Source: a virus
Taxonomy: Duplodnaviria; Caudoviricetes
Virus record (IMG/VR): IMGVR_UViG_3300017987_004445
Coordinates: 1 to 60,010 of that record
Direction: 5' to 3' (one strand)
Length of the DNA stretch: 60,010 nucleotides
Shown here piece after piece: positions 1 through 60,010 of this stretch (within the stretch, counting starts at the first letter, position 1; every line of letters begins with the position of its first letter). The notes below the pieces were generated by a model. It made no database searches and was not told where the DNA came from. It was given only the letters and a program-made list of their open reading frames with translations. The position numbers were made by a program, and so were the translations under genes.

Positions 1-36
1 GTTTTTCTGCAATATGATAATGCGTGAAAAACAATA
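1..36. repeat. Terminal 36-bp direct repeat, copy 1 (circularity overlap)
   Basis: gtttttctgcaatatgataatgcgtgaaaaacaata is identical to 59975-60010. Confidence 0.95.
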
Positions 37-98
37 AAGCACGTCGCAACAGCAACAACAGACCACAGGCACAGCCAAAAACGTTCTTCTCTATCCAT
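1..98 (-). CDS. 5' part of a 63-aa small membrane protein that spans the circular join (continues 59974->59881)
   Basis: AGGAG RBS then ATG at 98; MDREERFWLCLWSVVAVATCFIVFHALSYCRKTNELMVKNG...APKDK* reads through the join to TAA at 59881-59883; one hydrophobic segment. Confidence 0.7.
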   Translation of the reverse strand, partial: MDREERFWLCLWSVVAVATCFIVFHALSYCRK

Positions 99-148
99 GA
101 TTCCTCCTTTGCGCCGAACTCAAGTAAAGTTCCTGCGCGGTTTATTTT

Positions 149-206
149 GGTTAACGTTCAGGGCTATACGATAGTGCGTAGCATTTTGTATAGCCTGTTG
201 TTAAAT
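149..206 (-). mobile_element. attC-like site 1 (58 bp)
   Basis: Minus strand ATTTAAC-AACAG-GCTATAC...GCTACGC...GTATAGC-CCTGAAC-GTTAACC: R''/L''/L'/R' palindrome. Confidence 0.85.
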
Positions 207-218
207 GTGCTACGCTAT

Positions 219-479
219 TCATTTACGCTCCCCAGTTTTGGCCGAATCCTTTTTTCTGTGGAGCGCCCTTGCTTCTTTCTCAATTCGCTTTTCTGCATCT
301 CGATTACATAACGAACATGAACCCCATTCAATATGACCAACATATTCCGTATCTCCAATTTTTACAACATGGCATCCTTCTTCTCTACCCATCATTAAAT
401 CACCCATTCCCATTGGGCCAAGCGAATGTCCACAAATAGGTTGCATTCGTAACGGCAAGAAAACTCGTTTTTGTTTCAT
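219..479 (-). CDS. Cassette-borne hypothetical protein (~86 aa)
   Basis: GAGGAG RBS before ATG 479 (MKQKRVFL); stop lies 12 nt before attC 1. Confidence 0.7.
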   Translation of the reverse strand: MKQKRVFLPLRMQPICGHSLGPMGMGDLMMGREEGCHVVKIGDTEYVGHIEWGSCSLCNRDAEKRIEKEARALHRKKDSAKTGERK

Positions 480-527
480 TTTTTCTCCTCGGCGCGACCT
501 CCCATAAACGAAAGAGGCCAAAATTGC

Positions 528-674
528 ATTTAACGTCAGGGCTACCTGGAGTTTGCCATTCGATTTAAAAATCCTTTACCTTTACAGTATGGACAATGTA
601 TATGACCCGCAACACCTCTACAGTGTTGGCAAATTTGGGCCGAGGCTTCCGAGCCAGGTAGCCCGCTGTTACCG
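528..674 (-). mobile_element. attC-like site 2 (long, 147 bp)
   Basis: Minus strand CGGTAAC-AGCGG-GCTACCTGG...CCAGGTAGC-CCTGAC-GTTAAAT, with inner stem TTTGCCA/TGGCAAA. Confidence 0.75.
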
Positions 675-868
675 GAAGCTTTTGGCGGTTCCTTAATGTG
701 TTCACGGCGATTTAGTTTTTCATCAACAGAAACAGCCCGATTTATTCTCTCTGTTAAATCCGAAGTAAAGCAACACCGACAAGGTTTTTTTTCGTTATCA
801 TCGTGCACCCCATAAACATTGCACCAATCTGCTATTTGTTCAACTACATCTGATAATGTTTCTATCAT
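542..868 (-). CDS. Cassette-borne Cys-rich hypothetical protein (108 aa)
   Basis: GGAGG RBS; CRCC motif plus C-terminal CxxCxG...CxxCxGxG; ORF runs through attC 2. Confidence 0.7.
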   Translation of the reverse strand: MIETLSDVVEQIADWCNVYGVHDDNEKKPCRCCFTSDLTERINRAVSVDEKLNRREHIKEPPKASGNSGLPGSEASAQICQHCRGVAGHIHCPYCKGKGFLNRMANSR

Positions 869-908
869 AAGCCGTGAACCTCCTATTCATTTATGAGCCA
901 AAAATTTA

Positions 909-983
909 CGGTAACGGACTTGCAAGGGTGAAGCGCGAAGCGTTTGGGTGTAGCCCTGCGGAACCACCCTTGCGTAGTTAAGC
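909..983 (-). mobile_element. attC-like site 3 (75 bp)
   Basis: Minus strand GCTTAAC-TACGC-AAGGGTG...GCTTCGC...CACCCTT-GCAAGTCC-GTTACCG; upstream gene's TAA lies inside R''; 912-979 matches 1286-1353 at 67/68. Confidence 0.85.
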
Positions 984-1247
984 GCATGTGTTTGCGTTCC
1001 TTAATTTATTTGGGGGCGATTTCAGTTTCGTAATTTTCAAAACACAGCACTTAGGTATTGTCATACGTCCCACCACTTGGTCGTTGCTATAACTTTGAAA
1101 AACGGTGATATATTTTTTATTATTCCTTTCTATAAATCCAACTGTACGAATTTGAACAGGAAGCATTGGTTGCATATCATCTATAAAATCCCAAGAGCTA
1201 CTACAACCCTTTGAATCTACCCAATCAATCACAATAAGCTGGTGCAT
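978..1247 (-). CDS. Cassette-borne small beta-rich phage protein (89 aa)
   Basis: WxD...TVGF...TIPK pattern of a common small phage protein family; fills the cassette. Confidence 0.75.
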   Translation of the reverse strand: MHQLIVIDWVDSKGCSSSWDFIDDMQPMLPVQIRTVGFIERNNKKYITVFQSYSNDQVVGRMTIPKCCVLKITKLKSPPNKLRNANTCA

Positions 1248-1282
1248 TAAGCCCCCAAATCTAATTGATTAGCAAACATTGT

Positions 1283-1357
1283 GCTTAACGGACTTGCAAG
1301 GGTGAAGCGCGAAGCGTTTGGGTGTAGCCTTGCGGAACCACCCTTGCGTAGTTTGCC
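1283..1357 (-). mobile_element. attC-like site 4 (75 bp)
   Basis: Minus strand GGCAAAC...GTTAAGC; core nearly identical to attC 3. Confidence 0.85.
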
Positions 1358-1362
1358 GATAG

Positions 1363-1677
1363 TCACGCCGATTCCGATGTTGTTGCCAGCGGCATTTGGA
1401 TACCGTTTTTTGCGGCAAATTTTTCTGCATGAACGCGACAATAACAACGCTCTGCCCACGAAACACGGCCAGCGCGACCCGTAACATAGTCATAGGTGCA
1501 TCTAAATTCTGGTCGCAAGTCACAACCACGAACAGAGCAAGCATACCACTTGATATGCTCAGAATCGTTTTCGCGCACAGCCTTATCGTACCTACTTTGG
1601 TAATATTGCAATTTGTTTTCGCTGGCCGTGTAGAGTGGGCCACCCAAGTCGATATTGTGATTCCATGCTTTACCCAT
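1363..1677 (-). CDS. Cassette-borne hypothetical protein, possible Zn-binding (~104 aa)
   Basis: GGAGGA RBS before ATG 1677; CSVRGC...YCRVH; stop 5 nt before attC 4. Confidence 0.7.
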   Translation of the reverse strand: MGKAWNHNIDLGGPLYTASENKLQYYQSRYDKAVRENDSEHIKWYACSVRGCDLRPEFRCTYDYVTGRAGRVSWAERCYCRVHAEKFAAKNGIQMPLATTSESA

Positions 1678-1723
1678 GTTTTCCTCCAAATGCCGTTGGC
1701 ATAATTATTAAAGGCGTGATTTT

Positions 1724-1765
1724 GGCAAACTACTACCATTATGAACAACATCTTAACATACAATT
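1724..1765 (-). mobile_element. Putative attI-like cassette entry site
   Basis: Minus strand ...TATGTTAAGATGTTGTTCATAATGGTAGTA-GTTTGCC; GTTTGCC complements R'' of attC 4, and no hairpin lies upstream. Confidence 0.5.
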
Positions 1766-1944
1766 CTTCGTTTGCGCCTTCTCTCCCAAGGAGTTAGCCT
1801 CTTCGGACATCCCTTGATTGAGTCTACAAGAACAACTCTATCTGCCGGACGCTCTGCATATAATCTTCCATCTTCAACCCATTTCCGGGCCGTACTTACG
1901 GAAACCTTGCGGAGCCTTGCCCATTGTGAAAGACGTAAAAGCAT
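1753..1944 (-). CDS. Small MerR/excisionase-like HTH DNA-binding protein
   Basis: LSQWARLRKVSVSTARKWVEDGRL pattern, 63 aa. Confidence 0.7.
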   Translation of the reverse strand: MLLRLSQWARLRKVSVSTARKWVEDGRLYAERPADRVVLVDSIKGCPKRLTPWERRRKRRIVC

Positions 1945-2373
1945 CTATCCTTCCTTTGCCCGTGTGAGGGGGAGCCGACCAACCAACTCTGCGTTTTCCT
2001 TTTGTGCGACAGGGGAAGGCTCAAGCAACTTTTCTGCTTTATCCACAAGATCACCAATAGGGGTGCTGGTGTCGTATTCCTCATCGTTCCTGAACCTTTT
2101 TATAATTTCCCTCAAGACAGCCACCGCCTCTGCATTTTCCGACTGTGCGACAGGGGAAGGCGGTTTCGGAAGTTCCCTCCAGTGTGTAACGCCATTGTAA
2201 AAGCAATTGTTGCCTGCCCACAGTTTGTCGCTGTTAAAAAAGGCCCAAGCAACCGATCTGAGCCCATCGCTCGAAGTGAAGCATATCAGCTTTGTACCTA
2301 TCCCATCAGGCAAACTGTCCTTCACTGATACCCACTCCACCGCCTCTGCATTTTCCGGCGTTGCTTTCTCCAC
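1945..2373 (-). CDS. DUF551-like protein with repeated linkers
   Basis: WVSVKDSLP...VTHWRELPKPP; ENAE linker occurs three times. Confidence 0.7.
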   Translation of the reverse strand: MEKATPENAEAVEWVSVKDSLPDGIGTKLICFTSSDGLRSVAWAFFNSDKLWAGNNCFYNGVTHWRELPKPPSPVAQSENAEAVAVLREIIKRFRNDEEYDTSTPIGDLVDKAEKLLEPSPVAQKENAELVGRLPLTRAKEG

Positions 2374-2384
2374 GGAAGGGGAGT

Positions 2385-2867
2385 TTAGTTTTTGTAATTT
2401 GATCCCTTTACTGATTTTACTAACCCTCCAATGTTTACGAGTGCTAGATTCGGCCGCTTCTCTAAATAATCTTTTAGAACCTGTATATCAAAGTCTATGT
2501 CACGGGCACCATTATAAAATCTTTCCAGGTTATGATACAGATATAGGTTAAAAACCTCTTGGTAGTCGATATTAAGTGGTTGAAGTAGTGGTTTTTGCTC
2601 AGTAAACGGGAACTGTGAGTGTTCGTAAAACTCAAAATACCGCTTGGATATAACCCGTTTCACCTTGATTTTTTTTTGTTTCCCTGATTCCTGATCTGTA
2701 ATCTCTTTGGTTCTTTCAGTGTGATAGTCCTTTCCCCATTGGCATTTACATACGTAGGATGATACATATGGCATAATATTTTTACCCATACCCTCCAAGC
2801 TGTACACGTTAATAAGACCCGTGTTGTTGCACAGCCTGCATACGTTAAAATCCTGCCACCAGCCCAT
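2385..2867 (-). CDS. Zn-binding protein coupled to the replication initiator
   Basis: CxxCxxxG...CxC; start overlaps the initiator stop codon. Confidence 0.6.
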   Translation of the reverse strand: MGWWQDFNVCRLCNNTGLINVYSLEGMGKNIMPYVSSYVCKCQWGKDYHTERTKEITDQESGKQKKIKVKRVISKRYFEFYEHSQFPFTEQKPLLQPLNIDYQEVFNLYLYHNLERFYNGARDIDFDIQVLKDYLEKRPNLALVNIGGLVKSVKGSNYKN

Positions 2868-3532
2868 TATAAGTATCCTTTCGCTCGGGCTTCTTCTTCT
2901 GTTACGGTTTCAATCTCTTCTTCCTGCCTACCGCGCCCCTTGAAAGTGGTGTCGTTGTTTGCCCACCGCTTCAATCTTCTTTTAAGGTCCCAAGTCTTTT
3001 CCATCTGAAAGCGAACTTTGGTACGCGAGGGGTTGGGTTCAGTCCAATATTCAAAAAAGGCAGTAAGCATCTTCTCTGAATATTCTTTCTTAAATTCTAA
3101 GACTTTTCTTTTGAATATTTCTATTGCATCTTCTATTTCATTTGCTATTTCATCTTCAGCAGGATGTAACACTTCTGTACGTGCTTTTGTTTTTGTTTTG
3201 TTTTTCCTTGCTAAAGTTCTGATATCACTTATGTTAGAAACCTCTAAAAGACGCTCAGAGTAGTAACGGCCCTTATGTTTGCAACACTTTCCAAGCTCAA
3301 AAAAGGACAAAACTTCGGGCTTAATTTGCTCCCATTCTTGAGGTGAAACACGAGCATATACAGCAAGTACCTTATCATCCATTGGGAGGGTTGCTCTTGG
3401 CTCCTCTAACCAAGCTCTGCACAAGAGATACATATATGCTTTGATTACTTTACCAGAGGCCAGCTCAACCTTTCCCGATCCTAGCCAGTCCCTAACATAG
3501 AAAGAAAATGCGGGTGCTTTCATGTTATCCAT
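2867..3532 (-). CDS. Phage replication initiator, DUF1376/YdaU-like
   Basis: N-terminal KAPAFSFYVRDWLG..AYMYLLC; C-terminal FFEYWTE...WDLKRRLKRW helical domain. Confidence 0.8.
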   Translation of the reverse strand: MDNMKAPAFSFYVRDWLGSGKVELASGKVIKAYMYLLCRAWLEEPRATLPMDDKVLAVYARVSPQEWEQIKPEVLSFFELGKCCKHKGRYYSERLLEVSNISDIRTLARKNKTKTKARTEVLHPAEDEIANEIEDAIEIFKRKVLEFKKEYSEKMLTAFFEYWTEPNPSRTKVRFQMEKTWDLKRRLKRWANNDTTFKGRGRQEEEIETVTEEEARAKGYL

Positions 3533-3658
3533 AATAAATAACCAGTGGCCTATCCATATACCGTGTGCAATATATGAACAGACCGGCAGACGGTGAGTCT
3601 GCTTTTACTGGTATTCCTATATTCTGTTTCGGGATGCACACGTTTTGTTCACGATTAA

Positions 3659-3687
3659 AAGATAGTTAATGTGTTTCTACTTGTCAA
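3659..3687 (-). promoter_or_regulatory. Sigma70-type promoter for the replication genes
   Basis: TTGACA-17 nt-TATCTT on the minus strand. Confidence 0.7.
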
Positions 3688-3777
3688 GACCTTTATCCAT
3701 CCACCCCGATATAAACGACTGCACTGTACTTGGGTTCTTACTTACTATGGTATAGAGTTTATCTATCTGCTCAGATG

Positions 3778-3915
3778 TCAACTGCTTTTTTTCTTCCTCT
3801 CCCTCACATCCTTCTTCAAACACTTCGGGCACTTAGGATCTGGATAGCTGGACTTAAAGCGCCATCCGCAAGATTTACATACATATTTCCTACACTTAGG
3901 GCTGTATTTAGACAT
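3778..3915 (-). CDS. Small zinc-ribbon protein (45 aa, not in ORF track)
   Basis: MSKYSPKCRKYVCKSCGWRFKSSYPDPKCPKCLKKDV...; two CxxC; overlaps the upstream stop. Confidence 0.6.
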   Translation of the reverse strand: MSKYSPKCRKYVCKSCGWRFKSSYPDPKCPKCLKKDVRERKKKSS

Positions 3916-5821
3916 CCCAGCCTCTTTGTTTTATGAGGTCATTTCTTTGGTCTACCAGCTTCGCATAATATTGTTTCAATTCGGTCTTTGCGTTTTTAAC
4001 CTCATGCCACCATTCCGCCATTCTTTCTTTTGTTTTTGCATCATTTTCAAGCCATTCTTTGTATTCAATATATAAAGCCTCTTCTTGTGGAGGGGCTTCC
4101 TTGGGTTGGGATGTTTCAACTTTTGTTGAGTCTGCGTTTATGCGCTCATTAGTAAGAAATAGTAGATCCTCTTTTTCTGGATCGACATCTGGGAGATCAA
4201 GTAACACCTTTTCTGGGGCTATGTTTGCAACCTTCTGTATGTCTGCAAGCCTAAAATCTCCAGTGATATGTAAGATATAATGATTGCTTTTGGCCTGATT
4301 TCCCTTACTATCTTTAAAAACGGTTTCATGTTTATGCCTTTCAAGCGTTAGGGGAATCATATGGCATCTGCCGCATACAGCCTTTACATACCCCATGCAC
4401 GAATTAAGATTGACTATGGAATGATAGGACCCGGTGTTTATTTGCCATACGCCAACACCTGGGAGTTGTGGAATTAGAACATTCAAAGTTCCAACTTCGC
4501 TACATTCTTTGGCTTTATAGTAAGGGCATTCCTTGCCCGCGCATTTGACTTTTGGGTTGGGCTTATCCTCTATAACCTCTAATTCTTCGGTAAATTTTGG
4601 GTCACTGCAAATGGCCGTCTCGCCGTCTCCTTTGCATTTTAGAGAAGCACTTGAGCCATAGCGCTTGTAGAATTGCGGAAAGTCAATATCCGGGTTCCCT
4701 GTTGGAAGCATAAAATCAAAACGCTTTGGTTTTTCTCCATATAGCTTATGAAATTCTTGTATCATGCGCTGTCGCTCTTCTTCGTTTGGTGTTGCGGGGT
4801 CAAGGATGAAATAGTCAACTTCTTTTGGTCGTTCCTTGCCATTACCTGTTGGCACCTTGATTCCAAGCCTGATTTTGCCCAACCGGGGCAAGCGCTTGAT
4901 TTCAGACAATCCTTTTATAGCCATTTCTTCTTTCTCCTTTTCCTGTTTAAGGTATTTACCATATGGGCAGAATTCTGCTACCTCGCAATATTTTTGGCAG
5001 CGCAATCCATCCCAGTTTTCTTTTCTATTACAGGTTTGGTGCCAATATCCTTGTTTTAAAGCCTTTAAAAGACGCTCGCGTTTGTATTTGAAATACCACA
5101 GCACTTCGTCATCTGGGAGGATTGGTACGTCAAAATAGTATACGTTTCTAAAAACCCCTCGGCTTCTGGCTATGTATAGGCCACCATCTCTAACAATGGC
5201 TTGGATTTTTAATCTTTTAATCTTGCGCTGATGCTTCTTTTCCCATTCGATGCGATATTTGTTTAACTGATAAATCCATTCCCACATATCCACGGATTCT
5301 TCATTGCGCACCAAAACTTGTCGCATTCGCGGCTCACCCTTGCGCTTGCCGCTTTTATATATTTCTCCTGTGGGTTCTTGTTTGGTCGTAAATCCGAGCG
5401 CTTTTGCAACCTTGTATGAGCCCGATGTTTTGTAATCGGCCATGGTTGGAATACTGTCTTCGATTTCCACCACATCTGTAATCCCGGTTTCATCCACATC
5501 TGGTCCCTCGAAACGTTCTTCTAATGTTGAATATTCGTCTTCTGCTGATTCGAGGGCACCATGTCCTTTTGACCCCAACACACGAAAAGCAACATCTTGG
5601 GGAGAAATAGCATAATCCTTGGTGAGGCGCAAAAAAGCCAGCATTGTTCCGTTTATAAGTTGTGTTGTTGAGGGCTTACCTGTCCAAGGTCTTTCGCTTG
5701 CAGCCATTTGCAGATATGAGCGCGTGGCACAACGTTCACTCATACGGCAACCACCCTCTTTTAAGCATTCTGAAATTAAGATTCTCTCAGTGTCCGGGCA
5801 TATGAACCATTTGGTAGGCAT
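3908..5821 (-). CDS. PD-(D/E)xK (Cas4/AddB-like) exonuclease fused to a Gp3/RDF-like recombination protein
   Basis: GITD...ADYKT...QLNKY and C-terminal Cys cluster (RCQKYCEVAEFC); second half begins MAIKGLSEIKRLPRLGKIRLG. Confidence 0.75.
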   Translation of the reverse strand: MPTKWFICPDTERILISECLKEGGCRMSERCATRSYLQMAASERPWTGKPSTTQLINGTMLAFLRLTKDYAISPQDVAFRVLGSKGHGALESAEDEYSTLEERFEGPDVDETGITDVVEIEDSIPTMADYKTSGSYKVAKALGFTTKQEPTGEIYKSGKRKGEPRMRQVLVRNEESVDMWEWIYQLNKYRIEWEKKHQRKIKRLKIQAIVRDGGLYIARSRGVFRNVYYFDVPILPDDEVLWYFKYKRERLLKALKQGYWHQTCNRKENWDGLRCQKYCEVAEFCPYGKYLKQEKEKEEMAIKGLSEIKRLPRLGKIRLGIKVPTGNGKERPKEVDYFILDPATPNEEERQRMIQEFHKLYGEKPKRFDFMLPTGNPDIDFPQFYKRYGSSASLKCKGDGETAICSDPKFTEELEVIEDKPNPKVKCAGKECPYYKAKECSEVGTLNVLIPQLPGVGVWQINTGSYHSIVNLNSCMGYVKAVCGRCHMIPLTLERHKHETVFKDSKGNQAKSNHYILHITGDFRLADIQKVANIAPEKVLLDLPDVDPEKEDLLFLTNERINADSTKVETSQPKEAPPQEEALYIEYKEWLENDAKTKERMAEWWHEVKNAKTELKQYYAKLVDQRNDLIKQRGWDV

Positions 5822-6036
5822 TACAGTACTTTCTCCCCTTCTTTCCTAAGCTTAGATTCTACAACGAGCCGACCGGCTTCGGTGAGATAGCCCCAAAGAT
5901 TCAAGCCCTTAAGCGGCCCTTCTTCCACGGTAATAGAATGGATAATTGTCTCGTCTAAGACTTGCTCTTTCTCTTCAATGAGACGGTCGTATTTATGGGT
6001 GCAATTGATGGTAGCAACCAAATTGTATTCTTCCAC
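5821..6036 (-). CDS. Hypothetical protein
   Basis: GAGGAGG RBS, coupled to the downstream gene. Confidence 0.6.
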   Translation of the reverse strand: MEEYNLVATINCTHKYDRLIEEKEQVLDETIIHSITVEEGPLKGLNLWGYLTEAGRLVVESKLRKEGEKVL

Positions 6037-6374
6037 ACAACCTCCTCTGTAAGGTTATGAATAGGCGGGAAATTTATCAGCTTTTTTCTTTAGTCTCCAC
6101 TTCTTTTTCAGAAAATGTCTTTTGAAGCATGTAAATTTGTGATACCAACATATTCCATGGCTGATGGACTCGCCCAACTTTTCACCACACCAGGCGCAGG
6201 GGGGCTTATTCACTGCACCTCCCCGTTTCCGTTGAGGGTATCGCCGTTGCCTTTTGCTGCTTGCAGGAGTAGTTTCTTACAGTCCGGGCACACCACTGGC
6301 TTAATGGTCTTATTAGCCAAGGGTTCCTCTTCCCCTACAATCTTTTTGCATCCGGAACACTGGAGGATCATAGG

Positions 6375-6566
6375 TTATTTCTTTTCCTTATGGCTAAAAC
6401 CAAAATTAAGGACCTGCATACAAGAGCATTCTAAACAGGCACAAACACAAATATCGCTTTGTGATTTATGATAATCGCCAGTTTCGACAGTGAACTTGCC
6501 ACCTATTTCAACTAGTTTGGCTTGGTCGGTGTTGCCGCAACCAGGGCATTTGTAATCTTGGCTCAT
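6375..6566 (-). CDS. Small zinc-ribbon protein
   Basis: CPGC...CLEC, RBS present. Confidence 0.6.
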   Translation of the reverse strand: MSQDYKCPGCGNTDQAKLVEIGGKFTVETGDYHKSQSDICVCACLECSCMQVLNFGFSHKEKK

Positions 6567-6593
6567 TTCTTATCCTTCCCTCTTTCCATTTCC

Positions 6594-7121
6594 TTATTGT
6601 TGTTTTTCTTCTTTTTCTTTCTTCTTTTTTTCAGTTATTTCAACACCAAGCATGAAGGCTTCTATAATTTTAATGCCTAATGCTTGGAATCGTTTTTCTT
6701 GCTCTTCTATTAAACTGATGCTATGGGGATGTCTTATTGTAGTGCTACGTCCTTTTCTGTGTTTATGAGAGATATTATTAACGATTTCTCTTGTTCGGAC
6801 CATGGAGTGTAGCCATTCAATTTGGACGATAGAGTCGAGTAAGGCATATTTAATTTCTTCGAGAGTGCTAATCTTTTTATGCCGGATTTGCGTATAAATT
6901 CTTTTAGGGCTTCGTTTGTCATCCTGTCTCCTGTATCTATGCAACAAAAAATGGTGTTTTTTGCATAACCAGATGATAACGTGGGGTTTTGAATAATCTT
7001 CGTGGTGTCCATCTATTCTTTTTGTGGCCCCACAGATAACACATCGGCGTTCCCCAATGTAATGGGTAGACGCAAAACTGTAACCTTTTTGGCGGGCTCG
7101 GTCTTTGGTGACTTTATCCAC
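6594..7121 (-). CDS. HNH-like zinc-finger protein (start uncertain)
   Basis: CVICG...DGHHEDYSKPHVIIWLCKKHH motif; GTG 7121 lies just after the promoter. Confidence 0.5.
   Translation of the reverse strand: MDKVTKDRARQKGYSFASTHYIGERRCVICGATKRIDGHHEDYSKPHVIIWLCKKHHFLLHRYRRQDDKRSPKRIYTQIRHKKISTLEEIKYALLDSIVQIEWLHSMVRTREIVNNISHKHRKGRSTTIRHPHSISLIEEQEKRFQALGIKIIEAFMLGVEITEKKKKEKEEKQQ
6734..6922 (-). CDS. Cro/Xre-like HTH regulator (62 aa)
   Basis: AGGAG RBS; LKEFIRKSGIKRLALSKKLNMPYSTLSSKLNG. Confidence 0.75.
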   Translation of the reverse strand: MTNEALKEFIRKSGIKRLALSKKLNMPYSTLSSKLNGYTPWSEQEKSLIISLINTEKDVALQ

Positions 7122-7128
7122 AACAATT

Positions 7129-7157
7129 AATATAAACACAAACACAACAAAAGTCAA
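7129..7157 (-). promoter_or_regulatory. Leftward early promoter
   Basis: TTGACT-17 nt-TATATT. Confidence 0.75.
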
Positions 7158-7215
7158 GCGTTTTTTTATGTAAAGCCAAATACTAATTTGATATGAATTA
7201 GCACAGATTAGTATT

Positions 7216-7256
7216 AAAAAACCCCAATGAACCATCCTGCAGAATGCTCATCGGGG
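7216..7256 (-). terminator. Rho-independent terminator
   Basis: CCCCGATGAGCA...TGGTTCATTGGGG followed by a T6 run. Confidence 0.7.
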
Positions 7257-7328
7257 CCAGAGGAGGCATCCAATGTAGAGGCATTGGGTGCCAAGAAGAA
7301 TAGGTGTTTAAAGCGAGTCTACTGCTCC
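7216..7328 (-). ncRNA. Candidate ~110-nt small RNA
   Basis: Own promoter (7334-7362), hairpin 7265-7292, terminator 7216-7256; no convincing ORF. Confidence 0.5.
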
Positions 7329-7333
7329 CCTCT

Positions 7334-7362
7334 AAGATAACACTATATTGGGTCATGGTCAA
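7334..7362 (-). promoter_or_regulatory. Leftward promoter for the candidate sRNA
   Basis: TTGACC-17 nt-TATCTT. Confidence 0.65.
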
Positions 7363-7380
7363 GATAAAATACTAAATGTA

Positions 7381-7409
7381 TTGACAAATCCATTTTTTTT
7401 TAGTATGTT
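7381..7409 (+). promoter_or_regulatory. Rightward promoter at the start of the plus-strand arm
   Basis: TTGACA-17 nt-TATGTT. Confidence 0.75.
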
Positions 7410-7433
7410 CGTATATACATCTTCTCGAAACCC

Positions 7434-7802
7434 ATGAATAAAGACGAGCGTCGGGCCACAAAAGCAGAGTTTAATCGCTACAAGGCTGAAATAGAACGCC
7501 TTATAAAAAAGCTTGGCTTTGGTGATTGGGAATACCGGGTAATATTTGAAACGCCTTCAAATCCTAACCTCCGTGCATCTTTTGAATGCAATGACGCCCA
7601 CACTTTTGCTTATTTCTATTACAACCCCCTCCAATACAAGCCCGCCGATGGCCCTGGAAGGGTTGAGAAGACGGCAAGACACGAAATAGCGCACATGATT
7701 ACATCTCGATTGGATATGCTTGCCCATACACGTTTTTGCTCTCCAGATGAGATTGCCTTAGAAATGGAAAAAATTGCCACTATTTTGCAGAATGTGTTGT
7801 AA
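7434..7802 (+). CDS. Small zincin-like (HExxH) protein
   Basis: ARHEIAHM motif. Confidence 0.65.
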   Translation: MNKDERRATKAEFNRYKAEIERLIKKLGFGDWEYRVIFETPSNPNLRASFECNDAHTFAYFYYNPLQYKPADGPGRVEKTARHEIAHMITSRLDMLAHTRFCSPDEIALEMEKIATILQNVL

Positions 7803-7915
7803 TATACGCAATGCCTCACCGAAATTAGTGGGGCACTTTATATAACTCTGCCTATGTACGTTGTGATTGCCTTTGGAAAAAAACGTTATGTTAGAACTAA
7901 GAAAAGGCTAATTTC

Positions 7916-8617
7916 GTGACAGAAAAACAAATGGCTTTTATAAAGCATTATGTTCTTATTCGAAATGCCACACAAGCAGCTATAAAAGCAGGTTACAAAG
8001 AGAGAAGTGCTCCCGTCACGGCGCACAGATTATTGGATAAACCGGCTGTAAAGGCTGAGATAAGCAGGCGTATGAGGTTGGCTTTGCAGAAAAGTGATGT
8101 GGGTCTTGATCGCATTGTCAATGAACTTGCTAAAATTGCTTTTTATGACATAAAAAGCCATGTGGCACACATGAATGAGCATGGTGTCACATTTAAAGAA
8201 CTTAAAGACATTGATGGTAATGCCATTGCAAGCATAAACGAGAAGCTTCACAAAGATGGGATTGTATCTGTTGAGGTAAGGACTCATAGTAAAGTTGAAG
8301 CATTAAAGGCGCTTCTTAACCATTTTGGACAGATAAAGACCCCTACTGGGGCAAATATGAATTTGAATATAAATGTTGATGGAACTAAAACACCTGAAAC
8401 CGCTGCCAGAATCATTGCTTCGTATCGACAGTTATTACAAGGAGTTGTGCCAAGTGAGCAAGATGAGGTACAAGAATCCGGAGAAGTGGAAAGCCGGGTT
8501 GAATCAGATTTACCTCAAGGAGACGCAGAGGAGGCACAGTTTACTGTTGTCGATACAGAGGAAGAGGAAGCAGAAAGCGGTTTTGGATCTGGTGAGCCAG
8601 AGAGCACATCTGATTGA
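7916..8617 (+). CDS. terS: Terminase small subunit
   Basis: TEKQMAFIKHY...NATQAAIKAGY...ELAKIAF...KVEALKAL. Confidence 0.92.
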   Translation: MTEKQMAFIKHYVLIRNATQAAIKAGYKERSAPVTAHRLLDKPAVKAEISRRMRLALQKSDVGLDRIVNELAKIAFYDIKSHVAHMNEHGVTFKELKDIDGNAIASINEKLHKDGIVSVEVRTHSKVEALKALLNHFGQIKTPTGANMNLNINVDGTKTPETAARIIASYRQLLQGVVPSEQDEVQESGEVESRVESDLPQGDAEEAQFTVVDTEEEEAESGFGSGEPESTSD

Positions 8618-10748
8618 CTGGTTATGCGACTGGTGTTGGACATATGACCCAAGAAATAGCCCCTTGGGTTTGCCTACAACGCTACCATTTGTGCCATGGC
8701 CAAAGCAGGTTGAATATCTTGATTGGATACTTGACAGATATATTATGCAGAGTAATGGGCTTGTTGAAAAGAGTAGGGATGCTGGGGCTACATGGCTTTC
8801 TGTGGTTGTTATGGTTCATGAATGGCGCTGGAGCCCAGGGTTTGCTGGAGGAATTGGGTCTAATAAACTACTCAATGTTGACCAGAAAGACAATGTTGGT
8901 AGTATATTTGCAAAAATTAGACAGCTTTTGGAATATATGCCTGTTTGGTGGCTCCCAAAAGGCTTTGACCGCAAAAAACACGATAAAATTGGGAATCTTG
9001 TGAATCCTGAGCTTGGTACAAACATCATAGGCCAAGGTGGTGACGACATAGGCCGTGGTGATCGCCGGGCAATGTATCTTGTGGATGAGGCTGCGCATCT
9101 CGAACATCCTGAGAATGTGGATGCTGCCCTGTCTCAAACAACTACATGCCAGATAGACCTTTCGACTCCCAAAGGCATGAATCATTTTGGTAAAAAACGC
9201 CATTCCGGACGGATTGAAGTATTTACATTTAATTGGCGCCAGGACCCCCGTAAGGGCGAGGAGTGGTATAGTGAGCAAAAAGCATCACTGGATGCTGTGA
9301 TTTTAGCCCAAGAAGTTGATTGTAGCTATCATGCCTCTGTAGAAGGGGTCTTTGTGGACCCCAAGCATGTCCAGGCAGCTATTAATATGCCATTGGAGGC
9401 AGAAGGGCTGAAAAGTGCTGGTTTGGATGTGGCTGAAGGGGGTAAAAATCGTAGCTCTTTAGCAATCAGAACTGGGCCAATGGTTCGGGTAAGTAATTGG
9501 AATTATGAAAATGGTGTTGATTTGAGCCATCGTGCAATTGATGAATGCAATAAAGCAGGCGTAGATTACCTGAATTATGATAAAATTGGATGTGGATTTG
9601 CTGTTCGCAGTACATTAGAGCGTACTGAAATGCCCATGGACTTTGAGTGTTATGCCGTAAATGCTGGAGATGCAGCCAGTGACCGGGTTTATACCGAATT
9701 TGGGAACAAAAAGGGTAGTGATGTATTCATTAATGCGCGAGCGGAGTGGTGGTACTTATTTGCCAGACGCTTCGAAAAGACTTATGAGCACCGAAACGGG
9801 ATACGCAAACACGATGAAAGTGAGATGATTAGTATTGAAAACGATGGCAATTTTATAGCTCAAATCTCGGGTCCGAAGAAACTGCTTACAGAACATGGAA
9901 AGATCAAATGTGAGTCAAAAGAGAGCATGTTTAAACGCGGTATTGAAAGTCCGGATATGGCGGATGGTGCTATAATGGCGTTTATTCCCCAAGATGCTGG
10001 CAAAAGGCATCTTGTAGTCAAAAAGCCCATAATGGCCCCCCTATCCGTTGATTTCGCCAATTTGAATGAGCACGTTGTCTTATATTGTAGCCAATGGGTT
10101 GACAAAAGCCTGAAAACCGCATGCCTGCTAACGCTTTGGAATGCCGTGCGCGGGCACTTGTATGTCTTCTATGAGGCCCTGTTTGAGAATCCACGACCGG
10201 AGCTGGTGACGGTGATTTTGGGCAAAGCAATAAAGAAGTTCAGCAACAGCCGATACCGAAATTTACAGGAATTTGATTGGATAGGCAATGAGCTTATGTT
10301 TAAAAAGGGCGAAAATGACCTGAAAAATGCATACAGCAGGTACAATCAAGCCATTATGCCAAATCCTTTATACAATGACTATGGCTCGGTAGCTTTGCTT
10401 TCCAGGCTGATTCAAAGAAAGGCACTGTATTTAGATGAGCGCCATTGCGTGAATTTAGCCCAAGAGCTAAATACTTGGACCATGGTTGAGAACAAGCCCG
10501 AAGCCGGATACATGTCTGCTCGGGCTTTATGTAACTTAGTGTCGATGATATACGAGACCGGACGCATGGCCAAGCCAAAGCCTCTGAAGCCCTATTCCAA
10601 GGCAAAGATGGGATTTAATAAGGCTTTTGGAGAACTTGTGAAGCAGGGCTTGGATATCTTGCCAAATGAGCAATTGGAGGAGATGTTGGAGGGAGCTGAA
10701 GAGCAGGGAAAGCCCATGGATACTGGTGATAGAATGGGGTTATGGTGA
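8454..10748 (+). CDS. terL: Terminase large subunit with long C-terminal extension
   Basis: PWPKQ, EKSRDAGAT, LVDEAAH, STPKG, GLDVAEGG, SPDMADG; start probably GTG 8454 or ATG 8463 after AAGGAG (ORF open from 8373). Confidence 0.92.
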   Translation: MSKMRYKNPEKWKAGLNQIYLKETQRRHSLLLSIQRKRKQKAVLDLVSQRAHLIDWLCDWCWTYDPRNSPLGLPTTLPFVPWPKQVEYLDWILDRYIMQSNGLVEKSRDAGATWLSVVVMVHEWRWSPGFAGGIGSNKLLNVDQKDNVGSIFAKIRQLLEYMPVWWLPKGFDRKKHDKIGNLVNPELGTNIIGQGGDDIGRGDRRAMYLVDEAAHLEHPENVDAALSQTTTCQIDLSTPKGMNHFGKKRHSGRIEVFTFNWRQDPRKGEEWYSEQKASLDAVILAQEVDCSYHASVEGVFVDPKHVQAAINMPLEAEGLKSAGLDVAEGGKNRSSLAIRTGPMVRVSNWNYENGVDLSHRAIDECNKAGVDYLNYDKIGCGFAVRSTLERTEMPMDFECYAVNAGDAASDRVYTEFGNKKGSDVFINARAEWWYLFARRFEKTYEHRNGIRKHDESEMISIENDGNFIAQISGPKKLLTEHGKIKCESKESMFKRGIESPDMADGAIMAFIPQDAGKRHLVVKKPIMAPLSVDFANLNEHVVLYCSQWVDKSLKTACLLTLWNAVRGHLYVFYEALFENPRPELVTVILGKAIKKFSNSRYRNLQEFDWIGNELMFKKGENDLKNAYSRYNQAIMPNPLYNDYGSVALLSRLIQRKALYLDERHCVNLAQELNTWTMVENKPEAGYMSARALCNLVSMIYETGRMAKPKPLKPYSKAKMGFNKAFGELVKQGLDILPNEQLEEMLEGAEEQGKPMDTGDRMGLW

Positions 10749-10933
10749 ACCAGCATAATTTCAGGATGAAGCAAGAGGAATATATTTTTGTGCATAAGGT
10801 GTTCAAACGCCACAAGATGAAGCTATCGGCCTTCATACGAGACACACTCAAAGATACGGCTGTGAAGATGGATATTGAAGATAGGATAAATGGCAATGGA
10901 AGTGAAAGAGACGGCGTACACCCCACCGCATAG
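10742..10933 (+). CDS. Small ribbon-helix-helix-like protein
   Basis: HNFRM...KLSAFIRD pattern; coupled to terL. Confidence 0.45.
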   Translation: MVNQHNFRMKQEEYIFVHKVFKRHKMKLSAFIRDTLKDTAVKMDIEDRINGNGSERDGVHPTA

Positions 10934-11061
10934 GGGGAAAACACCACCCAAGCTATACGGATTCGCTCCCGTTGATTGGTAATTGGGAGGCCTGTAACCC
11001 TTCTGTAACCCTTCGGGGATAGCCGGAGCGGAGGGCCTTTAAATCTGGATAAGGAGGAGTT

Positions 11062-11328
11062 ATGGCAGGTCGTTATAAGCGCACGTTTGATGGAGATGCG
11101 ATGAACATATTTGCCATACCAGTGGGAAAATATATTATTAAATATCTGCCTGAGTGTTCTCGAAAGGGCCATGACCACACGGAATTCGCGCATGAAGAGG
11201 CTATAGGAGACATGAAATACAAAATATGTGGATGCAAGACATGCGTGGAAGAGGCTTTCGCTGATTTAAGACATGGCAAGGCGGAGACGCACAATATCAT
11301 CATTCGAGAGTATAATCAGGTGGAGTAG
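11062..11328 (+). CDS. Hypothetical protein
   Basis: AAGGAGG RBS. Confidence 0.65.
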   Translation: MAGRYKRTFDGDAMNIFAIPVGKYIIKYLPECSRKGHDHTEFAHEEAIGDMKYKICGCKTCVEEAFADLRHGKAETHNIIIREYNQVE

Positions 11329-11333
11329 GGGAT

Positions 11334-11651
11334 ATGAAGTGTCGCCAATGTGGTTTCTGCTGCCACAACGTTACCCATATATGCCCCAACTCAACCGATA
11401 GCCTTGAATGGATAAGAGCTCGGGGCTGGGAAATCATTGATCGCAATGAAACCTTTATTTTGGTACTTATCCCGTCCGTATGCCGTCAGCTCAAGGGCAA
11501 TCACTGCAAATTACACAATACAGGCAAAAAACCGTATGTGTGCCGGGTATATCCTGATGCAGCAACCATACGTGATTACATGAACAAGACGCATTTAGAT
11601 TACCGTAAAGCTTTGGGGCCGAAGTGCCCATTTAGGAAGCTGGAGATATGA
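11334..11651 (+). CDS. YkgJ-family CxxCxxCC (Fe-S/Zn) protein
   Basis: CRQCGFCC...C..L....C..H...KP..CRVYP. Confidence 0.85.
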   Translation: MKCRQCGFCCHNVTHICPNSTDSLEWIRARGWEIIDRNETFILVLIPSVCRQLKGNHCKLHNTGKKPYVCRVYPDAATIRDYMNKTHLDYRKALGPKCPFRKLEI

Positions 11652-11959
11652 CTAAGTTTCCTCCCATTGTGGATGCTTTGAAAGCGCAATTTGGGGATAG
11701 ATTGCCTGAAATTGAAGATTTTGTGTACACAGAATCCTCTGAATATTCTAAAATAAGAGGCGTTGGGATTGTTTTCAAAAATGGTTGGCGGCTTCTGATT
11801 CAAGGGGACGTTTATGGTTTAAAGGGGATGGACTACTTATCAGAGACAAAATTATCAAATAAGGTAATAGAAGAGGTTGGAAATTTTGTCCGGATGCCAC
11901 GCATGGACAGAATATGCAGGGAGAAGGAAGCCAATAAGAAAATAGAGGTGTATGTATAA
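11648..11959 (+). CDS. Hypothetical protein
   Basis: ATGA coupling, GGAG RBS. Confidence 0.65.
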   Translation: MTKFPPIVDALKAQFGDRLPEIEDFVYTESSEYSKIRGVGIVFKNGWRLLIQGDVYGLKGMDYLSETKLSNKVIEEVGNFVRMPRMDRICREKEANKKIEVYV

Positions 11960-11965
11960 AAGATC

Positions 11966-12184
11966 ATGCCAAGCATAAACAAAATTCTTAATGCAATATT
12001 CGCTAAGAAAAAAGAGGGCGAACAGGAAGTAAGGGCTGTTGAGGCTGCTAAACGGGGTCTTACTACGACACAGCAATTCTTTCTTGATCGAAAGTATGGT
12101 GGAGTTCCCCGGGCAAGCAAAGCCTCTCGCAAGCTTACGCGGAATCGTATAAGGGATGAGTTTTGGAGAAAATTTACAAAGTAG
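11966..12184 (+). CDS. Small basic hypothetical protein
   Basis: In-operon ORF. Confidence 0.5.
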   Translation: MPSINKILNAIFAKKKEGEQEVRAVEAAKRGLTTTQQFFLDRKYGGVPRASKASRKLTRNRIRDEFWRKFTK

Positions 12185-12341
12185 GCTGGTGCCCGCGTTG
12201 TGGCAATATGTGTACCCACAAGATATATACCCAAAGTTGGTCTTGTTGCACTATATGTTGTAATCATCATATGTATTGGTCGCCAAAAATGCTTGATAAG
12301 ATAAGGGAAATCCAAGATTCTATATTTAAAACTGAGGAGGA

Positions 12342-12797
12342 GTGATGTTAGAGTCTGATATGTGCTACATCCGCGTTAGTCCTTTAAGCGACCAGCTTTT
12401 GGTGAGAGTTGCGGTAATGCCGGAAACTTTAGGTGGTATTGTAATACCTGCCACCAAGAAATACGATGAATTTTTCCGCCGCGCTAAGGTGTTGGCTATT
12501 GGTCCCGATGTTAAGGATTTGAAGGTTGGGGATATGATATATCTTCCGGCTCCTGCTGGTGCTGAAGTTGAGGTTTTGGCTGCAATGCGCGATACCAAGA
12601 AAGAATATGGGGGTGCATGTTTTTTGGTTCATCGCAAGGACTTGGCAGCTAAGATCGAATTTGTAGGAAAAGAGAATCTTAATGAGTCCAATGTTGTTGT
12701 GGGCTTGAGCGACCGCAAGCAGCAAATGCTTCAGAAAGAGAAGGTGGAGCACGTGCAGGGAGCAAAGACACGACAGGCATTGAATCTTAAAAATTAG
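12342..12797 (+). CDS. groES: GroES/Cpn10-like co-chaperonin
   Basis: PLSDQLLV...TLGGIVIP...VLAIGPDVKDLKVGD. Confidence 0.85.
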   Translation: MMLESDMCYIRVSPLSDQLLVRVAVMPETLGGIVIPATKKYDEFFRRAKVLAIGPDVKDLKVGDMIYLPAPAGAEVEVLAAMRDTKKEYGGACFLVHRKDLAAKIEFVGKENLNESNVVVGLSDRKQQMLQKEKVEHVQGAKTRQALNLKN

Positions 12798-12805
12798 GAG
12801 TTTAC

Positions 12806-13648
12806 ATGAAGTGTTTCCACCACAACGACCTCGATGGCTACTGCTCTGGGGCCATAGTTAAATTAGCCCATCCCGAATGCGAATGTTTTGAAATAAACTA
12901 TGATATTCCTTTTCCTCATGATAAGATTGAGAAGAACGAACAGGTATTCGTGGTGGATTACAGCTTTTCAGGCAAGGGCAACGATGATTTTAACAAGCTT
13001 TTAGCTAAAACCCAGTATGTGACTTGGATTGACCACCACAAAACATCTATTGAACAGCATCCTGACAAGGCCCATTTATCAGGTATTCGAGTTGATGATA
13101 AGCCCGCTGCTTGCGAATTGTGCTGGGAACACTTCTTCCCCGGGAGTGTCGTGCCCGTGGCTGTGAAGCTTTTGGGTGACTATGACACCTGGACCTTTGC
13201 GTATGGCACCAAAACAAAGGAATTTCAGGAGGGTATGAAGGTTTTAGACCATGGCCCCGAGGCTGAGGTTTGGAAGCATATTCTGAGCACGCAGCCAACT
13301 GTCAATGAGGTTATTGCCCGAATTAGGCATGACGGCATAGTGTGTCTTGTGTACAAAGAACAGAGATCCAAGGCGCTTATGCGTGCCATATCCTTTGCCA
13401 CGGAGTTTGAAGGGTACAAGGCCATTGCCTGTAATGTGGCACTGGCAAATAGTCAGATGTTTGACAGTGTATCCGAGGATTATGATATCATGCTACCTTT
13501 TTCGTTTAACGGATACATTTACACTGTAAGTATCTACACCTTGAAGCCTGATATTGATTGCTCGGAGATAGCCAAGAAATATGGTGGCGGCGGCCACAGG
13601 CAGGCTTCTGGGTTCCAGTGTGATAAATTGCCATTTGAGAGAACATGA
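12806..13648 (+). CDS. DHH/DHHA1 phosphoesterase (NrnB-like)
   Basis: HNDLDG, VVDYS, WIDHH, YGGGGHRQASGF. Confidence 0.92.
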   Translation: MKCFHHNDLDGYCSGAIVKLAHPECECFEINYDIPFPHDKIEKNEQVFVVDYSFSGKGNDDFNKLLAKTQYVTWIDHHKTSIEQHPDKAHLSGIRVDDKPAACELCWEHFFPGSVVPVAVKLLGDYDTWTFAYGTKTKEFQEGMKVLDHGPEAEVWKHILSTQPTVNEVIARIRHDGIVCLVYKEQRSKALMRAISFATEFEGYKAIACNVALANSQMFDSVSEDYDIMLPFSFNGYIYTVSIYTLKPDIDCSEIAKKYGGGGHRQASGFQCDKLPFERT

Positions 13649-14280
13649 AGACTCTACTTATTAAGCAACCAGCGGGCCTTGGTGATGTCTTTTATTGCCA
13701 GAAAATAGGTAAGGTTTTTGCCGAAGCTGGATGGAAAGTATATTGGCCAGTAATATCACAATACACTTGGCTTGAGAAGTATTTGCGCGGCCCTATAAAA
13801 TATGTGGATGCTCCGTGCCGGCCAGATAAGATTTTGGATCTTCAAAACGCATATCACATTTTAGGGAAAACGAAACCAGAGGAAATGCTACCGGCAAAGT
13901 ATGAGTTGGCTGAAATAGGATCATGGAATTGGGCACAGTATTTTGAGTTTGAGAAGCCAGTTGACCAAGAGCCAGTGCCAGAGGGGGAGTATGCACTAAT
14001 AAATCTTGGTTTTGCTAGCCCGCCCAACGAAGAAAAAGCTGCTGTGGACTGCATGACGCGCATGCCAAAGATATTTATTGAACACAGGCCCACGGTATTT
14101 CATTGGTGTGATGCAATAATGAATGCAGCGGAGTTACATTTTGTTGATACATGTTTTACATATTTAGCTGAAAAACTGCCAATAAAAGCCAAGCGCATGG
14201 TATTGTATCCACGAAAGCCATATCATGATCATGTAATTACAAAAGTTATTTGGAAAAGACCTTGGGAATACCGTGAATAA
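13645..14280 (+). CDS. Glycosyltransferase-like protein (GT-B/GT9-like)
   Basis: GLGD motif near the N-terminus, HFVDTCF; first gene of the glycan cluster. Confidence 0.55.
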   Translation: MKTLLIKQPAGLGDVFYCQKIGKVFAEAGWKVYWPVISQYTWLEKYLRGPIKYVDAPCRPDKILDLQNAYHILGKTKPEEMLPAKYELAEIGSWNWAQYFEFEKPVDQEPVPEGEYALINLGFASPPNEEKAAVDCMTRMPKIFIEHRPTVFHWCDAIMNAAELHFVDTCFTYLAEKLPIKAKRMVLYPRKPYHDHVITKVIWKRPWEYRE

Positions 14281-14872
14281 AATTGAAGGTAGAATATTAG
14301 TTTTTGGTGGTAATGGTGATATTGGTAAGCTTGTTCCTGGTATTAAAATTCCGCGTGAGCAGGTAAATGTAACGAACTACCTTGAAGTCAAGAGATGTAT
14401 ACACTCCCACCGTCCTTCTGCTGTTGTGGATTGTGCTGGTGTATCTTTCCCGCAACCAATAAAGTCGTGTAATGTTGGAAAATGGTGCAATGAAATAAAT
14501 ACAAATTTTATAGGCAGCTTTAATATTGCCAGTGCAAGTATTGAGAACGAGGTGTCTAAAATGGTTTTTATATCATCTTATGCGGGGTTGCATGGGAAAG
14601 CGAAGCGAAGTGGATATTGTGCATCAAAGGCTGGGGTTATCTCTCTTGTCCAGTCTATTGCTGAGGAAGGGCATGAGGTTTATTGTATAAGTCCTTCTCG
14701 TGTGGACACAAAGATGGTGGGGCCTCCGGAGAAGGGAGAGGATATGACAAAGCGGTTGCGCCCACAGGAAATAGTAGATTTGATAGGAGAATGCCTGAAT
14801 GGAGTGTATAAATCAGGGAGTAATATAGTAATACGCAAAAATGGAGATAAAACTGTAAAAGTGGTAATGTAG
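14273..14872 (+). CDS. SDR-family NAD(P) oxidoreductase
   Basis: GGNGDIG, CAG, ISS, YCASK. Confidence 0.9.
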   Translation: MNKIEGRILVFGGNGDIGKLVPGIKIPREQVNVTNYLEVKRCIHSHRPSAVVDCAGVSFPQPIKSCNVGKWCNEINTNFIGSFNIASASIENEVSKMVFISSYAGLHGKAKRSGYCASKAGVISLVQSIAEEGHEVYCISPSRVDTKMVGPPEKGEDMTKRLRPQEIVDLIGECLNGVYKSGSNIVIRKNGDKTVKVVM

Positions 14873-14873
14873 G

Positions 14874-15842
14874 ATGAAATATCTAATTACTGGAATAACT
14901 GGTTTTGCTGGGCCTCATTTGGCCAGTTTATTGGTTTCTAAAGGCCATAAGGTATATGGCTTGGTTCGCTGTAGTAATGGTAGGCATCAGGATATCCGGG
15001 ATGTGGTTGAAGATGGAATATTTAAAGAGATTGAGTTCTTATATGGTGATTTAAATGATAAAGCCCAAATAAATAAAATTTTTCACGATCATCATTTCGA
15101 TGGTGCATTTCATTTAGCTGCTCAATCTCATCCCCCCACATCTTTTGTTAGCCCGATGGCAACTTACAAAGCTAATGTGATGGGTAGCATAAATTTAATT
15201 GAGTCCATAAAAAGGAATAATAGGGAATGTAAGGTAATGTTTTGTTCCACAAGTGAAGTTTATGGGGACACCATTAAGGAAGGACAACTAATAAAAGAAA
15301 CTGATAGAATTGGCCCCGCAAACCCCTATGGTGTATCAAAGGCTGATATTGATTTGTACATGCAAATGCTTATGCACAATAAAATGTTGAAAGGGTTTAT
15401 TACAAGGGCGTTTTCTCATACAGGGCCTCGGCGTGGTTGCAATTTTAGCATATCATCTGATGCGCACCAGCTTGCGGGAATGAAAGATGGCGAAACCCTG
15501 CTTGTTGGGAACTTGGGAACAATAAGAGTGGTAATGGATGTAAGGGATACAGTGAGAGCATACGCTTTACTGATGGAAACGGACCAATCTGAGGGTAAGA
15601 TCTTTAATATTTGCGGCGATACTCCGCGAAAAATGTCATATTTCACAGATGTTCTGATAGAATTAAGTGGATTACAGGATATAAAAATGGCCATAAATCC
15701 GAAGTTTTACAGATCAATTGACATCCACTATCAGCATGGAGACACTACGGCTCTAAAACAGGTAGTGGATTGGAAACCTGAGATAGATATTAAAACTACG
15801 TTATATGACTTGTTAGAGTATTGGAGGAAGAAAATTGGGTGA
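14874..15842 (+). CDS. GDP-mannose 4,6-dehydratase / GDP-sugar reductase family
   Basis: ITGITGFAG, HLAAQSH, STSEVYG, PYGVSK, DVRD. Confidence 0.88.
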   Translation: MKYLITGITGFAGPHLASLLVSKGHKVYGLVRCSNGRHQDIRDVVEDGIFKEIEFLYGDLNDKAQINKIFHDHHFDGAFHLAAQSHPPTSFVSPMATYKANVMGSINLIESIKRNNRECKVMFCSTSEVYGDTIKEGQLIKETDRIGPANPYGVSKADIDLYMQMLMHNKMLKGFITRAFSHTGPRRGCNFSISSDAHQLAGMKDGETLLVGNLGTIRVVMDVRDTVRAYALLMETDQSEGKIFNICGDTPRKMSYFTDVLIELSGLQDIKMAINPKFYRSIDIHYQHGDTTALKQVVDWKPEIDIKTTLYDLLEYWRKKIG

Positions 15843-16440
15843 TTTAAATATTCATGACCTACAGGCTTATATAGATAAATATGGATGTAATATATTTATT
15901 GAGACAGGCACCGGTATTGGGGATGGTATTGCTCATGCGCTGAAGTACCCATTCGATTTCTTTTATTCCATAGAAATAAATAAGGAATTATATAAAAGGG
16001 CGTATGAGAAAATATATCCCAACAATAAAGTTGTCTTAATTAACAAACCTTCAATTGAAGGTCTACAGGCGGTCTTTGGTAATATCATATCTGAACATAC
16101 GTGTCTGTACTGGCTCGACGCACATTTCCCGGGTGCAGACTTTCAACTTGCTTCTTATAGTGATGAGATAGCACACAACCTCAAATATCCGCTTATTCAT
16201 GAGCTGAGGTTGATTCGCAATCGAAGGAAAGGGAAAAAAGATGTTTATATTATTGATGATCTTCAAATGATGGAAGAAGGCGAATATGAGCTTAAGATGA
16301 CAGATGAGTTTTTAGACAAGCATTTTCAGCGTGAGATAAGGCTGGAGATATCTCAGATGTTTAAAGATACGCATGATTTCAGAAAAGATAATCGGCATCA
16401 GGGGTTTTTGATTCTTACTCCTAAGCGTGAAGAGAACTAA
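15835..16440 (+). CDS. SAM-methyltransferase-like protein
   Basis: FIETGTGIG, SIE, YWLDAH, IIDD. Confidence 0.65.
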   Translation: MGDLNIHDLQAYIDKYGCNIFIETGTGIGDGIAHALKYPFDFFYSIEINKELYKRAYEKIYPNNKVVLINKPSIEGLQAVFGNIISEHTCLYWLDAHFPGADFQLASYSDEIAHNLKYPLIHELRLIRNRRKGKKDVYIIDDLQMMEEGEYELKMTDEFLDKHFQREIRLEISQMFKDTHDFRKDNRHQGFLILTPKREEN

Positions 16441-17217
16441 ATGGAGAAGATAAGTGTAATAATTCAGGGTGAGGTATGGCCCAAGACGCTGGAAAATGCA
16501 GAATTTTATCTGCAAGAATTTCCGTTTGTTGACGATGTGGTTATTTCGTGTTGGGAACCTGATGCATATATTCCTTCAGCTCCTGGTGTAAAGGTGGTTA
16601 GAACAAGAAAATTTATACAAGTAGGGTACAGTAATTGCAATTATCAGTTAGTTAGCACAATAAATGGCCTGAAAGCGGCTAGGAATAGATTGTGTGTAAA
16701 AACACGATCAGACCAGCGTATAATATCTCTAGATAGAGTGTATGACCATGCCATGAGCCATGAAGTTGAACCCATACGCTATTTGGGCGGTGACATTAGG
16801 GAGTTTCCTGTATATTGTCTTGCATTACACAAGATATATCCATTCCACATGCAGGACCATCTTATATTTGGTGCCAAGCCGGACATGCTTAAGATATTTG
16901 ATATTCCATTGTATCCAGCTCGGACATTAGATCCAAACGGATTTGTTGGTTTTGGTAAGCAACCGAGGGAACCGATTTATATAGGGGCTTATTATTGTTC
17001 TTTATTTGATGCTCGGGTTAAGAAATTTATTGATAATTATGAAGAATATTTGTGTGACCCCAACCATCAGAAAAAGGAAGTTAAGGTTGTTGACTCCCAG
17101 ATAACAAGTAAGATTTTTCATCCGCTTCCGAGATTGGATATATATTGGGAAAAATTTAATAGCGCGTATTGGTTTGAACGCTATGAACAGTCTGGAGAAT
17201 GTTATTATGAAGCTTGA
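16441..17217 (+). CDS. WavE-like polysaccharide synthesis protein
   Basis: ISVIIQG...NYQLVSTINGL...KTRSD...DHLIFG. Confidence 0.8.
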   Translation: MEKISVIIQGEVWPKTLENAEFYLQEFPFVDDVVISCWEPDAYIPSAPGVKVVRTRKFIQVGYSNCNYQLVSTINGLKAARNRLCVKTRSDQRIISLDRVYDHAMSHEVEPIRYLGGDIREFPVYCLALHKIYPFHMQDHLIFGAKPDMLKIFDIPLYPARTLDPNGFVGFGKQPREPIYIGAYYCSLFDARVKKFIDNYEEYLCDPNHQKKEVKVVDSQITSKIFHPLPRLDIYWEKFNSAYWFERYEQSGECYYEA

Positions 17218-17980
17218 AGGACGCGGAGGTAATAAAGTGCAGTTGTTGGTTAGAAAGACTTTTTCTTCTGAGTCTTTATGCCAATTGCAGGCCAACAAGA
17301 TGATAAAATTAAGAGAAATTGCCAATGAATGTGGTCTTTTCTATGTGCCTGAGATATACAAGATTGAAGGAAACTTTTACGAAATGGAGTATGTAGAAGG
17401 GCGCGAACTCAATGATACATATATGGAATATGAGCCAGAGCATTTGGGAGAAATATTGATTCGTATAATGAAGTCGATAGGAACATATAAGCAATCTGGT
17501 GAAGAGGGTATTTTGGATTATGTGGAAAAGCAAATGACGCAAGGTCACTGTAAGCATCTATGGGACAGGGAACAAGCGGTTAATTATTCGCGTATATTGG
17601 AACGGACTTGTAAATGGAGGTTTTCGCATGGAGATTTTACTTTTGACAATATAATAGATGACGGTAAGCGATTTACACTTATAGATTGTATTTCTCATGA
17701 AAATGGCGAAAGCTTGATTTGGGATGCTGTGAAGCTTTTACAGACCACAGCCATTAACTGGAATTCAATAAAGCATAATGGATTTGCGGGCAAGCGCACA
17801 TTTAAGATGGTTGCTTTAAACGAATATTTTGTAAATAAATTCAGTCCACTTTTTGGCCCGAATATTTTAAAGCTGTATTTTAAATATATACTGTGTATGG
17901 TTGCTGGCTTTACCAATCAGGCTTTACTTTTAAACTATGCTAAAAAATCTGAAGCAGGGCTCTTGGAATTGGTATTATGA
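17207..17980 (+). CDS. APH/choline-kinase-like phosphotransferase
   Basis: VRK, MEYVEG, HGDFTFDNI, LID; GGAG before ATG 17207. Confidence 0.8.
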   Translation: MKLEGRGGNKVQLLVRKTFSSESLCQLQANKMIKLREIANECGLFYVPEIYKIEGNFYEMEYVEGRELNDTYMEYEPEHLGEILIRIMKSIGTYKQSGEEGILDYVEKQMTQGHCKHLWDREQAVNYSRILERTCKWRFSHGDFTFDNIIDDGKRFTLIDCISHENGESLIWDAVKLLQTTAINWNSIKHNGFAGKRTFKMVALNEYFVNKFSPLFGPNILKLYFKYILCMVAGFTNQALLLNYAKKSEAGLLELVL

Positions 17981-18519
17981 TTAAGTTGTTGATAGTTGAT
18001 GTTGATGGGGTGATGACAAATGGCAAGAAGTATTTTGCCAGAGACGGGGAGGTTGTAGCCAAAGGATTTTGTGATAAAGATTGGACAGCAATAAAGAGAT
18101 TTAAATCTATTGGGGTGGATGTTGTGTTGCTGACTGGTGATGCGTACAATGCTTGGATACTGGACAAAAGAGCTATTGATGTTGTTGTTAATAGAGGCGA
18201 TGGCAAGCACAGGGATAAAGCCCTTTATTTAAGTGAGATTTGTGATCGTTTCTGCGTTCGCATTGAGCAAATTGCTTATGTGGGTGATGACTTTTATGAT
18301 ATATCTATTATGAAACTTGTGGGATATGCTTATTGCCCAAAGGATTCAATCGATATGGTGAAACATTGTGAGAATGTCAGGATATTAGGATATAATGGAG
18401 GGGACAATTTTTTGTCGCATTTATTTGAGCATTTGGAATCTTGTGGCTTGATTCCGCGTAAATCGTATGATGAGATATCGGTGAAAATGTACGAACTTGA
18501 CGAGAAAGAGGTATTTTGA
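17977..18519 (+). CDS. KdsC-like HAD phosphatase
   Basis: DVDGVMT, LLTG, K, YVGDDFYD. Confidence 0.88.
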   Translation: MIKLLIVDVDGVMTNGKKYFARDGEVVAKGFCDKDWTAIKRFKSIGVDVVLLTGDAYNAWILDKRAIDVVVNRGDGKHRDKALYLSEICDRFCVRIEQIAYVGDDFYDISIMKLVGYAYCPKDSIDMVKHCENVRILGYNGGDNFLSHLFEHLESCGLIPRKSYDEISVKMYELDEKEVF

Positions 18520-19685
18520 AGAAGTATAACTTGCTGTTGCCTATCGCTGGTAGGGCTCAAAGATTTGTTGATGCTGGATACACGATGCCAAAACCATTGA
18601 TAATGACCGGATATAAACACATGATAGACTGGTCATTGCAGTGTATAAATATTGAGGAATGTCATCTAATATTTATAGTAAGGTTAGAGCATGTATATAA
18701 TTTTGGGATTGATGAAATATTGAGGCAAAAATACGGTTCTGATATTGAAGTATTGACTGTTGATAAAATTACTGGTGGCGCAGCAGAGACGTGTTTGTAT
18801 GCAAAACCTGTCTTGGATGAAAATTTACCTCTTGCAATCTACACACCTGATGTTTGGTTTGATCCTCATTTTTCGATTGATATGGTTGGGGATGAAGCTG
18901 GTTTTTTGCTAACCTTTTTAGCCAATAATCCAGCCCATAGCTATTCATTGTTAGACAATGATAAGAAAATACTAAAGGTTGCAGAAAAAGAAGTCATTTC
19001 TGAACATGCAAATATTGGCTTGTATTACTTTAAAAGTGCTTCTCTGTTTATAAGATATGCAGAGAAAATGATTAATGAAGGCATAAAGAGCAAAAGCGAA
19101 TATTATGTGGCCCCAATATATAACATGATGATAACTGATGGGCATCTTGTTAGGGGATTGGATGTACAGACAGTACATGTTCTAGGAACCCCAGAGGCTC
19201 ATGGCTTCTTTTGTAAGAGGGTATTATGCAAGTTTGGGGATAAACCTCTTGCCATATCTTGCGACCATTCAGGATATGAATTTAAGGCTTTAGCTCTTAG
19301 AATATTGGAAAACAACGGGATTAAATTTATAGATGTAGGCACATACATGGATCGACCGTGTGATTATTACGATTATGTCAGCCAATGTGCTGATTTAATG
19401 AGATCTGGTTCTTGTGATTATTCCATCTCTTTTTGCCGGACAGGACAGGGAGTGAATATTTGCGCTAATAAATTTAGCGGCATAACGTCTGCTTTAGTCT
19501 TTGATGAATACACTGCTGAATATGCTATAAAACATAATTGTGCAAATCATTTTGCCATACCTACAAAGTACGTTAATGCAGAGATATTTAACAAAATGGT
19601 GGGCTTGTGGAAGAGAATTGGTTTTGAAGGCGGTCGTCATTTTACGAGAATAAGCAAATACGATGTTCATATCACAAACACATAA
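18516..19685 (+). CDS. Sugar-phosphate nucleotidyltransferase fused to RpiB/LacAB-type isomerase
   Basis: PIAGRAQRF..GY..PKPLI, EYYVAP, LGTPE; C-terminal SCDHSG, CRTGQG, ANK, HNCAN, FEGGRH. Confidence 0.88.
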   Translation: MKKYNLLLPIAGRAQRFVDAGYTMPKPLIMTGYKHMIDWSLQCINIEECHLIFIVRLEHVYNFGIDEILRQKYGSDIEVLTVDKITGGAAETCLYAKPVLDENLPLAIYTPDVWFDPHFSIDMVGDEAGFLLTFLANNPAHSYSLLDNDKKILKVAEKEVISEHANIGLYYFKSASLFIRYAEKMINEGIKSKSEYYVAPIYNMMITDGHLVRGLDVQTVHVLGTPEAHGFFCKRVLCKFGDKPLAISCDHSGYEFKALALRILENNGIKFIDVGTYMDRPCDYYDYVSQCADLMRSGSCDYSISFCRTGQGVNICANKFSGITSALVFDEYTAEYAIKHNCANHFAIPTKYVNAEIFNKMVGLWKRIGFEGGRHFTRISKYDVHITNT

Positions 19686-20250
19686 GTTGGTTTTTGTCCA
19701 TATACCAAAAACTGGAGGCTGCTCTATTTTTTATCAATTGAAGGAACTGCTTGGTGAGAGAGAGTATCCGGCCCCCAAGCCTGATATATTTCACATGACT
19801 ATATCTGATTTACGGGGTCTTTTCCCAGAAGTATCTTCGTATTTTAAATTTACTATAGTAAGACATCCTCTTAGCAGATTTGTATCCACGTATAATTACT
19901 TGGCCAAATTGCCAGAGCGTAAATGGTGGAATACTTACCAAAAGAGAAGAAAGGATACCACTGATATGTTTGCTGAGGTTGATTTAGGCGATGTGATGTG
20001 GATGCCTCAGTATAAGTTTGTTAGAGGTGGTTATGACTCCAGAGATGGGGTGGATTATATTGGTAAATTTGAGGATTATAGTGGAGCTATAAAGCATGTT
20101 AATTCTGAAAAGGATTTGAATCTTGACCCAGAAGTTGTTATAAATAAAACCGCAAAGGCCAATAAGTTGGACTTGCCCATGGATAATGTTCGTGAATTTG
20201 TATGGGCGGTCTACAAGAAGGATTTTGAGATGTTTGATTATAGACTATAG
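19663..20250 (+). CDS. Sulfotransferase family 2
   Basis: FVHIPKTGG, VRHPLSRFVS, YKKDFEMFDY. Confidence 0.88.
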   Translation: MFISQTHKLVFVHIPKTGGCSIFYQLKELLGEREYPAPKPDIFHMTISDLRGLFPEVSSYFKFTIVRHPLSRFVSTYNYLAKLPERKWWNTYQKRRKDTTDMFAEVDLGDVMWMPQYKFVRGGYDSRDGVDYIGKFEDYSGAIKHVNSEKDLNLDPEVVINKTAKANKLDLPMDNVREFVWAVYKKDFEMFDYRL

Positions 20251-20269
20251 ATTTAGGAGGATGAGATCA

Positions 20270-20863
20270 ATGCTGTCAATACTAATTCCTACTACTGTTA
20301 AGCGCGTAGGGACTTATTGCCCGGATTTGGTACGCTATATCAATAACCAAATTGTTGCTTGTGGGGCCGAAAAGAGAATAGACCTTTTTTGGCTTGGGGA
20401 TAATTACAACATGACGGTAGGCGAGAAGAGGAATAAGCTTCTTGGCTTGGCCAATCGTAAGTATTTGGTGTTTATAGATGATGATGACTGTGTTGATAAA
20501 GATTATGTGAAAGAGATAATGAAAGCTACTATGAAAACTGATAGCGATGTAATAGTATTTGATTGCATAACCAGAGCAGATGGCAAAAACCGCACATTAT
20601 CTAAGTACGGTAAGGATTTTTTCCCATATCAGCAATACGTGGACGATAAGGGAGAAAGACAGTGGAGGGGGTTGGTGGCTCATACTATGGTATGGAAGAC
20701 CGAGATTGCAAAGAGGCATATGTTCCCTGAAAAGAATTATGAGGAAGATATTGAGTGGGCAAAGAAAGCGAATGCAGATATATCTACCGAATATCGAATA
20801 GAAAAGGTTTTGTACTTTTATAGATTTAATAGTCAAGTTTCAGAAACGAGATATGGCCAGTAA
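20270..20863 (+). CDS. Glycosyltransferase family 2
   Basis: LSILIPT, GEKRN, FIDDDD, EED. Confidence 0.88.
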   Translation: MLSILIPTTVKRVGTYCPDLVRYINNQIVACGAEKRIDLFWLGDNYNMTVGEKRNKLLGLANRKYLVFIDDDDCVDKDYVKEIMKATMKTDSDVIVFDCITRADGKNRTLSKYGKDFFPYQQYVDDKGERQWRGLVAHTMVWKTEIAKRHMFPEKNYEEDIEWAKKANADISTEYRIEKVLYFYRFNSQVSETRYGQ

Positions 20864-21819
20864 TGGGGAAGGTTTTGTTCTTGAATATGGCTTGGGATGC
20901 TGCTGGTTGTAGCATTCTCCAATGTAAGGCCATAAATCAACATACGAATTGGCAAGCTCGGCATTTTCGTGCTGTTCCAACATTTGGTTATGATACAGAC
21001 ATCACGCCTGAAAATTATGATAGGGATGAATTTCAGGTGTTGATGGGAAACATGGATGTGATTGAATGGTGTTCTGCTGATTATACATATAATAGCAAAC
21101 ATGATTTCGGCTTTAATTTGTGGGATGTGGCAAAAAATAAAATTAACATCTTTCATGATTACAACTCGTTCCCAGGCCATTGGCAGGATCGGGCATCTGT
21201 TAAAGATTATTGGAACAGAAAGGATGTTCATAAATTTGATGCCATTTTTAGCAGTATTCCTCAAGCTGTATATATTTACAAGGATTGTGTTTATATCCCA
21301 GATGTTGTCGATGAACGTTCTTCTGAATACATACCTGATGAATTTAGAGATTTTTCCGAGGTTCGCTTGGGGCATTGGCCCACTGGTGGTGGTAACAATA
21401 AAAACACCATGGAATTAAGAGAAGCCATAAAAAGAGAACCTGTGAATTATGATATTCCTGCTGGAACCATATCTCATGCAGATGTGTTGACGGCAAAAAG
21501 GGGTGTAAACATAGGATTTGATGCATTGTGGAGGGGTTTTCATGGCATGACAACAATAGAGAATATGGCTTTGGGAATCCCTACAATGTGCAATATAGAT
21601 GATTTTTTCTGGGATGTTTTCTGGGAATGTTTTGAGACGGATAAGAAGCCATTTGAGGATGTGAAGAATATTGATGGTATTGCTGCATGCTTAAAAAAAT
21701 ATAGGAATGACACAGAATCTCTTCGTAGACGGGCTTTAGAAGTTAGGTCGTTTATGGAAAATTATTGGTCTTTTAAAAATGTTGCAGTTAGAATAGTAGG
21801 GGAGTACGAAAAGATATGA
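20863..21819 (+). CDS. GT-B glycosyltransferase (GT4-like)
   Basis: GMTTIENMALGIP signature. Confidence 0.75.
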   Translation: MGKVLFLNMAWDAAGCSILQCKAINQHTNWQARHFRAVPTFGYDTDITPENYDRDEFQVLMGNMDVIEWCSADYTYNSKHDFGFNLWDVAKNKINIFHDYNSFPGHWQDRASVKDYWNRKDVHKFDAIFSSIPQAVYIYKDCVYIPDVVDERSSEYIPDEFRDFSEVRLGHWPTGGGNNKNTMELREAIKREPVNYDIPAGTISHADVLTAKRGVNIGFDALWRGFHGMTTIENMALGIPTMCNIDDFFWDVFWECFETDKKPFEDVKNIDGIAACLKKYRNDTESLRRRALEVRSFMENYWSFKNVAVRIVGEYEKI

Positions 21820-22880
21820 AGTTTTTAATCACTGGGGGTGCTGGTTTTGTCGGTGCAAATCTTGCATTGTATTTTGCTGAACGTGACCATCAGGTATTGT
21901 GCTTGGATAATTTAGCGCGGAGAGGATCAGAGCTTAACCTACCTCTATTTAAGGAAAAGAAGATTGGGTTTGTACATGGAGATATTAGGAATCCAGAGGA
22001 TTTACCAAAAGAGAAATTTGATTATGTTTTTGAATGTTCCGCCCAACCATCAGCAATTGATGGCTATGATAATCCAATATTCGATTTCACAAACAATACC
22101 GTAGGTCTCCTAAATGTCTTAGAATATGCTAGAAAGAATGACTCTGCGATTATATTCTGGAGTACGAACAAGGTTTATAGTGGAGACAGGGTAAATGCTA
22201 TCCCGTTTAGAGAATATGAAACACGATGCTCTTGGGATTCATCTGTTTATGTTGATAGTGATGAATTAAAAGGCTTTTCATATGACCATGGCATATCTGA
22301 GCGATTTTCTATAGATGGAGACCAGCATTCCATTTATGGTATGTCTAAGGCCATGGCTGATCTCGCGTGCCAAGAGTATTTTGATGCATTTGGGCTACGG
22401 ACAGTTGTAAATAGGTTTTCATGTTTGGCAGGTGCAAGACAGTGGGGTAAGTGTGCCCAGGGATGGGTGGCTTGGTGGGCAATTGCCGCGCATCTCGGTT
22501 ATCCAGTAAAATACATAGGGTGGGGCGGAAAACAGGTGCGCGATGTTTTATTCATTGATGATATATGTAGGCTTGTAGAATTGCAAACGCAAAAAATAGA
22601 TGTGGCATCTGGTAAGGTTTTTAATATTGGTGGCAGTTACATGAATACTCTTTCGTTGATTGAAGCCACAATGCTTATGGAGAAGATGTTTGGTAAAAAA
22701 ATGGATGTTAGTGAGGTTAAGGAAGCGAGAAAAGCTGACCATTTGATCTACATATCAGATATACGTAAAGCAAATAGGTTACTGGGGTGGGAACCAAAAA
22801 TTGGGATTAAAGAAGGTTATGAAAGTATAATGCGCTGGGTAAGGAACAATGAAAATGTTTTGAGGGGGTTATATGAATAA
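21816..22880 (+). CDS. NAD-dependent epimerase, CDP-paratose 2-epimerase (Tyv/RfbE)-like
   Basis: TGGAGFVG, STNKVY, YGMSK, QGWVAW, GKQVRDVL. Confidence 0.85.
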   Translation: MKFLITGGAGFVGANLALYFAERDHQVLCLDNLARRGSELNLPLFKEKKIGFVHGDIRNPEDLPKEKFDYVFECSAQPSAIDGYDNPIFDFTNNTVGLLNVLEYARKNDSAIIFWSTNKVYSGDRVNAIPFREYETRCSWDSSVYVDSDELKGFSYDHGISERFSIDGDQHSIYGMSKAMADLACQEYFDAFGLRTVVNRFSCLAGARQWGKCAQGWVAWWAIAAHLGYPVKYIGWGGKQVRDVLFIDDICRLVELQTQKIDVASGKVFNIGGSYMNTLSLIEATMLMEKMFGKKMDVSEVKEARKADHLIYISDIRKANRLLGWEPKIGIKEGYESIMRWVRNNENVLRGLYE

Positions 22881-23664
22881 TGCTTATACGTTGATATGGA
22901 GCTTTCGAAATCGACTTGAACAGTTAAGCAAATCCATACAAACCGCTGATAGTACGGTCCCAAAACATGTAGATTTTTGCTTGGTTGATGCTGCTTCAAA
23001 CCCAAAAATGCTCAACTCCTTGAAGTCAATTTGCCAAAGTATATCTGAGCGCAATATAAGTATATGCGAATCCATGTACAGAAGTTCCTTGTCTGAAGCG
23101 TGGAATCTTGGTATGATGCTGACACCTAATCGCTATGTGATGTTTTCGAGCAGTGATGTGGTGTTTAATAAAAGTCAATGGTTCACTGTTTTAGTAGATC
23201 AATTGAAACAGGGAGAAAAATACATTCTTCTCCAAAATCATGCTGTATTCGCGCTTGACAAGGCCATTATCCCGGAGATAGGCTGGTTTGATGAAAGGTT
23301 TGGTATTGGTGCACATTTGGATACGGATTACATGATACGCGCAAGTGAAGCCGGAATTTCAGTAAAATTGCTACCAAATGATGGTTATTATGTACATGAT
23401 GAGGAAAATATATCCTATGTGGAAAGAGTCAAGGATTTAGATCCTGATAGGTTGCCTATAGGTAATTATGAAAATGAAAAATATTTTATGAAGAAATGGC
23501 AGTCCAGTTGGTTGGGTTGGGAGAAATTGAAAGGGACTGGTATGGATTTGCCGCACCCACCTACAAATATTAGCGTATGTAAACGGGGCCTATGCGATAT
23601 TGACCCGCATCCTATATACACTGAAAAAATCGCCAGGGATCTTAAATGCGAAAAGAATACGTAA
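22873..23664 (+). CDS. Glycosyltransferase family 2-like
   Basis: LVDAAS, AWNLG, GWFDERF, DTDY. Confidence 0.75.
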   Translation: MNNAYTLIWSFRNRLEQLSKSIQTADSTVPKHVDFCLVDAASNPKMLNSLKSICQSISERNISICESMYRSSLSEAWNLGMMLTPNRYVMFSSSDVVFNKSQWFTVLVDQLKQGEKYILLQNHAVFALDKAIIPEIGWFDERFGIGAHLDTDYMIRASEAGISVKLLPNDGYYVHDEENISYVERVKDLDPDRLPIGNYENEKYFMKKWQSSWLGWEKLKGTGMDLPHPPTNISVCKRGLCDIDPHPIYTEKIARDLKCEKNT

Positions 23665-24314
23665 TACTCACAACTGGAAGATGTGCTTCAGAGTTACTTG
23701 TGGCAATGCTAAAACAGGTGGACCACATTGTCAGCTATCCTGAGATATTCATTGGTTTGAACCCGTCTATCAACGAAAGGGATAAATTAGATGAGATATT
23801 GAACAGAATCAGACGAGAGGCTGGTGGTAAAGATATTTCATACAAGATTAATGGTGGCCAAGTTAAAAAACATCAGGCTTATTTACTGAATGGACAGAAT
23901 GTGAAGGTGATATTTTTGTATAGGAAGAAAATTTTCGATATCGCAATTTCGATTTATTTGGCATCTCTTACAAAATGTTGGGGAGATTATGCAGAACGTG
24001 TGAAAAATGGAACTGTTGTTGATGAAAATAAAATTAATAAGGCAATGATAGGAATCAGAAACCAAATGGATGGTTTCAAGAAGATGATAATAGAGTCTGG
24101 GAGGCCAGTGTTGAAGCTTGTTTATCCAGACTATATTACCAATCAAGTAGAATTAATGAAATACGTGGATTGGCATAAGCATTTTGGGTTGCCTCCAGGT
24201 GGCAGGAAACCTTGGGCAACTAAGCAATCTGGGCCAGCATTGTATGCCAAGATAGACAATTATCTCGAATTGAAAGAAAGGTTTGGAAAAGAAGAGTGGG
24301 ATTGGAATGCTTAG
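23646..24314 (+). CDS. Sulfotransferase, Stf0-like
   Basis: LTTGRCASELL PAPS loop, EIF, LYR...IAIS. Confidence 0.65.
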   Translation: MRKEYVILTTGRCASELLVAMLKQVDHIVSYPEIFIGLNPSINERDKLDEILNRIRREAGGKDISYKINGGQVKKHQAYLLNGQNVKVIFLYRKKIFDIAISIYLASLTKCWGDYAERVKNGTVVDENKINKAMIGIRNQMDGFKKMIIESGRPVLKLVYPDYITNQVELMKYVDWHKHFGLPPGGRKPWATKQSGPALYAKIDNYLELKERFGKEEWDWNA

Positions 24315-24546
24315 TATAGGTGATATCGTAGAAAAATTGGTGATTGAAAATATTAAAATTGCTCATTTGAAGCAACAATTGTCTACCTTATCTGAAGGTA
24401 GCGCGGAATATTCGGTGATATATACCAAAATGATGGTTTTGAATAAAAACCGGAGTGTGATTATTGCGGCGTTGGATGAAAAGGTTGAAAGGGTTGCCAG
24501 TGGCAGAGAAAAAAACAGGCTGCTTGAAATTATCAAAACTTATTGA
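24307..24546 (+). CDS. Small helical protein (DUF4254-like)
   Basis: SIGDIVEKLVIENIKI...NKNRS. Confidence 0.55.
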   Translation: MLSIGDIVEKLVIENIKIAHLKQQLSTLSEGSAEYSVIYTKMMVLNKNRSVIIAALDEKVERVASGREKNRLLEIIKTY

Positions 24547-24713
24547 GGGACTTGTGATTGATTGGATGGAATGGAATCAATCACACTCACGAGCTATCAA
24601 TTCTGAAGTTGACATCAATGTGCGGGATATTTCTGCCAGAAGGTGTGAGCAGATAGTTAATAACAGGTATAACACGATAAATGCAATTGATTTGAATATG
24701 GAGGCAGCTTTAC

Positions 24714-26009
24714 ATGCCAAGTAAAGAGCTTGAGAATTCCATAAAATATCTTCTTGCAACATGGAGTAAAGAGCGGGCCGAAGAAGTTGAGCTGATGTCT
24801 AAAATACGATACAGTGGTATCAGTTTTGGAGTCGAGGAATACACAAATCTCATGGATGCCTTATTCACTGATTGGTGGTCCGGTGGCCAGTATACAATAA
24901 AAGCTGAGCGTGCAGTTGCTGAAATGTGCCAGAGAAACCATGCCCTGTTGTTTAACAGCGGCAGCACGGCAAATCTTGCGCTCATGCTTGCTGCTAGGGA
25001 GCTTTATTTTAAGGATGGGGATAAAGTGCTGACATTGGCATGTGGTTTCCCTACCACTGTAAACCCGATTATTCATGCTGGCTTAACCCCTGTTTTTGCA
25101 GACGTGTCCTTATCTGATCTGAGCTTGAATCCGGATCTATTGAATTCTGTTGAAGATGTGCGTGGCATATTTATTCCCCATACTCTCGGTTTTTATGGTG
25201 ATATAGATGCACTATTAGACAAAGCCCGAGAGAAGGGTATTTATGTGTTTTATGATGCTTGTGATGCATACGGAACTTATTATAAGGGAAAGCCTGTAAC
25301 TCATTATGGGAAGGCTGCAACCCTAAGTTTTTATGTTGCCCACCATCTCTCTTGCGGGGAAGGTGGGGGAGTTGTAACAAATGACAATAAGCTTTATACA
25401 GTGATGCGTGGTATACGTAATTGGGGAAGATATTGTAGCTCTCCTGAGTGTTGTGTGCGCTCCATTGATCCTGAAAGCTTTTGCCCACCAACTAAATACA
25501 CTACGGACAGTGAAGTTCCTGATGATTATATGGTGAATTATCAGTTTGAGTGGATGGGCTACAATCTGAAGCCATTGGAGATTCAAGCAGCAATTTTATT
25601 GGCTCAGATTCCAAAGCTGCAAAGATACAACAAAACACGTATAGAAAATTATAACCATTTGAATGCGCAAATGAAACTGTATGAGGATACTTTTTTTACA
25701 TGGACAATTCCCTCGGATGTTTCACCTTTTAGTTATCCATTTATTATCTCGCCAAAAGCCAAGTTCAAGCGCAAGCATTTATTGGATTTTCTGAGAAGGA
25801 ATAAAATAGAAGCGAGAATGATATTTGGAGGAAACCTACTTCGGCATCCGGCATATGGTAGGTACAAAAACTGTGCCTGTCAAGCTCTATCTAATTCTGA
25901 TGCGATCATAGAGCGAGGGATGATGCTTGGGTGTTCCCATGTAATAAGTCGTAAATCCATGGAATATGTATGTGATAAAATAACGGAGTTCATGAAAACC
26001 TATGAATAA
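24714..26009 (+). CDS. DegT/DnrJ family, RfbH/DdhC-like NDP-4-keto-6-deoxysugar 3-dehydratase
   Basis: NSGSTANL, FPTTVNP, DACDA, SFYVAHHLSCGEGG (His in the Lys position), RNWGRYC with Cys cluster, GYNLK. Confidence 0.88.
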   Translation: MPSKELENSIKYLLATWSKERAEEVELMSKIRYSGISFGVEEYTNLMDALFTDWWSGGQYTIKAERAVAEMCQRNHALLFNSGSTANLALMLAARELYFKDGDKVLTLACGFPTTVNPIIHAGLTPVFADVSLSDLSLNPDLLNSVEDVRGIFIPHTLGFYGDIDALLDKAREKGIYVFYDACDAYGTYYKGKPVTHYGKAATLSFYVAHHLSCGEGGGVVTNDNKLYTVMRGIRNWGRYCSSPECCVRSIDPESFCPPTKYTTDSEVPDDYMVNYQFEWMGYNLKPLEIQAAILLAQIPKLQRYNKTRIENYNHLNAQMKLYEDTFFTWTIPSDVSPFSYPFIISPKAKFKRKHLLDFLRRNKIEARMIFGGNLLRHPAYGRYKNCACQALSNSDAIIERGMMLGCSHVISRKSMEYVCDKITEFMKTYE

Positions 26010-26952
26010 GAATTCGTATACTGCTGCCAGCACATTTCCGTCTAAGATATTTTGTCAGGACGGTTTGATTAAAAAGATTAGAAATCATCAAATCCCGCCA
26101 ATTCATATCCAGGTGAATCCTACAAACGTCTGCAATATGAATTGCAGCTATTGTAGTTGTGCGAAAAGGGATAAAACCCTACAAATTTCTTATGATAAAT
26201 TAACTGCAATTACTCATAAATTTGTACAGCTTGGCGCAAAGGCCGTGACTATAACAGGGGGCGGAGAGCCCTTATGCTATCCAAAAATAGGAGACTACAT
26301 CGTTAATACCGCAAGGACTGTGGATGTGGCTCTTACAACCAATGGCCTTCTGCTACATAAGATGAAAAAACGGACGATTGAAAAATTGATGTGGTGCAGG
26401 ATCTCATTAAGTAATGAGCATAGGTTACATTTTAGCCAGTTAGAACAGGTTGTAAACATTCCAATTGATTGGTCTTTTAGTTATGTTCTTACTAGTGATA
26501 TGCGGCAAATACATTCGTTGATTGGTGCTATACGGTTTGCAAATGAGCATAACTTTACTCATATTAGAGTAGTGGATGATATTATCAAGAATGGGAATGT
26601 TATGGCGGATGTTAGAAAAAGAGCGGAGGCAGTTGTTGATTGTTCTAGGGTTATCTGGCAGGGTCGCAAAAAATATGCTAAAGGCCACAAACGGTGCCTG
26701 TTGAGCCTTTTAAAACCCAATATCACCCCAGAAGGCTTTCTCGTAGGTTGTTGTGGCATACAGTTTGCCAGCAAGCCTGCTATGCTCGATTGGCCACGAT
26801 TTTATTCAATGGGTGATAATATTGATAGAATATATAAAGAACAGCAGTTTTTTGATGGCAGCTCTTGTGAAGTGTGCTATTACAGCGAATACAATAATGT
26901 TCTTAATTCTATTTGGGATGCAGATAACCTCCAACATAAGGCGTTTTTATGA
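26002..26952 (+). CDS. Radical SAM enzyme with SPASM/twitch-like C-terminus
   Basis: CNMNCSYC, TGGGEP, TTNG, GCC...CEVC. Confidence 0.92.
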   Translation: MNKNSYTAASTFPSKIFCQDGLIKKIRNHQIPPIHIQVNPTNVCNMNCSYCSCAKRDKTLQISYDKLTAITHKFVQLGAKAVTITGGGEPLCYPKIGDYIVNTARTVDVALTTNGLLLHKMKKRTIEKLMWCRISLSNEHRLHFSQLEQVVNIPIDWSFSYVLTSDMRQIHSLIGAIRFANEHNFTHIRVVDDIIKNGNVMADVRKRAEAVVDCSRVIWQGRKKYAKGHKRCLLSLLKPNITPEGFLVGCCGIQFASKPAMLDWPRFYSMGDNIDRIYKEQQFFDGSSCEVCYYSEYNNVLNSIWDADNLQHKAFL

Positions 26953-27815
26953 GATATTCATTTATTATTCCGTATTATAATAGGCCAAATGAACTCTGGA
27001 ATACCATGTTGTCTTATCGACATTGGTACAGTAGGCGCGATGATATTGAGATTTTGGTTATTGAGGATTTAGCCAATAACCAGAATGAAAAATATCATGA
27101 TGAATTAATAGATGTGTTGTATGCTTATGGGGATCTGCATTGGATACATTTATTGTCCGAGTATAAAAATCAGCGCAATCCCGTAAGGCATCGGAATTAT
27201 GCTGCGAAGTTGGCAAAAGGGAAGGTGTTGATGCTCACAAACCCTGAATGTTATCACAGGAACAATATTCTTGAAGGGATAGACAAAGTGTTCACTGTTG
27301 GTTCTTCAAAGAAGCGTATAGGATATTTGCCTGAAAAATTTGGCCCAGATCATCCACAATGGAATGTGCCGAGTTTCCAACAGAAGTATAAGAGCCTACA
27401 ACATAGTGAGAATTTCGACCCATACGTTGTATGTGCATGCGAAAATTGTAGGTTAAGCCAAAAACGTTTTGATGATTTTGAGCTTATGAATAAAGACCCC
27501 ATAAGAGAAGCATGGTATCAACATTCTGCCCACAACAATCGGAGGCTTCATTGGTGTAGCTTTATATCGGCTGATAATTACAAGCAAATTGGTGGTTTTG
27601 ATGAAGCGTACTCAAATTTTGTGGGATATGATGATGATGATTTTCGGGAGACGGTTTTGAAGAATGGTATAAATATTATTACACGTGATGATTTGGTTGT
27701 AGCTCATATCAAACATAGCGTGCAACACCATGACGGGACTATGCCATTATCCGAAAAAGGGCTTGCGTATTTTAACAGTAAATGGCCACACGCCAAAATG
27801 ATAATGTATAGATGA
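26949..27815 (+). CDS. Glycosyltransferase family 2/7C-like
   Basis: SFIIPYYNR, RNYAA, IGGFDEAY...GYDDDDF. Confidence 0.85.
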   Translation: MRYSFIIPYYNRPNELWNTMLSYRHWYSRRDDIEILVIEDLANNQNEKYHDELIDVLYAYGDLHWIHLLSEYKNQRNPVRHRNYAAKLAKGKVLMLTNPECYHRNNILEGIDKVFTVGSSKKRIGYLPEKFGPDHPQWNVPSFQQKYKSLQHSENFDPYVVCACENCRLSQKRFDDFELMNKDPIREAWYQHSAHNNRRLHWCSFISADNYKQIGGFDEAYSNFVGYDDDDFRETVLKNGINIITRDDLVVAHIKHSVQHHDGTMPLSEKGLAYFNSKWPHAKMIMYR

Positions 27816-28756
27816 TGGAAAAAAGAGATAACTGGTTTGTGAATTATCAGGAGATTCCTGAATTGGGGATAAAAGGCTCTAGGTTGTTGGGCAACCGTTT
27901 GGCGTTTTACGATGAAAGCGACTTTAAGAATGCTTCGGTATTGGATGTGGGGTGCAATATAGGACAAATGGTTTTTCAGGCGCAGAAATGGGGAGCTGCA
28001 AAGGTTATGGGTGTCGAATATGACAAGACTGCATATAAAAAAGCCCTTGAAATAAAGGATCGTTTAGGATGCCAAGTGGATTTTATCTTTGATGATGCCG
28101 AGAATCCGATGTTTTGGAATAAAGTAAAACCTGTGGATGTATGTCTATTTCTCTCTCTAATAGACACAAAAGAGCTTGATGTTCCGTACTCTATACTGAG
28201 TAAAGCTTGTATGAAAACCAACAAAGTGATGTATTTTGAAGGGCACGGTGCCAATGTAAATTCTATAAGCAAATATATGAATGACTTGTTTTATTATACT
28301 GATTTTTCAGAGATAGTGTATCGGGGCCAGTCTGATGGGAGGCCATTCATAAGAGCTGCAAGAAGAGTACTTGGCATGGATGCCTTTATAAAGAGTGTAT
28401 TGGAGTCGAAGGCCAAAAGGATTGCTGTTGTGGGAAAAGCTATGGTCGGTAAAACTCGGCTGAGAACTCGTCTTGAAGAAGTGGGCGGATGTCATCACAC
28501 AATAATAGATGACCTGCTTATAGGGTATAAAAAATTTTATGGGGGTGATTTTCATGACAGCATAGAGAAATTGAACAAAGAGTCAGATTGGATACTTTTT
28601 GATTATCGGGCATTGAAATATGCGGAACAGGTTGATGCTCTTTATCAGGTAATTGATGATGATATTGGGGGACAGCGCATTAATGAAGCGGATTGGATAC
28701 GAAGTTCACCATTTAAAACAGGAATTCTTACTGAGTTTTATACCGTGAAGTTGTGA
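27812..28756 (+). CDS. Class I SAM methyltransferase fused to a P-loop domain
   Basis: VLDVGCNIG, GVE; C-terminal VVGKAMVGKT...IIDD. Confidence 0.8.
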   Translation: MMEKRDNWFVNYQEIPELGIKGSRLLGNRLAFYDESDFKNASVLDVGCNIGQMVFQAQKWGAAKVMGVEYDKTAYKKALEIKDRLGCQVDFIFDDAENPMFWNKVKPVDVCLFLSLIDTKELDVPYSILSKACMKTNKVMYFEGHGANVNSISKYMNDLFYYTDFSEIVYRGQSDGRPFIRAARRVLGMDAFIKSVLESKAKRIAVVGKAMVGKTRLRTRLEEVGGCHHTIIDDLLIGYKKFYGGDFHDSIEKLNKESDWILFDYRALKYAEQVDALYQVIDDDIGGQRINEADWIRSSPFKTGILTEFYTVKL

Positions 28757-29550
28757 AAACACCGTTTATCATACTGACCAAAGAACGCCCGAAAATGTTT
28801 ATGGCCATGGTTGAGTCTATATGGCAGCGCACGGACCCGGAATCGTATAACCTAATTATTTGTGACAACGGCAGCAGTCAAACTGAGATGAAGCGAATAC
28901 TTGATTCCCTTGAGAAAAAGGGTGTTACTGTAATACGCAATAAAGGCAATTATCTATTTGAAGGCTTGAACTCAGGTTTACAGAAGATAAGGCAAAGCCA
29001 ATCAAAATATTTTATTATGAGCGACCCCGACATTAAGCTATGCGCTGATATGCCTAGGGACTGGATTGCTATGTTTGCTAAGATATTGGACAGGTCAAAC
29101 TATCCCAAAGTTGGATGTGCTTTGGATATTTCTTTTGATCTCAATTCAAAATATAGACATAAAATTCATAAGGTGGAAAAAGGCTATTGGACAAAAGAAA
29201 TGTCTTTTGATTGGCTGGATGCACCATGTTATGAGGCAATGATAGACACTACTCTTGCTATGTATAGGAGAGATACTTATAAGTGCTGGAGCACAGGAGA
29301 ATTGGAATTTGGGAAGGGTAAGGGAATTAACCGAGATGGCTGGATTAATATGGAATACAACAAGAAATATGGGCCATTGCCACTAAGGGTTGCAGGTAAA
29401 TATACGTGTGAACACCTTGGGTGGTGGTTAGATCCACAATATTTGACTGATCTAAAGTATTACTATTACTTTTCGCGGGGGCCTGAGATATCATCGTGTC
29501 TGGCAAATTACAGAAATTTAATTGAAGAGGAATTAGGTGTTCGGATATGA
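28753..29550 (+). CDS. Glycosyltransferase family 2-like
   Basis: ICDNGS, MSDPD, IDTT, HLGW. Confidence 0.75.
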   Translation: MKTPFIILTKERPKMFMAMVESIWQRTDPESYNLIICDNGSSQTEMKRILDSLEKKGVTVIRNKGNYLFEGLNSGLQKIRQSQSKYFIMSDPDIKLCADMPRDWIAMFAKILDRSNYPKVGCALDISFDLNSKYRHKIHKVEKGYWTKEMSFDWLDAPCYEAMIDTTLAMYRRDTYKCWSTGELEFGKGKGINRDGWINMEYNKKYGPLPLRVAGKYTCEHLGWWLDPQYLTDLKYYYYFSRGPEISSCLANYRNLIEEELGVRI

Positions 29551-30236
29551 AAGACCTATGCGTAGTAGCGTTTGTATCTGGTGAATACGAGATATTGGCT
29601 CCTATGTGGAGATACTGCATTGAAAAGGAGTATCCAGAATATGATGTGATGATTGAGCATAGGCTTTCTTGCGATGGTCTTCCACCAGATGGCTTGTTTA
29701 CCGCGGCATTGAGGTTTCTGGAAGATATTAGGGATGGGCACAAATATTATCTAATTACTGATGTGGATATTTTGATTTTTAGGGAAAAATGGCCCATATT
29801 ACAGGAGCATCTTGATAGAATGAATGATAATGGCTTACAGTGCTATTCTAATTGTAGGCCGGTTAAGGAAGAAAAGAGGATGCAGGGAGTGCATTTTTGC
29901 ACAGATAAATGGTTTGAAAGAACCTTGGAGGCTAGACGTGTTTGGTTTGAGTTTCTTCAGAAATGCCCGAAATTAAGCAAGGGATTTGATGAAAAAATGC
30001 TTTATAAAATTGTAATTGATAGTTGTTTGCCTGAGCCTCCCGTGGCTTCTACATTTAATAGTATCCATGGCATACATTTGGGTGCATGGAGAACCCAGCC
30101 AAAACGAAGATTAAATGGAGACGAGACATTAGTGTGGGCAGATCTGAAAAAGGATGAAAGATTTATGAACCTCTTCGGCGACGCAGCAAAGCGCTTGCCT
30201 TACCTTAGAGCTTTTTACAATATGACAGAAGGATAG
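29547..30236 (+). CDS. GT-A-like (DxD) protein
   Basis: ITDVD, DE, HGIH; last gene of the glycan cluster. Confidence 0.5.
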   Translation: MKDLCVVAFVSGEYEILAPMWRYCIEKEYPEYDVMIEHRLSCDGLPPDGLFTAALRFLEDIRDGHKYYLITDVDILIFREKWPILQEHLDRMNDNGLQCYSNCRPVKEEKRMQGVHFCTDKWFERTLEARRVWFEFLQKCPKLSKGFDEKMLYKIVIDSCLPEPPVASTFNSIHGIHLGAWRTQPKRRLNGDETLVWADLKKDERFMNLFGDAAKRLPYLRAFYNMTEG

Positions 30237-30331
30237 GTGACATTATGGCAGATGCACCAAGAACAGCTCACAGCTTATCAGAAATTGGGGCTGGGGCATT
30301 ATCCCGCAAAGCATATCCAAAAGGAGGTAGT

Positions 30332-30478
30332 ATGGCATGCAATACACCCGGCAAGAAAATACGCTCAAAAGGAAAGGGGCGTGGTTTGGCGATTGGCAAT
30401 GGCCAAGGCCCCATTGGGGTTCCAGTTGGTGTTAAGAACATGAATGTGCGCCAACCCATACAGAAGAAAAAGAAGTAA
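30332..30478 (+). CDS. Small basic Gly/Lys-rich protein (48 aa)
   Basis: AAGGAGG RBS before ATG 30332; in frame with the longer ORF from 30245. Confidence 0.55.
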   Translation: MACNTPGKKIRSKGKGRGLAIGNGQGPIGVPVGVKNMNVRQPIQKKKK

Positions 30479-30491
30479 AAAACAGAAAAAC

Positions 30492-30520
30492 TTGGTTTTT
30501 TAAAAAAATGAGTGTATATT
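30492..30520 (+). promoter_or_regulatory. Promoter upstream of the head module
   Basis: TTGGTT-17 nt-TATATT in an AT-rich gap. Confidence 0.5.
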
Positions 30521-30542
30521 ATATATATAGGCACGCTTTTTT

Positions 30543-30587
30543 GAAGGAAAGGGCTTAAGCTCTGTTGTGGCTTAGGCCCTTTTTGTT
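30543..30587 (+). promoter_or_regulatory. Hairpin element A directly before ATG 30588
   Basis: AAAGGGCTTAAGC-loop-GCTTAGGCCCTTT plus T run. Confidence 0.7.
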
Positions 30588-30869
30588 ATGGATATCGGGA
30601 GCTATATAGCCAAGCACAAATTCAAGGAAATTGTGTGTGGGAATGCTACTGTTAAATATAATAAGGTTACTGGAAATCAATTTCGTTGGGTGTGCTCGCA
30701 TTGGCTTGGGTATATACAAATCGATACCGAGAATGTAGCACAGTTTTATTGTAGTGACTGTGACCTCGTACATACGTATGCGGTTGATGCCAACGGAGTA
30801 GTGACACGTAAAAAATCCAAAAACAAAAGGAGAATAGGGACAAGCGAAGAAATAGCTATAATGGGGTAG
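30588..30869 (+). CDS. Com-like zinc-ribbon protein
   Basis: KEIVC...VCSHWLG...FYCSDC; basic C-terminus. Confidence 0.6.
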   Translation: MDIGSYIAKHKFKEIVCGNATVKYNKVTGNQFRWVCSHWLGYIQIDTENVAQFYCSDCDLVHTYAVDANGVVTRKKSKNKRRIGTSEEIAIMG

Positions 30870-30895
30870 GATAGACCTGCTCTAAAATATTGGAT

Positions 30896-30942
30896 GGGAA
30901 GGGCTTAAGTCCAAAGGTGTGGCTTGAGCCCTTTTTTTATTT
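30896..30942 (+). promoter_or_regulatory. Hairpin element B directly before the portal ATG
   Basis: AAGGGCTTAAGTC-loop-GGCTTGAGCCCTT plus T run; homologous to element A. Confidence 0.7.
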
Positions 30943-33021
30943 ATGGATGCAACTCCTTTAATTAAATCTGCCAAACGTGCGCCATTTTCTGATGAAGTGG
31001 CTCGTTACCATTCCAATTGGACTCGGGTAAGCAGCTACTTCAGGCTCATGCTGGATTCCAACTCGGAGAATTGGCGGTTTTATTGGGCCAAAAATCCTGA
31101 GAAAGGCTTTGGCCAGTGGCCATTATCGGCAATCTCGCGCATGGCCCAACAGGGCAGATCCCTTGTCCAATACAATCTCACTCGGCCCACAGTTGATGCC
31201 ATAGCCGCGCTTCTGCTTCAGATGCCTGTTGACCCCGAATTTGCGCTTGTAAATGGGGATTATGACCCATTGGTTGAGAAAATCAAGAAAATCATGTATT
31301 CGGACAAAGAGCTTTGCAACTGGAAAATGGCGGAAATGGAGATGACAACTCAGGGGCTCGTGGGCTTTGCCTGTCTACGCATTGGCATTTCTGATGAATT
31401 TGACCCACTTGGCAACATTGCCCTGTATAGCGAACTCCCAGGTAGCGTATTACCTGACCCATTTTGGAAAACCCGCATATCCAAAGACTGCAAACGCTGC
31501 TGGAAGGAGACATGGTTTACAATAGATGACATTATTGAGGAATATCCAGAGTTTGAGGACCGGCTAAAGGCTAAAAAGGCGCAGTTGAAGCATGAGGGTA
31601 CGCGATATGGGGCAAATTCCGGCATAAACACATACAATGTCACCGAAGATACATGGGGATCTCTCTATCGCGTCATTGAAGAATATGAGATGGTAACGGT
31701 TAAGAAGAACAAGGAATTCGCGTATTCTGAGGAAATGGGCGAAGTAGAGATTCCGGAGATGGATGAGATGGATAAGATTGGGTGGCTGAATGAAAATGTC
31801 CCTGACTGGCACCCTGACCTTGTATATACAAAGCCAACCACTCAGAAGATTTGCTATGTACATACAATTTGCCCAAGCCTTATTCCGGACAAGCTCCTTG
31901 AAGATGGTCCGATAGAGATACAAATTGGCAGGCTGCCATTCATGTGGTGGGCAGCAAGCATGGCTCATGGCGAGTTTAGCTCCATTGTGGATGCCGTAAA
32001 AGACATGCAGATGGATATAAATTACACGTCTGCAATGATTAAGCACAAAATGCAGGTTGAGGGCGGCGGGGGCTCGCAGTTTGTTGACCCGAGTAAGTTC
32101 AAATCCCATACTGATTATCTTAACTTTTGTAGATACAGAGGCCATCCAACCAAGAATTTCAATGTAAAACCAGGGGTATTGGACACATCGACTCCTGCTA
32201 GGCCCGTACAGCAATCTCAATTCCCCCAGGAATTGTATACACATCTCAATACCATCATAGACAAGATTTGGCCCCACACTTCGAAAGTTACGCCTTCCAC
32301 GGTAGGCCAGACAGAGCAAAACAATCAGACATCGGGTAGGCTGTACGAATTGCTTAAGATGCAGAGCGATAGGCTGTTGTACACGATCGTTCATGGGCGC
32401 AGGTTGTTTTATAATGATGTGTTCGAGGCGTATTTCATGCTGGCTGTGCAGTTGTATTCAAATGAGGACCTGGAGCGCAGCTTCTCTTATAACAAAGAAA
32501 AGATTGTTCTGAACAAGCGATTGCCCATTGGTGAGGGTCGAGAAGTCGTTGTGGATCAGGTTTCTCGGCTTAAGAAAGAGCGCGTAAAAGTCATTATCTC
32601 CGACAAGCAGGAAAGCCCTACGGAGAAGATGGATAATGTCAGCATCCTTTCTGAGTTTTATCAAAGAGTTGCCAAAAATCAACCACTTACGGCGGCTGTC
32701 GTAAACATGGAAACAGTTAAAAACATTGAGCAATTCAGCGATGAATCCAAAAGGCTTATTGAGGATGCCACAAAGCTGGAGATGGAGCTTGTGCGTTCTG
32801 GTATGGAATTGCAGATAGCCACAAATAGGGCTCAGTTAATGCAAATGCAATCCGGGGTGCCATCGCAAGGCAATGAGGAAATGGCGCTCCCTGCACAGAC
32901 AGGTGAAGAGGTGCCTGCTGCTGGCGCCAAACAGCTTGGAGCCCCTAAAGAAACGATGCTAACACCCCCACCCGGGGACATCATAAACACTTTATCGCCT
33001 TCACCCGAGGGCGGGAGGTAA
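30943..33021 (+). CDS. Portal protein (P22-like)
   Basis: 692 aa; GQWP...QGR..VQYNLTRPTVD, DPF, IVDAVKDMQMDIN, TSG; position. Confidence 0.88.
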   Translation: MDATPLIKSAKRAPFSDEVARYHSNWTRVSSYFRLMLDSNSENWRFYWAKNPEKGFGQWPLSAISRMAQQGRSLVQYNLTRPTVDAIAALLLQMPVDPEFALVNGDYDPLVEKIKKIMYSDKELCNWKMAEMEMTTQGLVGFACLRIGISDEFDPLGNIALYSELPGSVLPDPFWKTRISKDCKRCWKETWFTIDDIIEEYPEFEDRLKAKKAQLKHEGTRYGANSGINTYNVTEDTWGSLYRVIEEYEMVTVKKNKEFAYSEEMGEVEIPEMDEMDKIGWLNENVPDWHPDLVYTKPTTQKICYVHTICPSLIPDKLLEDGPIEIQIGRLPFMWWAASMAHGEFSSIVDAVKDMQMDINYTSAMIKHKMQVEGGGGSQFVDPSKFKSHTDYLNFCRYRGHPTKNFNVKPGVLDTSTPARPVQQSQFPQELYTHLNTIIDKIWPHTSKVTPSTVGQTEQNNQTSGRLYELLKMQSDRLLYTIVHGRRLFYNDVFEAYFMLAVQLYSNEDLERSFSYNKEKIVLNKRLPIGEGREVVVDQVSRLKKERVKVIISDKQESPTEKMDNVSILSEFYQRVAKNQPLTAAVVNMETVKNIEQFSDESKRLIEDATKLEMELVRSGMELQIATNRAQLMQMQSGVPSQGNEEMALPAQTGEEVPAAGAKQLGAPKETMLTPPPGDIINTLSPSPEGGR

Positions 33022-33023
33022 AA

Positions 33024-34433
33024 ATGGAAGACCATAAGGTCAAAGCCGAAGAGAAGGAAACGGCAGTGAAAACGTTCGCTACTACTGAAGATGCTATTGA
33101 GGCATTGAAGGCGAACCCAGAGCTTAGGGATGAATATCTCAAAGATCCGGATGCGTTTATCAAAAAATACTCTGCCAATCCCGAGGAGAAAGAAGGGGAT
33201 GTAGACCCTGAGACTGATCCTCCTGATAAGGAGGAAAAAGTTGAGGAACCCCCTGAACTGTTTGAGGGAAAGATAGAGCGTAGCAAATTTGGGAATTACG
33301 GGAAAAACGCCAAGGATTTGAGTGAGGCGGTTGAAAAGCTTTTAAAAGGCAAGCAGGAAAACGATGACACCATTGAATTTCTGCGGAACAAGAAAGTGCC
33401 TGAGCTTACGGATGAAAATACGAAGCTCAAAAGTGAAAATCTCTCATTCAAAAAGCAGCTTAAGGAATATAAGAAACAGAAGGCTGCTCCTCCACCAGAG
33501 GAGTTTAAGCTGGAAGATGTTCAAATTCCAGAACTGTCCGATGACATCGATTTTCTAACTGATGAAGGCCGTGCAAAATTCAAGGAATTTGCGTCTGCAT
33601 TGCCGAAGATCAAAGCCAATATGGATGCGCTTGCTAAAAGGAATACCGACTTGGAGGCTTCTCTAAAAGAAGTTGGAACAAGAGTCGAAAAAACCGATGA
33701 GCGTACTGCCACATCTGAGGCCGAAGCTTTACAGCGCAAGGCCATAGATAAGGAATTTGGCGAGATTGATTTGGTTAGAAAGAAGGATGTGTATAAGGAT
33801 GTTTTTGGCGAATCCCCGAGGCCCACAAAGCAGATTGAGGATGACTACATTGAGTTTGCCACAGAGCTTGGAAAAGCCAATGGCATAGCTGATCCTATGC
33901 CTGACGGCAACATTGCTCCCGAGGTGATACAACTTATAAACAGGTACTTGGATGAAAAGTCCGAGGAAGGTGCCAAGTTAAGGGAAACCGCTAAAATAAA
34001 GGCCCCTGATGATCTTGGTGACCTGTTTACTACGTATGAAATTCGAAAGCTCCGTTTTCGAGACGTGGTTGGGCCTGAAGGCAAAACAGTGCGTACTCCT
34101 GTTCTTAGCTTTGAAGATGCTACGAAGCTTTATTTGGCAGATCCAGATAAACAGACTGAAGTGAAATACAAGGCGCGAAAAGCTGCCTTGGAAGCAAAGG
34201 AAAGGGCGTTGGACAACAGGCGCGGTCATGCCAAAGAGACCAAGCCTGGAGTCGGCTCTAAACAGGAAATAAATATCTCACAGCAAGCGGCTCAGGAATT
34301 GATTGTGAAAGCAGTCAAAAAGACGGCCACGCCGGAAGAATTAACGATAGTTAATAAAATTATCGATGATTTAAAGGCTGCTGGTCACGAGCGCGATGCT
34401 GCTGAGATAGAACATGTTATCAAAAGTGATTAG
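33024..34433 (+). CDS. Capsid scaffolding protein
   Basis: Acidic coiled-coil protein between portal and capsid. Confidence 0.7.
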   Translation: MEDHKVKAEEKETAVKTFATTEDAIEALKANPELRDEYLKDPDAFIKKYSANPEEKEGDVDPETDPPDKEEKVEEPPELFEGKIERSKFGNYGKNAKDLSEAVEKLLKGKQENDDTIEFLRNKKVPELTDENTKLKSENLSFKKQLKEYKKQKAAPPPEEFKLEDVQIPELSDDIDFLTDEGRAKFKEFASALPKIKANMDALAKRNTDLEASLKEVGTRVEKTDERTATSEAEALQRKAIDKEFGEIDLVRKKDVYKDVFGESPRPTKQIEDDYIEFATELGKANGIADPMPDGNIAPEVIQLINRYLDEKSEEGAKLRETAKIKAPDDLGDLFTTYEIRKLRFRDVVGPEGKTVRTPVLSFEDATKLYLADPDKQTEVKYKARKAALEAKERALDNRRGHAKETKPGVGSKQEINISQQAAQELIVKAVKKTATPEELTIVNKIIDDLKAAGHERDAAEIEHVIKSD

Positions 34434-34442
34434 GAGCAGAAA

Positions 34443-35822
34443 ATGACTAATTATATTCCAGGAACCGCAAGTAGCCTAAGTGGCTTAGATGCTGCTGCGT
34501 TATCGCGTACTGCTTGGAGTTCGAAGGCCAAGGAGGATTTGGTAAGAGATTCCATATTCTCCGCAAAAGACCTTATGACCAAGTACACGGTAGTCGGTGG
34601 CGAAGTCGTTATCGATCAGCCCGGTATGGTACTCGATGTGACCAATGTAGGCAAAGCCGCTCAAGGTGGGGGGAACAGTGTCTATGTAGCCCTTAGAACA
34701 CCCCTCCAAGACGCACCCCAAGAAGGTACTGGTGAAGATCAGCTTGGGAATGAAGACGAAGTGGGCTACAAGTATTGCAGATTGTACTACAACGAAATTA
34801 AAAAGTCGGTGAAGTACGACAACTACGGCTACAACGCCAACGATTTGGAATACCTTGGCCATAAGGCGGCGTACTCGCGTCATCTTGCGAGGTTCTGGAG
34901 TGAATGGCGTGATTTCCGTTTTCACCAAGCAGCCATGTTCACTTATGCCCAGGAACTAATTCATGCTCCCGTGTCTCTGACGCAGGCGCTGAATAAAAAC
35001 TGGGGCATTGTGAACTATGACTCCAGCAATTTCCCTACATGGGACCCCGATACCCTTACCTACACGGCTGGCGCAGTGGATTCTCTTGGGTATTACTCAA
35101 GTGAATACTACAGCGGCGCTGCAACATTTGTTGAAAATCTTGCAGCCGCAATGCTGGCGGGTTCGGGTACTGGCGCGACCCCTCTTTCGGGTTTGAATGT
35201 TGACTCTCTTGCCATCATTCATGACTGGGTGGATGATGAAATAGTTGTTGAGCCTTTCAAGCTCGATAAGGTCGATTCCCAAATCTTCACTGCTGCAAAC
35301 AAGGTGTACAATTGGATGAAGAATCCAAGCAACACCGGCAGTATTGCCGCGTATTGGCAGAACGTGAAAGATTACATCACGGAAGATCGAATGAAGCTTC
35401 CTGGTGAAATAGGGAGAATATTTGATTCGTGGGTCGTGGTGAAAGACCCGAGGGCCGCAACGCTGACAGTTGGCGGGTCTTCGGGTTCCTACACGTTGAC
35501 TCCCGGATATATCCGTCCGGGTAACAACGACGATCGAAACAAGTCCGTATGGGCGAATACGTCAGGTGCGACGAATTATGTATTTGACGTGTGTATGGTC
35601 TTGGGTGCAAATGCTTATGGTATTTACACCCGCGATGAGCTTATGATGGACCTGTTCGAAACCACGGAATACCGGAAGCGTGAAGGTCGCGGTTCGTATC
35701 TGGGTGAAGGCATCCAGCTTGTTCCATATGATAACGGGACAACATCTGCCACTTCCCAAATACAGCGCGGTTCCTGCATGGTTCCAGTGCCCAGAAATGC
35801 AGTAGGCACAATCGCTACATAG
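34443..35822 (+). CDS. Major capsid protein (N4-gp56/DUF4043-like)
   Basis: 459 aa; G..QLGNEDE, LARFWSEWRD, GEIG, VLGANA; follows scaffold; strong hairpin downstream. Confidence 0.8.
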   Translation: MTNYIPGTASSLSGLDAAALSRTAWSSKAKEDLVRDSIFSAKDLMTKYTVVGGEVVIDQPGMVLDVTNVGKAAQGGGNSVYVALRTPLQDAPQEGTGEDQLGNEDEVGYKYCRLYYNEIKKSVKYDNYGYNANDLEYLGHKAAYSRHLARFWSEWRDFRFHQAAMFTYAQELIHAPVSLTQALNKNWGIVNYDSSNFPTWDPDTLTYTAGAVDSLGYYSSEYYSGAATFVENLAAAMLAGSGTGATPLSGLNVDSLAIIHDWVDDEIVVEPFKLDKVDSQIFTAANKVYNWMKNPSNTGSIAAYWQNVKDYITEDRMKLPGEIGRIFDSWVVVKDPRAATLTVGGSSGSYTLTPGYIRPGNNDDRNKSVWANTSGATNYVFDVCMVLGANAYGIYTRDELMMDLFETTEYRKREGRGSYLGEGIQLVPYDNGTTSATSQIQRGSCMVPVPRNAVGTIAT

Positions 35823-35839
35823 TGGGCGGTTGAGCAATG

Positions 35840-35866
35840 AGGGGGAAGGGAGATGCCCTTCCCCCT
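35840..35866 (+). terminator. GC-rich hairpin after the capsid gene
   Basis: AGGGGGAAGGG-AGATG-CCCTTCCCCCT; no T run, so may be a stabilising stem. Confidence 0.5.
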
Positions 35867-35894
35867 GTAAATATTAAGTCCAAAGGAGGACAAA

Positions 35895-36797
35895 ATGCCG
35901 GTAGGCAGAATGCCAGTGGGGAACCTTCCTGATTTGGAGGAAAGTCAGTACAATGCCCTTAATGCGGGTATTGATCTGTTTCAGTGCGTATGGCCCGGAA
36001 GAATCAAATACGACAAAAGCGTAAGTGGTTTTTTCGATTGCAAGGTTGAAGACGTGACGGATAACGAGCGTGGCAGACAACGCTATAGCAGAAAGTGGTT
36101 GACGGGACCCGATGCCGCAATCTGGTTTGAGAGAAGCAAACTCAAGAAAGAAATAGGTATTGCATGGATACCGGATGATGCTTTTTGGCATAACCGTATT
36201 GTGTTCATGGACAATCAACACCTAAAGGCCATGATAGCTCAGTTGAGACAGCATGATGGAAATATTCTTAGTGGCGCAGATGTTCTGCTTGAGCTTGATT
36301 GTCTTGAAAAGGAGCTAAAAACACTAACACCTATCTACAAATTGATTGTCAATGGTAGGGAAAACGACTACTTCTTTTCCGAGAAAGAAGCCAAGGACAC
36401 GATGAAGATTGTCAAGTTCAAGCCTGGCGTGAATCGTGAAACGGGCTTGCCGACAATGGTGGAGATTCGTGGAAAGAAGTTTGAGATAAAAAAAGATTTC
36501 CGACTGTCATACAAAAAGGAGATTGAGGAACTCAAGCGCAGGCAGCTTAAAATGCAGAGGAAATTTGGCTGGACCGAATGTGATGAGTTCATGAAGGAGA
36601 TAAAGCCAAAAGTTATAAAGCGTGCAGAGGAAATTCGCGCGGAAGGAATGAGTGGGGAAATTCCTACTCAAGTTGGTATTTCTCCGCAACAGCTTGTCGC
36701 TGCACTGGCTGAACTAAATAGTGAGGATTTGGAAAAAGTGACTGCAAAGCTTTTGGGCAAAAAGCGAAAAGGTAAAGAGCCAATAGCGGCGAATTGA
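35895..36797 (+). CDS. Hypothetical protein
   Basis: AAGGAGG RBS, 300 aa. Confidence 0.75.
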   Translation: MPVGRMPVGNLPDLEESQYNALNAGIDLFQCVWPGRIKYDKSVSGFFDCKVEDVTDNERGRQRYSRKWLTGPDAAIWFERSKLKKEIGIAWIPDDAFWHNRIVFMDNQHLKAMIAQLRQHDGNILSGADVLLELDCLEKELKTLTPIYKLIVNGRENDYFFSEKEAKDTMKIVKFKPGVNRETGLPTMVEIRGKKFEIKKDFRLSYKKEIEELKRRQLKMQRKFGWTECDEFMKEIKPKVIKRAEEIRAEGMSGEIPTQVGISPQQLVAALAELNSEDLEKVTAKLLGKKRKGKEPIAAN

Positions 36798-36804
36798 GGT
36801 AGAT

Positions 36805-37530
36805 ATGAGCACTAAATCTCTTATTGATTACATTAAACCACGTGCTAAAGGCTGGAGCCGTAATTCAATCCTGTCCCTCATTCAAGAGGGGCAGGACATG
36901 TTTTTTGATTACGATTCGGCTTACATGCATTTTGTCTCTACCGACAATAAGGGATATCCGCCGTATTTGTTGACAACTGCCGATACCTATCGTTACAACG
37001 TCGTGAGCGCCAATCTGAGTGCAACTCTGACCAAAACCATTGGTGGAACGGATTATGATGTGCGATGCCGGGAAGTGGTTAGGGTTTTGGTTGACACGTC
37101 TGTTGACTATGATTACAATCGCACGTGGGTTGGGGAACCGTTTGTGTGGACATTCAGCAATCCATATCGCACCGACACTGACCGCACGATGATGGCGCAG
37201 ATACCTATTAATCAGAGTCCGGCATTGGAAGATACAAGTGCTTATATTGAGTTTTTGGAGGACCCGGGGACTTCTACTGAGATTTATTTTATAGATTTTT
37301 TGTGGGAGCCCCCGCGTCTCACCGCTGAGACCATTCCCCTTGTCGTGCCTAAATTGTATGAGATAGCTTTGAGGGATTATGTAATTGGCACAATTCAATT
37401 GGATGAGAATGGTAAGCAAAGCGACAGGCTTACAAAATTTGAGCAATATTGGATACCCAAGTTCAGAACTGAGGTTATTGCCAATACCCCGGGTTTTTCC
37501 ACAACGGATGCTGAAATAAGGCAATTCTAA
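36805..37530 (+). CDS. Head-tail adaptor-like protein
   Basis: Size and position; LIQEGQ...P.L....P.VP..Y..AL.DYV pattern. Confidence 0.6.
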   Translation: MSTKSLIDYIKPRAKGWSRNSILSLIQEGQDMFFDYDSAYMHFVSTDNKGYPPYLLTTADTYRYNVVSANLSATLTKTIGGTDYDVRCREVVRVLVDTSVDYDYNRTWVGEPFVWTFSNPYRTDTDRTMMAQIPINQSPALEDTSAYIEFLEDPGTSTEIYFIDFLWEPPRLTAETIPLVVPKLYEIALRDYVIGTIQLDENGKQSDRLTKFEQYWIPKFRTEVIANTPGFSTTDAEIRQF

Positions 37531-37532
37531 TC

Positions 37533-40112
37533 ATGAGAAATTTTGCACCTCAGACAGTGCAGTTCAATGAAAGAGCTGTAGGTCGAAGGCAGGGTGATTT
37601 TGACGGCGCTCCCGACTTTGGTGCTGGTGCGTTCAAGGACTTGCATGGAAGTGCTGTTCCTGCTAATGGCGTGCATCATAGTGAGAATTACAAGATATTT
37701 AATAAAAGATGTATCCCGCGTGACGGCACTCAGAAGTGGAGTGATACCCTGATTCCGAGCCTGAGAACCGGATATTCGGTCACAAAAAGCGGATATATTG
37801 TAACGGCTACAGTTGGTGCCAATTTTACGGTTGCCGATGTTGGCCGTTATATCAGATATGACGATGGAGCATTTGAGCGCATTGCCGCTGTTATAGATAC
37901 TACGCATGTTAGAGTTGAGGGCACAACCACTCATGCGGCTTCTACGGCTGCTGCGATATATGATAAGCCCAATGGCCATGAATTTCACTGGCGAAGACGC
38001 AAAATTGTTCTACACATTGGCGCGAGGCTGTTTGTTTCCAATACCGTAAACATCTATTCCTGGCAGCAGGCTTATCATGTAGGCACGACCGCGCTTTCAA
38101 ATAACCCCTCGATTTTTGAAGAGCGCGGGGATTGGATGTTCATTTTTAATTCCAACGGCATTTTTAAGATAAATCTCAATACCGATGACTACGTGTATTT
38201 CAAAACAAATTGTGATGTGCCCACGACTTTGATTACTGAAACAGCAGAAGACAAATACGCTTCAACTCCTCTGATTTACGGACGAAGATACAACTATGCA
38301 ATGGAGAGATTAACGGGAACGGACGTAACGAGACAGGCTACGGACAGCGATGTTACAGTAGAGCAGATTAGCGGCCCATGCTTTCCCAATGCCGATTTTA
38401 GGGATTACGGCGAAGTGTATACCGCGAGGCCGGTTGGTGACGGCAGCACATATTATGGCGTACTGACAGGCGGGTCCCTGGGTGCTAATTACGATACGGC
38501 TGCGGAATGGGCTGCGATAAATGATGGTGTTTTTGCCATTACCATAAACAGCACTGCGGTAAATGTTGAGTGTGATTTTAGCAAATGCGTGAGTATGGCA
38601 GATGTTGCTCAGGTGATCCAAGATGCTTTAAGGCAATATTTTTCAGAGGTGACGTGTGTATACGTCACGGACCATTTCGTAATTACATCTCCCACAGAAG
38701 ACGGAACAATAGGATACACGAGTGTTGGCGCTGGTGGTACGGACATAGGCGCTACGGCAATGAGCTGTGAAAGCGGAACTGGGACGCTTACGACCCCTGG
38801 ATATACGGCGGAAAGCACTATTGGAACCCTTACTTATCCCTCTGAAAACGGGCCTTGGACGCATTACAAAATAAATTGTACGCTGGATATTGGAGATAAT
38901 GGAGTTGACCCGAATACTGGTGAGGGCAACAACAAAGAGCTGTATATTTACAACAGGAGTCATCCCGTTGCCAAAGCCTTTGTTGCCAAGATTGAGTCCA
39001 ATGTTATCATAGCGAGTTCTGGAGCATTTGAGCAGACAGATGAAGGTGATACGTTTAAATTCCAGGACGGCACTGAGGTTACGATAGTTTCTTATACGGA
39101 TTCTACTCATGTGACCTGTTCTAATGCTGATGTGGCGGAACAGCCTGCGTGTCTCGGTGGTGGTGATGTAATGACCGCAAGTCAAAACGGGACTACGGTG
39201 ACAAGAACGGCTGGGCATACATTTGCTGCTGGAGATGTGGGAAAGATGCTTTTTTGGGGGAACGGCCAGATTACTGTGATCACTGCTTATACCAACGCAA
39301 ATTCGGTTGAGGCCACACCTCCTGCGGGCGCGGCATTCATACCAAATTGCGGCCTTACTTTAGACCCTGTTTCCAGAACATATCGAGATCGGGTGCGGGA
39401 CGAAACGCTCAGGCCTCGGGCTGCTGGCCTGTCACTCAAAAACAGATATCATTCGGCTATGCCTGATTGTGATGTTGGCAGTATTTGCGGAGGAATCATA
39501 ATTGGAGCAGTAAGGGGGTTGGAAAAAATCTATTACAGCCAAATACCGGAAGGGGATTTGGCTTATGCAGGATTTTATGACAGTTACAAGCAGGAAGCGA
39601 TTTTTAAGGACAGAATAGAGTGTTTTGCCAAATACAGAGATGATTTGGCTATTATTCAACGAAATCGAACAGATAGCGTGCCCATAAACACCTTTGCCAC
39701 CGACACCAGAAAATCTGTTGGTGAGGAAATACTTATACTTGCGGGGCAGAATGTTGTTGATGAGGAATTAGGATGCAAGGATTTTGGGCTTTTGAGGAAA
39801 ATAGGAAGAGATTTGTTTGAAATGATAAATCAGGATAGTGGTCTTAGACAGCTTGGATACAATGGTGGCCAATTACAATATAGCGACAACCTGGCAAAAA
39901 ACAGATATCACAAGGAATTCCAGAGGTTTATTGATGGGACCGGGACCAGCAGCTATGACCCGATTAATGGATATATGTGCTGGGCCTTTTACGAAGACAG
40001 CACAACTACTTTGGATTTGGGAGGAGTTTATCACTTGATAGATACACCTGATATTGGTGATGAATACGAAGACACTGACGATGAGGGTGATGAATATAGG
40101 GAGGTCATGTAA
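37533..40112 (+). CDS. Tail nozzle/stabilisation protein with inserted beta modules
   Basis: 859 aa; N-terminal ..EN...PRDG, repeated FTxxDVG modules, IYYS; follows adaptor. Confidence 0.6.
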   Translation: MRNFAPQTVQFNERAVGRRQGDFDGAPDFGAGAFKDLHGSAVPANGVHHSENYKIFNKRCIPRDGTQKWSDTLIPSLRTGYSVTKSGYIVTATVGANFTVADVGRYIRYDDGAFERIAAVIDTTHVRVEGTTTHAASTAAAIYDKPNGHEFHWRRRKIVLHIGARLFVSNTVNIYSWQQAYHVGTTALSNNPSIFEERGDWMFIFNSNGIFKINLNTDDYVYFKTNCDVPTTLITETAEDKYASTPLIYGRRYNYAMERLTGTDVTRQATDSDVTVEQISGPCFPNADFRDYGEVYTARPVGDGSTYYGVLTGGSLGANYDTAAEWAAINDGVFAITINSTAVNVECDFSKCVSMADVAQVIQDALRQYFSEVTCVYVTDHFVITSPTEDGTIGYTSVGAGGTDIGATAMSCESGTGTLTTPGYTAESTIGTLTYPSENGPWTHYKINCTLDIGDNGVDPNTGEGNNKELYIYNRSHPVAKAFVAKIESNVIIASSGAFEQTDEGDTFKFQDGTEVTIVSYTDSTHVTCSNADVAEQPACLGGGDVMTASQNGTTVTRTAGHTFAAGDVGKMLFWGNGQITVITAYTNANSVEATPPAGAAFIPNCGLTLDPVSRTYRDRVRDETLRPRAAGLSLKNRYHSAMPDCDVGSICGGIIIGAVRGLEKIYYSQIPEGDLAYAGFYDSYKQEAIFKDRIECFAKYRDDLAIIQRNRTDSVPINTFATDTRKSVGEEILILAGQNVVDEELGCKDFGLLRKIGRDLFEMINQDSGLRQLGYNGGQLQYSDNLAKNRYHKEFQRFIDGTGTSSYDPINGYMCWAFYEDSTTTLDLGGVYHLIDTPDIGDEYEDTDDEGDEYREVM

Positions 40113-41140
40113 TGGCAGAAATTGAATGTATGATTAGTGTCTATGAGGATACTACGGCTAATTTGGCTCTTGCTCTTACGGCTCGGGTTGCGGAAACCAC
40201 TTATGGCAGGGTTTTGTGGTATGACACTACATTGGATTCTTTGGTGTATATCAGGAGTGGCGCGACTGCTGCTGATTATCGTTATCCTCTCACATTAGAC
40301 AACAACTACGATTCCACTACTCAAATTCGGCGTTTGACCATGAACACTGCGGGTTGGATTGGGCTCGGGAATGCTGCTGCAAGGGTTGTCTTTACTGATG
40401 CGGCCACGGATTCCATTGAGATGGAGGATTGCGCGTTTCATTTCAATCCCGACAACGACGACTTTGATTTTAGACTCGATGGAGACAACAACGACAATGT
40501 TTTTTATTTGGATGCGGGAAACGACAGGATTGGGGTGGGTATATCCACACCGGATACTTTGTTGCATCTATGGAATGCCACGGCGGGCGCGGTAGCTGCC
40601 ACTGCTGGCAGTATATTGACTATAGAAAACAACAGTAGCGCCTATATTCAGTTTTTAACAACAGCAAGTGATGCACAGGGTATCTATTTTGGGGATGCCG
40701 CCTCTGCAACCGCTGCATATATTCTCTACAACCACGGTACTGGCAATTTGGCGTTGTATGCTGAAGATGACATTTATTTGTATGCGGCTGGAGCCACAAG
40801 CAATTACATCCACCTTGAGGAGGCAAGCGACAACTGCTACGTGGGTGGCATGTATTTTACCGTGGACAACACCAATGGAGATGGGCCAACACAAACGGCG
40901 ATGGCAAATTTTTTACAAAACAACGCAACCTTTGCCAAATCCGTTATGTTGCTTGAGCAGGCCGATGAAGACCAGCCTATTTTTGATTTTGATACCAACA
41001 ATCTCACAACTGATGATGTTACGTGGTCAAGTGATCACGTGGGTTCTGCAAATATTGGTGCAATTTTGGTGAGATATCGTGGTGCAGCCGGGGCATGGCT
41101 AGAGGGAAGAGTAAGAATATACAGTAATGATACGGCTTAA
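40112..41140 (+). CDS. Tail fibre-like protein
   Basis: DAGNDRIGVGISTPDTLLH fibre repeat. Confidence 0.6.
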   Translation: MAEIECMISVYEDTTANLALALTARVAETTYGRVLWYDTTLDSLVYIRSGATAADYRYPLTLDNNYDSTTQIRRLTMNTAGWIGLGNAAARVVFTDAATDSIEMEDCAFHFNPDNDDFDFRLDGDNNDNVFYLDAGNDRIGVGISTPDTLLHLWNATAGAVAATAGSILTIENNSSAYIQFLTTASDAQGIYFGDAASATAAYILYNHGTGNLALYAEDDIYLYAAGATSNYIHLEEASDNCYVGGMYFTVDNTNGDGPTQTAMANFLQNNATFAKSVMLLEQADEDQPIFDFDTNNLTTDDVTWSSDHVGSANIGAILVRYRGAAGAWLEGRVRIYSNDTA

Positions 41141-41171
41141 CACAAAAAGCCCTTAAGGGCAAGGAGGTTTT

Positions 41172-41642
41172 ATGTCTAACTACACAACAATAACTCTTTC
41201 TGATGCTAACATCTCGATTCAAGGGAAGCCCTTGGCTAAAGAAAGAGAGAAAGAGATCAAAAGACAGAAGATGCTTAAATCCAGTGATAGCGATATTACT
41301 CAGGACGACATAGAATCTTTTGTTGAAGGAGCCATACCCTCCAAAAGGGAAGCGGAAAAGACGCTTTTGGTTGAGCTTGTTTCTGTCCAGCTTAAATCTG
41401 CAAAGATAAGCAAGTACAACAAACTATGTGATCTTGCCGCACAGATTGAAGATGCTGACGACAAGGTGGAAATTGACAATGAGGATTTGCAGGATTTACG
41501 GGAAGCCTTTGAAAAAACAGCGGAAGGCAAAGACGGTAAAGGCAGGCCCATTGGATGGAGGTATTGCCGTGAGCTGTTGAAGCAGATAGAGAAACCCAAA
41601 GAGGAAGAAAAACCAAAGGATGCCGACAACAAAGACAAATAA
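41172..41642 (+). CDS. Hypothetical protein (possible fibre chaperone)
   Basis: AAGGAGG RBS; charged and helical. Confidence 0.65.
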   Translation: MSNYTTITLSDANISIQGKPLAKEREKEIKRQKMLKSSDSDITQDDIESFVEGAIPSKREAEKTLLVELVSVQLKSAKISKYNKLCDLAAQIEDADDKVEIDNEDLQDLREAFEKTAEGKDGKGRPIGWRYCRELLKQIEKPKEEEKPKDADNKDK

Positions 41643-42708
41643 AAGCTACAGGCATGGCGTATATCCCGAAGACCAGGGTGTAGGGATAATAGAGAATACG
41701 GGTACTGCATGGGTAAAACCCTGGAGCCGTGTTGGTGGGCTTACTATTCAGGACAGCAAAGGCGAGATAAGCACGCTTATTCTCGATTTTGCCAGTGGGT
41801 ATTATTACAACATCACGACCAGAGACGGCCCATACGGAAGCGGGATAGAGGCTGCGGTCAAGGACAAGATGACCACGGCCGGAGCAGGGGGAACCAATGT
41901 GGCTTCGAGTATTACTCTGCGCGAGGATCGGGCATCCCTTGAGGCCAATACCTTACGGGATAAAATCACACATGTTTATCTTCGGCCCAAAAGTGAAGCA
42001 GATGGATATGATGCGGACTTGGAGGTTGACCTGGATATCTATGTTGACGGGGAGCCTACTACGGCAAGTGCCCATGCGGAAGACATCCCCCTGAATGGCG
42101 ATATTGCATATGATAAGGTTGTCGAGGGCCATCGGCTTCAGCGCAAAATAAGCACTAATTTGGGCAAGCACTTATTGGTTGGCATAGACGTTGAAGAGGT
42201 ATCTAGAGATATTCCGGCGGAGCCCGCTGATTTGGAGTTGACTGAAGACGATTATCAGGAAGAATTTGCTGAACCCGATCTCTGGGCCGTATTAAACAGT
42301 GTCGGGAATACGATTAACAGGGTTACGGGTTCAGCAATTAGTATAACATATACGGCTGCAACCGGTCCCGATGATCAGACTTCGGGTATGACAATAGCTG
42401 CGGCAACAACCTTAAGTAGTACCACGTTGACCGGAAGTGGGACCTTGCTGATTTGGCACAATGGGGCAATAACTGTAACCATAGGCGGAGTGGCAATCGT
42501 CTTAACAACTCATGATACTTCCGGTAGCTGGACACTTTCTTATGCAAACACTTTGACGGCAAGCGGAAGCTTGGTGATAACACCTACGACTACAGCCATA
42601 ATTTCTGATATTAGAACATATGATAGTGCGATTACTGCGGCGGCGCGTGGGTATTATTATGACGATGTTGTGGATAATGATGGTGGAATAATGATTCCGA
42701 GGGACTAA
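41620..42708 (+). CDS. Virion structural protein (nozzle C-terminal-like plus LamG-like part)
   Basis: Thr/Gly-rich beta protein; ISDIRTYDSA ending. Confidence 0.5.
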   Translation: MPTTKTNKSYRHGVYPEDQGVGIIENTGTAWVKPWSRVGGLTIQDSKGEISTLILDFASGYYYNITTRDGPYGSGIEAAVKDKMTTAGAGGTNVASSITLREDRASLEANTLRDKITHVYLRPKSEADGYDADLEVDLDIYVDGEPTTASAHAEDIPLNGDIAYDKVVEGHRLQRKISTNLGKHLLVGIDVEEVSRDIPAEPADLELTEDDYQEEFAEPDLWAVLNSVGNTINRVTGSAISITYTAATGPDDQTSGMTIAAATTLSSTTLTGSGTLLIWHNGAITVTIGGVAIVLTTHDTSGSWTLSYANTLTASGSLVITPTTTAIISDIRTYDSAITAAARGYYYDDVVDNDGGIMIPRD

Positions 42709-45569
42709 TGAATATTACGGATTCCAAAGCCCCGGTTGACACGAAGATGGCCATAGACCAGTTGTGGGCTGACCGCAATCGGACTTTTGCTACTTTGGAG
42801 CAGCTCAAGATAGATGGCGGCAGAGAAAGCATGCGAGACCTCTTTAGCGTTAGCCCGCCTTTGACTTATGAGCAGAAGAAAGGCGTTTTGGGGTTGGCCT
42901 ATACCAATAATCTCAGGCTTAAAAATGATCGGCTAGATACCATACAAGACATTACCAAAACTTCCATTCCACAATTCCGGGGCTTGACCCTTACCACCAA
43001 GGGAACGGCCTTGGATTGTACGCTTACAATAACTGGTGGCGAGGCCAAAGATGCTATCATAAACTTTAATTCTGATGAAGGTGACGATGATGCCGACCAT
43101 TGGAGATTGAGGTGTCAAGCAGCGGATATAATGTCTTTTGAAGAATATTCTACTGGGGCATGGACAACTATTATCGAGATAGAGGATACTGGGATACAGT
43201 TAATCGATGGCAGTGACGGGAGCCCAAGCTATTCGTTTATAAATGATACTGATACTGGAATGTATCATGAGGCTGCCAATACCATAGGCTTTGCCTGTAA
43301 TGGAGGCTTGGTTCTGACAATTAGCAACACGGCAATTACTTTTGTTGGCATAGATTTAGACTTGGATGGAAACGATCTTATTCTGGATGCGGATGGGGAC
43401 AGTTATCTGCATGCTTCTGCTGACGATGTGGTTGATTTTGTGCTGGCAACGGCAACCGGAGAGCTTGGAATTACCATTAACGGAGCAGAAGACTTTACAT
43501 TTACAGCCAATAGTTTTAACGTACTTGCTGGCTCTTATATAACAATGGGAGATGATACTTGGATAGGTCTTGCTGTTGCTGGCGGTAGAATAGTTTTCGA
43601 TTCAACACCAGCAACAGACGATATAAGTTTTTTGGATTGTTATGTTGGCATAGGTACAAATGCACCAACACGACATCTTCAGTTATACGATTCTGGCACT
43701 GGAACGGTTGTAGCTGAGTTTACAAATGCTACAACGGGGGCAACACAAAACGATGGCGCGATTGTTGGTATTGACAGTAATGAGGCGGCTTTGTTTTGGC
43801 AGTATGAAAACGACTACATGTATTTTGGCACGAACAATACCGAAAGATTTAGAATTCATGCTGATGGGGATGCCAGTTTTGTTGGAGATTTTATAATTGG
43901 GGCCGCTGCCGGAACCAATCCGGCCTCGATGCTCGAAATCTACGATGCTACAGCCCATCCGGTATTGACCATTACGGCGGCACATGCAACAGCGTATGAC
44001 CCACAAATCCAATTCCGAACCGACGACCCGCCTGCAGTAAAATGGTCGCTGGGTGTTGATGGAACTGATGACAATTTTGTGATAGACTACGACACTGGCG
44101 TAGGTGCGGCTGCGCCTAGCTTGGAGATTAATACATCACAGAATTTTGGGATAAATAAGGCACCGGAGACAACTGGAAAATTTTCTGTAGGTGGAGCACT
44201 TCATTGCCACAAAGAATCGAATGCGTTTGACACTACTTCCAATTATACCGCTTTTGTGATAGGGGAATTGGATGGGGCAAGTGCCAACAATGGTGGTTTA
44301 TATGCTATTGGAAGATATGATAGAACTACAGAGCCCTTTACTGCGCTTTGCGGCTGGGATAGCGGAACATGGCGTGTGTTATACTTTGGGGGTGGTGGCT
44401 GGCAAGTACCTGATGCAAATTTTACACGATTTTACAGTGCCGCTGTTTATAACGAAACCAACAATGCTGGCATTGAAAGAATGCGAGTTGAGGCTGATGG
44501 TCATGTTATTATCGGTGTTGGTAATGTTGCAATCAATAATGTGCAAGGTAAAAAACTTCAGGTAGTTGATGATGCAGATGCGGCTGGATTGAACGAAGTG
44601 CTATGGTTAAGCGGGGGAAGTAACGCGGCTAATTCTGGGCCATCTATTGTTTTCCATGACTATTATGGGAACAACAATTATCCCACCTGGCAGCTTGCAG
44701 AGATCGGGGCCGTGTATCAAGGGTCTGCGTGGCGGGGGGATTTGCTTTTTATCACTAACGATGGCACAAACGCTACGAGTGTAACAGAAAAATGGCGTAT
44801 TACATACGATGGCCACCTACAGGCAAATTATGATGATGACTGGGTTTACGTTGGCGCTGGGCCAGACGCTGGAATGACATATTGCTCGGCTGGTGGTGGT
44901 CAGCAGAACATGGTATTTGACAGCCAGGTTGCGGGATCAGGAGACTTTTCCTTTATCAACGGAGATATGAAAATAGGAGGAGCCAATACCGATAACCCCG
45001 CTCATCGATTGCATGTTGTTGCCTCCGTGGCTTATGTTGCAACATTTGAAAGTACACTTGATGATGCAACTATTGGCCCAATAGTGAGATTGTATAGAGA
45101 GCGCACAGGGGCAGATAATGACGTGATAGGGTGCCTGGAATTTACCGGAAAGGATGATGGTGGCGGCACAGAGAATTATGGACGTTTTTTTGTAGAAATA
45201 GATGACGCTTCGGCAGGCACTGAGGACAGTAGCTTTCATTGGCAGACACGTGCAGGTGGGGCAGACAATGAGGCAATGTATTTGACCAGCACAGGTGCGC
45301 TGTACGTGGATGATGATGGGCCTGGTGTAAATGTTGCCGTTGTGGAAAGGTATGATGATCATAATGACCCCAAGGAATTGCAACGAATAGTGAGTGACTT
45401 AGACAGGCAGCGTGGTGTTGATTTAGGGATCTATGAAAAACGAAATGGGAGATATAAGAGAAACGTGAGAGCGTTTGAGAACCTTCTTGCTGGTGGCGTG
45501 TATCAACTTTACCAGAAAATCAATGAGATGCAGAACAGAATAGAGCAATTGGAGGCACAAATCGCATGA
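42708..45569 (+). CDS. Long tail fibre / receptor-binding protein
   Basis: PSYSF..DTDTG, repeated GIGT..P...L and ERxRI units, C-terminal coiled coil. Confidence 0.8.
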   Translation: MNITDSKAPVDTKMAIDQLWADRNRTFATLEQLKIDGGRESMRDLFSVSPPLTYEQKKGVLGLAYTNNLRLKNDRLDTIQDITKTSIPQFRGLTLTTKGTALDCTLTITGGEAKDAIINFNSDEGDDDADHWRLRCQAADIMSFEEYSTGAWTTIIEIEDTGIQLIDGSDGSPSYSFINDTDTGMYHEAANTIGFACNGGLVLTISNTAITFVGIDLDLDGNDLILDADGDSYLHASADDVVDFVLATATGELGITINGAEDFTFTANSFNVLAGSYITMGDDTWIGLAVAGGRIVFDSTPATDDISFLDCYVGIGTNAPTRHLQLYDSGTGTVVAEFTNATTGATQNDGAIVGIDSNEAALFWQYENDYMYFGTNNTERFRIHADGDASFVGDFIIGAAAGTNPASMLEIYDATAHPVLTITAAHATAYDPQIQFRTDDPPAVKWSLGVDGTDDNFVIDYDTGVGAAAPSLEINTSQNFGINKAPETTGKFSVGGALHCHKESNAFDTTSNYTAFVIGELDGASANNGGLYAIGRYDRTTEPFTALCGWDSGTWRVLYFGGGGWQVPDANFTRFYSAAVYNETNNAGIERMRVEADGHVIIGVGNVAINNVQGKKLQVVDDADAAGLNEVLWLSGGSNAANSGPSIVFHDYYGNNNYPTWQLAEIGAVYQGSAWRGDLLFITNDGTNATSVTEKWRITYDGHLQANYDDDWVYVGAGPDAGMTYCSAGGGQQNMVFDSQVAGSGDFSFINGDMKIGGANTDNPAHRLHVVASVAYVATFESTLDDATIGPIVRLYRERTGADNDVIGCLEFTGKDDGGGTENYGRFFVEIDDASAGTEDSSFHWQTRAGGADNEAMYLTSTGALYVDDDGPGVNVAVVERYDDHNDPKELQRIVSDLDRQRGVDLGIYEKRNGRYKRNVRAFENLLAGGVYQLYQKINEMQNRIEQLEAQIA

Positions 45570-45826
45570 AAGCCCGACAACAGACCCCAGCGGAAACCAA
45601 AGAGTTTTATTTTGGTAGAATTTTAATTGATGGGCTCCAGGTGACTTTCCAAAAGGGGGAATTCGGCAACTACGTGCACGAACTGACCGAGGCACAGTAT
45701 GGCAAACTCTGTACCCAGATTCGCGCCCTTGCAAATAGCGATCCTGATATCGTGGCAGACTCGCTTGAGATGCCAACATATCAGGACCTTTACGATAAAT
45801 TACATCCGTCTGAATTACAGGAGTAG
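45566..45826 (+). CDS. Small fibre-associated protein
   Basis: ATGA coupling, GGAGG RBS. Confidence 0.6.
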   Translation: MKARQQTPAETKEFYFGRILIDGLQVTFQKGEFGNYVHELTEAQYGKLCTQIRALANSDPDIVADSLEMPTYQDLYDKLHPSELQE

Positions 45827-45832
45827 GATATT

Positions 45833-48385
45833 ATGAATCAACCATCATGGGCTAAAAGATACAAGCAGCAGATGGGTTTGGGGTTAAGAATTAATGGTGG
45901 CATGCAGCCCATTGCATATACGGGAACAGGAGATGATAATAGGGTGCAACCAAATAAGCCCGTTATGATGGTGTCTACGCAAAAAGGTAAGCGCATGCTG
46001 CATGAAGGTGAGGGATTGATATCTAAGCCAAATGGCAGCTTTAAGGTTGTCCCCCAAAAGGAACTTATTGAGATAGAGAAAAAGAATAAAATGCCGGGAT
46101 TTCAGTATGGGGGGACATTTAAATTCAGCTCTGGAGATACGGAAAAGCCGTTGCGGACAGAGCCAATTCAAAACAGCTTTAATTTTAGTCCGGACAAATT
46201 ATCCAAAGAAACAGAGGCTAACAGACAGGCAAGTGCTGATATAAAAGCCAATACCGTAGCCCGCACACCTGCCGAGATAGCGGCCAAAGGAGCCATGATG
46301 GCGGATAGAGCACCTGCCTTTCAGCCCATAGCCCGCACAGATGCCGAGATAGCTGCCAAGGGGGCTATGATGGCGGATAGAGCACCTGCCTTTCAGCCCA
46401 TAGCTCGCACAGATGCCGAGATAGCGGCCAAAGAAGCCATGATGGCGGACAAGCCATTAAGTGCCTTCCAGCCCATAGCCCGCACACCTGCCGAGATAGC
46501 GGCAAAAGAGGCTATGATGGCAGATAAAACCCCGATACAAACATCTACTACGACTACTGCCGACACCACGACTGGGGCTGAGGTTGATGTGGAAGATACT
46601 GATCGCATGGAGCGTATGACTGCGAAAATGGAGGAGTTTACAGACCCCGAAAGCCCTGTTTATAAGAAGATAGCCAATATTGCCTTTGGGCAATTAGATC
46701 CAAGACTACAGACAAACATGACATTGACGGCTATGCAGATTGCTCAAAACCCGAATTTAACTGAAGGTCAAAAGCGTGTGGCCATGGCTCAGGCTTTGAG
46801 AGATGCGGGCATAGCCCAAAGCGAATTGGCGGCGGATATGGCAGGAAAGGCCATGGACAGTATTAGGGCCGCAATAGGTGAAACCTTTGGTATGGCTCAG
46901 GATTTGGGCTCTTATAAATGGGACAAGGGTTTGGAAAAAGCCAGCATAATGTTGCAATCAGGTGACATTCAGGGATATGCAGACCAATTGAGTAAGAATT
47001 TTGGCATTAATGTGGACGTATCAAAACTCCAGGATGAGCAAAATAATCAAACCTACAACACTGGGCTTGCTAATTTAACTGCCAACATCGGTTCGAACAT
47101 TGGGTTTGACGACCCGAGCACACAGAATATCCTAAAATCTATTGCAGAATCTCAGGGCATATCTGATGCAGATTATGACAGTTGGGCGCGTGAGTTTTAT
47201 GATGATGTTGCCACTGCGTCGAGTAGGGAATGGCAACTTTATGGCACGATGAATGATGATCAGCTTTCGAATATTTTTAGGACTGCGGACACGCCCGAGG
47301 GCTGGACATTGGATAGTTTTGAATGGGGAGGCAAAACCGGAAGAGCGGCAGCTCTTGCTTTTCTAACAAAGTTGGATATGACTGGCGGCATTGGCGCTGA
47401 TGGAGAGATTGACTATGACATGCTGGAAAAGCTTTGGGATAGCGGCACAACCGAAGCCGGAACGACTGCTGAAGGTGAGGATATAATTGCAACTGCTGCA
47501 AATGGCACACAGATAACGGTTAATACGTTTACAGATGATTACGTACCCAAGAAAATTGGCAACGAATACTGGATAAGAACCGCTGATGGCAAGGCCATGC
47601 TTGAATCCGAGTATTTGGATAGCCCCAATTACGAGTCTGATGCACGGTTTATTGGCAAAGAAAACGGTGAGCGCGTTTCCATAGGCGAGAGAGAATGGAA
47701 AAAGGATGAGCGCGGCATATGGTCTGAAGTTGAGCCATTGTCGTTTGATGCCGATATTGACGATGCCTTTGGCAAGGAGGCCAAAGATATTATAGCCGAG
47801 GGCGAGACACATCCTGATTATTGGGATGTGGTAAACGCTCAGGCTACCGAAGATGTTTGGAGCACTTCTGCTGACACCGTTCTTGCCCGGGGCCGTGATG
47901 CCGATCCCACTCTTTATGATAAAGTTTACGAAAAGCGCGTGAAGCAGCTTGAAGATGATCCCGAAAGCATACAGGCGGACAAGATCATGGAAGATGGACG
48001 TGATGCGAACCCGGATATGTTTGATGTTGTGGCCAAAGCAAGGGCTACGGAATATTCGGGTACTCAAGTTGGTATGAAACCACCTTCTATTGTAGGTGAT
48101 GATGGGAAATGGCAAGCATTGAAGCCTGGGGATTATGTTACATTTAATGCTGATGTACAAAGAGAATGGGAAGGAGAAACAACTTCAGGTGCTCCTATTA
48201 AGGCTGGAACATATAAACTCGTAAGGGGTGACAGCCCCGAAGTACAGGCAGGGATTAGAGCTGCGATGGAAGCGAAAGGATATAGCAAAGAAGAAATTGA
48301 GAATGATCTTAAAGGTGCCAAGACTAGGTATTTTTATGAACCATTAGAAGGCGGCGATTATGTCTGGGCAGGATATCAAAGATAA
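45833..48385 (+). CDS. Internal virion (ejection) protein with tandem repeats
   Basis: 850 aa, Gln/Ala-rich helical, position before the other ejection genes. Confidence 0.6.
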   Translation: MNQPSWAKRYKQQMGLGLRINGGMQPIAYTGTGDDNRVQPNKPVMMVSTQKGKRMLHEGEGLISKPNGSFKVVPQKELIEIEKKNKMPGFQYGGTFKFSSGDTEKPLRTEPIQNSFNFSPDKLSKETEANRQASADIKANTVARTPAEIAAKGAMMADRAPAFQPIARTDAEIAAKGAMMADRAPAFQPIARTDAEIAAKEAMMADKPLSAFQPIARTPAEIAAKEAMMADKTPIQTSTTTTADTTTGAEVDVEDTDRMERMTAKMEEFTDPESPVYKKIANIAFGQLDPRLQTNMTLTAMQIAQNPNLTEGQKRVAMAQALRDAGIAQSELAADMAGKAMDSIRAAIGETFGMAQDLGSYKWDKGLEKASIMLQSGDIQGYADQLSKNFGINVDVSKLQDEQNNQTYNTGLANLTANIGSNIGFDDPSTQNILKSIAESQGISDADYDSWAREFYDDVATASSREWQLYGTMNDDQLSNIFRTADTPEGWTLDSFEWGGKTGRAAALAFLTKLDMTGGIGADGEIDYDMLEKLWDSGTTEAGTTAEGEDIIATAANGTQITVNTFTDDYVPKKIGNEYWIRTADGKAMLESEYLDSPNYESDARFIGKENGERVSIGEREWKKDERGIWSEVEPLSFDADIDDAFGKEAKDIIAEGETHPDYWDVVNAQATEDVWSTSADTVLARGRDADPTLYDKVYEKRVKQLEDDPESIQADKIMEDGRDANPDMFDVVAKARATEYSGTQVGMKPPSIVGDDGKWQALKPGDYVTFNADVQREWEGETTSGAPIKAGTYKLVRGDSPEVQAGIRAAMEAKGYSKEEIENDLKGAKTRYFYEPLEGGDYVWAGYQR
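46259..46530 (+). repeat. Coding tandem repeat, about 3.7 units of 72-75 bp
   Basis: Units start at 46259, 46331, 46403, 46478; ART(P/D)AEIAAK(G/E)AMMAD(RAP/KPLS)AFQPI. Confidence 0.92.
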
Positions 48386-48397
48386 AGGAGATTAATT

Positions 48398-48826
48398 ATG
48401 GTTCCAGCAGTGGCAGCAGCTCTTATTTCTGGAGGAATCCAAGGTGGGACTTCTCTAATTTCTGGTCTTATGCAATACTTTGCGGCGAATAAACAACTTG
48501 AGGCACAACGCGAAACAAATCAACAGCTTCTTAGGCAGGCAGCGATAGAACGAGGTATACAACAGGAACAGTTTGGTGAGACCATGGGACTACAGCGAGA
48601 ACAGTTGGCTTTATCTGAAGCTGCCCAGAAAGCCGACATAAAAATGGGCAAACGTCAGCAAGCATTTCTTGAGAAGAAGTATACTGATGAACAGAAAAGA
48701 CAAGATGCGGCATTAAAATATGATAAGATGATGAATCTTGCCAATAACATCAAAACCTATTTTGGTGAGAATCCTGCTTTCAGGCTTCGTCTGCAAGAAG
48801 TTCAGGGATTAAGGAGGGCAGCGTAA
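48398..48826 (+). CDS. Small internal virion protein
   Basis: Gly/Ala hydrophobic N-terminus plus Gln-rich coiled coil. Confidence 0.65.
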   Translation: MVPAVAAALISGGIQGGTSLISGLMQYFAANKQLEAQRETNQQLLRQAAIERGIQQEQFGETMGLQREQLALSEAAQKADIKMGKRQQAFLEKKYTDEQKRQDAALKYDKMMNLANNIKTYFGENPAFRLRLQEVQGLRRAA

Positions 48827-49956
48827 TGCCTATACCAGCTTTAAGAACACCGGATGTGGGAGCACCTATTCAGGCTATGGCCCAAACAGTTGAAAAGATT
48901 GGTGGGGTTGCAGCCCAGTCTTTTGAGAATTATTTCAATATCCAGAATACAGCGGAATCTAGGAAAAAGTTTGCTAGCAAACTCAGAAATGATGTTGCGC
49001 AAATGATGGGTAAAAGCCCTGAAGATATAAAATATTTCCAAAAATACAATTTTGATAATTTGTCTAAGGCTGATTTAGAAAATATGGCTGCCGCCGTGAA
49101 TGAGTTTGGGAAGCGCTATCAATGGGAACGACAGCTTGACGAGACAGATCGGACTCAGGTACGCAAGACCGGGCCTGAGTATTTGAGTGATTATTATACA
49201 TTTAATGTTGAGAAGGATACGCTTGACCCAAACCTTAAAAAGTATAGAACTGAGGGAGCTGTTCAGAGTGCGATTGATTTGTGGCAACAGGCCAAAAAGC
49301 CGCCCAAAAGTTTTGAGGAAGCGGCTCAGTTGTTGCCTCCGGACCTTGCAAATAATCAGGCCGTGCGACGTGCAATGCAGGATAGGTTTAGAAGCGAAAG
49401 CGAATTGGAACTTTCGAGGCAAAGGGCACGGCAGGAAAGCAGTGCCATGGACCCCAAGGAAATGGCCAAAACCCAACGCGCTGATTTTATCAAGCTTGGG
49501 GAAATGATAAAAAAGGCTGAAGCTGAAATACCAGATGATTATGTAAAGCGCACTGATCCTGATAAATACTATAAGGCATGGGATCGTGTGGGTAAGCTTA
49601 AAATGGCTTCGGATTTGGTTGCTGATAAGAAGAACCCTCTGGGTATTGTTCAGGCCATACAGAAGGCAGACAAGGAATATGTGGCACCTCCACGTGCTTC
49701 TCAACCTATTCAAACCCAAAAAGAGAAAACCGAAGACGGAACATTTAAAAATGCGGCCAAGGGTATTATACAGGGAATAGCTTCTGGATTTATAGGGCAA
49801 AGACCACAATCAAAAACCGAGACTCCGGCTTCTCCTGCTCCGGAATACACTATCTCGGGCCAGAAAATTCCAGCAGATACAACCGTAACACCACTTGATA
49901 AGCAGATTAATATTATCATCGACCAATGGAAAAAGGAAGGGAAGATACTTGGCTAA
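48826..49956 (+). CDS. Internal virion protein
   Basis: Helical, 376 aa, position. Confidence 0.55.
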   Translation: MPIPALRTPDVGAPIQAMAQTVEKIGGVAAQSFENYFNIQNTAESRKKFASKLRNDVAQMMGKSPEDIKYFQKYNFDNLSKADLENMAAAVNEFGKRYQWERQLDETDRTQVRKTGPEYLSDYYTFNVEKDTLDPNLKKYRTEGAVQSAIDLWQQAKKPPKSFEEAAQLLPPDLANNQAVRRAMQDRFRSESELELSRQRARQESSAMDPKEMAKTQRADFIKLGEMIKKAEAEIPDDYVKRTDPDKYYKAWDRVGKLKMASDLVADKKNPLGIVQAIQKADKEYVAPPRASQPIQTQKEKTEDGTFKNAAKGIIQGIASGFIGQRPQSKTETPASPAPEYTISGQKIPADTTVTPLDKQINIIIDQWKKEGKILG

Positions 49957-52900
49957 TTATGATGAATTGTTTGCAGAAATATCTCAGCCCACCGCTACCG
50001 TTTTTGATGAGATTCGCAAAACCAAGGCCGGTGAGCCTTCTTCCTTAATACGCTCTCAGCCTATTGGTGGTGATTACTATCAGGCTTCACAGGAAGCTGT
50101 GACGGCTAAAACAATAACCGAGGCAGTGGCCCGGGAGAGATTGAAGGCCAAGGGCGTAGCGGAATTACCTGCTGAAACTGCTGATTATGATAACTTATTT
50201 GATGAGATAAGCCAGCCTGTACCTACCCCAGAGGAAGAAACCTCAAACATTTTAAGTGAGTTGAAGAAGGCCTTTAGTCGTGGCGAAAAGGACCGTATTG
50301 TAAATGAAATGTACGCCCAAGAAATGGAGGGGTCGAGGCCAAAGGGTGAAGCTCTTGCGTTTAAAAGGAAACTTGAAAAGCTTGAAAGGGAAGACCCTGT
50401 AGAAGCCAACAATTTTCTCACAAAAGGCTTGACTGGTTTTGCAAGAATGACTCCGATGTTGCTCAAGGGTATTTATGAGGGTCAGAAGTACGGAATGGGT
50501 GGTGCGGGTGCTGGGGCAACTGCCGCTTTAGTTGCCGGTCAAGCTGGGCCACAGATAGTCACCCCGGAGGAAGTTGTCACGGTTCCGGTTGCTGCTGCCA
50601 CGGGCTATGCTCTTGGGCAAGGCTTTGGCCAAACAAATTATTGGAGAAGACAAGGTGCCGCAGAAGTTTTTTCGGAATTGACAGAAAAAGGTGTGGACGC
50701 AAAGACAGCTCGTTTGATAGGAGAAGCTGCTGGCGTACCATATGCACTTATAGAGCAAGCCCAATTTTTGCGTGCCGTTCCAGGTTTTAAGAATCTCAAG
50801 AATTTGTTTACAAAAAGTCTTATTAGAAATGCTTTACGTCTTGCAAAAGAACGCGGAATTGATGTTGCAGAACAGACATTACAAGAAGGGTTGCAAAAGG
50901 TAATCACGGAAACAGGTGTTGAGATTGCGGATTATATTGAGGGCACAAAAGGCACTAAAGACGTTAAAGACTCGGCAAAAAACGTGCTAAAACAGGGTGT
51001 ACAGGAAATGAAGGATGTGTTGCCGACGATGACGGTAATGCTTGGCCCAAAAACTTTGACGCAAGCTGCTGCAACTCCATATATGACAAAACAGATACAA
51101 AAGGAAGAGCAGGGGAAAACTGAAGAAGGGGTTAAGCCCAAAATAACCCCGGAAGAGCCTGAAGCTTTTGGCAAAGCCGCTCTCGAAGATGTTTTGAAGG
51201 AACCCACGGCAGGGGAATTGGAGAAGGTTGAGGATGTCTATAAAGGTGAAGAGGGGCCTGTTATTGATGAAGGGGTTGAGAAGGTAGAAGAAAAGGTTGA
51301 GCCTTCCGTGCCTCCTGAAATTGTTGATCCCGTGAAGGCTATTGATGCTGAAATGCAAGTAGCTGAGACAGACCGTGAAAGAAGATTATTGCAGGAAAAG
51401 AAGGAAAACGTTGTTGATGATTTATTTAATGAACCAGGGGCTATGGCATATAGCAACAAGGAAGGCCAAAAGAGCCTAAAGAAATTGGATGAGGCCAATA
51501 TCCCGTATACTTATGGCCGCATTGATATTGAGGGAATGAATACTGCAAATACCCACTATGGGAGTCATGGTGAGGCTGATGTGGCTATGAGAAAAATAAT
51601 AGGGCAGAATGTCATAAAAGATATAGTGGATGCCGGAGGTATTGTATTTAAGGGTGGTAAGGCTGATGAAGTTAAGTTTGCTATCCCAAACATGAGCGTT
51701 GAAGATGTGAATGCATTAATGGAGCGTGCACAGGACAAGGGCGTAGAAGCCAGGGACAGGGAAGGAATAGGTGGATTAACGCATCAAAAATACAATATCA
51801 AGAATTATGGTGCTTTGGATATTACATACGCAGTTGTAGAGGGGCAGCCCGGTAAATACGGGGAAATGGATCGTGAGGCTGACAAGTGGGAAGGTTTCAT
51901 GAAGGCCCGAAAACTTGACATTGCCGGAAAAAAATATAGATTAAGAGGTAGGGAGCTAAATAATGTCGTTCGAAGCATCATTAGAAAGGCTAGGGCTGTC
52001 GGTAAATTCGACCCCGAGGCAATTAATAGAGCACTTGGCGAAGGACAGTTCGGACCCGAGGCTACAGAAGGCCGCCCAGGAACACCTCAAAGAGTATCCG
52101 GAAAAAAGCCCACCCGCAAAGGCTTAAGTCTCACACAGAGAGAAACGGCCTCAGTTTCAAAGCAAATGTTCCAAGAAGGAAGATTTGCCGATGAAGCAAA
52201 TACTGAGCGCGTAAAAGCCGAGGAACTTTTTACCAAATTCCGCAATCGCAAATTCACTGTAGGGGGTGTTGAGCATACCATATATCGATCTGGGACGAAA
52301 ATTGAAGTACGGCCAGACAATGCCCCTTCTTACAAGATTGAGCTTGATGATGAGGTTTGGACAGATCCCGTAGAACGGATTGAAAAACCACAAAAAGAGA
52401 CTGAGATTGAAAAGAAGCCTAAAAAGCCCATTTCAGAAGATGAAGTTCCTTTTGCCAAAGAGCCGCCCAAACCCTCTGAAAAGGCCGTAGAGGCCCCTAC
52501 AAAGGCCAAACCCCCTAAAGTTGAACCCAAGCCCCCAGCTCCTGCTGCAAAGCCTTCTGAAGCGCTTAAACAGACCCCTATCACAAAAGAAGCTGTAAAA
52601 GAGGAGTTTAGCCGTCAAATAAAGGCTGTTCATAAGAAAGCCAGGGGCAAAATTCGGGATGTGCGGGTATCTGAATACCACGTCATTCGCAACAAGCAGG
52701 GCAAGCCCATGAGGACTGGCAATCTTGAGCAAGAGGGTGCCTTGGCTCATATTGACGAAAGCCCTACTGGGGATGTTACAATTACCATAAGCCCGCGCGT
52801 GTCTCAGGAAGATTTGGCTTGGGCAATATCGCACGAAATAGGCCATTTTGGATTAGCCCGCGTTATTCGATCCCGGCCAAAGCTTGGGAAACAGCTTGAC

Positions 52901-55900
52901 ACCCTGTATAAAATTGATAAAGACACTGATTTTGTTAAGAAATTACGGGAAACATACAGGAATGTTTCCGAAGATGCCTTTTTGGAGGAGTGGGCTTTGG
53001 CACGCCTTGGACAAATGGGCAACCTCGACCAGCTCAGTAAACGCGAACAGGGTATTGTAAAGAACCTTGTGCGGATAGTTAAAGAATTCTATGCCGAGAT
53101 TCAGGCAAAATTGAAAGGGGAAGCCAGATCCCCCAACATGGATAAGGTTTTGCGTGGCCTTGTTAGGGAGATGGGCAAGGAAAGGATAGCCAAGGTGTCG
53201 AAGGGGGCTAAGGAAGTCCAGAGGTTCGCCAAGAAGCCTCCCAAGGGCTATACATCTTTGGAGGTGGAGCATGCAAAGGATCAGCCCAAGACCGCGCCTA
53301 TTCCAAAGCTTACACCACAACAGAAGGCGGAGAAGCGCATATTTGATGAACAGGGTAAGGTTACGGAAAAGACATTTGACCGCATGGTGCGCATGATTCA
53401 GGACAGGTTTTACCGTCTCAAGGTTCTGCAAACGGCAAAAACAGGTGATAAACTAAGCGAGAAAGAGAACGCCTATTTACAGCAGGAGATAATGCACAGC
53501 AAGGCAGAGGCCGCTTTAGATGCTTTGATGAGTGACCACATTAAGCCATTGGAAAAAAAGCTCCAGGCTTCGGGTTTGACTCTTGATGAATTTGAGTCAT
53601 ACTTATACGCCAAACACGCGCGTGAACGCAATGAAACTATTAGGGAGCGTGATCCCAAAAATGATGCGGGTTCGGGCATGACGGACGCTGATGCTGATGC
53701 CATTCTTAAGGAATTCGACAATTTAAAACTCACAAAAACCCTTGAAAACTTGGCACAGCATGTATATGACATGAACGACCGCGCACTCTCTAAGAAGCTG
53801 GAAGCCGGATTGTTAAGTAAAGACCAGGTTAAGGGGTTCAAGAAGTGGAAATATTATGTGCCTTTGCGTGGGATAGGCGAACCCGAGACGGATAAAGTTG
53901 CCGCTAGACAGAAGGGTCGTGGATTTGATATAAGAGGCAAGCAAATAACCGCTGCTTTGGGTCGCAGAACCAAGGCACATAATTTGCTTGCCAACACTCT
54001 TGCTCAGGCAAATCTTGCGATTGTGGACTCTAATCGCAATAAAGTTGCTCAGGCTTTTCTTAATTTCGTGAAGAATAATCCTGATGAAAACCTTTGGACC
54101 GTAGACAAGCCCATTACCAAGCGACGTTTGAATAAATCTACAGGTGAAGTTGAAACCTATGAAACTGCCGCGCCTTTTACTTTAGAGGACATTCAAAAAC
54201 ACGGTCATCCCATGCGCGTTAAAGTGAATGGTGAAGAGAGTGTAATACTAATCAAGGACCCGGCGCTTGCAAAGGCCATGCTTAATTTAGACGCTGATAA
54301 AAGCGGTAAATTGCTTCATACTCTGGCCACGGCAAATCGATGGCTGGCAATGGTTAATACTTCATTGGTGCCGGAATTCATGCTGGCAAATTTCACACGT
54401 GATTTACAAACTGCGATGGTGAATATGGGTGGTGAATATTCGGCAAGCACTGCTAAAGATATAGGGAAGAAGATTTTCCCGGCAATGCGGGGTACGTGGC
54501 AGGCAATGCACGGCAAAACCGATACCGAATATGCGAAGTGGTATAATGAATTTGTGAATGCTGGTGGTAAGGTCGGTTTTTTTGCAATGAAGAACGTTGA
54601 AACGATCCAGAAAGATTTAATGAGGGAAGTCAGCGTTTTAAAGGGTGGCAAGAAGGCTGTTGCTATCAAAACCTATAGGGCGGTTATGGGCACCGTGAAT
54701 GATTTAAATGCAGCGGTTGAAAACGCAACGCGCTTAGCAACCTATATAACCATGCGAGAACAGGGTTTGAGCAAGTCCAAAGCCGCGAGCGTAGCTAAAA
54801 ATGTTACGGTAAATTTTAATCGTAAGGGGGAGATGGGGGGATTGGTAAATGGATTGTATTTATTTGCCAATGCCAGCATACAGGGTACTGCAAGAATATT
54901 TAAGGCTTTGGGTAATCCGCGCGTTCAAAAAATTGTTGGCGGGATTGCATTAGGTTCTTTTTCTTTGGCTCAATACAACCGCTGGGCTGGCGGCAAGGAT
55001 GACGATGACGAAGATTATTATGATAAAATTCCTAACTGGATAAAGCAAAACAATATCGTGATTATGTGGCCCGGAAGCAAAGGCGCTTATGTAAGGGTTC
55101 CGGTGCCTTATGGTTACAATATATTCTATGCCGCTGGACAAGCCGCTGATGTGGCTATTAAACAGAAAAAGCCGCTTGAAGGCGCGATGATGGTGGCAGG
55201 TGCCTTTGGAGACGCTTTCAACCCCTTGGGTGTGGCCCCTACAGCAATACAAACGTTTACACCATCGCAAGCCAGGTGGTTGGTGGATTTGTCAATCAAT
55301 AAAAATTTCTTTGGCGCTCCCATCAAAAAAGAGCAGAAGTATGGTCCTGAAATGGCTCAGAGTTTTTTGGCGTTCAAGCGCACAAGCGAATTAAGCAAAA
55401 AAATAGCACAGAGCATAACGACTATGCTTGGCGGTGGCAAATATGAGCCTGCGTTGGCTGGCACGCCTTTTGAAGATATTGCAAATTTAAGCCCCGATCA
55501 AATGGATTACGTGTTTAAATATGCTACTGGCGGCATGGGCCGCACATTTGGGCAGTTGATAGACATTGGTGCCAAACTCGGTACGGGTAAGGCTTCACGT
55601 ATTCAATCAAACAAGATTCCGTTTGTGCGTAGGTTCTATGGAAAAGTTGATACGTACCAAGACACTCAGGAGATGTGGAAGAGGTTGGACAAGATTGAAA
55701 TGAAGCGTGCGCAGTATGAGCATTTAAAACAGACCGATATACCACGTGCATATGAATATTATAGTAAAAACAAGCCGATATTGCTATTTACCGAAAAAGT
55801 GAACAACCCCAAAACAGGTAGAAAAATTCTACGCATTAATCAGAAATTGAAAAGGTTTTATGATTTACGCGAACAAAGGGAGAAATTTGATAGTTTAGGC

Positions 55901-55999
55901 GATGCTAAAACAGTTGATTATCTTGATAAGGAAATAAATGGATTTGTTAAGAGGTTTAATGCAGAATATGATTACATGGTAAAAGGTGGTGGCTCATGA
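49949..55999 (+). CDS. Giant polyvalent ejection protein: GGDEF-like, zincin (HEIGH) and LPD38-like domains
   Basis: Probable TTG start 49949 (ORF open from 49895); DIEG..N..YGSH..AD, GGKADEV, AD; SHEIGHFG...EE; NFTRD, VNFNRKG, LFANASIQG, RVPVPYG, NKNFFGAPI, IPFVRRF. Confidence 0.85.
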   Translation: MANYDELFAEISQPTATVFDEIRKTKAGEPSSLIRSQPIGGDYYQASQEAVTAKTITEAVARERLKAKGVAELPAETADYDNLFDEISQPVPTPEEETSNILSELKKAFSRGEKDRIVNEMYAQEMEGSRPKGEALAFKRKLEKLEREDPVEANNFLTKGLTGFARMTPMLLKGIYEGQKYGMGGAGAGATAALVAGQAGPQIVTPEEVVTVPVAAATGYALGQGFGQTNYWRRQGAAEVFSELTEKGVDAKTARLIGEAAGVPYALIEQAQFLRAVPGFKNLKNLFTKSLIRNALRLAKERGIDVAEQTLQEGLQKVITETGVEIADYIEGTKGTKDVKDSAKNVLKQGVQEMKDVLPTMTVMLGPKTLTQAAATPYMTKQIQKEEQGKTEEGVKPKITPEEPEAFGKAALEDVLKEPTAGELEKVEDVYKGEEGPVIDEGVEKVEEKVEPSVPPEIVDPVKAIDAEMQVAETDRERRLLQEKKENVVDDLFNEPGAMAYSNKEGQKSLKKLDEANIPYTYGRIDIEGMNTANTHYGSHGEADVAMRKIIGQNVIKDIVDAGGIVFKGGKADEVKFAIPNMSVEDVNALMERAQDKGVEARDREGIGGLTHQKYNIKNYGALDITYAVVEGQPGKYGEMDREADKWEGFMKARKLDIAGKKYRLRGRELNNVVRSIIRKARAVGKFDPEAINRALGEGQFGPEATEGRPGTPQRVSGKKPTRKGLSLTQRETASVSKQMFQEGRFADEANTERVKAEELFTKFRNRKFTVGGVEHTIYRSGTKIEVRPDNAPSYKIELDDEVWTDPVERIEKPQKETEIEKKPKKPISEDEVPFAKEPPKPSEKAVEAPTKAKPPKVEPKPPAPAAKPSEALKQTPITKEAVKEEFSRQIKAVHKKARGKIRDVRVSEYHVIRNKQGKPMRTGNLEQEGALAHIDESPTGDVTITISPRVSQEDLAWAISHEIGHFGLARVIRSRPKLGKQLDTLYKIDKDTDFVKKLRETYRNVSEDAFLEEWALARLGQMGNLDQLSKREQGIVKNLVRIVKEFYAEIQAKLKGEARSPNMDKVLRGLVREMGKERIAKVSKGAKEVQRFAKKPPKGYTSLEVEHAKDQPKTAPIPKLTPQQKAEKRIFDEQGKVTEKTFDRMVRMIQDRFYRLKVLQTAKTGDKLSEKENAYLQQEIMHSKAEAALDALMSDHIKPLEKKLQASGLTLDEFESYLYAKHARERNETIRERDPKNDAGSGMTDADADAILKEFDNLKLTKTLENLAQHVYDMNDRALSKKLEAGLLSKDQVKGFKKWKYYVPLRGIGEPETDKVAARQKGRGFDIRGKQITAALGRRTKAHNLLANTLAQANLAIVDSNRNKVAQAFLNFVKNNPDENLWTVDKPITKRRLNKSTGEVETYETAAPFTLEDIQKHGHPMRVKVNGEESVILIKDPALAKAMLNLDADKSGKLLHTLATANRWLAMVNTSLVPEFMLANFTRDLQTAMVNMGGEYSASTAKDIGKKIFPAMRGTWQAMHGKTDTEYAKWYNEFVNAGGKVGFFAMKNVETIQKDLMREVSVLKGGKKAVAIKTYRAVMGTVNDLNAAVENATRLATYITMREQGLSKSKAASVAKNVTVNFNRKGEMGGLVNGLYLFANASIQGTARIFKALGNPRVQKIVGGIALGSFSLAQYNRWAGGKDDDDEDYYDKIPNWIKQNNIVIMWPGSKGAYVRVPVPYGYNIFYAAGQAADVAIKQKKPLEGAMMVAGAFGDAFNPLGVAPTAIQTFTPSQARWLVDLSINKNFFGAPIKKEQKYGPEMAQSFLAFKRTSELSKKIAQSITTMLGGGKYEPALAGTPFEDIANLSPDQMDYVFKYATGGMGRTFGQLIDIGAKLGTGKASRIQSNKIPFVRRFYGKVDTYQDTQEMWKRLDKIEMKRAQYEHLKQTDIPRAYEYYSKNKPILLFTEKVNNPKTGRKILRINQKLKRFYDLREQREKFDSLGDAKTVDYLDKEINGFVKRFNAEYDYMVKGGGS
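51915..51955 (+). promoter_or_regulatory. Intragenic promoter and RBS
   Basis: TTGACA-16 nt-TAGATT then GAGGTAGGGAG. Confidence 0.5.
51963..52127 (+). CDS. Nested out-of-frame 54-aa ORF
   Basis: MSFEASLERLGLSVNSTPRQLIEHLAKDSSDPRLQKAAQEHLKEYPEKSPPAKA*; +1 frame; GGGAG 7 nt upstream. Confidence 0.5.
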   Translation: MSFEASLERLGLSVNSTPRQLIEHLAKDSSDPRLQKAAQEHLKEYPEKSPPAKA

Positions 56000-56244
56000 A
56001 CGGTAATGAAATAAATATCCTCAAGGAGATACATGCTGACGTGAAGGAGCTGTTAAGGTTTCAGGCTACTACTGAACAGAGGTTAAAGACGGGCAGTGAA
56101 AAATTTGGAGATCATGAAAGCAGGGTTCGTAAGCTCGAAAGCCGCGAGTGTCCTATATATAAAGGGCCTCGTGGGTGGATTGTCTATGGCATGATAACCA
56201 TAGGCTTTGTAATATTAGGTCTTTTAAAATATGCGAGTACATAA
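55996..56244 (+). CDS. Holin-like protein (coiled coil plus one C-terminal TM)
   Basis: Directly upstream of the endolysin. Confidence 0.55.
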   Translation: MNGNEINILKEIHADVKELLRFQATTEQRLKTGSEKFGDHESRVRKLESRECPIYKGPRGWIVYGMITIGFVILGLLKYAST

Positions 56245-56789
56245 TGGATAAACGAAAAAATACAAACAGAATCATTTTTCATCACAGCAAGTCCCCTGAT
56301 GTTCCGATAGAGACTATAAAGAAATGGCATACCGATAAGCCTCCAAAAGGAAAGGGCTGGGAAGATATTGGCTATCATTTTGTAATCAGGGCCGATGGTG
56401 TTATAGAGACCGGCAGGCCGCTGGAAATGATTGGGGCTCATGCAAAAGGCAGAAACAAGGACAGTATAGGCGTGTGTTTGACTGGAGATTTTAACAAAGA
56501 GTCCCCAACTGGTTTTCAACTCGAATCCTCCAAGGCATTGTATTATTCTGAATGCAAGAAGTATGGGAAGAATTTAGCGGTTGAATTTCACACCCCACTA
56601 AGCCAGGAGTTTCCGTGTCCAGGCGAGAAACTGGAGAGGATAGCTTTTATTACTTCATTAAGGAAAACCCTGGTTCCCAAGGAGGAGAGTAAGCCGATGC
56701 CCAAGAAGTCTTTGATATGGGAAGTCGTAGAGCGCGTTGTGCTGCGAGTTGTAGAATGGCTGGTGGCTCGGTTGCCTAAGCGGAAATAG
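56244..56789 (+). CDS. Endolysin, N-acetylmuramoyl-L-alanine amidase (Amidase_2, T7-lysozyme-like)
   Basis: IIFHHS, GWEDIGYHFVI, GAHAKG.N..SIGVCL.GDF, H, CPG; TAATG coupling. Confidence 0.92.
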   Translation: MDKRKNTNRIIFHHSKSPDVPIETIKKWHTDKPPKGKGWEDIGYHFVIRADGVIETGRPLEMIGAHAKGRNKDSIGVCLTGDFNKESPTGFQLESSKALYYSECKKYGKNLAVEFHTPLSQEFPCPGEKLERIAFITSLRKTLVPKEESKPMPKKSLIWEVVERVVLRVVEWLVARLPKRK

Positions 56790-56814
56790 GGGGCAGCGTA
56801 ACCACCCTTTTGGT

Positions 56815-57231
56815 CTATGGTGCCACGATCACCTTTTTGGCGTTCTTGGGTTTGGTTGCAAACTTGGTGAATTTGCTTACCCCTCGCCATACATACCACG
56901 CCCGGAATCTGCTCATGCCATCTTCGCGGCAGACATCCCGTAGACGCTGGTTGATTGTCTTGAACCAATCCTCGCTGAGCTTCTTCATCCGAAGAAGTTG
57001 GTAAAATGCGTCGTGTTCCAGGCTCCCGCGCATGAAGCTTTTGGTATCGATCGTCGGGCCAGATGGACCATCCCATGCGTATCCTTTTTTGATCCTAAGC
57101 GTCCCGTCTGGAAGCAACGTGATGTACTCTGTGGTGATGGTTTCATTTTTTGGCACAACATTGGTCTTTGCCTCATAATCCTGTGCCAGTTGATATTTGT
57201 ATCCCTTTTTGTAGAAAATCTGAGCGTCCAT
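56815..57231 (-). CDS. DUF1353-like protein
   Basis: GYAWDGPS, SLEHDAFYQ, DGMS..RA....GV. Confidence 0.75.
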   Translation of the reverse strand: MDAQIFYKKGYKYQLAQDYEAKTNVVPKNETITTEYITLLPDGTLRIKKGYAWDGPSGPTIDTKSFMRGSLEHDAFYQLLRMKKLSEDWFKTINQRLRDVCREDGMSRFRAWYVWRGVSKFTKFATKPKNAKKVIVAP

Positions 57232-57259
57232 CAAATCCACCTCCAATATCCTTCCTCCT

Positions 57260-57454
57260 TTATTTCGGGCAAATCACCTTTATATCTTTTCGTCCATCTT
57301 CAGTGACAACCGTATCTGCAACATAGCATGAATCATGGAATTCTGCATTCTCAAAAAACTCATCAGGTGGCATGTTTTTGGCTATATCCGCTGGAATGAA
57401 ATAGACGTGGGAACAATTGAGAAAGAATAGGGCCACAAAAATTTTCCAATTCAT
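57260..57454 (-). CDS. Small putative lipoprotein
   Basis: MNWKIFVALFFLNC signal-like start, ATGA coupling. Confidence 0.5.
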   Translation of the reverse strand: MNWKIFVALFFLNCSHVYFIPADIAKNMPPDEFFENAEFHDSCYVADTVVTEDGRKDIKVICPK

Positions 57455-57627
57455 GATCTTATTCTCCGAAAATTCCACAACCACAATAAAAATAGTAGAG
57501 CAAAGGTGCAAATTGCAAACATGCACAAAGCAACCAGGACAAGTGAAGGATATGCTGTTATTCGGTAGCAAAGCCATAAATATACGGCAAACATCAGATC
57601 GAGAAAGCTGTTGATGGCTGTGATCAT
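57451..57627 (-). CDS. Small membrane protein (58 aa)
   Basis: Two hydrophobic stretches; ATG abuts the IS-derived element. Confidence 0.5.
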   Translation of the reverse strand: MITAINSFLDLMFAVYLWLCYRITAYPSLVLVALCMFAICTFALLFLLWLWNFRRIRS

Positions 57628-57777
57628 GATAAATTCGGCGAGGAAACCCGTGGCTTCAGCCATGGGAGGAATCGCCATTCCTTTCGCAAAAAGTTCTTGA
57701 CAACCACCAAATTGTTAGTTGTGCTTCGCATAATTAGCCCTTGGAATCCCACTGCTTTAGCGGTGGGAGGATGTCAA
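57628..57777 (+). mobile_element. Non-autonomous IS200/IS605 miniature element (PATE-like), 150 bp
   Basis: Left end GAAA-CCCGTGGC-TTCA-GCCATGGG; right end GAAT-CCCACTGC-TTTA-GCGGTGGG-AGGATG-TCAA; TCAT target 5' of the left end. Confidence 0.85.
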
Positions 57778-57783
57778 TTCGTG

Positions 57784-58143
57784 CTATGGTATATTTTCAA
57801 CTACACTCCACACACAGCTAGGCTTCCCGCCTGCCTTGCATACCCTGAGAACAGGCTTACCCTTGGGGTCTTCTGCACTGGGCGGTTCTCTCAGCCTTTT
57901 AACCAATTCCAATTTTTCTAGTTCCGGCAACCTTCTGGAAACCATATATCTGTCAACATCGAAATGCCAAGCAAGTTCTTTAGCGGTTGCCCAAGGGTGC
58001 TTTCTCACCATCTCATAGACCTCTTCTCGCTGTCTTTTGATAGAGGACTTGGCTTCCTGCTCTGCGATATGGCTTGAGTCTGGGTCCTGCTTCCTGCTGG
58101 CGGCAATATCCACATCGAACAGTGAGGTTTGGATAAAAGTCAT
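57784..58143 (-). CDS. Winged-HTH DNA-binding protein
   Basis: DPDSSH.A...TAKELA...VSRRLPELEKLELV. Confidence 0.75.
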   Translation of the reverse strand: MTFIQTSLFDVDIAASRKQDPDSSHIAEQEAKSSIKRQREEVYEMVRKHPWATAKELAWHFDVDRYMVSRRLPELEKLELVKRLREPPSAEDPKGKPVLRVCKAGGKPSCVWSVVENIP

Positions 58144-58637
58144 ATTATTGTTCTTTCTGCCAATCCACAATATTCTGATAATACTTTTTTGGCTTCATCA
58201 AAACTATAACAAACCCTACATGCCCAACCCACTTTTTGTAGATTATCCAACCATTCTTTTTGGCTTTGCTGCAATCTGCCTTTTTCGGATTTTAATTCAA
58301 GTGCAAGGCCCAGATAAGCTCCTTTGGGATAGGGTAATAGTAGATCTGGCACACCCGGTTTTACTCCCATTCTCTTAAGTTTCTGAGCCACTGCGGAAAA
58401 GCGTATTCCCAGCCTATTGACCTGGGGCTTTCGTTCTTCACCATTTGGTGAATGAAAAAGCATTTTAAGACATGGATAGTTTTGCTCATTATGAAAAGCC
58501 CATTGAATAAGCTGCATTTGAATTGCTGCTTCTGGTACAAAACTACTGAAAGGTGAATGATATCTACGTGCCATTTGTTTTATGTTCCGATTTAACCTTA
58601 TCCCAGACCCTTTTAGCTTCTTTAACGAAATCTTCAA
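58140..58637 (-). CDS. VRR-NUC nuclease
   Basis: FHSPNG, GVKPGVPDL, LELKSEKGRL...QKEW. Confidence 0.9.
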   Translation of the reverse strand: MKISLKKLKGSGIRLNRNIKQMARRYHSPFSSFVPEAAIQMQLIQWAFHNEQNYPCLKMLFHSPNGEERKPQVNRLGIRFSAVAQKLKRMGVKPGVPDLLLPYPKGAYLGLALELKSEKGRLQQSQKEWLDNLQKVGWACRVCYSFDEAKKVLSEYCGLAERTII

Positions 58638-58707
58638 ACTTTACTCCCTGTTGGATGAGGTATTTGAATAGCGTTTCGAGTATCTTGGTCGTGTGGTACG
58701 TGTTCAC

Positions 58708-59496
58708 CTATTCTCTCCAATTTATTGACTTGATAGATGCAACACGCAACCATTTTAGTATCATCTCCTCAAGGATTTTCTGCGCCTTCTTTGCGTCCGG
58801 GTGCGCTGGCAGTGGTGATTTCACGTAGGCTTCCTGCGCAAGATGAAATAGTCGGTCAGCCTCTTTCTTCACCTGTCCCAACGTCCACTTGCCCGCCTTA
58901 ATCTCCCTTAGCTCATCAGCATCTTTACGGTAAACCTGGAGTTCGCCGTCACCCAGATATTCGATGCCCATACGCAGTAACCTGACAAGGTGTGAGGCGT
59001 TTTTTACATCATAACCGTAACGCTCGACCAGTTCTTTGCGTTTTGCGCCCATGTACCCGTTAAAGGAATAATGGGCCATGCGATGCAGTTGCCCGTGTGC
59101 GTAACCGATGAATGAATGGTAGGCTTGCTTTGAAACAAACATGTCGCGGTTTGCGAGCAGAATTTTTCCAGGCTCAGACACATGGATGTAATGATTTGGG
59201 TTGAGCCACAAGAGCCCCAGCACGTTAGGGTTTTGCTTAAGGAGTAACCGCACGTATTTCCGAAGCTCGTAGGTCACAATATCCCATTCGTCCTGCTTAT
59301 AAACCTTTTGTTCAAAGCGCTGGAGCCCCACATAACAGGATTGCGGCCCGAATGCCACCCCCATCATGTCAATGTCATCAATGGAATCTGGGTTATTCTT
59401 CGGCGTGTGTGTGCCATGCGAGGTCGACCCCATATACCCTAAGAGGAACGTTCCTTCTGGCACCATTTCTTTTGCCACATAGTCTGCGAATTTCAC
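58708..59496 (-). CDS. Pol-beta-fold nucleotidyltransferase (RlaP/YcgL-like)
   Basis: GSTSHG...DDIDMMGV, QNPNVL, GYDVKNASHLVRLL. Confidence 0.88.
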   Translation of the reverse strand: MKFADYVAKEMVPEGTFLLGYMGSTSHGTHTPKNNPDSIDDIDMMGVAFGPQSCYVGLQRFEQKVYKQDEWDIVTYELRKYVRLLLKQNPNVLGLLWLNPNHYIHVSEPGKILLANRDMFVSKQAYHSFIGYAHGQLHRMAHYSFNGYMGAKRKELVERYGYDVKNASHLVRLLRMGIEYLGDGELQVYRKDADELREIKAGKWTLGQVKKEADRLFHLAQEAYVKSPLPAHPDAKKAQKILEEMILKWLRVASIKSINWRE

Positions 59497-59974
59497 CTAA
59501 ACACCTCCTCTACTTTTTTACCCGTGTGCATCTTCCCTACCGGCGGCGTGCACCCCACACGGAACAGGCAGAAGAGAAAGCAGCAGAAGAAGAATATCAG
59601 GCCGAGGGTGTTGAGGGTACGGTTCATGAGCCTCCTTGTTGGTTATAGGTATTGGCCTGAGTCGGGGGCCCCTTTTTCTTTCTCGGCAATAGCACAGCGG
59701 ATTTCTTCAAGCTTCTCTATGAGTTTTTGGAATTGTTCTTCTGTCATATTTTTTTCTCCTTATTGAGCTTTTCCTTTTTCATTCTCGACATCCCCATACC
59801 ACGACATACATCCTTTTTTTTCAATTTCATCCAATACTTTTGAAAACTTATCATATCCATCATCTTCCTTCGCGCATTCCTTATTTATCTTTCGGCGCAT
59901 CTTTTACCCAATAAACACAGGATGTACCGCGAAGGGTTGATTGCGTGTATCCATTTTTAACCATTAACTCGTTT

Positions 59975-60010
59975 GTTTTTCTGCAATATGATAATGCGTG
60001 AAAAACAATA
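59975..60010. repeat. Terminal 36-bp direct repeat, copy 2
   Basis: Identical to 1-36. Confidence 0.95.

What the first reader, a model, noticed from the sequence alone, without database searches (positions are those of the whole stretch)
149..1730. Integron-type gene-cassette array inside a phage early operon, with no integrase
Seen: four attC-like palindromes (149-206, 528-674, 909-983, 1283-1357), each closing one small minus-strand ORF. The GTT-box that opens each unit complements the R'' box that closes the same unit: GTTTGCC (1724-30 vs 1351-57), GTTAAGC (1283-89 vs 977-83), GTTACCG (909-15 vs 668-74) and GTTAAATG (527-34 vs 200-207). These boxes differ from unit to unit. Units are 441, 374, 381 and 379 bp. 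Known: this is the footprint of circular cassettes integrated by IntI at G/TT. Inference: the phage borrows a host integron integrase to collect and shuffle phage-type accessory genes downstream of its replication genes, i.e. a phage-borne CALIN.
Basis: partly seen in the sequence, partly recalled or inferred. Interest (0 to 1): 0.92.

Follow-up and report, generated by a model that had tools for sequence, protein, structure and literature searches.

The report
Integron-like gene cassettes in phages
An uncultivated 60-kb phage carries four small genes as separate plug-in cassettes, each ending in a folded DNA site like those of bacterial integrons; similar cassettes are shared and reordered among other phages, and no recombinase that could move them was found in any of them.

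Summary
Four AAC...GTT-bounded palindromes separate four minus-strand genes. In 4 of 4 units the box after GTT complements the box before the next AAC, and the unit lengths are 441, 374, 381 and 379 bp as stated. The window is a whole circular phage record with no tyrosine, serine or Y1-HUH recombinase. Public contigs of the same phage branch exactly at three of these triplets (157, 1354, 1728).

One branch sequence led to four other viral contigs with arrays of the same build. One array is about 7 kb and holds three DNA methylase genes. Two related phages carry the same two cassettes in swapped order, and identity stops at AAC. So the cassettes are real mobile units that recombine at AA|C.

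The sites are not canonical attC. Spacers are 4-6 and 1-3 nt instead of 6 and 5. Extrahelical bases are missing or sit on the wrong arm. The stems run well past the R box. A covariance model built from the other phages' sites missed the window's four.

Phage-borne arrays without an integrase are already published (Qi et al. 2023). Use of a host integron integrase is plausible but untested. Verdict: a new variant of a known kind. Interest 0.62.

The parts
149..207 (-). Palindrome A, the recombination site closing cassette 1. Its left box GGTTAAC joins the array to the backbone (tail junction, crossover AA|C at 154|155).
   Evidence: All four runs have a contig that shares 128-157(166) and then diverges. 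GTTAACC occurs nowhere else in the record.
155..533 (-). Cassette 1 (379 bp): leader, ORF1 (479..219, 86 aa, function unknown) and site A.
   Evidence: No Pfam or PHROG family. Atlas hits all below 0.9.
527..674 (-). Palindrome B (11-bp arms 539-549 / 654-664, 104-nt loop). It closes cassette 2, and its loop is coding.
   Evidence: ORF2 reads through it.
534..914 (-). Cassette 2 (381 bp): ORF2 (868..542, 108 aa). The N-terminal 56 residues have a stand-alone 66-aa homologue. The last 44 residues (CxxC...CxxCxGxG) are encoded inside B.
   Evidence: The ends are complementary over 19 nt, 668-686 / 897-915.
909..983 (-). Palindrome C (9-bp arms), closing cassette 3.
915..1288 (-). Cassette 3 (374 bp): ORF3 (1247..978, 89 aa, function unknown).
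   Evidence: Weak PHROG 25889 hit, E 7e-4. No homologue by word search.
1283..1357 (-). Palindrome D, a near-copy of C, closing cassette 4.
   Evidence: In runs X2/X4 a contig leaves the reference after 1354.
1289..1729 (-). Cassette 4 (441 bp): ORF4 (1677..1363, 104 aa), a member of a small conserved family (YxYVTGRAGRVSWA...HAxKFAAK).
   Evidence: 15 metagenome homologues.
1724..1733 (-). Head junction of the array. GGCAAAC|TAC reads GTAG|TTTGCC on the coding strand. No hairpin follows.
   Evidence: 10/10 complementary to 1348-1357. A variant contig enters exactly at 1728. The head reads AAC|TAC in the window, G001 and L181 alike.
1753..1944 (-). Backbone gene just upstream of the array (63 aa, weak helix-turn-helix match).
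   Evidence: PF12728 E 0.008, below the curated cut-off; PHROG 57 E 3e-4.
3..98 (-). Start of the first gene after the array (63 aa across the record's ends), overlapping the next gene. Backbone genes are tightly packed, unlike the array.

Best explanation
Positions 155-1729 hold four integron-type gene cassettes inserted at a GTT site (GTAG|TT) at the end of the phage's replication and early operon. Each cassette consists of a short leader, one gene and a hairpin recombination site.

The crossover lies between A and C of the AAC triplet on the non-coding (+) strand. That is why the bases after each G|TT complement the bases before the cassette's own AAC: in the free circular cassette the two pair as the outer stem of one long hairpin.

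Cassettes are gained, lost, exchanged and reordered at these triplets, and they are read from the phage's own upstream promoter.

No recombinase was found in the circular genome. The enzyme is therefore most likely supplied by the host during infection, either an integron integrase or a close relative. The first cassette would enter at a GWT-type secondary site and later ones would enter by site-by-site recombination.

Shown: the anatomy, the box signature, the breakpoints in natural variants, and the sharing and reordering of cassettes among other phages. Inferred: the circular intermediate, the single-strand folding and the identity of the enzyme.
For: Box signature in 4 of 4 units. The same signature holds at 2 of 2 junctions of the published TJE1 phage array, my positive control.

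Modelled circular-cassette sites fold into continuous hairpins with 8-10 bp R stems, at -13.6 to -25.4 kcal/mol.

Contigs of runs X1-X4 branch at 157 (all four runs), and at 1354 and 1728 (X2/X4). Each branch falls on or within 2 nt of an AAC or GTT triplet.

The 30-nt branch sequence entering at 1728 occurs exactly in 5 loci of 4 IMG/VR contigs. There it ends the leader of a DNA methylase gene and stops at AAC, and a different sequence follows in each.

Those contigs hold arrays of the same build. The G001 array region has 7 complementary 9-nt box pairs, against 0.36 expected from the rest of the genome and a shuffle mean of 0.85 with a maximum of 5 in 200. L181 has 5 complementary 8-nt pairs, against a mean of 0.29 and a maximum of 3.

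L181 and G001 share 78% nt identity over 248 nt of backbone next to the array head. They carry the same 55-aa cassette (93% over 304 nt) and the same methylase cassette (77-79%), but in swapped order and with different neighbours. Each gene keeps the hairpin on its 3' side.

G003, an unrelated phage, shares the methylase cassette end at 88% over 175 nt.

No Tyr recombinase in G000-G004. No Ser recombinase in the window.

Integron integrases can insert cassettes at GWT genome sites (bioRxiv 10.1101/2022.09.11.507474, passages read). Phage-borne attC sites are recombined by IntI1, 5 of 6 tested (PMC9892861, section 3.4).
Against: The sites are not canonical attC.
- The spacer is 4-6 nt on the AAC side and 1-3 nt on the GTT side, against 6 and 5 in class-1 controls.
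- B, C and D have perfect stems without extrahelical bases. A's single bulged base lies on the crossover arm.
- The AAC-side arm is the longer one in 13 of 15 sites. In 5 of 5 canonical controls the GTT-side arm is longer.
- Complementarity of cassette ends runs 10-45 nt, far past the 7-bp R box.

A covariance model built from 9 sites of the other phages gave 15 hits at E<=10 in the window, and none was on A-D. Rfam found nothing.

Folding z scores of the integrated sites are weak.

No matching site family was found in 185,579 species genomes for the C/D arms, in JGI metagenomes or in IMG/VR.

The variant evidence rests on assembled contigs, not raw reads. The runs may be the window's own source and count as at most two data sets.

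One G001 junction breaks the rule: GTTGGTTA against GTTGCAAT.

Record completeness is put at 74% by CheckV despite the terminal repeats. G001 is 85% and G003 56% complete, so a missed recombinase is not excluded.
Confidence: 0.5

Rival explanations
1. The cassettes are real and move by site-specific recombination at AA|C, but the sites form a class of their own and are used by a recombinase that is not a classical integron integrase. It would be an unrecognised phage protein or another host enzyme that reads hairpins with the opposite asymmetry and long outer stems.
For: Arm asymmetry is opposite to canonical controls: 13 of 15 sites against 0 of 5. The build AAC-G-N-N-T-stem...stem-T-GTT is conserved across G001, L181 and G003. 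End complementarity comes in three blocks over about 45 nt, and the ~50-nt leader is better conserved than the genes it precedes. The cassette pool looks phage-centred, with 3 of 10 G001 array ORFs being DNA methylases. No prokaryote genome matched the C/D arms.
Against: No protein is shared by all three array-bearing phages at tblastn E<=1e-5. Only DUF1376 links the window to G001, and only structural proteins and an HNH motif link it to G003. The AAC/GTT triplet, the crossover position, the one-gene units and the ORF-then-site order are exactly those of integrons. An IS200-type Y1 transposase appears only as a 31-residue remnant in G003.
Confidence: 0.3
2. There is no site-specific recombinase. 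Conserved intergenic palindromes act as patches of homology, or as template-switch points, for ordinary phage recombination. This gives modular shuffling with breakpoints at the edges of the shared repeats.
For: C and D are 74 of 75 identical. The shared leaders and hairpins in G001, L181 and G003 give 50-90 nt of homology. Breakpoints at repeat edges are what homology-driven exchange would leave. Another shared module of the window ends near a stop codon with no AAC or GTT, the piece covering 1-157 plus 87 nt over the record's end.
Against: It does not explain why the variable bases after GTT complement those before the next AAC, in 4 of 4 window units and in 7 nine-nt pairs in G001. It does not explain exchange between cassettes whose hairpins are unlike. 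It does not explain a crossover shifted to a neighbouring AAC, TTGCAAC|... in G001 against TTGCAACCAAC|... in L181.
Confidence: 0.12
3. The palindromes are RNA-level signals (terminators, processing sites, long-range stems around each cistron), and the mosaic boundaries are incidental.
For: They lie between cistrons of one operon. End-to-end complementarity could close each cistron in a stem.
Against: No T tract or terminator-like call on the coding strand at A-D, and no consistent promoter. Stems of 7-10 bp across 300 nt are weak for RNA processing. This reading does not predict the invariant AAC/GTT or the cross-phage mobility of units.
Confidence: 0.05

Closest known systems
Clusters of attC sites lacking an integron-integrase (CALINs) in phage genomes, e.g. 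Tetrasphaera phage TJE1 (Qi et al. 2023, PMC9892861; abstract, introduction, section 3.4 and Tables 1-2 read; supplements not seen)
   Same: Array of co-oriented one-gene cassettes in a phage without an integrase. AAC...GTT hairpin sites. The GTT box complements the next AAC box (TJE1: GTTATAC/GTATAAC and GTTATGC/GCATAAC). DNA methylases are among the cargo.
   Different: TJE1 sites fold like class-1 attC, with the GTT-side arm longer by 1-2 nt and bulges on it, and with complementarity of about 8 nt. The window's family has the reverse asymmetry, short unequal spacers and outer stems of 10-45 nt. I also see the same cassettes in different phages and in different order. I did not see that described in the parts of the paper I read.
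Cassettes of bacterial chromosomal and mobile integrons (attC as defined in Nivina et al. 2016, PMC5027507; introduction read)
   Same: Crossover between A and C of AAC in the R box. R'/R'' inverted boxes. Hairpin with a variable terminal part. Near-identical sites within one array (C and D), as in chromosomal integrons. Promoterless single genes followed by their site.
   Different: No intI, attI or Pc platform. Spacers of 5-6 nt on both arms, and 2-3 extrahelical bases on the L'' arm, are not met. B is 147 bp with a coding loop, against a published range of 57-141 bp.
Insertion of integron cassettes at genomic GWT sites, 'attG' (Loot et al., bioRxiv 10.1101/2022.09.11.507474; passages read)
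   Same: It explains how a first cassette could enter a genome with no att site. The array is bounded by ...GTAG|TT at the head and G|TTAACC at the tail, as if inserted into one GTT.
   Different: Shown in E. coli and V. cholerae chromosomes with IntI1-3, not in phage DNA. It says nothing about the unusual site geometry.
Promoter-early stem-loop (PeSL) modules of T4-type phages (recalled from memory, not looked up here)
   Same: Small early genes of phages separated by repeated stem-loop motifs that mediate modular shuffling.
   Different: As recalled, PeSLs carry an early promoter and recombine by homology. Here no consistent promoter was found, and the ends carry unit-specific complementary boxes with invariant AAC/GTT.

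Membership tests
integron attC site | Inverted R''/R' boxes with conserved AAC...GTT at the ends of an imperfect hairpin | tested here: met
   4 of 4 window sites. Also met in the G001, L181 and G003 sites.
integron attC site | Consensus RYYYAAC / GTTRRRY | tested here: inconclusive
   Of the five G|TT boxes on the coding strand, 2 fit fully (GTTAAGC, GTTAAAT). GTTAACC, GTTACCG and GTTTGCC do not.
integron attC site | Unpaired central spacer of about 5-6 nt on each arm | tested here: not met
   AAC side 4-6 nt and GTT side 1-3 nt (A: 3/2 by eye; B 4/3; C and D 6/3). Class-1 controls give 6/5.
integron attC site | Two or three extrahelical bases on the L'' arm of the bottom strand, 6 bp apart | tested here: not met
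   B, C and D have none in stems of 11, 9 and 9 bp. A has one base on the other arm. Arm-length difference is +1 to +7 in 13 of 15 sites, against -1 or -2 in 5 of 5 controls.
integron attC site | Length 57-141 bp | tested here: inconclusive
   A 58-59, C and D 75, B 147-148 bp. The range is taken from PMC5027507.
integron attC site | Detected by the attC covariance model of IntegronFinder or by HattCI | not testable with these tools
   Neither model is on hand. Rfam gave no hit. My own model from 9 sites of other phages missed A-D.
integron attC site | Recombined by an integron integrase, bottom strand preferred | not testable with these tools
   Needs the attC x attI conjugation assay.
integron gene cassette | Bases after G|TT at the cassette start complement the R'' box of the cassette's own site | tested here: met
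   4 of 4 in the window. 2 of 2 in the TJE1 control. Enriched in G001 and L181. One G001 junction fails.
integron gene cassette | The unit is mobile as gene plus 3' site, found with different neighbours | tested here: met
   The 55-aa and methylase cassettes in L181 against G001. The methylase leader sits at the window variant's array head.
CALIN (cluster of attC sites lacking an integrase) | At least two attC sites and no integron integrase nearby | tested here: inconclusive
   No integrase anywhere in the record. Whether the four sites count as attC depends on the rows above.
complete integron | intI with attI and Pc next to the array | tested here: not met
   0 candidates for TIGR02249 and PF00589.
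IS200/IS605 or REP-RAYT hairpin elements | Y1 HUH transposase and subterminal hairpins at both ends of a unit | tested here: not met
   PF01797 is absent from G000, G001 and G002. G003 has only a 31-residue remnant at 21.8 bits. There is one hairpin per unit.

The most novel reading that the evidence does not exclude
Marine and sediment phages keep their own pool of integron-like cassettes (DNA methylases, zinc-ribbon and other small genes). The cassettes are held in arrays at a fixed GTAG|TT site and exchanged between unrelated phages through a distinct class of hairpin sites. These sites have the asymmetry opposite to attC and long outer stems, and they are handled by a recombinase that is not a classical integron integrase and has not been recognised.
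Probability: 0.27. Interest if true: 0.85.

Novelty: new variant of a known kind. Interest (0 to 1): 0.62.

Why it matters
Integrons are seen as bacterial platforms. Phage-borne arrays were reported only recently, and as rare passengers.

Here the cassette signature is unusually clean. It comes with natural evidence that cassettes are replaced within one phage population. It also comes with evidence that the same cassettes sit in different order, and in unrelated phages.

That would make site-specific cassette exchange a working route by which phages collect accessory genes, DNA methylases among them, without carrying a recombinase.

The consistent departure of the sites from canonical attC gives a concrete question for the bench. 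Do known integron integrases accept such sites, and on which strand, or is another enzyme at work?

Tried and rejected
Searches that found nothing useful:
- Rfam, at gathering and E-value thresholds: nothing relevant.
- C/D arm pattern: 13 IMG/VR loci and 40 genome loci, all unrelated hairpins or chance on inspection. One repeat family in a Deltaproteobacteria MAG is a different element.
- A 19-mer of C/D in JGI metagenomes: one chance hit.
- A/B left-arm pattern in IMG/VR: 45 loci, none with the matching right arm in an intergenic place. L135 and L148 lie inside a gene.
- Two of the three loose-end 30-mers: no IMG/VR hit.
- Cultured phages: no match to a 692-aa ORF from the late-gene region (30943-33021, family not checked), to window 1-3600, or to the L181 cassette region.
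- ORF4 family in IMG/VR: none. ORF3: no homologue. Atlas look-ups for ORF4 and ORF1: all below 0.9.

Relatives that did not help:
- The 637-aa protein alone found no relatives. With an alignment it found 73 loci. These share no other early gene with the window and show no arrays by a strict hairpin scan, so they could not serve as close relatives.

Readings considered and dropped:
- Inversion of units: the sequence leaving at 1354 is not the reverse complement of the unit's other end.
- MITE-type target duplication: the flanks are inverted, not direct.
- Intrinsic terminators or promoter-stem-loops: no support.
- Reading the array on the + strand, with each gene tied to its 5' hairpin: rejected because ORF2 would span two units and because genes travel with their 3' hairpin.

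Not used as evidence:
- Depth differences between contig pieces. For example, 926-1315 stands at 18.9 against 10.9 and 12.8 for its neighbours in X1.

- The genome search does not draw relatives for a virus record.
Full report
WHAT THE WINDOW IS. The window is a whole IMG/VR virus record of 60,010 bases. Its last 36 bases repeat its first, so it is a circular assembly; CheckV puts completeness at 74%. Genes on the minus strand from about 7235 down to 1, and on across the record's ends to about 57,800, form a tightly packed operon. It includes an HNH protein, a 637-aa protein with a Gp3-like domain, DUF1376, DUF551, a small helix-turn-helix protein and, after the array, RlaP, VRR-NUC and MarR-like proteins. 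No cultured phage resembles it.

THE OBSERVATION. Every coordinate and box of the finding is as stated. Four palindromes (A 149-207, B 527-674, C 909-983, D 1283-1357) each start with xxxxAAC and end with GTTxxxx. They have perfect stems of 8, 11, 9 and 9 bp. C and D differ by one base between TAAC and GTT.

The 4-5 variable bases after each GTT complement those before the next AAC, at three internal junctions and at a fourth site (1724-1730) that has no hairpin. Because these positions are fixed by the palindromes, the three internal junctions alone have a chance of about 4^-13 (my arithmetic). In 1-1800 there are 10 such 7-nt pairs, against a mean of 2.68 and a maximum of 9 in 200 shuffles. 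The complementarity runs on beyond the boxes: 19 nt at 84% for unit 2 and 10 of 10 for unit 4.

Each unit holds one minus-strand ORF with a good ribosome-binding site. Gaps between these ORFs are 62-120 nt, whereas backbone genes abut or overlap.

Weaker points follow. Window-wide counts of AAC-hairpin-GTT sites and of unconstrained box pairs are at chance level. The integrated sites are not much more stable than shuffles, with z from -0.75 to -2.5.

NO RECOMBINASE. Six-frame searches of the record found no candidate for the integron integrase model, the tyrosine recombinase family, the serine recombinase family or the Y1 HUH transposase family. Pfam scans of the early genes showed none either.

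VARIATION IN NATURE. Four public runs hold the stretch. By their identical piece lengths they are probably two data sets, and they may be the window's own source. They are kept as contigs, not reads.

Breaks at 912-955 and around 1300-1315 are explained by the C/D repeat itself. Three other branch points are not:
- In all four runs a 2115-nt contig shares 128-157 (to 166 with two changes) and then diverges.
- In X2/X4 one contig leaves after 1354.
- In X2/X4 another enters at 1728.

These lie at AAC 153-155 (+2), GTT 1351-1353 (+1) and AAC 1728-1730 (exactly). So in the population the stretch between the tail AAC and the head AAC is variable and the flanks are constant.

THE SAME BUILD IN OTHER PHAGES. 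The 30-nt sequence that enters at 1728 occurs exactly in five IMG/VR loci of four contigs. None of them resembles the window by blastn. In each, the 30-mer ends a conserved leader of about 50 nt in front of an N6/N4 DNA methylase gene and stops at AAC. What follows AAC is different in every case.

These contigs carry arrays of the window's design. Genes lie on one strand, with xxxxAAC-hairpin-GTTxxxx between them and complementary boxes across each gene.

G001 (45.6 kb, 85% complete) has an array region of about 7 kb running over the contig's ends. It holds 7 complementary 9-nt pairs, against 0.36 expected from the rest of the genome and a shuffle mean of 0.85 with a maximum of 5 in 200. Of 10 array ORFs scanned, 3 are DNA methylases: two N6/N4 and one C5.

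L181 has three cassettes and 5 complementary 8-nt pairs, against a shuffle mean of 0.29.

L181 and G001 share 78% nt identity over 248 nt of backbone next to the array head. They share a 55-aa cassette at 93% over 304 nt and a methylase cassette at 77-79%. The order of the two is swapped and their neighbours differ. Identity stops at AAC on both sides, and each gene keeps the hairpin on its 3' side.

In G001 one crossover sits at an AAC four bases upstream of the one used in L181.

G003 shares only distant structural proteins with the window. It carries the end of the same methylase cassette at 88% over 175 nt.

The array head reads AAC|TAC, that is GTAG|TT on the coding strand, in the window, G001 and L181.

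No tyrosine recombinase was found in any of the four contigs. G003 has only a 31-residue remnant of an IS200-type transposase.

ORIENTATION AND CROSSOVER. The box rule alone is symmetric and cannot tell which strand carries the crossover. Three things place it at AA|C of the non-coding strand, that is G|TT at the 3' end of each site on the coding strand, as in integrons:
- ORF2 would otherwise span two units.
- The constant-to-variable boundaries lie at the AAC triplets of the tail and the head.
- Genes travel with their 3' hairpin.

COMPARISON WITH CANONICAL attC. I read the definition in Nivina et al. 2016 (introduction). I then took controls with the same scripts: five class-1 sites in a P1 phage isolate and two sites of phage TJE1 from the published phage array.

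The geometry differs, however. Class-1 controls have spacers of 6 and 5 nt. Canonical controls also have bulged bases on the GTT-side arm of the bottom strand, which is longer by 1-2 nt in 5 of 5 sites evaluated. Two further class-1 regions gave no pattern match and were dropped.

The phage family has 4-6 nt on the AAC side and 1-3 nt on the GTT side (some rows there were mis-trimmed). B, C and D have no bulged bases, and the AAC-side arm is longer in 13 of 15 sites. Two sites of one type give -3, and one site was dropped for a trimming failure.

End complementarity of 10-45 nt has no counterpart in the controls, where it is 8 nt in TJE1.

A covariance model built from nine sites of G001, L181 and G003 did not find A-D in the window: 15 hits at E<=10, all elsewhere. 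That model is small and weighted by the shared box sequence, so this counts against a single tight sequence family, not against a shared design.

The direct links between the window and the others are two. The methylase leader sits at the head of the window phage's variant array. One G001 site begins AACGTTCAGGGCAA, like A's AACGTTCAGGGCTA.

WHAT IT MOST LIKELY IS. It is an array of integron-type cassettes maintained in phage genomes and exchanged at AA|C of hairpin sites, expressed from the phage's early operon.

The enzyme was not found in the phage. A host integron integrase is the simplest candidate for three reasons. The crossover triplet, the unit structure and the signature are those of integrons. 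Such integrases insert cassettes at GWT sites outside integrons. IntI1 recombines 5 of 6 tested phage-borne attC sites.

The consistent departures of the sites keep open a distinct enzyme. I put the integron-integrase reading at 0.5, a distinct recombinase at 0.3, and homology-driven shuffling at 0.12.

NOVELTY. Phage-borne arrays without an integrase are in print: 17 in 10,705 phage genomes, with methylases among the cargo (PMC9892861). Two full-text searches found no other paper on this.

Compared with the parts of that paper I read, three things appear new:
- the site geometry;
- the long outer stems and the conserved leader;
- the evidence from nature for replacement, sharing and reordering of cassettes among uncultivated phages.

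LIMITS. No raw reads, no attC model, no host and no close relative of the window phage outside its own samples were available. All IMG/VR, metagenome and genome scans are spent.

Noticed in passing
window 527-674 (loop 550-653): The loop of palindrome B is coding. ORF2 reads through the R'' box and the whole loop, and its last 44 residues carry CxxC...CxxCxGxG. A 66-aa homologue lacks that part. Inside the loop, GTTTGCCA (551-558) complements TGGCAAAC at the array head (1723-1730) over 8 nt, one more than D's own box. This may be a nested or fused cassette.
   Followed up: partly
window 12800-30300: About 17 kb of co-oriented genes with lower G+C (0.37-0.40, against 0.44-0.49 elsewhere). They encode nucleotide-sugar enzymes: GDP-mannose dehydratase-like, two epimerases, a DegT aminotransferase, radical SAM, a sugar isomerase fused to a nucleotidyl transferase, WavE and methyltransferases.
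   Followed up: partly
L181 4163-4215 and 4890-4943; the same in G001 and G003: The methylase cassettes are flanked by three blocks of inverted repeat (9+8+9 nt over about 45 nt). The ~50-nt leader, with the motif CTATAAAT (ATTTATAG on the coding strand), is 100% conserved over 30 nt while the methylase genes differ by 20-25%.
   Followed up: partly
L189 1486-1758 (G003 record 4051-4143, minus strand): A 31-residue remnant of the C-terminus of an IS200-type Y1 transposase (21.8 bits, below the cut-off). It lies between phage genes close to the G003 array.
   Followed up: partly
window 1945-2373: The DUF551 protein contains three copies of a PSPVAQ.ENAE.V-like repeat, seen as DNA direct repeats at 1980-2020, 2121-2161 and 2337-2364. 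A second allele of this protein occurs in a 62,685-base contig of the same phage.
   Followed up: no
window 3908-5821: The 637-aa protein is a fusion. Many relatives of about 300 aa match only residues 1-298, and others match only residues 300-590, the Gp3-like part.
   Followed up: no
window 1-157 plus the last 87 bases before the terminal repeat: A 244-nt contig piece covering the first gene after the array stands at about the summed depth of two alternative continuations. Its far end lies two codons before that gene's stop, with no AAC or GTT there. This is a module boundary of another kind.
   Followed up: no
L018, L030, L045, L052 (one Deltaproteobacteria MAG): A dispersed repeat of about 57 nt with arms TTGCAAGGGTG...CACCCTTGC and conserved flanks lies on four contigs of one genome. 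It is unrelated to the window's sites beyond the searched arms.
   Followed up: no
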